Shown: positions 1 to 64,000 of the stretch, one piece after another
How positions within the stretch are numbered: position 1 is the stretch's first letter
Layout: every line of letters begins with the position of its first letter
DNA from: Lepidodermella squamata
Taxonomy: Eukaryota > Animalia > Gastrotricha
Direction: 5' to 3'
NCBI GenBank assembly: GCA_047495785.1
Contig: JBLDXI010000001.1
Span: 1,984,001 to 2,048,000, forward strand
Length of the DNA stretch: 64,000 nucleotides
The notes under the pieces: model-generated
What the model saw: only the letters and a program-made list of their open reading frames with translations
The model's database searches: none
Told to the model about the DNA's origin: nothing
Program-made: the position numbers and the translations under genes

Positions 1-2488
1 GCGGATTCGACCACCAAAATCTCCACGTCTTCAAGCTTGCACTCCACTTCGAGTTCGACAGGAGCTTACAGCACGGCAACGCAAAGGATCTCGATTGATA
101 ATTCTACCATTCAAAGCAGGTCCACGGCGACATCAATGCCTATTTCTAGCAGTGTATCGACATCGGCTCGAACAGCAGAAAACAAATCGACTTTCAATCC
201 GATAACCTCGACAGTTACACCATCCAGTCGTTCGACGACTCTTGAATTTGTCTCTATTCAGACTGGTACGATTAATTCCAGTTTGACTTCGGCGTTCTCA
301 GCTTCGGCGACTACCATCAAGACCGTAACCAACCTGACATCAACAACTGCGCTTTCGAGCAATAAGACTACGACCATTTTTCCTTCAACATCACCCACAC
401 CTACTGTTCCATCTGTTACTTTGAAAACCTCGCTTTCTTCTTCGAGCACTGGAACGCCCCGACCTCCTGTAACAGCCACATCAACAAACGCCACGACAGT
501 ACCTGGCCAGCAAAATGTTACTCGCATCTCAACTTCAGGCGGTGTCGTGTCGAGCTTCACCATCACAGCGAATCCGACTAGCCGAGTTTCGTTCACTGGA
601 AAGACTACTGAAGCCGGTTCCCGATCTACTACATCTTCTAGGCAAACCACTTCCAGTGATACTACTCAGTCATCTTTGGCCTCTTCAACTAAAGACTCAC
701 TTTCAGTGTCAACAAGGGCAGGAAATAATGCAACTGACAGCACGAAAACATCATCGACATCAAGTAGCTCGGCGTCGGGATTTTCCAGCGTTACCTCGAT
801 ATCTGGACTTGAATCCACTGCTCCTGCCACTACTACCAATCTGACGCCGATAATTACGTCCGTGGCATCCAACACTACTTTGGCTGTAACCAGAATCACC
901 GCGAGTCTTTCTCCAGCCACGAGTTCTACGACGGTGCGATCAACATCGGTAAACATCGAGCGCACTACAACTTCTAGAGACTCTACAATCATGACTACGA
1001 AGCAAAGGGATATCTCTTCAACAACCGTTAGCTCGACATCTACAACTGTTAGGACATCTCTAACAGCCGATGAGACGTCATCATCACGTGATTCTTCGAA
1101 ATCTACTACTTCCGCGTGGGAGTGGAGAAGTTCAACTCCAACTTCGACAAAAGCTGATTCGACAACTCAAAGCAATGTTTTGTCGACTACTGCTCAGTCG
1201 ACTCCGTACTGGCGGTGTCCAGGCTGGTTCACTCAGCTTATTGAAACTGCCGGACTAGGAAACTCGCCAACAACTCCGCGCTCAACCACTGAGTCGGAAA
1301 TAAATGCTGCGGTGACTCAAATTTCACCAAGAGCAACCTCTCAAATCAGCTCTCCTGCAACCAAGCCATCATTCCCGAGTCAAAACTTCACATCGCCGTC
1401 TTTCACAACCAACTGGATGTTTACGAAGTCTACGAAGAATGTCGATCGGCTTAGTACTAATCAGTTCCCGCCAACGAAGCCCTCGACAAACTACCAATTC
1501 TTTGTATCTCACTCAAAATCTGGTTTCAGCGAAATCATCATTTCGGGGTATACCAGGTCCGAAGACGGTATGGTCGAACTGCTATACTTTATGCTTGGCC
1601 TAATGCTCAATTTTTTCAGATGAATGTGACGGAGAAAGTGATGCGATGCCCTATCAACAGTGTATTCGAACACCCTGTGGTACTCGCCGGGTTTGCAGAC
1701 CCGGATACGTTGCATCTTTAGTCAATCCTAAATTATGCCAACCAAGTAAAAATAACGATCTTGCTAAGAATTATTGGTAATTTATGCTATTTTTAGTCAA
1801 ATTTCTGAGACTTGGCGATCCCTGCTCTAAAATCGCTATCGACCAACAGCTCCCACCTCATACGATTTGTCGGGAGAACAAAGTTATTTGCAACTTATTC
1901 CATTACGAGAAAGACGGCACATGCGTTCCTATCGAACGCGGTCAGTTCGGTGACCAATGCGGTAGGTCGAAGAACCGATGCCTAGATGGCGATGGCCAAC
2001 TGTGGTGCGACGATGTTTCAAAAACGTGTCGCTGCTACGAAGCGCCGTGGTACATCTGGAACAACGCCACGGATTCATGCGTTCGGCCCGAATTCGGCGA
2101 CAAGTGCCAGCAAGATGCAGACTGTGGGATCGGAGGGGACACTGCAACCGGTGGCTACACTTACGGCGGGGCGGCTTGTATCCAGGGCAGATGTGGTTGC
2201 GCGAGCCGTTTCAAAAAAACCGAATATTCCTACTACGACAAGTCGACGAATCAAGTTAGAAGCAAAACAATTTGCGTCCATCGGACTTCGGTTATAGACG
2301 TGAAGGTCGGTGAGGCGTGTACTCTAGATGCTATCTACCGAGCCGATAACCCGCTGGCTGGTACTCGTGTATGCCAGGCCGGGGCGGTTTGTGAAAGATG
2401 CGATTCTCCATCAAGTGAGAGACTGCTAAGACATTTACAGAACCATCAAGGCATTTGTCAGTGTATGAAACCGGGTGGTTGTTCTTGA
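1..2488 (+). CDS. Secreted mucin-like + cysteine-rich repeat protein, array member 1 (5' end outside window)
   Basis: S/T-rich ORF of >500 aa running in from the window edge. Spliced gac g|gtatgg..ttcag|at gaa tgt (intron ~1568-1619) and cca a|gtaaaa..tttag|tc aaa (~1746-1796) into a Cys-rich exon (EFGDKCQQDADC..GGYTYGGAAC..KTICV..CTLDAI..GICQC). Stop at 2488, AATAAA at ~2549. No TM or GPI tail. Confidence 0.85.
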
Positions 2489-2973
2489 TAATTACCGTCT
2501 ATATTTTTCTGTGAAATCTCCCATGAAATCAGTCCTTCTTTTTTGTAAAATAAAATGATCTGCTTTAATTCGGATTTTATCACTCAAGAACGCTAATCGA
2601 TCTCCACTTGACATTTGTCGCGGCGATTGATCGATTGGGCTCAACAACATAAGATGTTTATTTTGACTCATTCAAACAGCCGAATAATTTTGTCAACAAA
2701 TAACCGAGAAATCGGAAATATCGGTAGTAGCAGTGTAGGTCGCATCAACAGATTTGTTGTGTATTATAATTCTGTTTACAAATGCCCCGAGTATAAACAA
2801 AAATCAGCGCGGAAATGAGGAGGAAGTAATTGAAGCGCGCCACGCGGCAGTTATATTTACCTCGAATTTTATTTATTATTTGCTGCTCATATTAGGTATA
2901 TTTTTATTGACTTTTCCGCGTTCATTATTTATCAGTAATTTAAACGCAGTAATTTATAGAAATTTCAACGCTA

Positions 2974-5900
2974 ATGATGCACATTTTTTATTGCTATGTT
3001 GTGATGTTCGCGATTTTTCGCGTTAATGAGGCCACCACGGTTCAAATGGATTTCCGCCGGCCTTGTGACCTAGTTTGCGACAATTTTCGCACTCCGATAC
3101 CCACCTGCGACGCAACGTGCCGGCCTAACGCGACAAACGAAATCTACCCGGCTCATTCGCGATGTCAAAGGAAATCATCGTCGAGCAATTTCGAAGTTTC
3201 CTGCGACAAATGTTATGAATCACGAGGTAGGAGATGCTCGCGGTCTGTTCTCGGCGAGAAAACGCGCGGCGATCGGTGCAGCAATGACTGTCAATGCGAC
3301 GCAGATCGCGGTCTCACCTGTCAACACGTTTGCAGCTGTCCGAGCTCGAGTTATCGTTTCGATGAAACCGGCGCTTGTGTTAAACGCGAATACGGCGATT
3401 CTTGCCAGCGCGACGATGATTGCAAGGTCTACGGCGGTTCTTCTGAGGGTTTCACCTACAGCGGCGGCGCGTGCGTTAATGAGCGGTGTGTTTGCGATGA
3501 AGCGAATGGCTACATGCGGACCCAGGCTAGCTTTTTGAATGCGACCAGTGGCGAAGTTTTCACGAAGAACATTTGCGTCACTGATGAGGCGACAGTCGAT
3601 GTTGAACTCGGTAAGGTTTGCTCTTTGGAACCGATCGGAGATAGTGACGACCCAGGAATTCGAGTGTGTGCTGCTGGGTCGGTCTGCTTCTCATGTCCTG
3701 AGGAGGAAATTACTTCAGCTACTGCTAATGAGGGAAAATGCCGTGAGTTGGAGATGTAGAATCTCTAAAAATTTCCAAAGTTGTGCTTTTAGGTGAGCTG
3801 ACCCGGCCTATCGTGACAATAAGAAATCAAAGTTAGATTTGAGGATACATAATTTTTAAGAATTTGTTCATCAATTTTTCTTAATTTAGAGTGCTCACAA
3901 GACGACCTTGAGAGAACTTCAAATCAAGACAGGTTCTACAGCAAAGTTGGTCGACGTGAGTCTTTCCAGTAATAAAAATTCTCGAAGTTGAATTACGATT
4001 CTCTAGTTTGTTTCCGAGACGATGATTGCGGTCGAAATGAAATATGCGAGCTTTCGCCTGTGAAACCAGTAATAATTGATGATGCTGAAGTTTAATGCGG
4101 TAAATTCATCTTTTAATAGGTTTGTTTTTCGGGATTCTGCTCATGCCTGCCCTGTCACGCAGTCGGGGGTGATAATTCTACCTGCGTCCCGAGTAATTTT
4201 CTGGGATTTTCCGAAAAGTGTTTATTTAAACATTATTTTCCAGCTATAAAAATGACGTTTGGTCAGAGATGTAGCGGAGCTCCCAACGAAATACTACCTG
4301 AAAATGCTGCGTGCTTTGCAAGAACCGTCGTTTGCCCGACTCCTCTTAAGGTGGTTTCCTATATTTTTCAACTTTTCACCCTCAATTTTTCTCCCATCTC
4401 TTAGTTCAACGGAGAAATGTGCGTGAGGGCCCAGATTGGAAAAATGGGTTTCGGTGAGACGTGCTCTGATTCTTCAGTTTGCTCCGGCGAGTTAATTTGC
4501 TCGAATAACATTGCCGATGCAGCGGTACAAAACTTCGGCGTTTGCGAATGCAATGCGAAGTTGAATGAAACCTGGAACGAAACTGACTCTCGGTGTAAAC
4601 CTCGCAACAATTCATTACGCAAACCTGTTTGCGAAGGTGAACTTAATATCACATGAAAATTCGTTTTTAAATTCCTGATTTGTTTAGAGGTGCAAGAGTG
4701 TGTAGACCTTCAGGAGAAGGACACGAACGAAATGTCGCTAGAAAATTGCAAGGCAAAATCCTCATTTACGACTTCAACTGTTTCAACCTCCAGAATCGAC
4801 ACGACCTCAAGAAGCCAAGGAATCACTACAAATTCGACGACTGGAACTGCTACTGAACCGGCCACAGTGATAACAACAACAAGCTCGACCGTTCTTACAA
4901 CTAATTTTGTTAATTGGCCTGTAGCTACAACGCCTACAGATGAAACTTTAACAACGCCGACCACGACATCAACTCCGAAAAGCACTAGTCCTCCTATTGA
5001 GATAACACGAGGTCAAACAACAGCACTTACATCAACTCTTATCGTCCGTGAATCGACCACTACGACTCCGCAATGGACTAAAGGGACTACAACTAGAATG
5101 CCGGAAATTTATCCGAACATTACTCCCCTTGACCCGTCACTCCGCATATGCTCGCCTAACGCTGAATCTAGGCTCAATTCATGTAAGTCGAATCTTGATT
5201 CAGCATTCAGCTTTTCGCACCTTTAAATCGCTATTTCAATCGAAAATGATTAAATGAGCTAAATAATAAGGAATTGAATATTTATAGATTGCTACAAAGA
5301 CAGCGATTGTGGAAACTGTGAAGCATGCGCTTTCTCAAGCGGCCGTCCCATTTGCCCGATCGGGGTTTGCAAATGTCGCCAGGGCTTCGGTAAGAGCAAA
5401 GACGGTCGATGCGAACCTCTTCGATTCCCACAACTCGGCGAGCCTTGCAGCGGGGATCATGCCGATAATGAAATTCTACCCCTCTACTCTGTTTGCCTCC
5501 GAGGTCGAGTCCAATGCAACTTATTTACCCAGCGAATTGGTCAAACATGCTGGCGACGGTCCATACCAGGTGTCTACGGCTCCCGGTGTATTAACAGCCT
5601 CGATTGTTTGGGCGGGAATAATCTACTGTGGTGCGATCGCGACCTTCAACGATGCGTTTGCTACGACCCATCTCACAAACTCAATGAACGAACTGGGAAA
5701 TGCGAAACTCGGGAGCTGGGTGACTCATGCTCGCGGCCTAAAGATTGCAAAATTTTTGGAAGTATCGAGACCGGCGGGTATACGTACGGCGGCGGGCGGT
5801 GTAATGTTGACTACAAACGGTGCGAGTGCAATTTCAATTTCATCCAGGCAAATTTCAACTACGCCCATCCTAAAACTGGAGAAATCAAATCGAAGCGCAT

Positions 5901-6144
5901 TTGTGTTCACTTTTCCTCACTCCTCGACGTAAAGCACGGCGACCTTTGCACGTAAGAGAATTTTGTTTAAAGGAATTTGATTATTTACAGTATTTTTCGA
6001 AGGTTGGATCCAATTTTCTATGGAAATAGTCCGCTGGGAAGGGTGCGCATTTGCGGACCAGGCTTGCTGTGTTCAAAATGCCCGGGCGATTTCAATTTGC
6101 ATGCTAACATGACAGCCTACGATGGCATCTGCCGTTTGCCATGA
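2974..6144 (+). CDS. Secreted cysteine-rich repeat protein with internal mucin stalk, array member 2
   Basis: Signal-peptide-like MMHIFYCYVVMFAIFRVNEA. About 10 exons join in frame via short GT-AG introns: Cys unit, partial unit, T-rich stalk (~4750-5130), terminal unit (..GGYTYGGGRC..KRICV..CT|LDPIFYG..GICRLP*). AATAAA at ~6217. Confidence 0.85.
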
Positions 6145-6544
6145 ATTGATGTTATACCATACTCATTTCTAGTCGTCTAACGATTGACTCTTCATTGAGT
6201 TTAAACTGAGATACCGAATAAAATATGAGTGTTTAAATCATCGTCGTTACCAATCGAGTTCATGTGTTTTCCCCAGCACGAAAAACACATTATGAAGCTG
6301 GAGTCTAATCAGACAGTATGAATGTGAAACTCACTTTATGCTGACGGTCCGTCAACAAAAGCTTATCATCTTAATAAGCAGCCGGTTAAGGTTGATAGTA
6401 ATTTGTATATCTCTCATCAGCTCATTAACGTGCCGGCCTGGCTGGGTAGTCAAGAGTCACGAGTTGAATGGTCATCTATAATCAAGGTGCTTTACCAACT
6501 CGAGTGAGTTATATTCTAGAAATTTTTTGAATATACCCAGTGTA

Positions 6545-9486
6545 ATGCCTTACTTTTTGGATATTCACATATTCGTAATTTTTGGCATTTTACTCTTGAG
6601 CCACCAAGCCTGGGCTGCTAATCGTGTTGGCAAAGGTTTGAACTTAAACGCTGAAAATAAAACCTTGATTGCCTAAAAAATGAAATTTGATAGCCTGCAA
6701 GGACGACACTGAATGTGCCCTCAACGAAGTTTGCACGATCCAAAGCAATCTGGGATGCACCTTAGGAACTTGCCAGTGCAAATCCTGCCATGGCGTAGCT
6801 TTCCCAGGAGAACCTTGCTCGCCAGGTAAATCTACCAGAAAAACCAAATGTATCGTAAATAAGAAAATGTTTCAGTTAAACTAAAGAAACCCTGTGATCC
6901 AAAATGTTCGCAACGGCAATGTGACAATACGTGTAATTCCAACTCACCAGGCGAAGTCTACCCGACAAATGCCTTCTGTAAGAACAGCTTTTGGCCTGGC
7001 TACAACACAGTCATTTGCAACAAATGCTTCAGCGTTTGTCCTCCTCAATAATTCAAATATTATTTGCTAAACTTTGGATTCATAGTTTGTAGATGGACTT
7101 TGTGTTCGAGAGCCTAAGGTTCCTGTCTCCCGTGGCGCAAACTGCACGGCAGATTGCGACTGTGGCGATTCAACTAGCTGCCTTGGAACTTGCCAATGCC
7201 CACCTGGGACCTCCTGGGACAGTTTAGCCTTGAAATGCAGGCAAGCAGTCTACGGCGAATCTTGCTCGTCAAATTTCGACTGCCGCCATCCCGACTTCGA
7301 TTTCAGCGGCATCTGCCTGGATGGCAAATGCGCGTGTGACAACGAAACTTCTCAACCTGGTAAAATTCGCAACTTTATTCAATCTGCCGAAACTGGGGAA
7401 TGGGAACTTGTTGAGTCAACGATCTGCATCGACAGCTCAGCGAAAATCAACGCAGCCGGTTTCAATAAAACATGCTCCTCGAATTTACGTTTCTCCCCAT
7501 CTCTCGATTCTAACTCGTCTTTCGTGCTGGACCTGTGCTCAGGGGATGATACAGTTTGCTTTCAATGCCCTGCTCCAGCAAATCACAGCAATACCGAACT
7601 GCCGAGTTGCCGAAAATTCAAGAAACCGCCTCTGAACTTCACGAATACATGCTTCAATCTAACAGATGAGGACGCGGCGAAAACTAAGCTGGATGGCCTT
7701 TGCCGAAGTGACGCCGACTGCGGCGTTAACGAAATGTGCGAGTTCAGCCCCGTAGAGCCGGCTTGTGAGTATGGCCAATGCTTCTGTTCACCGTGTTCTA
7801 GCGCAATTAGAGTTGGAAATTACACCGCCTGTTCGCCTAACAAGTTACTTACGCTCGGAGAGAAATGTTCTTCCTTAGCAAATGAGCTCTATCAGCCGAA
7901 TGCTTACTGCGCCGACTCGGATAATGGCGGCATTGTTTCATGCCGCCAGACCTATATTCAACAAGGCGCTGAAAAAGAATGCGTCCCTAGCACCCCTGGA
8001 GCGTCTCTTGGGTCCTTCTGTAAGTTATACTCTGACGATTGCACGTCCAACCTGGAGTGCTCTGGCCAAACAACCTGCCAATGCGAGGGAACAAATTCCT
8101 ATTGGGATGACAAGGTTAAGAAATGCCGGCAGAGAACCGTGGGCGAATCTTGTGTAGTCGACGAAGACTGTAGCGATGCAACCGCTCCGACAAAAGGTTA
8201 CATGTGCCTTAATGGTGTCTGTGCCTGCGATTCTCGCTTCTTGGAGGGACAAGTCAACTGTACTCTCAACTCGACTGATACGAGCCAATGTCTTAAATGC
8301 CCTGAGGACACGGAAACATCGCCTTGCAGAACTACTGCAGGAATAGCTGACTCGGTTAATTCTAATTCAACGGATCGGTGCTTCCCGGAGGAGAAGGAAA
8401 TTTCACGCACATGCGCAGCGCCGGTAAATTGAGCTAATTGCCTCAACAATTACAATTCAACAATTCTCATTCTGTCAATTTTCTAGAGTCGTATGACTAT
8501 TGGGCGGTCTTGTTTCGAAGATCGTGAGTGTGGGCGGAATGAAGAATGCGTTGACCAAGGTTTCAGCCCTGCCTGTACCTCACGCCAGTGCAGATGCAAA
8601 CCTTGCTTTGAGCGAGGCGCAAATGGAACTTGCGAGCCTTTCGTCCACCTCAAATACGGCAGCACGTGCTCAAAAGCCGAAAATGAGCTATACGAGCCGA
8701 GCCTAGCCTGTGACGGCAAGAAAGTCGGATGTGCTGAGTGTTACAAGGAAGTTAACGGATCTTGTTCTTGGCCTTCGCCTGGCCAACCAGGTGATCTGTG
8801 CCAGGAAGACTGCGAGTGCATAACTCGTCGGTGCATCAACTACCAAATGTGGTTCATGGACAGTTCGCTTAAAATTGACGACGAGACCCAGCAAGTTAAG
8901 ATGTGCTCCTGTGCCCATCGGTTCGAAATCTGGGATGAAGCAACTCAGCAATGCGTCTTGCGAGAGTTCGGCGATGCTTGTGAGAATGACTTGGACTGCA
9001 AAGCTGACGGCCGAAGTGGGCAGGGATACACACGGTTAGTCGGGGCCGCCTGTGTTAACGGGACATGCGGGTGTTCTGAAGGCTTCATGCCCACAGTCGC
9101 AACATTTTTGAAGTACGCAAAGCACGACGTAGATCACGTTATCCCAGAAAATGGCGGCAACTCAACCTACCATCAACCCATACCTACTCTGGTAGATAAG
9201 ACTATATGTGTTCACAAGTCTGCCCAACCGTTTGTGAATGCTCCGATCGGAACTGCTTGTTTGCTTGATCCAATTTTCAATGCGGGAGATGCTGCTAATT
9301 TGGCAATGGGTGTTTGCGCCCAATCAACGGTTTGTGTCAAGTGCCCAATGGATTTCGGCACGTGTCGCAATGTCAACACTACTATGCTAGCTTCAAGACT
9401 TTCCAAGGACGGTTGTAGCGTTACATCAATTATCTAATGAAGCCTTTTTAGACTCATGCGATTGGCGAACGATAAAGACGTACTGA
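6545..9486 (+). CDS. Secreted cysteine-rich three-unit repeat protein, array member 3
   Basis: MPYFLDIHIFVIFGILLLSHQAWA signal peptide. Exons join ORFs 6687, ~6876-7034, 7086-8423 and 8487-9411. A 40-nt final intron gives ..DSCDWRTIKTY* with AATAAA at 9488; if unspliced the stop is at 9437. Confidence 0.85.
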
Positions 9487-9746
9487 AAATAAACAATTTT
9501 CTTTCATCTGTAACTTCGTGTTCTGGAAGTTTCCCCAGAAAAGGGTTTGCTCCTTCATTTGAAGATAAGTTTGAGTTAGGACGGTATCAATGCCAATCTC
9601 AAACACTTTAAATTAACGTGAAGTCAGGTTTTTTTTCGAGAACCATGTCAAAAGCTAGATGAGTTTGCACCGAGAGGTTCTGCATCTGTGATAGACACAT
9701 TCAGAAAGCAAAACAGATTGTTACAAAAAACAACCTAATTTACGTC

Positions 9747-12441
9747 ATGAGAATTATTCTTTTCTTGCTGTTCGGAACCACTGTAGTTTCTGGCCAAACG
9801 AATAAGAGTATGCCTTGTCATCAGCGAACCTTGCTGCCTTATTCCTTTAATTCGTATTATAGTTTGTGCCAATGATGGCGAATGTGGGGCGAATGAAGTC
9901 TGCATCATTTCGAAGTTAGCTAACGGTCAACAATGTCAGAAGGGGGTCTGCGAGTGCAAGGCATGTTTTGGCCGAGTAAATAACTCGGCAAGCTGTACGC
10001 CAGGTTTGCTATCCACCCAAATGTAAAATATTAGACAAACCATTGAATTGTTCCTCCAGTCACATTGGTTAAGCCATGTGATTATGGCTGTTCGCCCAAT
10101 GAATGCAACTCAACATGCATTCGATCTAACGGAACTCAGATCTATCCGCCAGATTCACGATGTGTTAGCGATAACGGATGGCCCAGCGTCATTTGCTCCG
10201 ATTGCCATTTTGTATATTTCATCGCCATAGCATTTGTATTTTCTATTAATGCTATTTTTAGCCGTTCAAAGGACAATGCTTAAACAAAGATTTTGGAATA
10301 AATCCATTGCCTAGGGGAGCGAATTGCTCTGCCAATCGCTGCGCATGTGGATCTACCTTAACCTGCGCCGGCACATGTTCCTGCCCGTTAGGAAAATTCT
10401 GGAATGCATCAGCGAATAGGTGTTCAACTCGCAGGCTTGGAGATAGCTGCACTAGAGATGAAGACTGCTTCGCCGGGTCTGATCTGGAATGCATCAATGG
10501 GAAATGCGCTTGTGGTGATGACTCAAAGCTGCTCCAAACAAATTACATCGACCCTATCAGCATGCGAGTCGTGAATGTCTCCAAGTGCTTACCAAGCTCT
10601 TTACCCACTGATTTAAAGTCAGGCGATATTTGTGCTCGGTTTACGGCAACTGAGTCTGAAAACGTCGGAATTTGCGGGCAAGGTTTGATATGTCATGTTT
10701 GCCCGAATGACACAGCTACGTCTTCATGTCGGCGTATGAGCGCCTCATCGTTACTACCAGCTGATTGCTCCAAGCCGCAGCCGAATTCTGCCGTAAATGG
10801 TACCAGAAAGTCAGGTCAGCTATGCAGGGCAGACACAGAGTGCGGGACTAATGAGTATTGCTACTATGAGAACGTGCAGCCAAGATGTGTATCTGGTACG
10901 TGCAGATGCAAACCGTGCCATGATTTCCCTAGTTCCGACAGCTTTTGCCAGCCTTTCGTGAATTTACCGTTAGATTCAAGCTGCAGTGGAAAAGGTAGTT
11001 GAAGCTTCTTCAGTCAATGTAACCGGGTTATTTATGATATTCTATTTAGGTGAAAAATATCCCACAGGAGCATTCTGCGACCTTGAATCTGGAAACGTTG
11101 TGAAATGCTTGCCAGGACTGTTCAAAGGCCTCGATAAGACATGTCAACGCCAGATTGCGAGTGACAGAGTGCCCTATGGCGGGAAATGTAAGGCTGATCG
11201 CGACTGCGAGTCAGGACTCGATTGTGACATTTCAAACCCAACTTGTGACTGCTACGGCGACAGTGCGCTTTGGGACCCGACTACGTCAGTGTGTCGCCCT
11301 GGCAAACCGGAATCTTCGTGTTTTCGTTGTCCAGAGGATCAAGCGAACGCTGTGTGTAGGACGAAAGCTGTTGATGCGGTTATGAAAAAACCAACCTACG
11401 ATCAATGCTTCACTTCTGCTGAAAAGCAGGGTGCGACTTGCGCAGCTACCCAAAGCGTTAGTATGAAACTCCGCAATGTTGCTCACTATTCTTGGGTTGC
11501 TTTTAGATACCGTTCAATGCTTGCACAACGGATTCGGATTGCGGTGCAAACGAGCTATGTTCCTCAAATCCACCATGCTCTTCGAAAACTTGCAAATGCA
11601 AGCCTTGCTACAGCAAAGATCTGTCTGGTGCTTGCTCGTCGGGTTAGCTAAGCTATTTTTATTCACAATGCATAGAATTAATCGAGATTTTCTTGCAGTC
11701 AAAAAGCTGAAGGTAGGGGATAACTGCACTAATTCACCGAATGAATTGCTAGACCCCTCCATGACATGCTTTGGGAGTCGAGTTATATGCAGGAATTGTT
11801 ACAAGGTTTATTCTTGTGGTCGCATTAATTGTTTTAATATAACCCCCTTTCCTCAGGCTGACAGTAATGGTGGATGCAAATGGACTGCTAACTTAAGAAA
11901 ACCTGACGAGTCCTGCTCCAGTGACTGCGATTGCGGGTCGAACCTTCAGTGCGATTCGAAAACTTCTAAATGCAAATGCCCCAGTCCATACAACATCTGG
12001 CGCGACAGAAAGGGGGCTTGTTTTGTGAGGAGTTTTGGTGATTCCTGTCGATCGGACGCAGACTGCCAACTGGGTGGTCGAATTGGGAAAGGCTATACCT
12101 CCAGCAAAGGAGGACGCTGCTTGTCTTCGGCCTGCGGCTGCGCAAATGGCTACACACCGGTTGATGCTGGTGTCTTTTATGGTGGAGTCTTTGAAGTGCG
12201 TAAAATCTGCGTGATATCCAAAGCGGCGAATCGTTTGAATGCAACTGAAGGAAGCGAGTGCATTCTCGATCCTATTGCTCTCGCCGACAATGAAGCAGCT
12301 ATTTCGCGTGGCATTTGTGCTACAAATTTGGCTTGTGTAAAATGTTACAATGAGGGAAACGTCTTCGATTTTTCACAGCCGATAGGAAAATGTACGAAGG
12401 TTACTCCTGTTCAGTCTGAATATGCAGGTTGCTTTTCATAA
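9747..12441 (+). CDS. Secreted cysteine-rich three-unit repeat protein, array member 4
   Basis: MRIILFLLFGTTVVSG signal peptide. The first introns fall at the same positions as in member 3 (after the signal peptide, after ..CxP g|, after C..CF/CHF|). Ends ..CILDPIA..GKCTKVTPVQSEYAGCFS*, AATAAA at ~12470. Confidence 0.85.
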
Positions 12442-13109
12442 ATCAAGTGACGGTGAGCAAGTAAATGGAAATAAAACGAACCTATTGAAACAATTTTTCA
12501 CTGATCAAGCGACTGACTAGCCGGACTATTTTGTGGAGAATGATGCGTAGCTGAATTATACACTGCGCAATGTTCGGCTCCTTGCCTTTGATTTGCATGT
12601 CGTTTACAAAAAATAAACAGCGCCATGAATTTTTTTATTATTTTTCAAGTATACCCGATCTCAAAGAACTCGGAGAATTTTTACAAAATGTCACCACAGA
12701 TTCCCCACAAAAAATGACTTCTGATTAATGGTGAACCGGACTTTTTTGCGCTGTCTAGTCTGTGAATTCTAGTCTGTGTTGCATTAGCTGCAGGATACAG
12801 GATGTAATTTATTCACCTCAGCGTAGGTTCTGAGACTCATGAGACGCACATCTGTCTTATGCCAGATCTCTCATCCAATGGAGAAAAGTATACGACACCA
12901 TGAAAAATGTCGCACCAAAAAACCCCACGCTGATTTGCTGTGTTTAGGATAGAGTTAAGTGATGAACAATCGGCGGAGGAATACTTATAAAACACAGAAT
13001 GCACAGGAAATAATACATTTGAACAAATCAAGTGTCAAATAACAGCCGCTATATCGAACTTTATTGAGTGCAAAAGCCCACACGAAACAATCGAGAAACA
13101 ACCATCTGA

Positions 13110-15602
13110 TCAGAGATTAAATTCTCGAACAGTTCGCCCCGGGGTATCAGGTGCCGCAGATCGGCTGATTTTCCTGAACGATGTGATTAGCGGATAAATA
13201 CCAGCAAGGCTTGTCGAATTCCCAAGCACGAGAGCTCCACACGAAATTACTAGGACCTGTAAGGTTGGCTGAGAGACTGGAACAATGAGCATTAGAAAGA
13301 GAACTGTCACGGATATTGTCGCTTGATTCATAAAAGCAACTCGCATGGCAACACATTCTGGCCTTAACGTTTCATCGAAGGTCACATAACGAAGTTGGAT
13401 GGCGAAAAAAACATTAGCAATAAGAATGAGGATGTGATAAATGGCGAGTCCAATTACCCAAAACCATTCATGAGCTGACTCACACGTAAAGTCAACGTAA
13501 ACAAAATAAGCGTCTTGGTTGTAATCGAATGAAACATTTGACTTCTGCCGCGTCATTTTCACTGGATTGACATTAAGCCATATCGCAAGTAACATTGAGG
13601 AGATTGATACGACGCCGAACGCTGCCATTGGTGTAAGGAAATCCATATTCTTTCTTCCAGTGATTGAGACCTTCACAACTTCTTCAACGTTGCCCAACGC
13701 ATGAACGATGGGCCTTAATGAGTTGGACGTTACATCGTGAGGTACCATTCGGCGATGAGGCACAGGTGACCTTGAACCACCAGAGCCGTTGGATGAGACT
13801 GAGTTGACAGTGTTGAATTGACTACGTTGATTGCTGATCAATCTTCGATTCTTCATCTTTACCCTGTAGCTATTTCCAATTATCGCGAAGAAATCTCTCA
13901 TAATTTTGTAGAGAATCGCAGATCTTGAGAATACACAACTGTACTGCAACGAAACGCCAAAAGTCAGAATGATTGCTTTTAACGGGCAGATAATATGTGG
14001 CGATGCCTTTTCGTCCAACGCTAGTAAAATAGCCGCAAGATTGAGGAGTATACCCCCAATGAGCATGGGTGAGTTCTTCGTAATGTACAATTTGTCTCGT
14101 TTGATAACGAGAGAGGCAAACGCAACAATGTGTCCTACTATTCCCATAAAAGAAACAACTGTAATGAGCCAAAACAAGGAGGGTGGAAAGGTGTCTACTA
14201 TAGCTTCAATTTTTGATAGATCCTTCGGGGCTTGACCGTTGTTGCGATGCCAAACAACTGGTGCGAATTCTTCAATGCTGTACGCGTTGTAATCGAAGAT
14301 TCTCGAAGCATTCGATCCCAGATAGGAAATTTTATGAGTAAGTCGCATGGAGTTGTTGATCCACTGGCTTGCGTACTGGGGTTCAAAGTCGTATTCAATT
14401 CGTTCTGAAAACCTCAGCCTGCCAACACGGAGTCCGACGATGTCGAGCTTGGAAGCAGTATCATTTACAACCATCATAACATCCTCAGGTCTGGTCTGAA
14501 AATTTGCAATGGTCATGTTGATTGCATTCAAAGTACTCTCGCTGTTACTCAGAGTCGCCAAGGCCTGCAACATTGTGTCATGGCAACGATGTCTCTGAAT
14601 GTAGTCCGGAGATCGGCTATTGTTAGTCAACTTATCGAGCATAGTTTCAAACTCAGCTAGATCATAGCCGAGAGAAGTTTTTCCTTGGTTCAAATAGGCG
14701 ATCTCAGATGGACCGAGCCAGATTGTCCGCTTAACCTGTTCAGCCATCGAACTTTGCGTACATCCTGGAGGGTACCTGTTTTCAGGCGAGTAAGGATCGA
14801 AAAATACCAGTGGTAGGGCGATGAACAGGTAGTTAGGCCCAGTAGCTCCTCCAAGGTAGGCATAGCAAAGGAAAAGAATCAATCGCGACACTTCCGTAAA
14901 CAAAATTGTGATGATTCTTGTATCTGTTTCGAAAAGAGGCGCAACTGTTTCTGCATTGATGTCGTAAAGGTTTCCAAACCAAGTTACTTCGATCCCAAGT
15001 TTCGTCGCAGCTGAGTAGTAAGCCAAGGCGTTGAGAAACTGATTCGCGTTACCGGCGAAACTCAGAATTCCAAGCTGTTTCCAGGCAGCAACTTTGCGAA
15101 TGAATTGGATTTGAATTAATGGTAGCGAGTCGTAAGAAATTCGATTGCGGTAGAGATTAGGGTAGCTCTTCCTGTTAGCAGTGAACGCAACTCCGCCGCA
15201 ATGAGTGGCAAACTGAACGAAGTTGTTCGCCCGAGCAGATCTGGCCACATGTTGGCACGATAAGAACGTTCCAATGAAAACAGGCGAAACAAGGCTAACA
15301 TTACTTCTTCCAGAATCAATGCCGAAATCTCGAAGGTAGTCAATGAAACCCTTCGGAACGAAGCGCACGACTTCGCCTTCGTCGCGATATACCACGTCGA
15401 TTTTATACCCCGGTATGAATCTTTCGGCATTAGCGTTAAACCAATTGACAGCAACATCCATGGATGCTTGACATATTCTGCCGTCTCGAGGCGCGTTACC
15501 AGTGAAAGGAATGAAAGCTAACATTTTCAGCTCCTTCGCACCTTTCGCATGAAATCCAAGATTCAACAGTATCAAACTTAAGGTTAAAATTGAAGCCATC
15601 AT
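13110..15602 (-). CDS. Divergent class C GPCR, GABA-B receptor-like (Venus-flytrap/ANF-receptor domain + 7TM, no cysteine-rich domain), intronless CDS
   Basis: 830-aa ORF with a signal peptide, VFT motifs (IPGYKIDVVYRD, NRKSYPNLYR, WKQLGIL, TRIITI, GPNYLFI), stalk 'WHRNNGQAPKD' and seven hydrophobic segments including CPLKAIILTFGVSLQYSCVF and IWLNVNP..CES. Minus-strand AATAAA at ~13060. Confidence 0.85.
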   Translation of the reverse strand: MMASILTLSLILLNLGFHAKGAKELKMLAFIPFTGNAPRDGRICQASMDVAVNWFNANAERFIPGYKIDVVYRDEGEVVRFVPKGFIDYLRDFGIDSGRSNVSLVSPVFIGTFLSCQHVARSARANNFVQFATHCGGVAFTANRKSYPNLYRNRISYDSLPLIQIQFIRKVAAWKQLGILSFAGNANQFLNALAYYSAATKLGIEVTWFGNLYDINAETVAPLFETDTRIITILFTEVSRLILFLCYAYLGGATGPNYLFIALPLVFFDPYSPENRYPPGCTQSSMAEQVKRTIWLGPSEIAYLNQGKTSLGYDLAEFETMLDKLTNNSRSPDYIQRHRCHDTMLQALATLSNSESTLNAINMTIANFQTRPEDVMMVVNDTASKLDIVGLRVGRLRFSERIEYDFEPQYASQWINNSMRLTHKISYLGSNASRIFDYNAYSIEEFAPVVWHRNNGQAPKDLSKIEAIVDTFPPSLFWLITVVSFMGIVGHIVAFASLVIKRDKLYITKNSPMLIGGILLNLAAILLALDEKASPHIICPLKAIILTFGVSLQYSCVFSRSAILYKIMRDFFAIIGNSYRVKMKNRRLISNQRSQFNTVNSVSSNGSGGSRSPVPHRRMVPHDVTSNSLRPIVHALGNVEEVVKVSITGRKNMDFLTPMAAFGVVSISSMLLAIWLNVNPVKMTRQKSNVSFDYNQDAYFVYVDFTCESAHEWFWVIGLAIYHILILIANVFFAIQLRYVTFDETLRPECVAMRVAFMNQATISVTVLFLMLIVPVSQPTLQVLVISCGALVLGNSTSLAGIYPLITSFRKISRSAAPDTPGRTVREFNL

Positions 15603-16472
15603 ATTTATCTAAAAGCAAAAAACGAGTATAAATACATTTTCAGCGGGACTTAATCTAAGAGGCTTCCATAGATCACTGCGTTCTCTATATGGATGCTTCA
15701 AAGGAGCAAGACCTAATTATAGCCCTCGAAGCGTCGGGTTTGTAATTGAAACCAGCAACAACATCTCAACTTTTGCACGTGATTGACCTCACCACACTTA
15801 TACCTAATTAGCTGTAGATATTTTCTCTGCTGAATGAAGAGGTTACAAGCTATGACGACCCATTTAAATACAGGACTTCGCTTCAATAATTTATTCGCTG
15901 CGTAGTGAGGAGGAAATTTCAATCTTTTTCGAGTTATTTCCGCTAATCACGGCGTCTTTGGCGCTTCATTTGCGCTTCCTGGGTAGATTCCTCGAGGTTT
16001 CTCCACTGCAATGCATTTTGAATTACTTAACGTTTCGGATTTCGTAAGCCTGCTCCGTAAAACTTGGACGCTCATCTCCGCACGCTCGTCGTCTATTGCT
16101 ACTGACCACGCTGAAGCGTGCGGAAATTATCATCAGTCTCTATGGCTGAGTCAAACAATTGCGATACGTGTGGAGCCGCTGCATTTTTTGATAGCCGGAA
16201 CGCAATTACTTGCGTGGGGGATATGCGGAATTGCGCTAGAAGAATCTTATCGAAGCGATGAAAATCAAGCCAAATCTCGAAGCTCGTACGTTCCGTTATC
16301 TTTCTGACTATCAGGGGATATCTTTCAAACAAATCGAACATTCTCAAAAAAAAGGTACATTGTATTTTCAAGCAAAAATGATAACAGGATGTAGGACAAT
16401 GCAACACTGATTGAGTAAAATGCAAAAGAAATAGTCTGAAAATGTGAGTCAGTTAGTCTGGGAGCTCTGCGC

Positions 16473-17719
16473 TCAAAATCCGGTCAAAACACGCTTGGCA
16501 CGATAATCCTTGATACCGGGCGAGTTCTCAATTTCAACCTTCAAAGCAGCAAGGCCCGGGTACTTGTTGCGTAGATCGTCTTCAGTAATCAAGGGCGGAC
16601 GGTCAACTACGAAAATAATAATTGCAATTGCAAGGTACTGTAAATCGAGATAAAATTGTTCCAAACTTACAGCGCTGGCCAGAGATTTCAAAACTCTGCT
16701 CGAGAAGCATATTCTCCAAGAGACAAGCAACAGCGAGATCAGCGTACGTAGGCTGTAGTCGAGATTATGCTGAAATTTATATCTAAACTGAACTTGAAAC
16801 TGTTATACCTTTTCCCCGCCGAGCAGAAATTTCCCATCATTTTTCTTCAAGGTATCTTCGTAAACGGCCAAGAAACGATGAAGGCGCTTCTGAGCCTTAG
16901 CGATTGCTTTCTCCTGCAAAAAAGGGGACACAATTACTATTAAACAAAAGGTGATTCAAAAGGTACGCACTTTTTTAGCCGCATCGAACTCCATGAGTAG
17001 CTTGTCACTAATTTCATTGAGGTCGCGCGTGCTGAAGAATAATCAAATTGGCATTTGATCATTGAATCGAACTGAATGGAAAACACACCTTTCGAAGATC
17101 TCGTCAGCGGCTCCACTGGCTGCAATAGAGTCGCCTGCCATGCCGTGAATGTGAGCGTAGGTACGCAGAATGGTGCCACTCTGGCTCATCATCTTGACTA
17201 GTTTGCCATCTTTCGTAACCTTGATTACGGGAAGTTGTCCATAAGGCAGCTCTGAAAACAAAGCAATTCAGAAAACAAATAGTATGAGAAAATATGGAGA
17301 ATTTATAAGATGAAGCAAGTGAAAAACGAGGTTAGAAAAAATTTTCAGTAAATCGCGAGTGGGTTTCCACGTCACAGAATACCTCTGAGAGATGAGCTCT
17401 ATCGACTGAGCGTTTAAAAATATAAAGCGATGCGAATATGAAGGGATGAAAAAGTGAACATTTTCGATGGTTAATTTCGTATTCAATTTCCACAGCGACT
17501 CTGATGTTTATTCTCCTCAATTCGGTCAAATAAGAAATCTAGCTACAAACCCGATTTCACTGCTTCCCAATCGTCCAAAGTGTCCATAGTCACACGCACG
17601 TCATCAAAATCGATGTTAGCGAGAGCGAACAAGTAGCGAATCGGCTCAGCGCGTCCCCGGCCGTCAAAGTAAACCAGGCTCATCTTTTCACCATTACTTT
17701 CGTTCGATTCGGCGGCCAT
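16473..17719 (-). CDS. Glutathione S-transferase, sigma-class-like (6 exons)
   Basis: Spliced product MAAESNESNGEKMSLVYFDGRGRAEPIRYLFALANIDFDDVRV..ELPYGQLPVI..MSQSGTILR..GKFLLGGEKPTYADL..KYPGLAALKVEIENSPGIKDYRAKR. It has the catalytic Tyr motif YFxxRGRAE, GQLP, QS and the N-cap T-Y-A-D. Confidence 0.92.
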
Positions 17720-17988
17720 CCTCTACAACTGATAGAAATGTCTGATCAAAAATCTAAAATGAACAACACTATGAAAGTGGGGTTATAACACAAAATAACC
17801 AAACGGTTTGATGAAGCTTTAAGCAGGAGTAATGCAATAAAAACAAGACTGGTGTAATAAAAATAGTAGGTCATCGGCTATGCGTACGCAGGATATAAAA
17901 TTGCAGCTCACGTGAACTGATGAAATGCGTCGTTTTTACCATTCCTCGTCGCACTAATAACAATAACTTCGAATTCGATGCAACGCAA

Positions 17989-18263
17989 TACCGTATTTTA
18001 TCGAAAAATCGGAACTCGGAAAATGGTGAAAGCATCGTGGATTATTTGAGGCGGGCTTTTGTGCAAGCCAGGTAATTATTAATCCTGAAACAGGGGAGAA
18101 ACAGGGGAAATGATTTCCCATGTTTCAACCGGCTCTTCAATCGCGTGGCTATTATTAGGGGCGGGCTATTATTAACCTTTGCACCCGGTATTTATTCGAA
18201 TTTTCAGGACTGTTATTCGAGGGGGTTATTATTTGAGTAGGATGCTATTCGGTAAAATACGGA
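17989..18263. mobile_element. Non-autonomous Tc1/mariner-type MITE (CCGTATTT...AAATACGG termini)
   Basis: Left ta|CCGTATTTTATCGAA and right TTCGGTAAAATACGG are inverted repeats with one mismatch. Internal degenerate GCTATTATT/GGGGGTTATTATTTGAG subrepeats. The TA flank is intact only on the left. Confidence 0.65.
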
Positions 18264-18662
18264 TAAAATGCCTTCCCATTCGTGCTATTCAATGAGATGT
18301 GAGCATATAGGTGAACAAGTCAACAGAGCGCCCTCGGCCATCATAGTAGACTGAGATTTACCTCGCCAAATCAATTCGAGCTACCGGACATTTTTCAAGC
18401 AAAAATGTTCCTATAAGAACGAAAGACAATTCTAACGAAGTTCTTAGCCGCTAAAGGGAATTATTAACCACAAAGATTTAGCCATGCATGTTGTATTATG
18501 GAACGACGGAGTGATAACATGCCGCAATTCAACCTTCAATTATCTGCCGACAAGAGAAAAATGTAGGTCATTCGCGGCGGCGGTGTGACTGTATTATTAT
18601 AGCTGTAAACCTGACGTTGCTGCGAGAGCTAAAAATAAAACGATTATTTTGAAAAACAATAT

Positions 18663-18736
18663 TGGTGGATGTGATCGAAAGATAAACCGTAGCTAACTAT
18701 TAGTTAACTAGCAGTTAGCTTTGATCACATCCATCA
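18663..18736. repeat. Short imperfect palindrome/hairpin
   Basis: TGGTGGATGTGATC pairs with GATCACATCCATCA, and AGCTAACT..TAG pairs with CTAGCAGTTAGCT, with a ~12-nt bulge on the 5' arm. Confidence 0.75.
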
Positions 18737-20015
18737 TGGTAAATTAATCAGCCTCAGTTATTGATAGTCAACTATAATAACCCCGGTAATTTAAAACCGC
18801 AGTACAGTTTCAGATTTAGGCAATTCGCCTCAATTCAGGCAAAAAATGAGGCAGCAGAGGCCGAATATTGGCCCCCTATCAAAGTTGGCATAATTTTGGA
18901 AAAGGAACTCTGTCTACAAAATAAAAAATCAGACTTTTATCGCAATCGTCAAACAGCTCAATTTTTGGGAAATCGAATGCAATTTTCTTCATCTGCCTTT
19001 ACACTGTTTATTAACCAGCAAACCAGGCCGCTATCAAAGTCGTCAAGGGCAAACTTGATAGCTCATAGAGAATTTGTGCCTTATTTCAGCTACTTTTCAC
19101 AGCATGTAACTTGGTGTGTATGATCAAGCCGAAATAAGTAGAAATGACCCGTGTGTAATCTTTGCTACCCGGCACATTTATTTGCATAAGTGCCTCAATA
19201 CTTTCCTCAACATAGAACGACCACCCTAATCATTCTGGCATGCCTATAACAAAAGATGATTGTTGTCGTTTAACCAACAGACGCGGAAGACAGGAAAATG
19301 TCGATATTTAGACGCAATTTTCGATATAAGATCTTCCTGAAACAGCGAACCTTTTCTGGTCGAGACTTGGTGACGGCCGAGACGGCCATCAATAAGTTAT
19401 CGAAGTCTTAGAATGGAAAAGAGCTCCAGTGTCATGAATGTAACCAGGTGGGGAGATCTCGCGCCTTGATTTTCGTTTTTAATTTGTGCCGGTCCATGTT
19501 TGAGTCAGAGAGAAAAAGCAATTCTTCGACCTCCGAAAAAGTGTGCTCTGATGATCGGAACACCAGTCATGAATCCGATTATGGAGACATGCGGTCGGGG
19601 TGCTCTTTTTTATACTTATAAGCGACCAGTTCCGGGTTCACGACAATGCGGCTGGAACGGCGTCCAACCGACCGCCATTTTTGATCGGAGGCAACAATAG
19701 TTTGAGAGCCACTGAGTTGGAGCTTTATATGTACATCAGACCTTCAATTCCTCCAACTGTTCACGCGATGAAGATAAAGATCTTTCAATATACTTGGACT
19801 AAGTCAATCATTGGCAACTAGCAATTCGCTGAATTTTATTACTGCTGCATGATGAGGCGTCAGGCTCGCTGAGGTGTGAGGAGGTCACGTCTCCAAAACT
19901 TCGAATGTCGGGTTGAAATGAAGCAGCATGGGAGCAAGCGCTTGACAACAGCTGCTGCATAACACTCACTGTAGGAATCTTCGGAGGCGACTTAGTAACG
20001 AGGTCGGAAAATCGG

Positions 20016-20075
20016 AACCCTAATCACTAATCACTAATCGAAAAACCCAAAACCAAAACCAAAACCAAAACTAAA
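20016..20075 (+). repeat. Simple repeats AACCCTAATC(ACTAATC)2 and (CAAAAC)n
   Basis: Read directly from the sequence: aaccctaatcactaatcactaatc..aaaacccaaaaccaaaaccaaaaccaaaactaaaa. Confidence 0.8.
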
Positions 20076-21328
20076 AGTTTGTGAAAAAAAAATCTACTGC
20101 GGCAACGCAATGATTTTCACATTTTTATTAATTTTTGACAAAATATATAAATTTCAGTTTTAATTTATTAGCATATAAAAACTTTGTATGTTTTGCGCGG
20201 TATATTTTTAAAAGTTGCTTTTCTGTAGTTAGTTGTAGGCGCACTAATGTAGTATGCGCAATACTGCGGAAGCGGCAGTGTAATCTGTAATCGATCGATT
20301 CTCTGCACCAATCTGCAATAATGTTAGTGTTAGTTATTGCATTACTATATGAAAGGCTTTTGATGTTATCCGGCGATGACGAACATGAATGAATGTATGT
20401 GTGATATCGACATTCCTACCAGCCCTCATTTGAAATGACAACATGTTGCCTGATTCTCAATATCGGATTTTTAGTCTTTTATTAATAACGTGACCGATTG
20501 TATATCAAAACCGTGTATACGGAAAATGTTCCGTCAAATCATTGGGAATGAAGGGTATGTTGACAACTGATTTGTTTGTAAACTTCAGCGATGAGAATTT
20601 GTGGGTCTCCATGTGTCCGCGTCTACCGGTCTAACTCTCAGGGGACAACTGGTTTTTATGACTTGCGATGCGCATTTGATTATTATTTTGCCTGTGCTTA
20701 ACTTGCTCATATTTGCTCATGCTTTTTCTACGACATTCCGTGAAACTGATCCTCGCCCACTTGGTTACCAGTTGATTTCTCAAAGCTCGACGCTGAATTG
20801 CCGTAGTCTAAATGCAGTACATATTGAAGGAACACTTTTCAATGATTTTATATTGGCTATTTTAACTTCTAACTATTCTAACTATTCTAGCTTATTATAA
20901 CTTAGGTATCAATTTGAGTTTTAATAGGATGTTGAATACGTTTGGCTAATGTGGCAACGATTTGTTTCTCCTTTTCTTACCGTCGATTATTCTCATCTTA
21001 CTGGAGCCAACGTTTTGCTCCGCAGTTTTTCTGGATTAGTCTGCATTTAATGTCCAGCGTTAATTTATATATATATATTTACTGGCTTGCTTGTTCACGC
21101 CCGCCTGTTTAGGATCTTTTCGTTAGGGCTGGTCGGACTGAAGGTTAAATTTTACATGTAGGTGTTGATTTTCGGCAAAATACGATCTAATTAGACGACT
21201 GCCTTACGATCTGATTGACCACCAGTGTTAAAGCTGCTTCACTGACAACTTTCTTTATTTTTCCTCAGATACCCTAATGTAGGTATTTAAATTAATTACG
21301 CTTCAAGTGTCGTCCGCCAATGCTCTGA

Positions 21329-24300
21329 ATGGCGGTGCCGATAGAGCTTGCGAAGTCTGATCGGTGTCGGAGCGCAGGTGGCAACGATGCAACTCAGAAG
21401 AAAGGCGTTTGCTACATACCATTAACCGTCGAATCATTTTTATGGCAACAGACATGGTAATTTAATTTTACATCCATCTTGCTTAGCATTATTCACCCAA
21501 TGATACCTTCATAAAGCTCCCAGGGACAGCGAGTAGTTAGCCGTAGTTTTCATTGCTGCTGACCTACTAAGCAATATTATTGTTGGGTATATTTAACAAT
21601 CGGCGATGCTACGCATTCACTTGCTTGTTTATGTATCTGCCGCTGCTTCGTTTAAGGTAGAAAGGGCGAATACGGAAGAGCGGCCCAGTATACGATTTGT
21701 AATGTTCCCCGTAGGACGTTTGTTGGTTTTTCTTTATTCGTATGGGAATTTCTATTGCGGGCCGGCATCATTACACCCTTCGCAATGTTCATATCGGGAG
21801 GTTCTGTTATATAAATCCTGCTAATAATGTTTTATTCTGTTGTTTCTTCAAATATACAGTTCGTTCATGCGAGCAAGGCTTTCGAAAGTATGCGATGCGG
21901 CTTGTGCGGTGAGTTCGTTACTCGTGTTATTTTTTGCCAACATCATCGGCCGGCGGCGGGCTTTTGTGTTCACCACTGTTCATTTCGGTATTTTATATTG
22001 CCAACATATTACCGATATATGCATGTACACAGATGTGCTGCGCGAAAGTATTGTGCATTTTTGCCGTGCCCATCCGTCTAGCGCGATTCGGTTGTTCCTG
22101 CTTGCCTGCCTGCCTGCGAATCGAATAGGGGACTAGTATAATACTGCCAGGCTGTTTTCACTCGCGCTATGATATATAATCATTTGGTTGCCGCTGATAT
22201 ATATTATGGTCTGGCAGCCGTGTGCTGCTGATACACACGCGCACATTTACAAAATACGCGCATATATAAATCTACAGACAAAATAATAACAATCGATGTA
22301 CTAGACAGATATCCACATGGCCCCCATTTTCGCGCTCGGGAACAAGGACACGCACACAGAGCACGCGCATTGCTTTTTCAACAGTTTGACTTGATCATTG
22401 GTGATAAGAAGCAATCGATATTAAAGATAAGTACCTCACTAGTAACGAATGCGTAATGCAATATTTGGCACGCATCGATCGCCTGCTGTTCGGCGAATCG
22501 GCCGCGCTCGCGCGCGACGTAGTTTTATGGTAGTATTGTCAGCAAACTTTTTTCGGCGCCGTCAACCGACCGACCTCTTTCCGTCCGTTCGTCCGCTCGC
22601 CGTCTTCCCTTCAAACATGTGCTGTCGTCGGCCGGCGCGGCGAAGAAAAGACGCCGATGATTACTACGATGACGGCGCGATGATGAGAACGCCGAAAAAT
22701 ATATAAATACGCGCTGCACATAAGCGCGCGCGTGTGTGTAGCCAAAAGGAAGAGACGGGTTCTACAGCGATGTTGCGCATCGTACAAAAATACAAGCGCG
22801 CTCACTCTCTTATCGCGTGTATGTGTACATTTTGCCATAAAATAATAATAATAATAATAATAATAATGATAATAATAACAGTATCTACTATATGTAATTT
22901 CGTGCGCTCGTTTTGTTTTATAAAAATGTGCACATGGACGATGGCGGCGGCTGAGCGGACGCGCAACATAGAACTCCTCGTGGACACACAAAATTAAATC
23001 CCATATTATCCGCGCTGCACAGACAGCTCCACTTCAAAAATCTAAATAGGTTCTTTACATACTTTATTCCGGGCGGAATCAAGACAAGACTATGAAATGA
23101 CGACGGCGACGGCGATGATGATGATAATGATAATGATGTATGTATACGGCGACGATGTGACGTGATGTGGAGGAGACGATTGGGAAAGAGCGACGGCCTC
23201 GCTTTAAAATAGCGCATTTTTATAGAGACCAGCTAGGCGAATACGGATAAATGAGATAATCTATGCGTCGAACTCTCCAAATTCCTGAAATTTGTGTTCC
23301 CGTAATACATGGCATAGAATAATAGCCGATATGATTTAGGAGATGTATGCTTAGATAGGCACGCGTAGAATATGTCGCGACAAAAAAGAGCGCTGCCATT
23401 ATCATTATCGTCATCGAAAAATTGGGTTGTAATATTAAATAATGAGGCGGAAGTAAACGTTTCACCGCGTCCTGCTCGTCGCAAAAATTGCCGCGTTTAA
23501 TATTCGTGTGAAAGTTGACCCTAAAAAAACGAAATACAAACCGGTAATTTGCCGGCCGGTGATTGTTGACTTTGAAAGGACAGAAAAAAGCAAGAAGGAA
23601 GAGGAAATCAATTGACCTAGTTATAATTGATTTATTTTATTTACGCCGGCATGCAGTCTTTAGAAAGGATTCTCGTGCAAGGTATCTTGGATGGCCTCAC
23701 ACCGCCACTGCAACAGGCGATCAACTCGACACCGCGTTGGTACTTGATACGAGGAGCTTTCCCTCACATTTTACATTCGTGTGCTTCACTGCTGCGCCAC
23801 CGGGCATCGTTCGGCATTTCGGGCGAGCGACTGTCACCTAGTGAATCGAAAATGATGTACATACTCCATTGGATACTGCTCGACGCTTTGTCAGAATGCG
23901 TAGATTCGGCTGTGTTCAAGAATGGTATAAATATATCAATTTTGGATCAGTGGAGTTTTGAACGTTAATTGATCTTAATTACTTTTATAGAATCACTCCA
24001 CATAAGCAATTACCTCTTATCGCTGGATGACATTCGCCTTTTAGTGTATGCCTTAGTTCCGCTTTTGCATACTCTTCGAGAGTCCAATTTCAACGGCCCC
24101 AGACTCGAGGCCGGCCTCAAGTGAGTTTAAATCTAAATTTGATTTACAATCGTGATATATTAAGGAGGAATTATTATTTTCTAAATTTTGAATAATTATG
24201 CATAATTTGTGTAATTTGATTTAATTTTAGAATCTGGCAAGCTCTTTGGCGGTTTCGCCAGCCCGACGTTGTCTTTCTTTCGATGCCCGTGCGCGTCCGA

Positions 24301-27300
24301 CCAAATGATGCCCGTTTAATGTTGCAAACAAAACCAGCTGAGGTTGCGACAACGGACATTTACGTCGGCGATTCGTCTTCGCTATCTCGAGGTCCATCTG
24401 CCTGTAAATTTACCGTCGAATTTCTGTCGAATTCCAGTTCAACTAATTGATTCTTTTTATTTTAGATGAAAAACTTGTTACTCCAGTATTATCTGCGCAT
24501 GAGCCTCCTTCATCTTCCTCTGCTGCTGCTGCTGTCCAGCGTAATAAAATGATCGATGATTTAGCCTCTGACCTTGCTGCTGCTAACCCTGTTGCTGCTG
24601 TTTCTGCTCCGTATAATTTACCCGTAGGTTCGCAATCCGCTCGAGCCTCGCTAGCGCCGCCTCGAACATTCGAGCCCTCGTCGCTCAGCGCGGCTAATAT
24701 TTACAGCACCGCCGCTTCCTCGACGGCACGCCATGAAACCGTCGTGCCGGAAGATCTTTCGAAAGCGACGTTTTTCGACGTGGCCGTTCTTCAGTGCCTG
24801 CTCGGAACTGAACCGTGGTGTGAAGAAGGCGCGCATTGGAGCGTCAAGTATTTACATCTTCGAGTTCTCGACATTCAAACCGAAGTTCAGCGGGCTATGG
24901 CATCGGCGGCGGCTGCGGCTCGTTTGAGCCGGAGCTGCTCGTTCGGCTGGCGGAGGCGGCCTGCTGCGAACAGCTCGCCGTACAACAGCAACATTCGGCC
25001 GTTGATGTCGCGGCAGGACAGCTTCGAAAAGCTGCGCATGATTTTCGGCTCGTCGAGCGCGATTCGCAGCCCGCACCCGTTTCGGAAAAGCAGCGATTTA
25101 GACCCGAAGAAATCTCCATCGCAAACATCGAGAAAAGGCGTGGAAAAGGGCGATAATATTGCGAGCCCAGATCTTAGCACAATAGCTAGCAGCTATCTCC
25201 GGTCAGACTCAGAAACCCGGCCAACTGGATTGCTGAAAAGTTTCACAGATAGCGCGTTAAGGTCAGGCTATGGTACCGAGCACATTGAAGCGGATGGTTG
25301 TCAGCATTACATTTTACCTGATGGGAGTGTGGATTTGGAGGTGGTGCTACTTGCTACTGCTCTGGCCTGCCGGCGGCATGCTTCGCTTCGGGTTTGTCAG
25401 TCGTCGATACAGGTGATACACTCGCTGGTGTTGTTGGGCGTGTTCGGAAGCGCGGATTCTTATCGGAATAAAAATTCGTTGCTGCAATGTAGCCCGGTGG
25501 TGGCGGCGGCGATTGCCGGTGACGAGCACCGTCGCCTGCTCGCCACCAGCCAGGCGTCGACGCCTCGCCCTCGAACCGCCTCAAAATCCGGCAAAACCTC
25601 GACAACGAATCGCTCGGCGGATTTCTGTGATCGAGATCCGCCCATCGTTACCAACCACAACATCGCCGTAGGCACGCTGCTGAAAATCTACGAAATCCTG
25701 GGCGCACCTTCCAGCTCCCAAAACGCTAATCGGGTGACTTACTCCGTGAATCGCCTGGCGAGTGAAACCCAGGCCGGCATCGACTACCGGGAACAACTGA
25801 TGGCCTACGTGGCAGAGACTACTCGAGAGTTGCATCGAGTCGATCGTCACCAGTTTCACGCCTATGTCAACGAATACGTGTCCCAGGCGCCGTTGTCTCG
25901 ACTCATCCGGTTGTACCTAGGGGCGCTGGGCGGTAAGAACGGCATTCGCAACCCGCCCCCACCGCCGGCAACCATCTCTGCCGCCTCGCCGAATCTACGC
26001 GCGAAGGACTCGACCCCAGTCGTACGGCACTCGCTAAGACAGTGGCTGACGTCTGTGAGTAAGCACATCGAATCGCTCGACGTGTCGCAGTCGGGCAGTG
26101 TTTTGCGCGATGTTTCGTTCATACTCAATAACTTGGCTGTGCTTCACCCGCGCCTGTTGAGGCGCGTCTCAGTGTCTTGTATTCTCGACGTGATTCCGTC
26201 CGGTTTTGGCGAGCGCATCGCCAAGACCAATGAGACTGCTGCTAACCCCCTTAAAACTGCTGCTGGTTCGGACAGGAAAGACGACGCGACGAGCAAAACA
26301 GCGGCGAAACCGCCTAGTGGGAACCAGGCGAAGGACTCCACTTTTGAGAAGTTTGAGAAAATCCTCGAGAAGCTACGCCAACGCGACGCGGCTGCTGCAG
26401 CGGCAGCGGCGGCCGGCAACGCCGAACCGTTGCCCGGTACACCTGCGCAATCGCCAGTGCCTCAAAAACAATCATCTTCTTCCATACCTCCTACTACTCC
26501 TAAAGCTGCGGAGCCTCCCGTGATATTGCTTCCACAGGCTCCTGAGGTAATTGATTTATAATCGATTTTTTTAAATCAGCAATTTGGTTAATTTACGATT
26601 AAGGCGTTTTTTCTGAAACTGCTCAATGTAATTTTGAATGCCCCAATTTTATTAAGAATTTATGTCCTTTCTAACTGGTGCATAAATTTTCCGCCTGCAT
26701 CATGCCCCCGTCTTTTTTCTCCAGAAAGAAAATCGATAATCTGTTGATGGTGGGCAGTTTTATTGATTTTCCGCCTTTTCTATTTACAGGCTCATCATGA
26801 AGAACGAGAGCGGCAGAATTCCCTTGGTGGCGCGTCTTCCTTAGCCATTGCCGCCACAGCTGCTTCTGCTCCTCTCGTGCCGACGCCAGCTCTGCCACCT
26901 GCGAGTCCGTTGCCGGTAGCGTCGGCGGAATCTTCCGCAGAACAACCTGCTCCACAGGCGACTCCGACGCGGCGGAAAATCACTTTCAAGGTATGAAAAT
27001 CGGGAAATAGCGGTAAATTATTCGCTTGTTCCAAACGAGACTTCTATTGTAGCTTGATAGTGATTTTACAAACCCTATCTAAAAGCTTCAGCTGTAAAAA
27101 TAAGAGCATATTTGATTATTTTCTCCATTTTAGCAACCTTCTCGGCCTGAACCACAAGAGGTTCTTTAATTTTATTCGAATTACCGTGGTTTACGGATGT
27201 GGGAAGCTTGCACATCCTTGTCATTGTGTGGTTTTATGTCGTAGTTTTAGTCTTTTTTGATCATTTGAAGAGTCAACATGTTGTCTGAATGTCACCATGT

Positions 27301-30300
27301 AACATTATTTTGAAATGGCAACCGGTTTCGCATAAATGGCGTTCATACACGAAAAATCCCGAGCAATCATTTCTATTTTTACGTTCAATGATCGGACAAC
27401 CCCGGCACTCTTTTGCTCCCCCCGAATGACACCTGGTTTATTTCGTTTGCATTACATTTTTCATTTTAGCCAGCCTTTTCTCGATAATTTCAATACTAAT
27501 TTTTCTTGCTAATTTCGTGGGTTTGTACGGTTTTAATTTTTACACAATTGTTTGGAACACACCAGGACGAATCTCAGTCTACACCCGGTGCTTGCTCTTC
27601 TTCCAATTCTTTGTCGAAAATGGAAACGTCGAGACACTCTCCCTCTCAATTAAAGGTGATAATAGAACGTGTCGCAAAATGCAACAGAATCGCCTGAGTT
27701 GTGCCTATGGATCTTTATTTTTTCGTGCACAAAACCTTGCGAAAAAATATCCTTGCGTGCAATAATGAATTGAAACTAGCCTCAATTTTGACCTGTTCCT
27801 CGCACTACGGACATGCACAAATCCTATCCAGTCTCTGTCCAGAATTAATTGCAAATTTTTACGTTGATTTTTGTTGAAAGCTGCCGCGGAAAGCGATGAA
27901 GTTGCATGCCTGAAGAGCCCGGTTTTTTATCCTTTTAGTTCAATCTCTTACTCGGGTCATTTCGGCGCTGCATCTGTTTACAAAATATGTTGAACAAAAA
28001 TCCGATTGCGACTATTATTATTGGCATTTTTGCAAGCAAAATGTTGCCTGTATCGGTGTTTTGCTGTCGTTGTTATCTGATATCTGATCCAACCATTCGC
28101 CGGGTTTTTAAGTACTAATTATTGTTTATTAATTTCAAATCTGGCGTTGTTTGGAGTTACCGTGTTGTTTACGTTGTGAGATTTCGTCACTAATTCTTGC
28201 TTTCCACACATTTTTACAGACTTTTGGAATGGCGACGCTATTGGTGCTCAACTCAAAATTTCGCCTAGCTAACGCCAATAACGCTAATAATGCGAATAGC
28301 GATCAAGCTAGTGATGGTGACAAGAAGAAAGGTCAGGAAATTTTTTCCTTATTAACTCGGTATCGAAATATTCGGTTTTTGTTTCGTAGAAACTGACGGC
28401 GAGGCGAATGAACCTGCTGCAAGCGAAAAGCCTCCGGAACCCGTCGAGGATAAGACACCGAAAGTCGAGCCTTTAATCGACGCGCCAACGCTGTTTTCTG
28501 GCATTCGCCGGCTCAGCTTATTGATCGAACTCGGCATTCCATCCGCGTTGCCTGAGCCCGGTTTAGTCGCCTCCATGTTAGACCTGAAAGCGCCCGTAAT
28601 ACCTAGGGCGTGTTTCCTGCTCGAATGTGCTGTGGCAATACATACAATCAACAAGCAGCCCAGCCGGCTTGTAGCTCACCTACCGGCTACGGGAAACGCG
28701 GCTGAGACGACCAAGCTGCATTTGCAGACTTTTCGCCAAATGGCGAAGGTATGCCACGGATGGGCGGAAGCGGTTGGCGCGAAACTTGCGAAAGTTATGG
28801 CGAAAGAACTAGCGGCTGGTGCGACTTTTTTACAACCGATCGGCCAAGCAGCTCACCAACATCGAGAGGAGTCTGAGAATTACTTTCTTGATTGTGAGTT
28901 TCGTGTAATTTGAGCCTCGAAAAATCATTATTTTGTAATTTTTTAGCTACTGTGAATAACGAGGACGGTGACGGCTGCCCGCATGCTTTGAAGCGTTTGG
29001 CGTGTATGGTCCTGCTGGAAACGACGATCTTCCTTCGTGAAACGTTTCGCGGTTACACCCGCGAGTTGCTCAACAAGAAACATTTGCCCAGCCATGCCTT
29101 GTCGCCTTTGGCGCCTGTTCCCAGCAGCCAGGACAAAAACCTGCCCTCCGCCTCGCCGAGCGTCGGCAGCCGGCAGCAAGTCGGCATCACGGGTTCGCAC
29201 CACACGGAACCTACGTCGGACTCAGTCTACGGCAGCACGTCAAGTTTGGACCAAGCTCAGCAGAAAGAAATCGAAACCGGTGGTAAGAATAATTCACTAT
29301 GTGACCTATTCACGAGGTTATATTCTATCATTAATTTGCAGCTTCTTCTTCGAAATCTCGAGCGCGAGCTGGGTCTACTGTTCGACGTGCCTCGGTGACT
29401 CAAAAACCGCACCAAGACGCCGGAAAACGTTTCTCTATTCAGCATAGTGATAGTAAGTACTGCCATCTCTCGCTTATAGGAATCACAAGCAGCCCTGAAT
29501 ATAGGATTTTATTTAATTTTTGGCTTAAAAGCCCTTTAAAGATCAATTTCTGTCGATTTTGAAATCGCTAAAACAATTTAAATCACCGAATAGAAAAATT
29601 GCTGGCAATTCGCAATAAATTGCACATCGAAAGGTTTCTCAGGCGTCAGAAAGCTCAGAAATCTTATTTCGAATTATGACGAAATGGCACTTTCTAAAGC
29701 AAATAGTTTACATAAAATGATGGAAAATGCGGCGTACAAAATTTAAGTTTGAAGAGTGAATCAAAATCAGTCGAATTAAGTCACCCTAATCCAATCTAAG
29801 ATCTGAAATTTGAGGCTGCAGTGTTGATATATTGGCTAATTTCGCGCATTTTTTCTAGTTCATGGGTCTTCCTCGTCCCCTCGTCACTCACCTCGACAGC
29901 TTTCAGAAGTAGCACTCGAGTCTCCTAGCCAGCAGTCAGCCGAATTCCCTGGCCCGGAAGCAAGCAATTCAGGCGCCACCGGAGCGCAATCATCGACTCC
30001 ACACCACCAAGGCGCGTCGCAGCAACAGCAAGCTCAAGGTACACAGATCGCCTTTCAACACGACGTTGACGACCAGCAGCTGGTTCGCAACTTCCCGTGG
30101 CTGCGCAGTGTCACCCACCTCGCCGGCTACTATTCATTCGTGTGCCACCACTCGACGGCAAAAGGCGGCCAATGCGCCCAGCTCTGCGTCGAACGGCAAC
30201 GGCGCGACTGCTACCGGCTGATCAGCGCCTTGCATACTGTCTACAAACCGCCGAAATTCTTTTCAAGTGCCGCAACTCGCCATTCATCTACCGTTCACAG

Positions 30301-33300
30301 CTACATCGACCACCGGTGTCGCGGGCTGCTACACGCGCCGTTCAGCACCCTCCTTAAAGCTGCATGTGTTATCGACGACGAAACGTGGCAAGACGCTATG
30401 GGTCCAGCCTGGGAGTTGATCACCGATTCTGACGTCGAACACTCAGCCTCGGCGGCTTGTCTCTTTCTGTTGACAACGCTAAAACTCCACGAAGCATCCT
30501 ACGATCTCATCCAACGCCAGTTGGAACATGCGGAGCCGGTCGAGCGGATAAGCGCGATATATCGTTTCCAACTCATGTGGCAATCGCGGTTTCAAGTTTG
30601 GTCGCGCATGGAGGCTGGAGCTCAAACTCGGTTCAAGGTGCCGCCGCCTAACATCGATTTCGTGCTACCATCGCCTATGGTTGGGTTGTCTATCACCCCT
30701 GTGGTCGATGCGCCCTGGCTGCCGAAAACTGCTAGCCAAATGAGCGATGTGACGACGCTGCATGGCCACGAATCGACCAAGGCGCTGGTAACTGCGACGA
30801 CTACGCATCACAGGCAGCAGATTGAGACACTGAATAAAGCGTTGATGGCTGAGGAGAAGCGGATGCGGAGCGCGAGGGACCAGTACCCGCTAACCTCGAT
30901 GTGTTTGACGGTTTTAACAGCGCAGCAGGAACCCGCACTAGCCAAGGCATCTGCTCAACATGCCCAGGATAAGGAGAAACAGCCTGGAAACGAAGAACCT
31001 GCTGAAGGTATATTTTCTGGAATTTTTCAAATATTTAAGGTTGATGTCAATCGGTTTTATTGATTGAATATTAATCTAAGTTATCGTAAATTTTGGGTAT
31101 ATTAGCCCCGTCGGATGCAACCCCGCCTTATGCTCGTAAAAATGTTGGCATGACTGCTAAACAAGGTTTGTTAGGGCGGCAGTGTGATGACCAGCAACTC
31201 AGACGTCTTTCAATAATTGGCCACCCGCCGTCGCATTGCGACTCGATGTCGTCGGCCTATAATAACCGCCGCCGCAACTCGCTCATACCTAGTACCGGTG
31301 CCGGTGCAAGTGGAGGTCGGCGTGTTAGTATGATACTCACATACAACGCCAGTGGCAATTCTGCTCAGGCTGTAGTTGCTCCTACCGAACCGCCGCCAGG
31401 TAGAACAAACTGCCGCCGCCTTGAAGATTTGCCGCGCTGAGATTTTAGAAATTATATCATTTGCTTGCTGAAAAATAAGTTCTTTGAGTTATATACAACT
31501 ACAAATGCTTGCTGGTTAAAACCTACCTGACGTTAAGTTGGTTATTTGGTTCAATTTGTGTTCAAGGCCCAAGCCCTGCGTCGAGTACAAATATTTTGTC
31601 GGTTCCGTCGGACTCCTCTGTTGAACCGTCTGTGACTCCTACGTTTTCCCAGCGCAGTCAGCCTATCATGACTCTGCGTGCTGCGGGTTGGTTATAAACA
31701 ACTATTAAGGTGGCTTGCTGTCAAAAATTGCGCTTATATAATCGAAAAAAATCGCGCGCTGCTTGCATATTATTTTTTACTTTATTTTGAGCGAATTTTA
31801 TTTTATCGGAAAAGCAGTTCGGCGACTTAGTCGGCATTTCTCGCTGCGAACACCTGTAATATCATTCACGCCCCTTTCATCGGAGTCGACAACGGAATCG
31901 CATGCCTTATTATCTTTTGCGCTCAGTTCCGCAAGTGAATGTAATTTGATTATTTTGGTCATTGTATTTATTATTATTATTATTGGTTTTCACCTGATAT
32001 TCATATTAAGGTGGATTTTTTTAATTTCGGTTTGTAGCAATCTGTGTTTGTTTGTGATTTTAAATTTTTTTCTCTTCTCGATTTAACAGGGGAAGCTCAA
32101 CCTGCTTCTGCGGGTGTAACCGTTGCTCCAACCGGACCATCAGCTATCGCTACCGATGCTAACTGGAACGAACAGTTGAACCGCATCGGAAATGAAGTTG
32201 GCGTTACGACTGCGTCGACCGCCGCGCCGCAACTCGTCACAGTCACGCCTCATTCATTTTACACCCCAGCGGCATGCGCAACAATTGCAAAACTGTTCGA
32301 AATGCTGCTCGACTACGATGTCGGCTTTCCGTCGAATTCTCACCACCATGTCACCCCAACGTCGAATTCGAGCGCTCTTCACGCCATGTCGCACCATTAC
32401 GGCGACTCGGCTCGGTTGGGCGGGTTTGGCCTGACACCTGGCCAAGCGGCTGCCGACGTCATTTGGCACTCGCTGTGCGACGACCCGACCTTGACGCTTC
32501 GATTCTTCTTCGAGCGGCTTACCCACACGGATAAGCTGGACAAATTGCTGCTGTATCTGCGGCATCTAGTCACGCATTTCGGCGGATTCTTACCACCCCA
32601 AGCTGCTCATTCCGTTACAAACTACTTTGTCGGTCTTGTCATGTTCTGTGTTCGAACTTCCTCCGATGAGACGAATGAGACAATTGCGAAGGCGATAGCT
32701 CAATTATCGTTGATTGTTCCGTCTCTAGTCGGGTTTTCTTTCAAAGATTTGAAGCAGTCGCTGCGGAAGGAACAGTGCGATCCGACCCTGATGTTATCGG
32801 CCGGTGTTCCGGGTGCGAAGAAACTCGTCATTCACGGGCCGGATCTCAGCTCCATTCCATCTCAGTTCCCTGTCGGCGATGACACGCAATTCAGCAGCTT
32901 GTTGACAGAATCTCTCGATTTTTTCAACATCGAACAAGACAGGCGGCATCTTTACTATCTAGTCGACACCAAAACGAAACACATCTACCTGCCATCGAGT
33001 TACGTTCGAGATTTCTACCCATTTCGGCGTAATGTCTACCCGCAATTGAGCCTCGTTCAAATGAGGCCTGATTTAGCGGGCGATAAAATGCGGCAGCAAA
33101 CGCTGGTTTTGAAATTTGCTGATATAAATCGGACAATTTTCAATGACGCTTGCCTCCACGTTCTGTCATCGACCGCCGCGCCTGGGCAGGTTTTCTTCAT
33201 CCACGATGAATTCATCCGACTGCCGACCTTTCCGCGCAAGGCGCTACAGTTCGACCATGTCGAGCTGGTCAGCGGGTCTGAAACAGCTTGGCTCGCGAAA

Positions 33301-36300
33301 CAGCTGCATAAAATGGATGTTTTACACAAAACCACGTGGATAGACTTTTTATCCGCGTTTTTGTGCCGACTCCAGCCGTCGATTCCGATCGTATTCGACC
33401 TGCCGTTGTACCTATCGGTCATCACCGGATCGATGGTACTTCACACGGATGAAACAACCGCAGTTCTACGGCGAAGTTTAGCGCTTATTGTCAACCTGGC
33501 GCGGCATTATCGCACGTTTTTCGCAACCGAGGGCTACACGTTCGTCTGCCCGACAATTTTCCAAATCTATTCCTGCTACGCTGGCGTTCATTCCGAATCG
33601 GTTCAAACCGGTATTGAATACGCGTGCAAGCAAATGTACATCATCCACCGTAAGCCGTTCCTGCTTCAACTGATGGGCAGCGTTGCTGAACTGTTCATCG
33701 CCTCGCCTTCTGCTCATTACGGTAAACATTTGTGCACGCTGTTGGCTCAAATCGGGGCGACGCCGAATGATGCGTTGAACATTATGGAGCTGGTCAGTGA
33801 GCCGAAACCGTTGAAGACGCTCGATTTCTGCTACGAGGACGAAGACCCAACTTTTCACTTGATCGACTGCATTCGGCTGGCGATTGCTGTCATCGCGTAT
33901 GGCGGTGATTCGCCGAGATCATCGCGGATGTTAGTCATTCTAGACGCTGTTCTACCGCAATGTGTCCAGTCGCTGGTCCAAGTTCACGCGGTTGGATCGC
34001 CAAACACCGGGAATCTGCTGCATAGCCATATAACAGGCGGTGCTAATTCTGGGCATAGTCGAAAAATGCAGAGTGGCCGTGACGAGGCGACTGCGATCAG
34101 TGAACTAGCGACGTGTATGAAAGCTCTCGTTTCCGCGTGTACGTTTTTAACGAAAGGCTACGCGGCTAGTGAGCGTCAACTCGAGTCGACCGGCCTTGCG
34201 TTTTACATGCGGCATGGCAGGAGGGCGGCGAGGGGCCTCCAGGCCGCGGCTGATGCCGATCTCGATTTTGTGGAGCGTGGCGCGGAAGATGCGGGCCAAA
34301 ACATGACGGCTCTGAGGGACTTTCGCCTACCTCGCGACTGTGTGCTATCAATCATGGCCTCGTTTTTCCCACCCTGCGTCGCCCGCCTTAAAGAACTCCA
34401 CAAAACTGGGCTGTCATCAGGCGGTGCTGCGAATGCTGGCGATCAGCAATCATCGCGAGGTACCAGTGGAATTCACGAGCTGTTATCAGCTCGAGATCAC
34501 ATTCGACTAGCCGAAATCGCGCAGACTCTGCTGAAAGTCGCGCCCTACGACCCGCCTAGCATGAACTGCGTAGGCCTCGAACGGTATATGGTCGACGTTT
34601 TACCGGCTACGAATTGGGCCCAAGAATCGACCCGGCCGGCTTTTGCGTTGATTCTCCGCCGGTTAGACCGACTATTCGCGAGGCTGGTCAAAAAGGCGTC
34701 GCTACGGCAATGTTTAGACTGGTCCGCAGCAGCCGCCTTAATAACCGGCGTTTCATCGACGCTACATCAGTCGATGTATCTAGCCCATGTGAAGGAGATC
34801 AAATCACTGATAACATCGTGTCTAAACATCATCCTAGCCGACCCTAGTGAGTTTTCTACCGGCTCTAAGACTGAGGCTCGAACTGGGTCTATCTCGGCGC
34901 CGGATGATGACGAAATCGACGGTGAGAACCGGCCGCCAGCTCCATCGTCCGCTGCTTTCCTCTTCGCTGTCGTGCGACTTCTGGCGACTGAAATGCAAGC
35001 TCAAGGCGAGTTGTACGGCTTATCAAGCGTATGCGAACCGCTGATTGGCCAGTCGCTCAGCGCCGCTCCACCTGAAAAAATTCATTCCCTGATTCTATCA
35101 GTTTTGATGCCGTTACTACTCTCGTCATCTGTCTCCACCAAAACCGCGTTTGTTATGCGCAGAGCTGATATCTCTCACATTTTGTCACTGTTACTGCACC
35201 TGGCCAGCCCGCCGCATCGCCAGGCGTTGACTGCGAATTCCGCGGCCTACGTCGGCATGGGCGGCGGGTCCGGCGGCGGGACTGGTTTCAGCAACTCGGC
35301 AGCCATCGCCGCGGCTCGAATCACGAACCTGAGCCGAAGTGGGACCAATCAATCGAACATGCTATCAGCGGCGCTATCAGCATCGGCGAATGTTAAGGAG
35401 CATCGCGGCGCAACTTCAGCAATGACAGCTTTCCTCATCGAACACGAACGTGCGACTACAGCCGCGGCGGCCGAGGCCAGCATAGCCGGGCAGCATCAGT
35501 GGGCCCGGGAGAACTACCTAGCCACGGTTTTTCTCGGCCTAAAGCTGCTTTGCCTGAGATTTGACGCCGAACTCGCGAGTCAATGGCCGCTTGTGGCGAA
35601 ACATTGCCGCGGCCTGGCGTTGCGACCAATCGCCAGCCCGTCGCTGTGGCGGTTTCTTGGCTTTCTCGCCGCGGCCCGGCCGTCGCTTTTCGCCCTCTTA
35701 GCGCCTTTCATCCGCTGGAAGTTGAGCCGGTTAAAGCTCAGCGACCTCTCCCCAGCTGATAGCCAGCTTCAAAGCGAGGTTATACAGAACGTGCTAGCCC
35801 CGGGCCCGCCATTGCCTCGAGCTCAGTTGTTACTAGCCTGCGCTGAGGAGCTGCGAATTTTGCGGCGGAATGCTGCCATTGTCTCAACGGCGAATGAAGC
35901 CCAGCAGAAAACTGTGCGAGGCGTTGCTGGCCAGTCGTCGACATCGCCGGCCGGCGGCGAGTCCGATGCCATCCCTCTGCAGGTCTTGGCGAGGAGAACG
36001 TCTTCAGCTGTCGCCGCTCCGATAGTTGCGAATCGCGTCATTCACCGCTCATCGACGGCTACCACCTTCCAGAGCGAGCAGACGAGCACGCCTCGCAGCT
36101 CGACTGCAGTGCCGGAAGACCTGCAAGCTGCTCTACGACAACCAGGCATGGGTAAGTACTGATTTCCCGTTTTAATTAGGCTATTTTCAATCAGTTGAAT
36201 TCAAAATTGACGGATCTTTCCTTTCCAAGTTAGTATTTTTTGATGATCACAAAACTGAGTGGAATTTTCTCCTTTTTTCTCTATTTTTGGCGACATGGTT

Positions 36301-38586
36301 TTGATGATAAAAGCGCGATCATGCATGTTTTGAAGTCATCAGTAATGAAGAATATTAGACTCTGAAAAAATAATATATACATTAGAACTATTTCCCAGTT
36401 ATTTATACAATTTTCGTAGTTGTGTATTTGATTTAATTAACTAATTTCTGATTTATAACTAATACATACGAGTAATTTTTGACGTGGACGTGTCATTATG
36501 TCTTGTTCCTGATTTTTCTGTCGATGCGCGTCGCGCTCCATTAGACCGCCTTAGCGCCGGTCATCGCGCTAGCTCTGCCGACCCCACCGCCGCCAGGACG
36601 ACCCCGGCGAGTCGCAGTGGCGACAACTTGTTCGTCCACACGGCGTACCCCCACATGCCGCCGTTCGGCCTGCGCCGCCGCGGCATGGTAATTAAGCGCC
36701 ATGCGCAGCGCCGCGGCGACTCGGCCGACCCGTCCGCGCACTTTCAGGACCTGCTCGCCGAAATCGAGACTCTGCCGTTTGCGGACGCGTCGGACAACGG
36801 CACGCCCATTAACCGGCCGTCTGTCAAAAGTGAGACACCCTGTTCCGCTTCGTCAGCTCATCGAAAAAAAAATATTCGAAAAAAAATGCTTGGCTTTCAT
36901 TGTAGTTCTCACGTATCTCTGTTTTAATCTAAAAAAAAATAACGAAAAATAATACTGATATTTTCTCTCTCTACATCTAGCCAGCCGAACCTCTTTCTTC
37001 TAACAAAGTAGACCTATCTATTACTAATTTTTAACCCATTCATTTTTAAATGTAACTTAATGGTGGTCGGATTCATTTTTTCAAGTGTTGTTGGTGTTGG
37101 GGCTGTTGCGGCATTTCCCCTATTTGATTTTCGCGGAGGCTTTCTATCTCGTCTCTATTCTATACGCATTTCTCTATGATATGTAGTCGATATTTCGCCG
37201 AATTTTCCGACAGTTACTAAAACTATGCCTTTTTTCTCGCTGTTTCGCTCTTTAGGGACGCCAGGCTCGGAGAACACTCAGCCGGCGAGCGGCGCTTCGA
37301 CGAACACGACCGGCCATCAATCAATGTCAGTGTCGAGCGACGAGGGCGGGCGCAAGACCCCGTCAGCGGCGACGACGGCTGGTAAACAACAGCCGCTTAC
37401 GGAGCGGCGCTCGAGCGGCCTCTCGCCTAGTCACTCGTCACATTCATCGGATTCACTCAAAGTCCACTCGCCTCATCGAATCATCACAGGTTGGTTGTAT
37501 AATAATTATTTGGTATTATCCGCAAAATTTGCATGTCATTCCATCTTGAAATCAACTTTCAGGATAAGTAAAAAAATTAAAGGTAGAAAAAAATGTTATT
37601 TTCCATTCGATGAAATATTGTTTATGGAGATTGGCATTAAATTGCGCATAAAAATCATTAAGGCGGTTACGCATAATTAAAAATCTCAGAGGCAAGGTAG
37701 ATTGAAAGGCTCTATTATGGCCTAATTTTTAATCGTGAAAGGTTTTAACGTCATTATTAGTAGAGTTTACAAAAATGTATTTTTGCCAAACCCCAGATTT
37801 GAGGCTCTACCCTAGATTTTCCCAAAATATGGTTTTTCCAAATTTTGCTTATTTCTTAAAATCGAATTTTTCTTACTAATCTTTATTACGAGTATTTTGC
37901 ACTATAAGCCGTCAGTTTTCGAGCCAAGAATAGCCAATATCGATTCCAATTATCGATTTTAAAAATCAGTGATTTTTCCGATATTAGCAGTTTTAGAAGC
38001 CTACATTGAAAAATTTGACCTAGCTGGATAATTAGTATCGATCAAGAAAGAAAAAGCTAAAAAATTTGAAAAATTTAGTGCTGGAACCTCATTTTACTGC
38101 TCAAAATATTTAGGTCCTTTTGAAATTTTCGCGTCCTCAGTCGAAAAATTAGGTTTGTTTACGCTTTTTATGGAAACGTAATATTTTATTGCGTGACGTT
38201 CGTGGATTTGCTAATTTTCATGAATATTTGAAAGAGTTTTTATGACATGTTCTTTATTTTTCCATCATGCAACAGGGTCCGTACCCCGTGTCCTAGAATC
38301 GGCGTGTGAAGGCGAAGAGCTGCAGCTGGAAATGACGGACACAGGCGCTGGTACAGCCGCGAAATCATCGCCGACCCCGAAACCGAAAGGGCAAGTCGAG
38401 AAAAGCTCGGGCGGTGCTGCGAGTCGACGCGACGAGGCCGCGCAGCCGCTGCTGGAAAGCGACGAGCCGGACGTAAAGTCGATATCGAGCGGTTCTGAGC
38501 CGATGACGTCATCGCGCGGCACCACCGAAAATCGAAGCATCGTCGTGATCGTAGAAGACTCAAGTGCGAATGAGGAATTTCTATGA
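21329..38586 (+). CDS. unc-80: UNC80, NALCN channel complex subunit (~3,400-3,600 aa, ~19-20 coding exons)
   Basis: Exon 1 21329-21456 (..IPLTVESFLWQQT), 49-nt exon 2 21860-21908 (SFMRARLSKVCDAACA), exon 3 23657-23924 (SLERILVQ..PHILHSCASLL..ILHWILLDALSEC) match the UNC80 N-terminal domain. Further hallmark motifs: ATFFDVAVLQCL, PEPGLVASMLDLKAPVIPRACFLLEC, FKVPPPNIDFVLPSP, DLKQSLRKEQC, RKPFLLQLMGS, LLKVAPYDP, LILRRLDRLF. Final phase-1 exons 36545-36829, ~37255-37488 and ~38275-38586 end ..NEEFL*. Confidence 0.96.
22838..22878. repeat. (ATA)n microsatellite in unc-80 intron 2
   Basis: About 13 near-perfect AAT/ATA units. Similar tracts occur at ~40638-40665 (ATT)n and ~42612-42632, plus a (CT)n tract at ~39879-39896. 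Confidence 0.9.
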
Positions 38587-41500
38587 TACTGATACCTTTG
38601 TTTTCATTCGAAACCGTGCAATTATACACAATATTTTCTATAGAGAGCGGCAAACCAATCATCGCGGCATGCAAATTTCTAGTCATTTATATTTTTTCGA
38701 TTTTATTCATCTCGAGCGGTTAATTTATAATCAAAAATTTTCAAACGCCATCTCTCCCCGACGATCTGCCATTTGTTATTCAACTTTTCTTCTCGTTGTA
38801 AAACTGTACTAGCCATAATCACACAACCCAAAACGATCAACTGCCTTCACTTCAAGATTTTTGTATCTTTTTTTCTGCTCCAAGCCACAAAATACACACG
38901 AGTTACTTTCGGGCAATGAGTGACATATTCTCCTTTCATTATATATTTTTGTCGAAAATCGTGTAAATTACATCGAGTATAACAATCGAATAGGTATAAA
39001 TAATTGGGCCGCCCAGAAAGATCGAACGGGCCTGATTGTTTGTTTACTTGCACCATTTTTATGCTCGATGTTATTTATTTACGCAAGGCGAAATCGCGCA
39101 CTGTCCCAGTTTTCCGCAGTCGCAGATACCGCAAGGCTTATAATATTGATAGAGTGAGATAAAAATAATGTACAACGTAAAATTGGCCCCTTTCCGGATT
39201 TGATTGCCATGTTCCGCTTCATCTCGTCGCGCACTTTGCTGCAGAAGCGAGAGCCACAAATAGTTAAATCGCCGTTGTTTTATCAAGTTCAACATCTATC
39301 TTAATGTAAATTATCATCATCACAACAACAGCAATCGTGTAAGACGCTTTTATGATGTCGTATTTATATGACAAACAGATCCTCCTAAGATACCTATACT
39401 TCTCTGATTGGAATGCAAGGTAAAGGGCTATTTTTGTAGTACTATTTTTCAGAAATTGGTTACAGACTATTTTCCGCCTTCTCTATAATATAATATTATA
39501 TCTAATTTTTACAAATAACTATATATTATATTGTTTCGAATAATAAAATTATTTTATTCTGCAATTTCCGCGTGTGGCGTTTGCTCATAACTGCCACCCT
39601 TTTTTCGGATTTATACAAATTTAGTTGGGAATGACAAGTTTTTCTACTTTTTGAACAATGCCTTTAATATATACATGCGAAAAATATTGTAAACACTTAT
39701 TTTAAATCAAATTTTAAACTCCATATTTTGAAAGCGGAAACGTTTCCTCGTGTCTCTATTTTTTCGCCTCTTCCTCTTTGTTTTTTTTTATACACGCGAA
39801 TTATTATGAATGTTGACGCTGTACAATCGAATTCAATTAAAATTTGGTGAAACCGGAAAGAAATTCGGCGTGCTCTTTTCTCTCTCTCTCTCTCTCACAC
39901 AAACTCTTTTTCTCTTCTATACAAAAAAAAACAACGACAGGTGAGAAAAAACACAATGTTATAATGTATTCTATTCTTGAATTGGCGATAGCGTCATTTC
40001 ATATCATGAGTGATGCGTTGTTGTGCAGTATACATTATATCGGAAAAATTTATTCTAAAACTATTATATTTGAGCAAATTAAAAGGAGAAGCGATTATAA
40101 CAGCAAATTGTTGTGGTTTTATGAACCCTCTATAATAATTAAGATGGCTGCAGGAGATACGCAGATTTCAGACGCTGATGAGCAAATCGATTTTTTTCGC
40201 AGATTTTCCGGATGACCAGTTCAAGGGAAAGTTACGGCCTAATTCATCCACAAAATAACAGGCTATGGTGGCCATGCGATCACGGATCAGAAGACGCATA
40301 CATCTCGGCATTGATTTTGCATCATTTTCCGCCATCATGGCCCCTGGCTGCGATGTGTTTCACCGCATTTGTAACGCGAGATCGCATAATATTTACAAAT
40401 GATTTTCGCTATATATAAGGGATATATATAAATTCGCAATGCTTACCTGCTTACCTGCTGCTGTTGTTGGAGAAGCGCACGCTGCGCGCGCATCAGCCAC
40501 GAGGCTAGTCTCAATTTCGCCGCGTGTCAGTGCGAGTCTAAAATAATGACTGGCGGCAAAATGCAAACACAGCTCGAGCTTCTTGCCTTCTTCCTACACG
40601 CGGATCCGGCTAATATTTTTTAGCTACACACCTTAGATTTATTATTGTTATTATTATTATTATTACTACAACATTCTGTGTTATAGGTAAAATTCTACGC
40701 CTTGTAAAATTTTGCCGCAAAGTGACACAGCCGTGAGTAAAATCGTAAACATATTATAGGCAACTTGGCGCGCGTATGTTTGTGGCTAGCTCATATACCT
40801 ACTGAGTCGTATTCGTATTTCAGAACGCGACTGGCGGCCAATTTTAATGGGCGAAGTATATAATATGTCTCTGCTATACAAACATACATCACGGTAATAA
40901 AAATCAGCCGCCAGAAGCTGCGCGCAGATTGCTAGCCGCAATGGAAACAACAATAAAAGGCGCTCACGAATATCGTATTTTCGGCCAATCGATAAGATAT
41001 CAGCATCATCATCATCATCCCACCGTATGCGCGGTTTATATGCCGGCTGGCCAAGGTGTTCTTACGTTTTTTTTTATATATTCTCGCCACCATTATTTCT
41101 TCAGCTACTATCATTGAGTCGGAGATTCGATTATATTTAAACGTGAATTTTATCATTTGTTGCACGTAGCTTCAACACGTAAACGAAGGCGATAAATTAT
41201 TTATTATATAAACTTTTCCGATATACGATCTGCGGTGTACATTTCTATTTTACACAAAGTAATTTGCTGTAGGAAGATAACAATCAGATCAATCATTGCA
41301 GGGGGAACAATGGGGTAGGAGGAAATCGCCGCGTAAAAAGTGCGAGCTACTTTGCGCGCTGAAAAAATATACATATAACATTTTACATTAGTTTCCATCT
41401 TAAATGCCGCTCATCTCGCCGCGCGCGTCCATGTTGTGCCCGCGCGATTATGATCTCACGCCTACATGGGCGAGTACTTGTGTTTTGAGCCGCGTTTCGA

Positions 41501-42741
41501 CACAGAAAACTACTACACATACGAACAGGACGACGACGACGACCGGCATTGACGAGCGCGATGCATAATTGTTGATATAGTAATATTTTCTTCACGGAAA
41601 AGGGGGCAGGCCAAACTTGTGCCGCTGTTGTGACTATTATAATGTAAATCGATCGAAATCAATGCAAGCTACTCAGACTAAGGCATGAACTATTAGAAAT
41701 TAGAATGCTTTCTCCTGCCTATTTTTAGCATACAACGCCACGCGATCACAATCTTGATGTCTTTTCCAGTCACGCCGTAGTCTACTGGGACACCCGGCCA
41801 TTGTCAATTTCGCCCCGAAGCGCCGGCACGGTGTGGATATAGGAAACGAGGCTTTTTAACGTCGGAAGTTGCTCGTTGAAAAGTAAATTCTAGTTAAAGA
41901 GGCCCTTTCATCATCATTATTATTATTATTGTTTGAATTGCCTAGTTGCTTTTGTTATTTTATTCTAAATTTATTTAGAAGCTATTTTAATCTATTTATC
42001 GTTCAAATACATGTTCTACTGCAATATGGTGGAATTAGGCCACGAATTCGTTTGTTGGTGGCAATTGTTCTGATATGTGACTACGTGAGTAACACGGCGA
42101 TTGTCGTCGAACATTATTTTTACTCACACAACAATATTTGGCCAACTGCGATTTGTGTGCGAAATAATATACGGCGCGCGATTTGTTTGTGCAAACCGCA
42201 TCGCGCGCGCGCACCAAACAAAAAGTTCGTGTCTGTGTATAGTAGTACACGGCGACATGGCATTTTAATCGTCGTCGATCGGCGCATCGCAGCAGCATCA
42301 GTGGGGCGCATCGAATACGCACAGGGCAAACAAAGAGCAAGCCGGCGGCTCCATTTTTCGATCGGGGCGCATCATCGGTCGTTGGCGAGAATACAGACGC
42401 GCGTGCCATTTTTCGTCGTCGATTTTTAATATTCATTTTACGGTCATATTTTGCGGCGTGGCGGCGTTGAAGAATAACAATCAGCAATCATCGCTGCTGT
42501 AATTCATCGCTGCCCGACGAACATTCAACAAAAAAAGCTGCCAATCATCAAACATCGTCACAGCTCCAGCTTCACACGCCCGATCTGCTGTTAAATATTG
42601 TTATTCTATTCTAATAATAATAATAATAAATAAACGCCAGCCATGACGGGTACTCATCACGTTCGCGGCTAATAGCCGGGCGAGCAATCTATCGACAAGC
42701 AGAAGGGTGCCATTTTACGGGAAATCACGACTCACGACTAA

Positions 42742-44906
42742 ATGGAAAAAATGCTGCAATTCGTTAAACCGCTGCTGACTTATGCTTTCTCGGTTCTTTT
42801 CCTTATTTTCGTCGAATTTCGCGTTTCAAGTGCCATCAGGTAACCAGCTATACTGTTGCACTATTATTAATCAGCTTCTGTCTTTTATTTCTAGTGAACA
42901 AGATTTTATGCGAGCGGCTTTTCAAAATTACAAAAAAATTCCACCTGGACAGCAGTTGGGAACTGGCCCGACTACGGTTCTTCTCGGAATCTATATCAAC
43001 AGTTTTGATAGCATAAATGAACAAGAAATGGTTGGGAATTTTTAAAGATAGTTTTATACCATCTAGCCAAACAATTTTAATTTAGGACTTCGCCATCAGC
43101 ATTTACCTGCGGCAAAATTGGACTGACACCCGGCTGAAGTACGACCATGTTCCGGAGCTTCGAAATAGAACCTTCCTAAAGCTAGAGGACGCGCTACACG
43201 CCAGAATATGGCTGCCGGATGTTTACTTCCGGAACGAGAAGTCTGCGAAATTTCACTTTATTACGGTGCCGAATCGCATGATGCGCGTTTACTCAAACGG
43301 TGTGGTGTTCTTCGTCTCGAAGTGAGCGAGTGAGCGTTTTCCTAGATTTTAAAGCCAAATATTTCTTTTAGGATCACCGCCACGCTCAGCTGCCCAATGA
43401 ACTTGGAAAAATATCCACTAGACACCCAAGGTTAGATTTTTTATACATAAATGTGATAGGCGTTAAATATTTTTTCCTTTTTCCAGTTTGTCCGATGTAT
43501 CTCGAGAGCTGTAAGTTAATTAGCTGCCGCCGGCTTGAAAAATCGACATTTTTTGCATTTGATATTTAGTTGGATATGGTACTAATGTCGTCCAGTTCCT
43601 ATTTCGGCCTAACGATCCTGTTGAAATGGAGAGTGATTTGCAGCTGTCACAGTTTCAACTCGTCAAATGGAACCTGAAAAATTGCACCGGGTCTAGTACC
43701 TGTTTAAAAATAGAGTGAGCATTGATTTGAAAATTTTGAGCTATAGATCATTGGCCGAATTGAATTTAGATTCGTGTTACGACGTGAAACCGGTTTTTAC
43801 ATGGTTCAGGTCTATGTACCGACGGTTTTAATCGTCATTTTAAGCTGGATCACATTCTGGATCCACGCCGATGCTATACCGGCCCGTACCAGTATTGGCC
43901 TGCTGACTGTACTCACAATGACGACGAAGAGCTCAGCCGCAGGCGCCTCGCTTCCCAAAGTGTCCTACATCAAAGCCATCGATGTGTGGATGTCGGCGTG
44001 CTTGATTTTCGTCTTCTCATCCCTGCTAGAATTCGCTGTTGTGCACGTACTCGCGAGGCGATATGCTCAAGAACAGCAGCTTCAGCAGCAACAGCAGCAA
44101 CAGCCAGCCGCCGGCCAGGGGTCTATGCGGCCTTCTCAGACTGCTGGGACGCCAACCAGCCAGACACGGCAACACCCGCCGCTTGGACCGAATCTTTCGA
44201 ATCGATCCAAGTCTAATAGTGATATTGAAGTAGGTTTGCCCAATCTTTCAACCCAAACCATTGAGCTTCGATTTCTTACGATTTTCTAATGCTGAGATAT
44301 TTTTGGGAAATTTCTATAATTCCAAGCCTCGTTGAAGCCTGGTAACAGGATTTGAGGCAAGGAAATTTAGTTAAGGTGAAGCTCTAGATTATTAAGGTGG
44401 ATGTTTTTGAATTTTGAACGCTCATTCATTTCGCTCTTTTCTCTTTTTTCTAGATGCGACTATTATCAGCTGCTGATGAAAAGGTGACAGATATAACGCT
44501 ACGCGATGAGAGTAGCATGGCTGCTGGGCAGTCGCCGATCGCCAGCGTGCGGTGGCGCCAGGCCGGCTCGCACGACCAGGCGACGTCGAGCGGCGTCGGG
44601 CGGCGGCCGTCGCTGCTGCAAATGATGCCGTTCGAGGACTTTTCGCTGACCCCTGGTGCTGCTGAACAGGTTCCGATGATCGACGCGCACCCGCCCGAGG
44701 TGACGCAGCTGACGAACGTGCCGGTCGCCACGCCGTGCCCGCACGACCCCGGCGCGCCCTATCACCTGTGCCAGCGGTGCCTGACGTGCCGCAAACGCGC
44801 GCCTGCCTTCCAAGCCGTCGACCAATTTTCGCGGGCGTTTTTCCCCATCCTATTTGCGCTTTTCAACGTCGCTTACTGGATATTTTACTTGGTGATTTTG
44901 CCTTGA
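42742..44906 (+). CDS. Anion-selective Cys-loop ligand-gated ion channel subunit (glycine receptor/GluCl-like), 8 coding exons
   Basis: Signal peptide (42742-42839), then [14 protein letters not shown]|[29 protein letters not shown], Cys-loop [22 protein letters not shown]1 [17 protein letters not shown]2 [30 protein letters not shown]4 [27 protein letters not shown] at ~45093. Confidence 0.95.
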
Positions 44907-45850
44907 CGAAAATGGAGCCGACATATACTGCCTGCACTACAGAACTCACAATGCAAAATTACATGTGAAAATTGTAGGACGATCGGTCAACTTAGCATCG
45001 CTTGTTATCAACGCTTCAATTAAATTTTTATCCATTTCGGTTGTCACGCTTCTGATACCTTATCATTGAGAAGAATATATTATAATACACGAAATAAAAA
45101 CGCAATTTTTACTGGAATTTTCCTTTCTTTTTATTCTTTTTTTCATTAAATTCATGATTTATATTGTCACATTGTTGTTCGTCGAGAAATTAAATACACA
45201 GCAGTTGCGGCTGAAACGCACTAGAATTAGCTATTAGAGTTTCCAGTGGAGCAGAGAAAATTAACTTTTTATAGCGGAATATAAATACAACATAAACAAT
45301 ATATGAACGGACGAGAGGGCCAATTGAAAAGCGCGATCTCCTTCAGTAATACAAGCGCGGGGAAATAATATTAGTTTTTTTTCTTCAATAATATCACGAT
45401 TACAAAGACGAGCCAACACCGAAACGGACAAGGCACACGATTACTTTGACGTTACCAGTCATCAGTATAAAATTAAATCGTTTTTTTTTCAGGTTAAAGA
45501 TGCACGAGGATGCAAACGAAAGCGTGTTGATTAGTAAATATGTAGTATCATCGGCTTTTATTTCCAAGATGCTTCAAGACTTTCTTCCGAAAACAACTCG
45601 TGGAATGAAATCGAACAGGCAATTTTAGAGCGCCTGTTTAGCTGTCGAACCAATTTAAATCAAAACGTGAAAAATTAAGGGGGCAGATTTTGTAGCACAC
45701 AGTGGAGAGACATAGCGCGGGGACTCGTCAACAAACTATAGTTAATTATATCAAGCATTTGCAATGAAAAATGAACTTTGAGCCTGGATTTTTCTTTCTT
45801 CTTCTTCGCGTAAACAACGTATAAATAAAGGGTACTATTATATTGCTTTT

Positions 45851-48800
45851 TCACAGCATCAGACTGCGCTCGGTTTTCCCGCTCCGGCTGAAACTGTCGG
45901 TGCGGTGCCACGACGCGCTACTAGTCGCTGCTGTTATGTTCCGCCGGTCGAGTAGCAGCATTTCACTACTCTCGTCGACCGTTTTCAGGTCGCGGCTTTG
46001 TTGCACCGGGAAGGCGTCGAAGAAATTCTCGTCCGCCTCGTCGTCCTCATCGTCGCCGATGAGAACCGCTGAACCGTGGATGGCTAGTGTCGCCGCAGGC
46101 TTCCGCTCGCTTCGAATCACCTTCGCCCCACCATTGTCATCGAATATGTCGTCTGAAACAGAGATATTTAGTACATGGATTGATAAAGAAACCATTAAAT
46201 TTCTCGTCAAAGTCAAAGAAATTTTCTAGATTGCAATTTAGAGCACGGCATGATAAATTATTCCAAAATTCCAATGGGATTTTAAAAAAGTTCCTCCTTA
46301 ATTTTAATCAATTATTCAAAGAGTCAAACCGCTTGTTTTGCCCTCAAAAGGAATTTTTTCTATACATTCGTCAAATGAACGGTAAACAATATGACAGCTG
46401 ATTCAAAGCAAAACAATCTGCCTGTTTTATTCATTTGGAAGCTAGAAGGTCGTTAATTAGCTGATAAAAATGATAAAATGAGCTATTCCATTGTTTACAG
46501 TGCACTTGAGATGCTTTGAGAAACGTTTATTAAGGGTAAAACAAGCTACACCTACTGGGCTTCAAGTTTTGAAATTTTAAAAGAGATAAATTGAAATTCA
46601 GAAGTTGCGCACGGATATGAGTTCACCGAGTATTAACTACAAATATCTCACACGCGCTTTCACTAATTTTAGCCCCAAGTTCGAGTTCGAATAAATCACA
46701 AATATAAAGTAAAACTCGGAGAATTTTAATGGGTTTGAAAACACGAATATTCATGAGGTGCCAATTAAAATTCAGATGCAATTAGGCGAGCAAAATAGTA
46801 AGAAAAATTTGGAGCAATTCTTGGAATTCATCCTGACATATAGCTCACTTGTCATTTTTTGTCTGATTTTTTAGCGCTGATAGTTTCAAGATCCCCATAA
46901 ATACATTCATAATCCTGAAAATATCCTACTTTCATCCCGAGCTATTTTTAGGGCCGGTGAAAAGTGCATAAATCTTGTCCGTTTTTGACCGAAAATAAAC
47001 CATCATCTCGCACTAGCGCACAATTTTAACGAGATTCAAATCCTCTCCACTGAGCGGTTCTGTTGAATCTCCCTGTATTCTATTTTATGTTAGTCAAATG
47101 ACTTAAAATCATTCAGATTTGAGATGATAACAAGAAGGAAGAGTGAATAACATACATAGCACTGCTTTGGTTTGAGCAGCGTCTGAAGTTTTACTGCCAA
47201 TTGATTTTCCACTAGCACTGGACCCAGTTCCACTGCGCCGTGCAGCGTCAATCAGCGGGCTGGGGGTAGATTCATGCGTAACTGTGCCATTGCCCATCGG
47301 CAACAGCCGAACAGCCTCGTGTCGCCTCGCCTCCATCATTTCAGTCTCATCCTCGGCACCGTCATTATCGTAACCAAGCCGCTTACTGCCACCTCGAGGG
47401 TACGGCGAATACGAACTATCCTGGCCGTTCAAGGCCAGATTTTGAAGCAAAACAAATAGCACGGCGAGCAGCAGAGACAGTGCCGCCATGAGGTACGTCA
47501 GAGATTGCGGGTTCCTCACGAAAAAAAATCCGGCAAGAACAGGTAGAACCATTTCGCCACACGCAGCCCCAGCCACCAAAACCGCCGAAATTTTACCAGT
47601 TACCGGCATATAGCGTTCAGTCCACAGAAAACCACTCGCGAAAATCGACGACATGCCTAGACCAGCGATGGCTGAGCAAATCCATAACGCAGCATCGAAC
47701 GACTGGGCCCCAATCAACAGGCCTAACATCGCAACTGTTAACAGTGTCAGATTAATTGCGATCATCGAAGCTGGCCTAAGGTGCTTAGTTAACGGAATAG
47801 CGATACCCCGGCCTGCTGCTAGCGCGCCCCAGAATGCAGACGCGGCATACGCAGCGTCCTGCCTACTCCACTTTTGCGCCCGTTCTGCATACGCCGAGAT
47901 GAACTGGCCAAACGCAACCTCGCCGCCAACGTACAAAAAGTAGAAAATGAACAGCAGAACTAGCAGCTGAATATGAAAACCCGACGGGCACATTGACGTT
48001 TCGGCACGCGACCTCGGTTGTAACAGCTCTTCGTCCGGTTTCAGGTCATCCGGGGTCGTTGCGCCTGGTTCTGCCTCGAACAGTCCGTTTTCAGCGCTGC
48101 TTTCAATCAGCGCCATTCGATCGGCGCACGGCAATTTCAGCCGTTCAGAAGCACCGACCAGCAGAAACCCGGCAGCGATTATGCCAAGAATGATCGCAAC
48201 TATCATATACGCGATATGAACCCTAGAAACGCCACCGCCTTGAAGTACAGGGGCTAAATCCGGGTCCAGTACTGTCGTGGTAGTCGTTTTAGGTGCGGTT
48301 GTGGTCGATGTAGTTGAGCTGGTCGTAGTATTCGGGGTAGTTTGCTGAACAGCCGGGGTTGTAGGCTGTGGATTAACTGGTTTGACCGGTATTACCGGGG
48401 CGACCGTTGAAGGACTGGTCGTAGTAGAAGTTGTAGTCGGTGTCGTACTCGGCGCCGGAGTAGTCGATGTTGAAGTAGTCGTGGAACTAACTATTGACAA
48501 CGTAGTACCAGCATTTACGACAGGAATTGCGGGTTTTAAGGTGGTTGTAGTTGAATTGCTATCGAGTTCGACTGAGCTTGAATTGGAATTGCTTATAGTT
48601 GAGTTTCCCAAATCAATGGCCACAGTCGAAGTTGTGGATGAGCTAGACGAAGCAGGTGTAGGTGGCGCCTCGGCAGGTTTCTCAACAACAGTTTGGTCGC
48701 CTTTCGAGATCTGGTCCTTCTTCAAAGCTCCTTCATTCTTGCTACTGTCAGCCGACTAAAAAAACACATGAAAATTTGAAACTAAAAGCGAAGTATTACT

Positions 48801-50147
48801 TACAGATTGACTTTGGTCCGGGAGAAGAGATCCATCGTTCAAAACCGGTTTATGCCTGGCAGTGGTCGATCCAGTGCCATTAGTCGTAGTACTCAACGGA
48901 CTTGATGCAGTCGATAAAACAGTGGAAGGTGGAATTGTGCTCGATGTAGAAACCGGACTCTCGGTCACCAAAACCGTCAAATTCGCCGCGTTTGGTGGGT
49001 TTGCAGTGGTGGAAGTATTTGAATCAATTTCCCTCGGTGTAGGTGTAATAGGCGATATAGATGTAGTGCTAGTACTTGAAGTTGTAGCTGTAGTTGTAGT
49101 TGGAGTCACTGAAATTATGTCAACTGTGCTAGGCAATTTGACTGTAGTCGTCACGACAACTTCAAGTTTTTCGATATTCAACTGAGTAGGAGGTGAAAAA
49201 GTCGTAGACGGCAACTCAGGCAGCGACATTGCTCTTTTCGTGTCCAAAGTCGGATCGCTTGTTATTAAATTTTCGGAATATTGAAGATCGTAGTTCAAAG
49301 GCGATTCTATATCTCGTCTGCGCCTCGAGAGAATTTCGATGCTGTGATGAGACACGTTTTGATCCAGGGCAACTAAAGACGGTGAGGTGACAGAGGGTGA
49401 GACTGAAAGAAAAGGTTCGGCGATCAACGGCGCCAGGAAAGCACCAAGTCCGAAAGCGAAATGCAGCCCTTGCAAATAGGGCGCGCTCGATTTGCCCCAC
49501 AGGCGAAGTAGCAACACGTTGCCGCCCGTGTCCAGCATACCCATCGCGAAGCCCTGCACGCCAATGAGAACGATAGCGAGGACTAGCGTTGTTGCCCATG
49601 GAAACACCAGCGTTGCAGCGCCGGTGCTCAGCAGTGAGAAGCCGAGTAGCAGCATTTGGTTCATGCGGTCGAATAGAACGCCGCCGATTAGGGAGCCGGA
49701 CAAGTAACCAACCGATCGCCCGGCGAATAGGTACGACATTTGGTCCGTAGTGGACCTGGTCTGAGCTTCCAGATCGAGCAGAGTCGGGCCCGGTAACGCT
49801 ATGCATAAACCCTGAAAAATAACGGAAAGTTATACAAGGAGGACTAAAGACCAAATAAATCTTACCAGGCCAAGAAAAGCTGAAAAAAGTAGGAAGCTGC
49901 GGTACATTTTGCCAGAATTTGACATCTTTTTCGCTAAATTTCCGAAAGCATTGAATTGCGGCCGTTTCGACGTAATCGGAGTCGGTGAAGTTTTCGCTTT
50001 TGACCGCGTTCGATCGCGCTTGAATAAGGTGAGTTCGCCATTACCCGGCGCTCCGTTGCCTCGACCAGGGCTGCTGAAAAGCTCCTGCTCCTCGTCTTCG
50101 GCGTCGGAACCGTGGAGCAAGGCCCCGCCAGCTTCAGCACGAGCCAT
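45851..50147 (-). CDS. MFS transporter, MFSD4/sodium-dependent glucose transporter 1-like, with a very large S/T-rich loop
   Basis: Exons 50147-49866, 49811-48804, 48755-47156 and 46152-45851 join in frame. MFSD4-type motifs: GLCIALPGPTLLDL, GGVLFDR, MGMLDTGGNVLL..LWG, QGLHFAFGLGAFLAP, FLYVGGEVAFGQF, SAFWG..AAGRG, GMSSIF, GEMVLP. Confidence 0.9.
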
Positions 50148-50689
50148 TAATCAAGACACCAGATCGAAGGTAAAGTAATTTACATCTTCTAAAATCTAAA
50201 GATAAAACGGATAAAGTCAATCATTACCTGAAAACTTTATTTTTGCTTTGCGTAATGTTAAATATTAAAGTTACTTGCAAAATGCCACCATCTCGTTGAA
50301 GTATAAAAGTTGAATAACGTTATTAAAAATTTCACAACCATCGTTTTCATTTCACGAACCTGGTTTTTTGCAATTCAAGTGCAAAGAAAGAAGCAAATAT
50401 GATGTAAATTATAGCTGGATTATTAAAAGCAGTAAATTTCAACAAGTATGGTATGGAAGAGCGATTTTGAAAATTTCGTCTAAAACCGAGCCATTTTGCG
50501 CAAAGTTCACAACCTCATCGTATGACTTTATCGGAAAAAAACACAAAAACGCACAATTCTCTTTGCGGCGTTACAAAAATGACAGCAGTAGCAAAGAAAA
50601 ACATGCGGCTATAATTGCGATATATGGGAATATATAATTTGCGTGATTTGATCCGATATCAACACAACAATAACAAATTCGCAGCCTCC

Positions 50690-52834
50690 CTAAACGCGGG
50701 AAAATATAAGAGCTAGGCAGAGCAATGCTACAGTGACGAGAGAATGGCAACAACGATTTGAGGCGGCGTTCAGCGGGAAGTAGTACGCCAACAATTGATA
50801 GGGATTGCGGCCGATATCGTACCGCTGAGGACACTCGTCGTCTATAAAATGAAAATATGAATTTTAAAAATAAAAATAACGACTGAAGAGCTTACGCATT
50901 CGCTCGTTTTCGTCGAGGTACAAATGAATACTCGCGCCATCCTCAGTTTCAACAGATTGAGCCGATTGCCTGAAGCCGCAGGCAGAACGAAGAGATCTGG
51001 ACAAGTGAAATTGTCGATAATCTTTCTGCTCGTAAACCCAACAACGGAAGGGCGAAATCGAGTCATCTTTTTCATAAGTAATCATGTATGACTTGATGTC
51101 TTCCATCCAATAACCGACGCAGACAAGTTCGTTATCCGGGATATCGTACTCTCCGATAGGACGAGCGTGATAGTCCATGGTCATGCAACGTTCCGTATCA
51201 ACTCTTATGACCTTTGTGTCACGGCAGATGGCGAAATCCGTTTCGACATCGTCCTTGCGGCACAAAACTTGCATACGAGGAATGTCAGTGATACCTCGGA
51301 AACGGGTGCGGAAAGGCTCCTGGCCAGACTGGTTAAACTTGTAACGACCTGCAATCGGGCATTCAATCGGAACTGGTGGGTACATCAAGAAAGTGCGGTA
51401 TTTCCACTCATAATCATCGGGCCGGGTGTTGAAAGAGACCCAGGCGCAGGTACGTCTGAAGCGCATCTCCATGTAGTCAACGCCCATCGCTAACTGTTCT
51501 GACTCCAAAAATCGGAAAGGCTTACTCAAACGGAATCGAATGACATTTTGATGCCGAGGCAAGAAATCGAAGCAGATAAAATCGACTTCGCAAACTCCAA
51601 GAGTAACTGCTACTAACAAATAGCGAGACTCAGAATGCTGCTGGCAGATGTAGTAAGTATCCTTCAGAGTATATTGGTCGATTTTAGTGTGGAAATGAAT
51701 ATGGGTAGCATTGATTGTAACGACTGAGTCACGCTCACCCGATGTATACCAGACACCGGTAAAATTCGCAGGGAAACGGCAGTGAGGAGTAATGATTGAA
51801 GTTGTAGGTACTTTCGGTGTCAAAACCAGGGTATAATGACCACCGTAAATGTCTGGCAACTCCTGGCATGAGGCAATACGTGACATGGACCAACGTTTCT
51901 TATTCAATCCGAGTTGCTGAATTCGGCTGGTGATCAAACAGCGGAAAGCGAATTTGTCTTCTCTTTCTCCTAGATCCCAAATAGCGGCGTAAACCTTATC
52001 ACCGCCGCCCTCCCACGCTCCAAGACATTTGAACTGTTGTTCCTTTGACATTGATCCTTTCAAATCAGGGCACTCTCCCCATTTCATTTGTACCAACTCG
52101 TTACCGACGTGAGGTGTACCAGGATCGTAGCATCCTCGGATTTCACTTTGCGGTGAATCACAAACACCGGCAACACCCTTCATTTCATAAGTGAAGTGGT
52201 ATACACCCCACCAAGTTTGCGTGCAGTCTACTTTCCGGTATTCTTTGGCAAATAGCGTCGTGTAATCAAAATCATTAAGAGTCATAGGGCAGATATCTCC
52301 GAAAGAGGGCAATGCTCCAGGAGGCGGAGAAGTGCAGCCCCCGCCATCTCTGAACTGCACAATATTAGGGGTGCGGTAGTAGAACTGCATACATCGATAG
52401 CAGTCTTTACCACTACAAATAAATTGTATCATTAACAGATTTTTCTCAAGTTCACGAGGGCTTACGGATCATGCAGCAATATTTTCATGCTGTCGCCGCT
52501 CTGAATAGATGGAGTAATATTTGACAGCTCCAACTTGTAACACTCGCCTTTGAATTTTCCAGCATCAGACTGTCCGACTCCGAATTGAATGGAGTAATCA
52601 AATATATCATGGTATTGATAATCACCCTGACCAGTCAACGAGAACCATCTTCCACGGTAAGCTTCAGGAATGGGTGTACCCGAGATTGCACAGCTGATAG
52701 ACGAAGACGACTGAGGATCTGTATTCAAAATAAGCACTGAAAATCTCGAAATTTAGTAAGGCAAAAACACTACCTTGCAGTACCGCACTGTGGAAAAATG
52801 AGATAGCAACCAATATAAGCGATGGTTTCAACAT
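50690..52834 (-). CDS. Secreted, probably GPI-anchored cysteine-containing protein of a conserved uncharacterised invertebrate family (resembles DUF7042/DUF7043/DUF7044 architecture)
   Basis: Exons 52834-52774 (signal peptide MLKPSLILVAISFFHSAVLQ), 52718-52466, 52412-50896 and 50841-50690. Repeated C-x-G-x-W...Y...FRC modules, CRFPANFTGVW, CPIAGRYKF, CVGYWMEDIKSYMITY, ENERMHDECP, and a C-terminal NAAS plus hydrophobic tail. The domain names are from memory and need an HMM check. Confidence 0.8.
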
Positions 52835-53207
52835 CTAAAATTAGCGTTACAAGCATTAACAATGTCATTGATGTTTAATTTTCCATCAGGCAGGGGCCAG
52901 GGACTCATAGATGAAAAAGGAGGGAGGTGGATGCGATATCGACACCACTGCACTGAGACGAAAGGATGGTAAGACTAACACGAATTAAGCTGTTTTCAAG
53001 AGTGCATTAATTTAGTGGTTCCTACTCCTATAAGACAAGCAGCGGGCAACACATAGCAGTGACTAAAAAGGATTAAGGTCGCTTTTAATGCCCCATATTC
53101 GCCAGAAAATACTAAATATAGATTGCCACCAATAGTAATTGAGAACTAAGAACTAAGAGGGAAAGAGACAAACATTAATTTTTTCACGAGACAGGCAACA
53201 TCTGACA

Positions 53208-53241
53208 GCACGAATTACGCACGAATTACGCACGAATTACG
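53208..53241. repeat. Perfect 11-bp tandem repeat (GCACGAATTAC)x3
   Basis: gcacgaattacgcacgaattacgcacgaattacg, read directly. Confidence 0.9.
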
Positions 53242-55528
53242 ACTTGCGAAACTGAAAAGCGCTCTTTAGAGAACTGCATGCTGCGGCATGCTGCAATGCG
53301 TTAAAAAGGCCAAGAAAAGGGGACTGCATGCGTCTGAAAATCTGAAATTCGTGATGCAGGGAATTTTCAGTCTGCAGTCTTCAGGTGATCTGATCTGGCC
53401 AACCGAGAGCGGAACGCCGAACGACTTCCTACCAACGACAGGATACAACCACCGACTCACGAACTTGAAAACTCAAACGTCGACAGATGAATCATAATTA
53501 AAATTTCATTTAGAATGAAAAATGCAATTTAAATGACCACATCGAAGCAATAAATAATTCGCGTCAATATATTCCGGAGGGAAATTTTAAAAACTCTTAG
53601 CAACGCGTCGCCCTCACCATTGGAATTGGCCCGAAATGATTTTGACACTATCTGGATCGCTTTGATCACTTTTATAGAAGATCACTTTGTCACTATCTGG
53701 GATCAACACAACCTTATTTTATTTGTGGCCTATCTATCTTCCTAAAAAAGAGCGATTCGTCACTCGTCACTATTCAAACAGCTATTGTCTCTTTTGAAAT
53801 GGGATTTGTCACTATCGAGTACCGCAAATTGTGGATAAGTACTGTTTTTGCCGTTAAAGGGATACGGGCTATGGACCAGGTCTTTGGGCAGTGAGATCAG
53901 TTTCAAATGCCGAAATAGATGACAAATGGATGAGTCTCCAATGGCGATCTCCGAAAATCAGGTACAAATAATCCTGGATTTGATTTTCGCTATCGTCCAA
54001 ACATTGTTTCAACTCGCGCCCGATTTCTAACATTTCTATTTTAAGCGAATTCGGTCACCCGTTTGCATGAGGGTAATTTCACATTTGGACGCAGTAGCTA
54101 ATAGCTAAACACAGGTCTCACAATATCCACACTAATATTTTCATCTAACCACTAACGACATGGCAGCTGTGCTCACCTCAATATGTTTTGGAGACGCAGG
54201 AGCTGGCGCTATATTTTTCTAAGTCTTTCTTCGTAGCTATTAATGAATATAGCATCCTCTAGGAAAAGGAATTTCTCCAATTTTGATGCGATCTTCATGT
54301 CGGAGTCGACAAAGCAATTGCAAGCCGCTTGGCGCAATCTGACTCACCGCTCTCTTTTTTTATGAGTTGTCGTTCGCCTCCTGTTTGAAGGGTAATAAGG
54401 CTGTGAATGTCTCCATAAAATAGCAGTTAAAAGTTGACCTTGCCGTCCTTTGCTTTTAAAATTTGCCATTATTGTTTATTTGTTCGTGGATGTTCATTGT
54501 ATCAAGCGACGCATTGACATTGAAGTTGCATATCTAATTGTGCTGGCGTTGTTTCTGTGGCTCAACCCCTATTTATGGCAGTTACATTTATTCTATCCAC
54601 ATCATTAGCATTGCGGAAGGCTGAACGTCAAACTTGAGAGCTTGATAATACGTATACTAAAAATCATGAAATGAAGGTAAATGCACTTTCAAATTCGGTT
54701 TCACCTGTGCATTTGTACAGTAAGAGAGCCGTCAATACTGCAGCTAAATTGATGATTAATCATGGCAACAATTTAACTAGTTGAGCATTCTGTAAACAGT
54801 TCTTTCTCTCTTCTACTTGATGGATAGAGGTAGCAATGAAAGAAAGAAATGCTTGATCGGCAATCGAATAAAAATAGGCAGATTATTCGGGCCATCGACC
54901 ACTAGGTTATCTCCGCCGCTCAATTGCAGTTCTTACGTTTTTGCTATTCGTCGCAACATTTTGCAATGAAAACATATAGGCTTGTGGCTAATTTGCTTCA
55001 CCGTTATATTTTACTGCGCTTTTTCGAAGTTTTCCCTGCATGGCGATCGCACAGTTGACAGAAAGCAATCATAATTAATTTTGCTGGCCGGCATAACACA
55101 GATTATAATTAAAGCTTTCTTTAACTGCTCACCTTCCTTTCTTCTCCCTCACCTGTAAGAATATAGCTTTCTTACAGCTAATGCGGATGATTAAATTATG
55201 CACACGTATTTTGGAATTAATCACAGTCACAGATTACCCGTCTTACGAGGAATATTGCCTGGATGTAAGAATTCCTTATTTTTTTCGCAAAGAAAACGTC
55301 AAGTCGAGATTAGGAAATTCCTCTTTCTCTACGCCTTTCCTTGTAGAAACTCGCACTGAACATTTTTAATTAAAAACATCCAGTTTCGCGATGACTGTGT
55401 CCGAAAGAAGCGGCATTATATGAAGCTAAATTAATTTAAGATACTTGTTTGTCGCGGAAAAAAACGCGACTCAGTTCGAACTTGTTCATGGTTTTGGTCG
55501 ATCGCTGATTCCCAACGCTTGAACAGTC

Positions 55529-57900
55529 ATGGCTACCAGTATGAAAGGGGGCTCCACGTTTGGGGGCCGCAGTGTTTCCAGCACCGCCTCCTTATACGAG
55601 TCCGTTCGCGAACAATTTGCCCTTCACCGCCCATACCAACAGCCGTTCTACATTTTGTTGACCTCGGTTGTGCTATTACTGCTAGCAGCTGCAATTCGAA
55701 GCGCTATCGTTCTTAGCGATGTGTACAACTCTAAACTCCTCGTCACAGCACAAGCGACAAGTGCTATAGAAACGATGACAGCGATCGAGCAAGCCGTTGA
55801 AGTACTTTACCAAGAATTGCATTCAAGAATACCCTATCTCACCCGAAAAGAACCTCAATTAAAAGCTGAGCTGAACACTCGGCAAGCTAATGTTGATACG
55901 GTAAGTTTTGATTTGCTATCGCGATCTCCAGCTATCATTCGCTATATTTCAGTATTTTGCGCAACAAAATGACAAATTCAACTCGCTTTATTACCGAGTT
56001 CCCGAATACAAGCAATACAAGTGTGCGCTGAACATGATCAGATCGAACAACGATGACAGGCCTGATCCGGTTCGGTTATTCAGCTACCGGTCCTTGGAAG
56101 AATTGTCATTGAATGGTTAGTTACAAAGCAAAGATTTCTTTTATAAAACCAATTTACATTGCAATTTTAGCTTGGAATGACACTCGATTTTATCAGTGTC
56201 TTGTTGAGTTCACTCTCGACGTCCACCAGCATGTTGTCGCTACAGCTGGTGGTTTCGAGCTGATTTGGAGCGAAGCCGTTGGCTTTCACCTGGCTCTTAG
56301 AAGCTTCTTCTATTTCCGCATGGCAGTCGATTACGCATACGTAGCTCGTGAAACAGGTACTAGGGCGATTTTCAACAAGATTGGAACTCAGGATTCATTT
56401 ATTATTTAAATTTCAGGGCTGAAATTCAATCGTCGCGATTATGACAATGCCGATGATCGCGCTGCTATAAGTGACGCTGTTTCTTTGGCGCAGAACTATT
56501 TTTACTCCGCAAAGAGCATCATCGACCCGAGTTATGCTCCCGATTTGGCGGCTGCTAACGATGCCTTGATGAGCTTGAGCGCGAGATTCCAGTCACGAGA
56601 CAACATCACAGCCGCAGCATTGCTCATCGACTCGGAGAAATGCAAGTTTCGCTCATTGCCTATGGATTTTTTTTGAAATTAGCATCTTCTAGTTGAAATG
56701 TCATCTGCTGCTCGTGACGTTTACCAAAAAATGTTGGTTGGCGTTAATCAGTATCGGGCCGCCTTGACTAATCGGCATAATAACGCAGTTAAAAAGGCCT
56801 GGGATGAACTTGTCGGAGGTAATTTTTTTCTGGTGATTTTCAAGTAGTCTTGATCTGTTTTTTTTCCAGAAATTGTGAAGCTTATCCTCCTCGTCATTGT
56901 TCTCCCATTGCTGTTTGCTCGAGGCCTGTATCAAATTCAAAACGAGAATGTCCGCTTGCATTCTCGATACGATACCACCGTCACTAAATTTGAGGATGCG
57001 TCAAAGGTTGCCTTTCTCGGCTGCTCCAGAACCGATTTTTAATTTGATTTTTTCAAGGCTATCTTCCGACTTCTGCCCGAAAGTGTTGCGCGAAAGCTAA
57101 ACTTGGGCCTGGGTGTTAAACCAGAATTTTTCCATAACGTCACCGTGTTTTTCTCTGATATTGTCGGTTTTACGACTATCTGCGCAAAACTGAGCGCCAT
57201 CGAAGTTTTGGCTATGCTAAATCACATTTACACGATTTTCGACTCGCAGACCAAAGTTCACAAATGCTACAAGGTTGAAACCATCGGCGACGCCTACGTC
57301 GTAGCAAGCGGTGTTCCAGTGCGCAATAACACCCATTCTGCCGAGATTGCGGCTTTAGCGCTCGTTCTAGTCGAAGAGGTCGGAATGATTCGAGTGCAGC
57401 GTAGCAATCAGCGCATCCAGATTCGAGTGGGCCTTAACAGCGGTAAGATTTTAAACTCGCTATTAGAATTTGTCCCAATAGTCGCTTAATTTAGGCCCGG
57501 TTATGGCTGGCATCGTCGGTTCGAAAATGCTCCGATACTGCTTGTTCGGTAAAACTGTTCTCTACGCCAACAAGATGGAGCAAACTTCAAAGCGTAAATT
57601 CCCTATTTCCTTGATATTCCAGCAGTAGATAACTGCGATTTTTTTGCAGCTCAACGAATTCAAGTTAGCGCCACGTGTTATAAAGAGCTGGTGGAACAGG
57701 GTGGGTTCCTACTTCAAGCTCGTCCGGCTGGAGAATTCTCGGTAAGTCCTGACTGCACCAAGCAGCTTCGATGCCCAACTTCTTTTATTTTCTAGGACCC
57801 AACTTGGTGGCTGGACGGACGTGTCACTTCGAGCCAGATGTTGGCTCTCTTCGGCGCAGAAGATTCTAACATCCTAACATCTCGCGTTGACCTGCTATAA
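55529..57900 (+). CDS. Membrane guanylyl cyclase-family protein with two TM helices flanking a NIT-like helical sensor domain (NIT-GC-like); catalytically incomplete
   Basis: About 10 exons. TM1 [20 protein letters not shown]-like [23 protein letters not shown]2 [16 protein letters not shown], then [59 protein letters not shown]. Stop TAA at 57898-57900 abuts AATAAA. The cyclase call is secure; the NIT call is by motif memory. Confidence 0.88.
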
Positions 57901-58381
57901 ATAAAATGACAAAAAATATGAATAATATATAGTTGGAGTTTCTATCTGTCTTGAAATGTTTGAAAACTGAAGTGATGAAATATATTTTTTTCGAAATTTT
58001 CGTTTCTCTGTTAGTCTGGCTAAATGTTATTCGGTGGATAAACTATTTTTTATCATAGCTTATAGGCTACTCAATGTTAAACCACTCAATATTAGCCTCC
58101 TTAATTGTTGTGAAAGACGTATAATTACGATTGTTTGATGAATAATTGAATGTAAATCTCGCCAAAAGACCTCATTGTAATTTATGATGCGTAAATAACC
58201 TAATAAACCAATCTCTGAAATGTAAATTTCCAAGCTGAAATCCAAGGAACGCATTTTTATTTCAAAACAAAAATAATGTGACAATAGTGTTTTAGCAAAA
58301 CGGTACTTTATAACGAAATCGAGGTCCAAAATTATAGTTTCGAGGCAGTACATGAATAGATTGGCACAGCAAATAGAATTC

Positions 58382-59647
58382 TCATGAGCTTGTTACGTTT
58401 CCTCGAAAGTTATAGTATGCGTTCAAATCACCTGATGGTTCATGGTAACTTGAGGGTTGAGATGCCGCCAGCAGTATTAAAATCAACGTTAACAGATCAC
58501 GGGATTTAGCAATTACACCTGCGCAAAACGCATATGCCACGAGAGCAAGTAACATGAGGATAATTTCTGCCAATAAACTGTACTTCGCAGCGTTTATGCA
58601 GAACAACACCTTCTTCGTTATCATATTGACCTGATGCGCGTGGAAATGCGGCGTCATAGCCAGGGCAAAGGGCTCGGAAAACCCTATCCGCGATCGTTCC
58701 AAATTCAGCCGTTTCGCTTTGAAGCAGAGGAGAAGAGCGACGACACCTATCGGCGGGAAGCAAAGGCTGCCAACGATCGATAACTTGAACAGGACATCGA
58801 TGCGTCTGGCAAGTTCTTGCTCGCGACGAATGCTGACCTCGGCACAACGGCATTGTGGCTGCTTAGCCGACTGAGTTTGCACTGCGATGTCTCGGCTCAC
58901 TTTATCGTTAGGTTTTTGGATGATGATAAAAGGCTTCTCTGATGTAACCATTTTGTTATTTTCGATCTCAAAAACCGCTGCGTTGTTGATGTAGCACGTG
59001 TTTGCTAAATCGCTCAGATTGTTGATGTCGAGTGACAATCGGCTGGCGTGAAGTGTTCTAGTTTGAACCGGGTACCGCCGCCCACTGAGAGGTGGCCCGC
59101 CTGGTAAAGTTCCAGTTGCCGTAGCCGCTCGAAAGTTGCCACCAACTTTGTTGTTAACAAAATGAAACGCAGAAGATTTTCCAACAGTTGTCGAAGGGGA
59201 GTCGGGCTTGTCTTCTGAGGGTGCGTAATTAAGCCGACGGATGCCCATGCGAGGGGCAGCTTTTCTTCTAGCTGCCGAAGAAGTGCCATCCTCTGGCACT
59301 TGGGCAGCAGCCTCGATAACGTGAGAAAAAGCTGCTGGATTCAAGATGAAATCCTTGAAGCTACTGTCGCTGGATATCGATCCGCCAGCTTTTTCTTGAC
59401 CGTTTTTCGAAGAAACCATGTTGACAGCGAGGTAAGCTCCAGCGCCGTTATCTCGCGCGAGAGTCTGCATCATTTTTTTCTGCTTTATCTCGATCGCCTC
59501 GCACGATCGCATTAATTTCTGCGTTTGAATATTGCCGAGACTAGGCTGCGACGACGCTACGGCACCTGCAGACTCGAGTGTAAAAACTTGACGCTGCAGT
59601 TGGGGTTGATAATCCGAAATCGGCGGGTGTTTGATAGTGACAGCCAT
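58382..59647 (-). CDS. CD225/dispanin-family membrane protein with long disordered N-terminus (PRRT/TUSC5/SynDIG-like architecture)
   Basis: Single long ORF containing LSIVGSLCFPPIGVVALLLCFKAK (CD225 C-F-x-P-x-G-x-x-A motif), then AAKYSLLAEIILMLLALVAY and a further hydrophobic stretch. A splice acceptor lies just upstream of the ATG, so an upstream exon is possible. Confidence 0.75.
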   Translation of the reverse strand: MAVTIKHPPISDYQPQLQRQVFTLESAGAVASSQPSLGNIQTQKLMRSCEAIEIKQKKMMQTLARDNGAGAYLAVNMVSSKNGQEKAGGSISSDSSFKDFILNPAAFSHVIEAAAQVPEDGTSSAARRKAAPRMGIRRLNYAPSEDKPDSPSTTVGKSSAFHFVNNKVGGNFRAATATGTLPGGPPLSGRRYPVQTRTLHASRLSLDINNLSDLANTCYINNAAVFEIENNKMVTSEKPFIIIQKPNDKVSRDIAVQTQSAKQPQCRCAEVSIRREQELARRIDVLFKLSIVGSLCFPPIGVVALLLCFKAKRLNLERSRIGFSEPFALAMTPHFHAHQVNMITKKVLFCINAAKYSLLAEIILMLLALVAYAFCAGVIAKSRDLLTLILILLAASQPSSYHEPSGDLNAYYNFRGNVTSS

Positions 59648-61574
59648 TAATCGCTTCACTGTTTAATAACGCTGACAAAAATATGGCACTGAGGCTAATT
59701 GTGTTTTTGTAAGCCGGGTCCAGGTATACCGCAACGACGCAAATAGAGAAAAAGGCGATGTGCTTCTTCAGTATTTCCTGTTATTTTTATAAGCACGAAG
59801 TGGGGATTATACTGCATGAATCGTAATGTGCATGAATACGTGGGGTATATCTCCATTTCGCCATGGAGAAGCTACCTTAAACAAAGACGCCTGGGCATGT
59901 CTGTGTGGTTCAGAAATGGACCGTTACGAGCACAGTAACATCAACAGGTTAAGCCAGCCTTCAAGCAAACAATATTTGTTTGTTGTGCGCAAGACGGAAT
60001 GGTCAGCGCAGAGGCAATGTTTTATTGGACCAACCCGTTTTATCCCATAAATATTACGGCGGGTGACCCATTGGGCCTGGAGTGGTCAGCAACTGTGCAG
60101 AAAATAACAACGTAAATTCAGCACATGCCAATATGAGCGAATACGGATGACCGCCAAAATAAAAATTGGACTCATTGTGCGGATTATTTTACCTTGATGC
60201 ATGCATGCATTCCAATTCAATAATGGACCATCCGTTTGTAATTTCCGGCCAGAACAGACAAATCATGCATAAAACAATTTGTACTTTATCAATAGAGGTG
60301 TTTGCGACGGCTTTTCTTTCTTTGGTTTTTCTTTCTTTTCATTGTTTCATTCCACTGTCCGGATAGAGCACAATCCCGTATAGCACGCGTGGCCACGTTG
60401 TTGTTATCGTTCAGAGGAATATGTCTTGAATGTCGATATCGCTTGGTGTAGCGAAAGTATTTGAGAGATCAAATATGTGCGAAATTACGTAATCTAGCTT
60501 ATTTAAGCGATACCGATTTATTATTATCATGGCTCTTTGACCTAGAATATATTGCGCATGTTGCGAACATGTTTAGATCGCGTAATGAAAATTATACTGA
60601 ACCAAGAATTAAACGCTCTTTTAAGCAAACCAAGGAATGTAACTTCGAAAAATCAATGCTAAATTTTGTTTTCGCCGACTTTTTTAATTTGATCGAGATA
60701 CGGAAATCATCGAATTGCGAATTAATAGAGTGCCCGAATAGCCCGAATAAAATTCAGCTCACTACACCCGCCGTCTCAAAAAGCCAAAAAGCGGTGCAAA
60801 CGCCACGCAACAATAAATCGAATTAATTACGATAATGCCAGGAGTTTTCATGGCTTATGTTCCGCAATGTTTGGTGAGAAAAGCTATAATAGCTGACCAT
60901 AATGTTAGTCCATTGGTTGAAAATCAGAGGCTAAGCCTGAGCGCTTGCTGGGAGGACTGTTTAGTGCGTTTACCCTGCTTTGAAGCTGCTTTGTGGGGGA
61001 CTCGCGCAAGTGGGATTGCGCAAAAGTATGGGACACATAAGTGGATGAGTATGCCTTCTTCTTGGCTTGCGATCCATTTACGACTTTCGGAGGGAAATTC
61101 TGAGCAGGCCAGCATGGCTTCTCCATACAACCGAATTTATTTCAACAATATTCGATGGAGATTCAGAAAAACCTTCATTTCAGTTGTTTTTTGAAGAAAA
61201 GCCCGATTAAATATTTGCCGACGACTGTGAAATTGTTTGAAGTATAAGCATCTAATCAGTTTCGTACGATATATTTGCCGGGAGGATTGAGCGAAAATTG
61301 ACTACGACCGACAATAAATCGATAACAATAATTTTCGTGATTTGAACAAATAAAAAATAATTTATAACGTTGGATTTGAACGGCAAGATTACTGCGCTGG
61401 GTCTGGGACAATTTTCTTGATCTTTTAATCTTTTAATATTTCAAAATATACAAAAGCCCGGGTCAAGGTTGCACGCACCAAATCATGATAGCAATTATAT
61501 CGCATGCTGTGATACAATGCAGGCAAAGTTTTAGCATTTTTAGCGTCATTCGGTATAAGCATTTTTTATTGAAA

Positions 61575-62408
61575 TTATTCATTGCTGACGATTTCCCTGA
61601 TGTCGTTTTGGATGATTGCGAAATACAGCCAAGATAAAGACCTCAGTAAGTCTTTGCTACCTAGCGCTAAGCAGGCCCTATCCTCAAGATTTACGTGCAA
61701 ACGCTCCTGGTGGTAGCGAAAGTTGCTCACTAGGGAGGACCGCCCGGATAAGGTAAAATGATCCAACTGATGTTTAATTTCAGTCAGATGCATTTCCGCT
61801 ATTTCGAGGAAATTCTTCCAGTCAAAATCACTGTTTGGCGATGGCGCTCGAATGTAGTAGTTGTAGGTAACGTCGACAATGTAAAAGATGTGCAGGTATT
61901 CCCCGGAGAGCAAGAAGTCCACGAGCTCAGGCCGCTCCCTTGTCAGATATTCATGCTTCCATTCCATCACGGTACGTTTAAATACATTCCAGTCACTGAA
62001 AATTTCAGTGAAGTTGGTTGCAGAATGGGCTTCTCGAATATCCCCTGTTCCAATATTCCACAGTGGGCTAAATATGTTGGAACCTTTGTGCGAGATATCG
62101 CAATAGTTATAGCCGAAGTTTGTGACTTTGAGAGCTCTGTTGTTACCCTGATTAATGGTGAAATAATTATTAAGTTTTAGCAATCGTTGGCGCGAACAAG
62201 AGCTCACCACGTGTCTGACCATCGACCCAACTGACGAATAGTAATTGCACATCGACTCTAGCAGATTCTTATACACGACTTTGTCCCCTTTTTGAAACGC
62301 TGGATAACATTCAGCGCTAGCGGTTGGGTTGCTTCGAGGCTCGAAGGTGAAGTTAAAGCAGCACTGGATTCGTTGCCAATCTCTTTCACTGAAATTAAAT
62401 ACCGTCAT
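61575..62408 (-). CDS. Uncharacterised ~270-280 aa protein (orphan; possibly the last exon of a longer gene)
   Basis: Open 283-codon frame with globular-looking composition, and AATAAA about 6 nt after the stop (plus-strand TTTATT at ~61565). The track's start codon is TTG; the first ATG is at 62408 and a ttaatttcag acceptor lies at ~62390. Confidence 0.6.
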   Translation of the reverse strand: MTVFNFSERDWQRIQCCFNFTFEPRSNPTASAECYPAFQKGDKVVYKNLLESMCNYYSSVGSMVRHVVSSCSRQRLLKLNNYFTINQGNNRALKVTNFGYNYCDISHKGSNIFSPLWNIGTGDIREAHSATNFTEIFSDWNVFKRTVMEWKHEYLTRERPELVDFLLSGEYLHIFYIVDVTYNYYIRAPSPNSDFDWKNFLEIAEMHLTEIKHQLDHFTLSGRSSLVSNFRYHQERLHVNLEDRACLALGSKDLLRSLSWLYFAIIQNDIREIVSNE

Positions 62409-62454
62409 TTGGGGTTGATTGGCCAAACATTGAGCTAATTGGACGATTATCCCA

Positions 62455-62625
62455 ATTAATGGGTTTTCAATCTTAAATGTAAATGTTAAATGGGTGTAAA
62501 TTTTCCTACCATCAATTTTGGGGTTTTCACCATCAAATTTGGGCTTTCGCTAACGAAGCGGAAAACGCCATCAATTTAGGTACTTTCGCCAACAGTATGC
62601 ATTTTCTCGCCAACAAATCCGAAAA
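62455..62625. repeat. Degenerate ~20-bp tandem repeat (TTTTCxCCATCAAxTTTGGG-like)
   Basis: ttttcctaccatcaattttgggg / ttttcaccatcaaatttgggc / tttcgctaacgaa / cgccatcaatttagg / tttcgccaacag / ttctcgccaacaaa. Confidence 0.6.
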
Positions 62626-62944
62626 TACTCGCTGATTAAGTGGAAAGCTGTTCGAGACATTCGCCGCGGTAATTAGCCATTTTAGCCGAACCTCAATCGC
62701 GCGGAAATTGGAGATGATATTTTTTTCATAAATTTAGGGCGATCGCGTCAAAAATTGATAACAAAAAGTAAAGCAACAAGAATATATAAAGATAACAATA
62801 TAGATAACTATATAGATAAGCTGCCAATGGATGTAATTACTGTTTCCTCTGCTTTCCCCTTATTTTCAAATCTAGCTTTAGAAAGAAAAAAGTAGGTTCG
62901 ATTCCTTATAGAATAGCATTATTTTTTTCGGAATGGCTGCTCGT

Positions 62945-63346
62945 ACATATATATGTGCGTGATTTTTGCTTGTCGTACATATATTTATGCTAAAATAGTT
63001 ATGCTCAACTTTGAAATTTCATGCTGGATTAATCAATTTTGATCGCAACTGTTCAAAATTTTAACCATATGTGCATCGAAGCGTGACCAACCTCCTCTCA
63101 AAGTTTGGCACGCATCGGGTAGAAGTCCATTATTAGCCACCCTGAAAACCGAAAATACCCGAAGTCGGTAATGTCAGTAACCATAACTGTCGGTAAGAAT
63201 TTGCCGGTGAGTCTAACCCTATTAGAGGCATTTTCCCTCAAAAAATAAACTTGCCGGGATCAAAATTGAGTACATGGCTGAAATTATAAGTTTTTATTCG
63301 AATTATATATATGTACGACTACCAAAAATCGCGGACATATATATGT
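62945..63346. mobile_element. Older MITE-like element with ~100-bp degenerate terminal inverted repeats
   Basis: Left ACATATATATGTGCGTGATTTTTGCTTGTCGTACATATAT..AATTTCA..TCAATTTTGATC matches the reverse complement of right GATCAAAATTGA..TGAAATT..ATATATGTACGACTACCAAAAATCGCGGACATATATATGT. Confidence 0.65.
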
Positions 63347-63832
63347 CGTAGTCTAATAAGCAATTTAATTGGATTGGGAATCGAACTAGTTTTTTGCCAA
63401 TTTGCTCAAAAACCTAGTTTAGAATATACCGTGATAATTGATCCCATACCAAAGTTGTGGTTAAATATCAAAATACTACGCAATTTACCTAAAGTTTTGA
63501 GAATCCAACTCTGAAGAAGTTCAGAAGTGGCTGACTTGGCCGTTCTGTCTCGTTTATTTTGCCGAAATGGCAAAATGGCTCTACCACAACAAAATTTAAT
63601 TTAGCAAATTCAAATAGGCCGCGAAAATAGCCAAAACTGTATTTCTAACATTGCTTGACGCTATCAATCGAGTTAGTTGTTCAAAACGTAAGCCACTACC
63701 CGCCAGGAAGGTAACGTTTCGCGCAATAATTGTGTTTGATCGCCTTACAAACTAGTTTTTTAAAAGTTCGCTTATTAAACTAGTTGGATTCCCAATCCAA
63801 CTAAATTGCTTATTAGACTACGACATATATGT
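63335..63832. mobile_element. MITE with ~49-bp near-perfect terminal inverted repeats flanked by (TA)n
   Basis: TGTCGTAGTCTAATAAGCAATTTAATTGGATTGGGAATCGAACTAGTTT versus the reverse complement of the right end: 2 mismatches in 49 nt. No coding capacity. Confidence 0.85.
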
Positions 63833-64000
63833 ATGAACTTTTTTTTGCTTCGCATTAAGTTATTTCAATTTTTAATTTTCCCTTATTTTTAATGGAAATT
63901 TAATTTTTCAATTATTTTTAATTGGTTTCTCCGTTGTTTCGTAGTATTATTGCTGAGTAACTACGGAACAAAATATGTCGGCGATACGTGGTAATAATTA

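Follow-up and report, generated by a model that had tools for sequence, protein, structure and literature searches.

The window, a 64-kb stretch of Lepidodermella squamata DNA, carries an intact, spliced and transcribed gene of 10 exons (55529-57900, + strand) for a 629-aa protein that appears to be a two-pass membrane receptor of the architectural type of the NIT-type guanylyl cyclases (NIT-GCs), with an 'alpha-like' cyclase domain. As read from the predicted protein, the two metal-binding Asp residues and the Glu/Cys pair of a complete homodimeric guanylyl cyclase (GC) are kept, and the Asn/Arg motif and KGKG hairpin are not. A retained Asp pair with a lost Asn/Arg motif is the residue pattern of an Asp-donating subunit of the alpha, C1 or NeoR type. 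The best reading, to which we give about an even chance, is that the protein works as a heterodimer with a complete receptor cyclase, and cGMP would probably be made only when the two are paired.

NIT-GCs have recently been described in placozoans and many invertebrates, and those of Platynereis sense NO or its derivatives. Production of cGMP dependent on NO, nitrite or nitrate has been demonstrated for Platynereis NIT-GC1 only, the cyclase domain of which is highly conserved.

Results

Gene structure, transcription and selection

The exon borders (Table 1) are not guesses, because in transcript-like contigs from a public run (X1) every one of the nine introns has been removed at its predicted GT/GC..AG sites, among them the three within the cyclase domain (57443-57494, 57594-57649 and 57742-57795). 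The first-pass annotation of this DNA had considered that cDNA might restore the canonical catalytic motifs. It does not: the spliced contigs contain the joint 57741>57796 at the hairpin and so confirm the junction at the missing KGKG loop. The orthologue described below has a GC donor at the position equivalent to that of the GC-AG intron in Table 1. All 14 coding SNPs of the gene are synonymous and none is non-synonymous, and in the cyclase domain dN relative to the orthologue is 0.13 and dS is saturated. The gene is under purifying selection, and the earlier view that it is not a pseudogene holds on transcription and on both measures of constraint. The 64-kb window contains no second cyclase gene and gave no match in an Rfam scan; a UNC80 gene is also present in it, and the closest proteins to this gene share no more than 34-37% identity (molluscs and arthropods) or 30-31% (a rotifer and a nematode).

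From N- to C-terminus the protein consists of a short cytosolic segment, a first transmembrane segment (TM1), a helical outer domain of ~295 aa, a second transmembrane segment (TM2), a 34-aa helix and a class III cyclase domain. TM1 was called from Kyte-Doolittle windows of 19 residues, in which the score exceeded 1.6 from aa 37-48 onward.

Table 1. Coordinates of the cyclase gene and of the protein features that it encodes (window positions)
Feature	Position	Strand	Basis or remark
Exons 1-5	55529-55900, 55953-56115, 56171-56356, 56417-56641, 56693-56818	+	frame analysis
Exons 6-10	56870-57006, 57058-57442, 57495-57593, 57650-57741, 57796-57900	+	frame analysis
GC-AG intron, donor GCAAGT	56642-56692	+	joint 56641>56693 in spliced contigs
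Stop codon	57898-57900	+	
AATAAA, likely polyadenylation signal, overlapping the stop codon	57900-57905	+	direct sequence reading
TM1, ~aa 39-62, preceded by a 38-aa cytosolic N-terminus	55643-55714	+	hydropathy
Outer (ecto) domain, ~aa 63-357, exons 1-5	55715-56817	+	helical-bundle sensor type
TM2, ~aa 358-378	56870-56931	+	hydropathy analysis
Juxtamembrane signalling helix, 34 residues, from TM2 end to conserved LLP motif	56932-57072	+	spans intron 57007-57057
Class III cyclase catalytic domain, aa 404-601, exons 7-10	57058-57813	+	PF00211 and PDB matches
FSDIVGF, contains D437	57151-57171	+	spliced frame
D437, first metal-binding Asp, kept	57157-57159	+	column 100% Asp in 77 canonical GC domains
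KVETIGDAY, contains E477 and D481	57271-57297	+	spliced frame
E477 (guanine-specifying) through D481 (second metal Asp), kept	57277-57291	+	alignment
RYCLF, contains R545 and C547	57533-57547	+	spliced frame
R545 and C547, kept	57533-57541	+	alignment
[13 protein letters not shown], with K551, L554, K558	57545-57583	+	spliced frame
Helix alpha4: K551 for invariant Asp of FGD, L554 for catalytic Asn, K558 for catalytic Arg	57551-57574	+	
Beta7-beta8 hairpin, shortened, RPAGEFS/DPTWWL, without KGKG	57721-57741 and 57796-57813	+	split by intron 57742-57795 (slash)

Residues kept and lost in the cyclase domain

In an exon-level Pfam scan, PF00211 matched exon 7 (6.2e-32) and exon 8 (1e-8). The closest PDB sequences were GC-A (8.5e-30), GC-C and the alpha subunit of soluble guanylyl cyclase (sGC alpha, 7e-25), the last being the best match of exon 8. 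PDB searches returned nothing with exon 9 and chance matches only with the last exon of the orthologue, in line with a strongly diverged C-terminal part of the domain.

Alignment to 77 canonical GC domains, in which 75 columns are conserved at ≥90%, separates two sets of residues. Besides the metal-binding Asp pair, the protein keeps the phosphate-binding Arg (R545) and the guanine-recognising pair E477/C547. The transition-state Asn and Arg, each 100% conserved in the 77 domains, are replaced, and the beta7-beta8 hairpin is 4 residues below canonical length, with the phosphate-binding Lys and the Gly motif gone. The motifs on which the first-pass annotation had relied (Asp pair and Glu/Cys kept, KGKG absent) are all present as quoted in the spliced reading frame. 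Of the 75 canonical columns, 50 are retained in all five alignable family members (see below), and 10 of about 13 non-conservative changes fall in helix alpha4 (551-561) or in the hairpin (590-597), a clustering that argues for a selective pattern and not for chance decay. The proposal that the altered residues all come from the same half of the site and were selected stands as far as the changes are clustered and conserved. It needs correction in one respect: the half of the site that comprises Asn, Arg and Lys also includes the retained Glu and Cys, and it has been degraded without being wholly lost, as in sGC alpha and NeoR.

Conservation in an orthologue and four paralogues

The family considered here has six members: the window protein, its orthologue (L001_A) and four paralogues from a metagenomic relative. 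Orthologue and window protein are 66.6% identical over 628 positions, their intron positions are identical, and the Asn-to-Leu change and the loss of the hairpin are common to both. Across the family, the retained D, E, D, R and C are found in 6/6 members, as are the Leu at the Asn position and the absence of KGKG, so that the alpha-like pattern first noticed in a single sequence extends to the orthologue and all four paralogues and matches those of sGC alpha and NeoR. The five retained residues are unchanged even though the paralogues diverge by ~50%. The remaining positions are less uniform: an Arg still occupies the catalytic Arg position in four members, and most carry Lys or Arg at 551, a helical turn ahead of the lost Asn. 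Position 551 or 558 (or both) is basic in every member, and the two lie on the helix of the lost Asn.

In the metagenomic relative the paralogues that adjoin one another (A by B, D by C) are all of the half-site type; tandem neighbours are therefore not complementary. The cyclase tree unites the family in a single clade (SH-aLRT 100) whose stem is 1.39 changes per column long, a length which means that the retained residues survived much change elsewhere in the domain. It branches, weakly supported (74), as the sister group of the membrane GCs as a whole; the tree did not place it clearly inside or outside the NIT-GCs, which themselves were not recovered as one group. A word-index protein search with the database fragment P0004 recovered metagenomic fragments of the family only and no annotated full-length relative.

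Relationship to NIT-GCs

The overall design of the protein is that of a NIT-GC. Its two hydrophobic segments give the order TM, ectodomain, TM, cyclase without a kinase-homology domain, as in NIT-GCs (no kinase family was matched in the Pfam scan of the window exons), and its 629 aa compare with 603-655 aa in bona fide members. Further, the helix between TM2 and the LLP motif has 34 residues, the modal NIT-GC length (8 of 14 measurable NIT-positive proteins).

Confirmation of the NIT domain by Pfam, as envisaged in the first-pass annotation, was not obtained: PF08376 was not detected on exon-level pieces of the six family members in a scan that covered the window exons, the database fragments P0003 and P0004, and eight ectodomain pieces of relatives (E up to 10). 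An HMM built from 11 NIT-GC ectodomains scored ≤6 bits on the ectodomain. Profile-profile alignment with NIT-GC ectodomains (hhalign) gave P = 1.3e-3 and a probability of 18% over 135 collinear columns, compared with P = 0.1 for the reversed control. When an HMM of the family was run against 270 proteins, the best 8 non-family matches were all NIT-positive GCs (E = 8e-4 to 1), and these matches fall in one collinear region. The protein-language-model clusters nearest to the outer domain, queried with the first exon of a paralogue, were TarH, 4HB_MCP and CHASE3. The outer domain appears to be a helical-bundle sensor and is possibly a far-diverged NIT domain; remote profile signals, taken with linker length and architecture, lend weak support to a NIT identity of the protein.

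Discussion

Half-site cyclases in other systems

Several cyclases with known modes of action resemble the window protein in part. Like it, sGC alpha (alpha1/alpha3) retains KVETIGDAY and RYCLFG together with the Asp pair; its transition-state positions hold Thr and Lys where the window protein has Leu and Lys, within the motif ANK common to both, and it functions as a heterodimer only (PMC5225109). However, sGC alpha is a soluble protein that carries H-NOX-like, PAS and coiled-coil domains. The window protein is a receptor that spans the membrane twice, and its cyclase domain does not join the sGCs in the tree; the resemblance is therefore convergent. NeoR is a subunit of chytrid heterodimeric rhodopsin-GCs in which a membrane sensor is likewise joined by a helix to a half-site cyclase domain. 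It has Thr455/Lys459 and retains both Glu/Cys and the Asp pair. By itself it shows no activity, which it gains with a complete partner, RGC1 or RGC2, the heterodimer having one catalytic and one regulatory site (PMC12264004). NeoR is nevertheless fungal, its sensor is a rhodopsin, and its half-site state has no common origin with that of the window protein.

In ODR-1/DAF-11 of C. elegans, an obligate heterodimeric receptor GC, each chain gives essential residues to a single site (PMC5225109), but these receptors are single-pass, contain a kinase-homology domain, have an ectodomain of another kind, and belong to a different lineage. As a putative Asp donor, the window protein also resembles C1 of the transmembrane adenylyl cyclases: there the two metal Asp come from C1, the partner domain C2 supplies Asn, Arg and Lys, and the second site is degenerate and regulatory (PMC12264004). 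C1 and C2, however, are parts of one 12-TM polypeptide that is an adenylyl and not a guanylyl cyclase. The NIT-GCs of Trichoplax and Platynereis (NIT-GC1/2) have the layout of the window protein, namely TM, helical ectodomain, TM and cyclase (PMC7400543). In contrast to the window protein, which has neither Asn, Arg nor KGKG, Platynereis NIT-GC1 needs no other subunit to be expressed with it to produce cGMP in the presence of an NO donor.

A proposed heterodimer with a complete receptor cyclase

Since both sites of a homodimer would be without Asn, Arg and KGKG, the homodimer should be inactive or nearly so. As the most likely mode of action we infer instead an association with a complete receptor cyclase that uses the signalling helix and the cyclase interface, both partner and ligand being putative elements of the model. 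The Asp pair at the single catalytic site would then come from the window protein, whose degraded half would make up a second pocket without catalytic activity; nucleotide may still bind there and regulate the enzyme. In-register pairing is geometrically possible because the linker equals the modal NIT-GC length, and a nucleotide-binding but non-catalytic site is plausible because Glu and Cys are kept in the degraded half.

The first-pass annotation had proposed a survey of genome paralogues for the complementary type, Asp lost and Asn/Arg/Lys kept. Among the 106 complete-domain cyclases tabulated (~270 sampled), no Asp-less, Asn/Arg-keeping cyclase was found, with the exception of one unrelated 1473-aa protein. 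A complementary type is unnecessary, however, if the partner is a complete cyclase.

Alternative explanations

The loss or alteration of the Asn, Arg and KGKG elements would also be expected of a receptor that never contributes to catalysis, the cyclase domain of which serves as a dimerisation or scaffold module or makes the protein a dominant-negative or regulatory subunit lowering the output of complete cyclases. The expansion of the family, with neighbouring copies all of the same type, and its long stem branch fit such a pseudo-cyclase as well. We consider it possible but rather improbable, since a structural role alone would not demand that both metal Asp, Glu, Arg545 and Cys be kept in 6/6 members in the face of ~50% paralogue divergence, and since the equivalent pattern in NeoR accompanies a catalytic contribution. 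Less probable still, and in our judgement unlikely, is that the homodimer is active through a rewired or weak site, with Lys551, Lys558 or other residues substituting for Asn, Arg and Lys and conferring low or differently regulated activity on the protein by itself. Some bacterial class III cyclases without the Asn-Arg pair do keep low activity; the guanine Glu and Cys are still present here, and every family member has a basic residue on the helix of the lost Asn. That Arg is kept in 4/6 members and position 551 is basic in most leaves room for a rewired site and counts against the heterodimer. Opposed to an active homodimer are the invariance of Asn in the 77 canonical GC domains and the deletion, beyond mere substitution, of the hairpin that carries the phosphate-binding Lys. 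Further, the catalytic domain of NeoR, with Thr/Lys, is inactive alone, and the Arg of the Asn-Arg motif is described as crucial for transition-state stabilisation in the portion of PMC12264004 that cites Yan et al. 1997.

A decaying pseudogene or an annotation artefact, finally, would explain the loss of catalytic residues and nothing else. We reject it as extremely improbable, given the intact frame of 629 codons, the splicing of nine introns, the SNP ratio of 14 synonymous to 0 and the conservation of a full-length orthologue.

Implications for NIT-type signalling

The principle that a half-site cyclase works by pairing is already known, and this locus alone is an incremental addition to it. 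The suggestion that heterodimeric specialisation would be new is sound for NIT-type GCs, the descriptions of which consulted for comparison (PMC7400543; Platynereis NIT-GC1) do not discuss subunit asymmetry, but not for receptor GCs at large, as obligate heterodimers such as ODR-1/DAF-11 are on record (PMC5225109).

In a sample of bona fide NIT-GCs from other phyla, Asn and/or Arg is replaced in 8 of 15, and the many half-site NIT-GCs that public proteomes show outside this phylum would agree with pairing. If the conserved half-site clade does pair with complete cyclases, signalling by NIT-GCs would become combinatorial, with a regulatory pseudo-site as in sGC and NeoR/RGC, and expression maps and knock-downs of single NIT-GC genes would have to be read differently. 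On a more tentative level, NIT-type receptor cyclases could commonly be asymmetric heterodimers of alpha-like sensor subunits with a few complete catalytic subunits, a generalisation that we think doubtful; the sensor subunits would then comprise the present clade of at least six members and the comparable half-site NIT-GCs of hemichordates, molluscs, a nemertean, a priapulid and an annelid. Should the generalisation be true, the receptors would act as chemosensors of a combinatorial kind, in which a catalytic site is joined by a regulatory site for nucleotide, much as co-receptors are combined in other sensory receptor families.

The transcribed gene and its predicted product

The cyclase gene comprises 10 exons separated by introns of 51-60 bases, and its predicted product has 629 aa. 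When contigs from two public sequencing runs, X1 and X2, were compared with window positions 55400-58000, the region was found to be covered by unspliced DNA in run X2, and all nine introns (9/9) were absent from the X1 contigs, with joints at the predicted sites (GT..AG, and GC..AG in one case). The record of run X1 gives its type only as 'RNA?', and the absence of every intron indicates that its contigs are transcript-derived. The exon borders flanking the critical motifs (57442/57495, 57593/57650 and 57741/57796) are thus observed directly in spliced contigs, and the mature message keeps the altered motifs; the first-pass annotation had named a cDNA restoring the canonical motifs as evidence against its reading, and the message is not of that kind. 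One X1 transcript contig aligns from window position 55481 on, and its first 30 letters, which match nothing in the stretch, could be a trans-spliced leader or a mere assembly end. The donor of the single GC-AG intron is GCAAGT; this intron lies in the same codon phase in the orthologue, and the site is GT in two paralogues.

Database searches were performed with single exons, the joined 629-aa protein serving for local alignments only. In the Pfam scan the exons matched PF00211 only (exon 7, 6e-32; exon 8, 1e-8), and a kinase-homology domain was absent. The closest solved structures to exon 7 in a PDB search were GC-A, GC-C and sGC alpha, and the top match of exon 8 was sGC alpha. Hydropathy indicates two membrane segments (~aa 39-62 and ~aa 358-378) separated by ~295 residues, the second being followed after 34 residues by the conserved LLP motif at the start of the cyclase domain.

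Table. Positions of features in the window and on metagenomic contigs (L001, L004, L005) of a relative
Feature	Sequence	Position	Strand	Remark
Class C GPCR (7tm_3) match	window	13110-15602	-	830-aa ORF
Two adjacent ORFs with MFS transporter matches	window	47109-49739	-	
UNC80 central region	window	30140-31063	+	307-aa ORF match
UNC80_C	window	32044-36162	+	uninterrupted 1372-aa ORF, 6e-268
DUF7042, DUF7043, DUF7044, DUF7045	window	50864-52432	-	single 522-aa ORF
Cyclase gene	window	55529-57900	+	
GC-AG intron	window	56642-56692		
GC-AG intron of orthologue	L001	4078-4138		
Orthologue and paralogue B	L001	3020-7910		head-to-tail
Paralogues D and C	L005	1-6121		neighbours
Identical 48 bases	L004	274-321, 5007-5054		30 upstream + DERTMD codons

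An old half-site cyclase family

The cyclase domain was aligned with 105 other complete cyclase domains, of which the 77 with a canonical signature served as reference. D437, E477, D481, R545 and C547 are retained; Lys551 replaces the invariant Asp of the FGD motif, Leu554 and Lys558 occupy the catalytic Asn and Arg positions, and the beta7-beta8 hairpin, canonically KGKG, is four residues shorter and lacks that motif. The residues had been described correctly from the sequence, at the coordinates given. The accompanying logic, that one protomer half had been altered and the other kept, holds in part: the Asn/Arg/Lys side is indeed altered, but the Glu and Cys of guanine recognition belong to that same half, which is thus degraded rather than erased, exactly as in sGC alpha and NeoR.

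When exon 7 was used as an HMMER query against the whole library, no annotated close relative was found; the matches included short metagenomic ORFs of 61-63% identity, whose contigs hold five related genes that were modelled on the conserved intron positions of the window gene. One is the orthologue (L001_A), with 66.6% identity over 628 aligned positions and the GC donor in common; the other four are paralogues. The five retained residues (D, E, D, R and C) are common to all six family proteins, as are Leu in place of the Asn and the absence of KGKG (0/6). The residue at the Arg site varies: the window gene has Lys, four relatives have Arg itself, and the remaining one has Val. Across the five alignable members, 50 of 75 columns conserved in at least 90% of canonical domains are unchanged, and the majority of non-conservative changes fall in helix alpha4 and the hairpin. 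The six form one clade (SH-aLRT 100; stem 1.39 changes per column). The half-site state is thus old, common to the family and maintained, and the survival of the Asp pair through so much divergence argues for its continued use. Relative to the window, the X1/X2 alleles carry 14 coding differences, all at third codon positions and all synonymous (14/14), and comparison with the orthologue gave dN values of 0.13 (cyclase domain) and 0.43 (ectodomain), dS being saturated.

The window gene is a singleton, and genes of the metagenomic relative occur side by side (Table). The 48-base repeat, found where paralogues D and C each have their second exon border, points to a recent duplication, or to gene conversion, within the ectodomain.

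A possible heterodimeric mechanism

Most likely, judging from known systems, the window protein would supply the Asp pair of a catalytic site whose remaining residues come from a full cyclase. The chytrid NeoR (Thr455/Lys459) keeps the Asp pair and Glu/Cys. It shows no activity by itself, and paired with RGC1 or RGC2 it yields an active heterodimer whose single catalytic site receives NeoR's Asp pair and whose second site has a regulatory role (PMC12264004). The nematode receptor cyclases ODR-1/DAF-11 likewise form an obligate heterodimer (PMC5225109). In sGC alpha, the two transition-state positions are Thr and Lys, and an ANK motif is shared with the window protein. The 34-residue juxtamembrane helix has the modal length among bona fide NIT-GCs, so that in-register pairing with such a partner may be possible.

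Counting against a heterodimer, the tandem neighbours in the metagenomic relative all share the half-site pattern; the 64-kb window holds no second cyclase, and our search found no partner. The less probable rivals of Asp-pair donation are a homodimer with a weak or rewired site and a subunit that is inhibitory or a pseudo-cyclase. As a description the alpha-like reading is well supported; as a mechanism it is plausible.

The ectodomain and a comparison with NIT-GCs

The first-pass annotation had named the receptor NIT-type. Architecture and linker length fit a NIT-GC, but Pfam NIT matched no exon-level piece of the six family genes, and an HMM built from 11 true NIT-GC ectodomains scored the family at no more than 6 bits. 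Profile-profile comparison (hhalign) of family and NIT-GC ectodomains aligned 135 collinear columns (P = 1.3e-3, probability 18%; reversed control, 0.1), and when the family-ectodomain HMM was run against 270 proteins, the eight best non-family matches were all NIT-positive and fell in one region. In a protein-language-model search, the nearest neighbours of a paralogue's first exon were bacterial four-helix-bundle sensors. Taken together, these remote signals weakly support the NIT label, and the ectodomain is read as a helical-bundle sensor and, probably, a far-diverged NIT domain. In the first NIT-GC motif (Q-x-E-R), the Arg is unmatched by the family in the hhalign columns, and a conserved family Arg lies three columns later; the ligand should therefore not be assumed.

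Of the sampled proteins, 15 combine a clearly recognisable NIT ectodomain with a complete cyclase domain; D, E, D, R and C are present in every one, and Asn and/or Arg is replaced in eight. This proportion is no census, given the few proteins and the alpha-like query used to collect them. The eight come from Saccoglossus, Glandiceps (two proteins), Tubulanus, Priapulus, Dimorphilus and mussels (two near-identical proteins, one from Mytilus edulis); two further proteins differ solely in the hairpin Lys or the FGD Asp. These sequences show that alpha-like NIT-GCs also occur outside this genome, and the proteins annotated in public proteomes that lack the Asn and/or Arg and keep the Asp pair could constitute a family-wide alpha-like class. 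The Platynereis and placozoan NIT-GC papers mention neither cyclase heterodimers nor altered catalytic residues.

Neighbouring genes

The ORF carrying DUF7042-DUF7045 is the immediate upstream neighbour of the cyclase gene and is encoded on the opposite strand. The source genome, whose introns are small, is that of a bilaterian lacking closely related annotated species. UNC80 is one of the subunits of the NALCN channel complex; the window UNC80 shares only 34-37% identity with its nearest named matches, which are mollusc and arthropod proteins, and 30-31% with those of a rotifer and a nematode.
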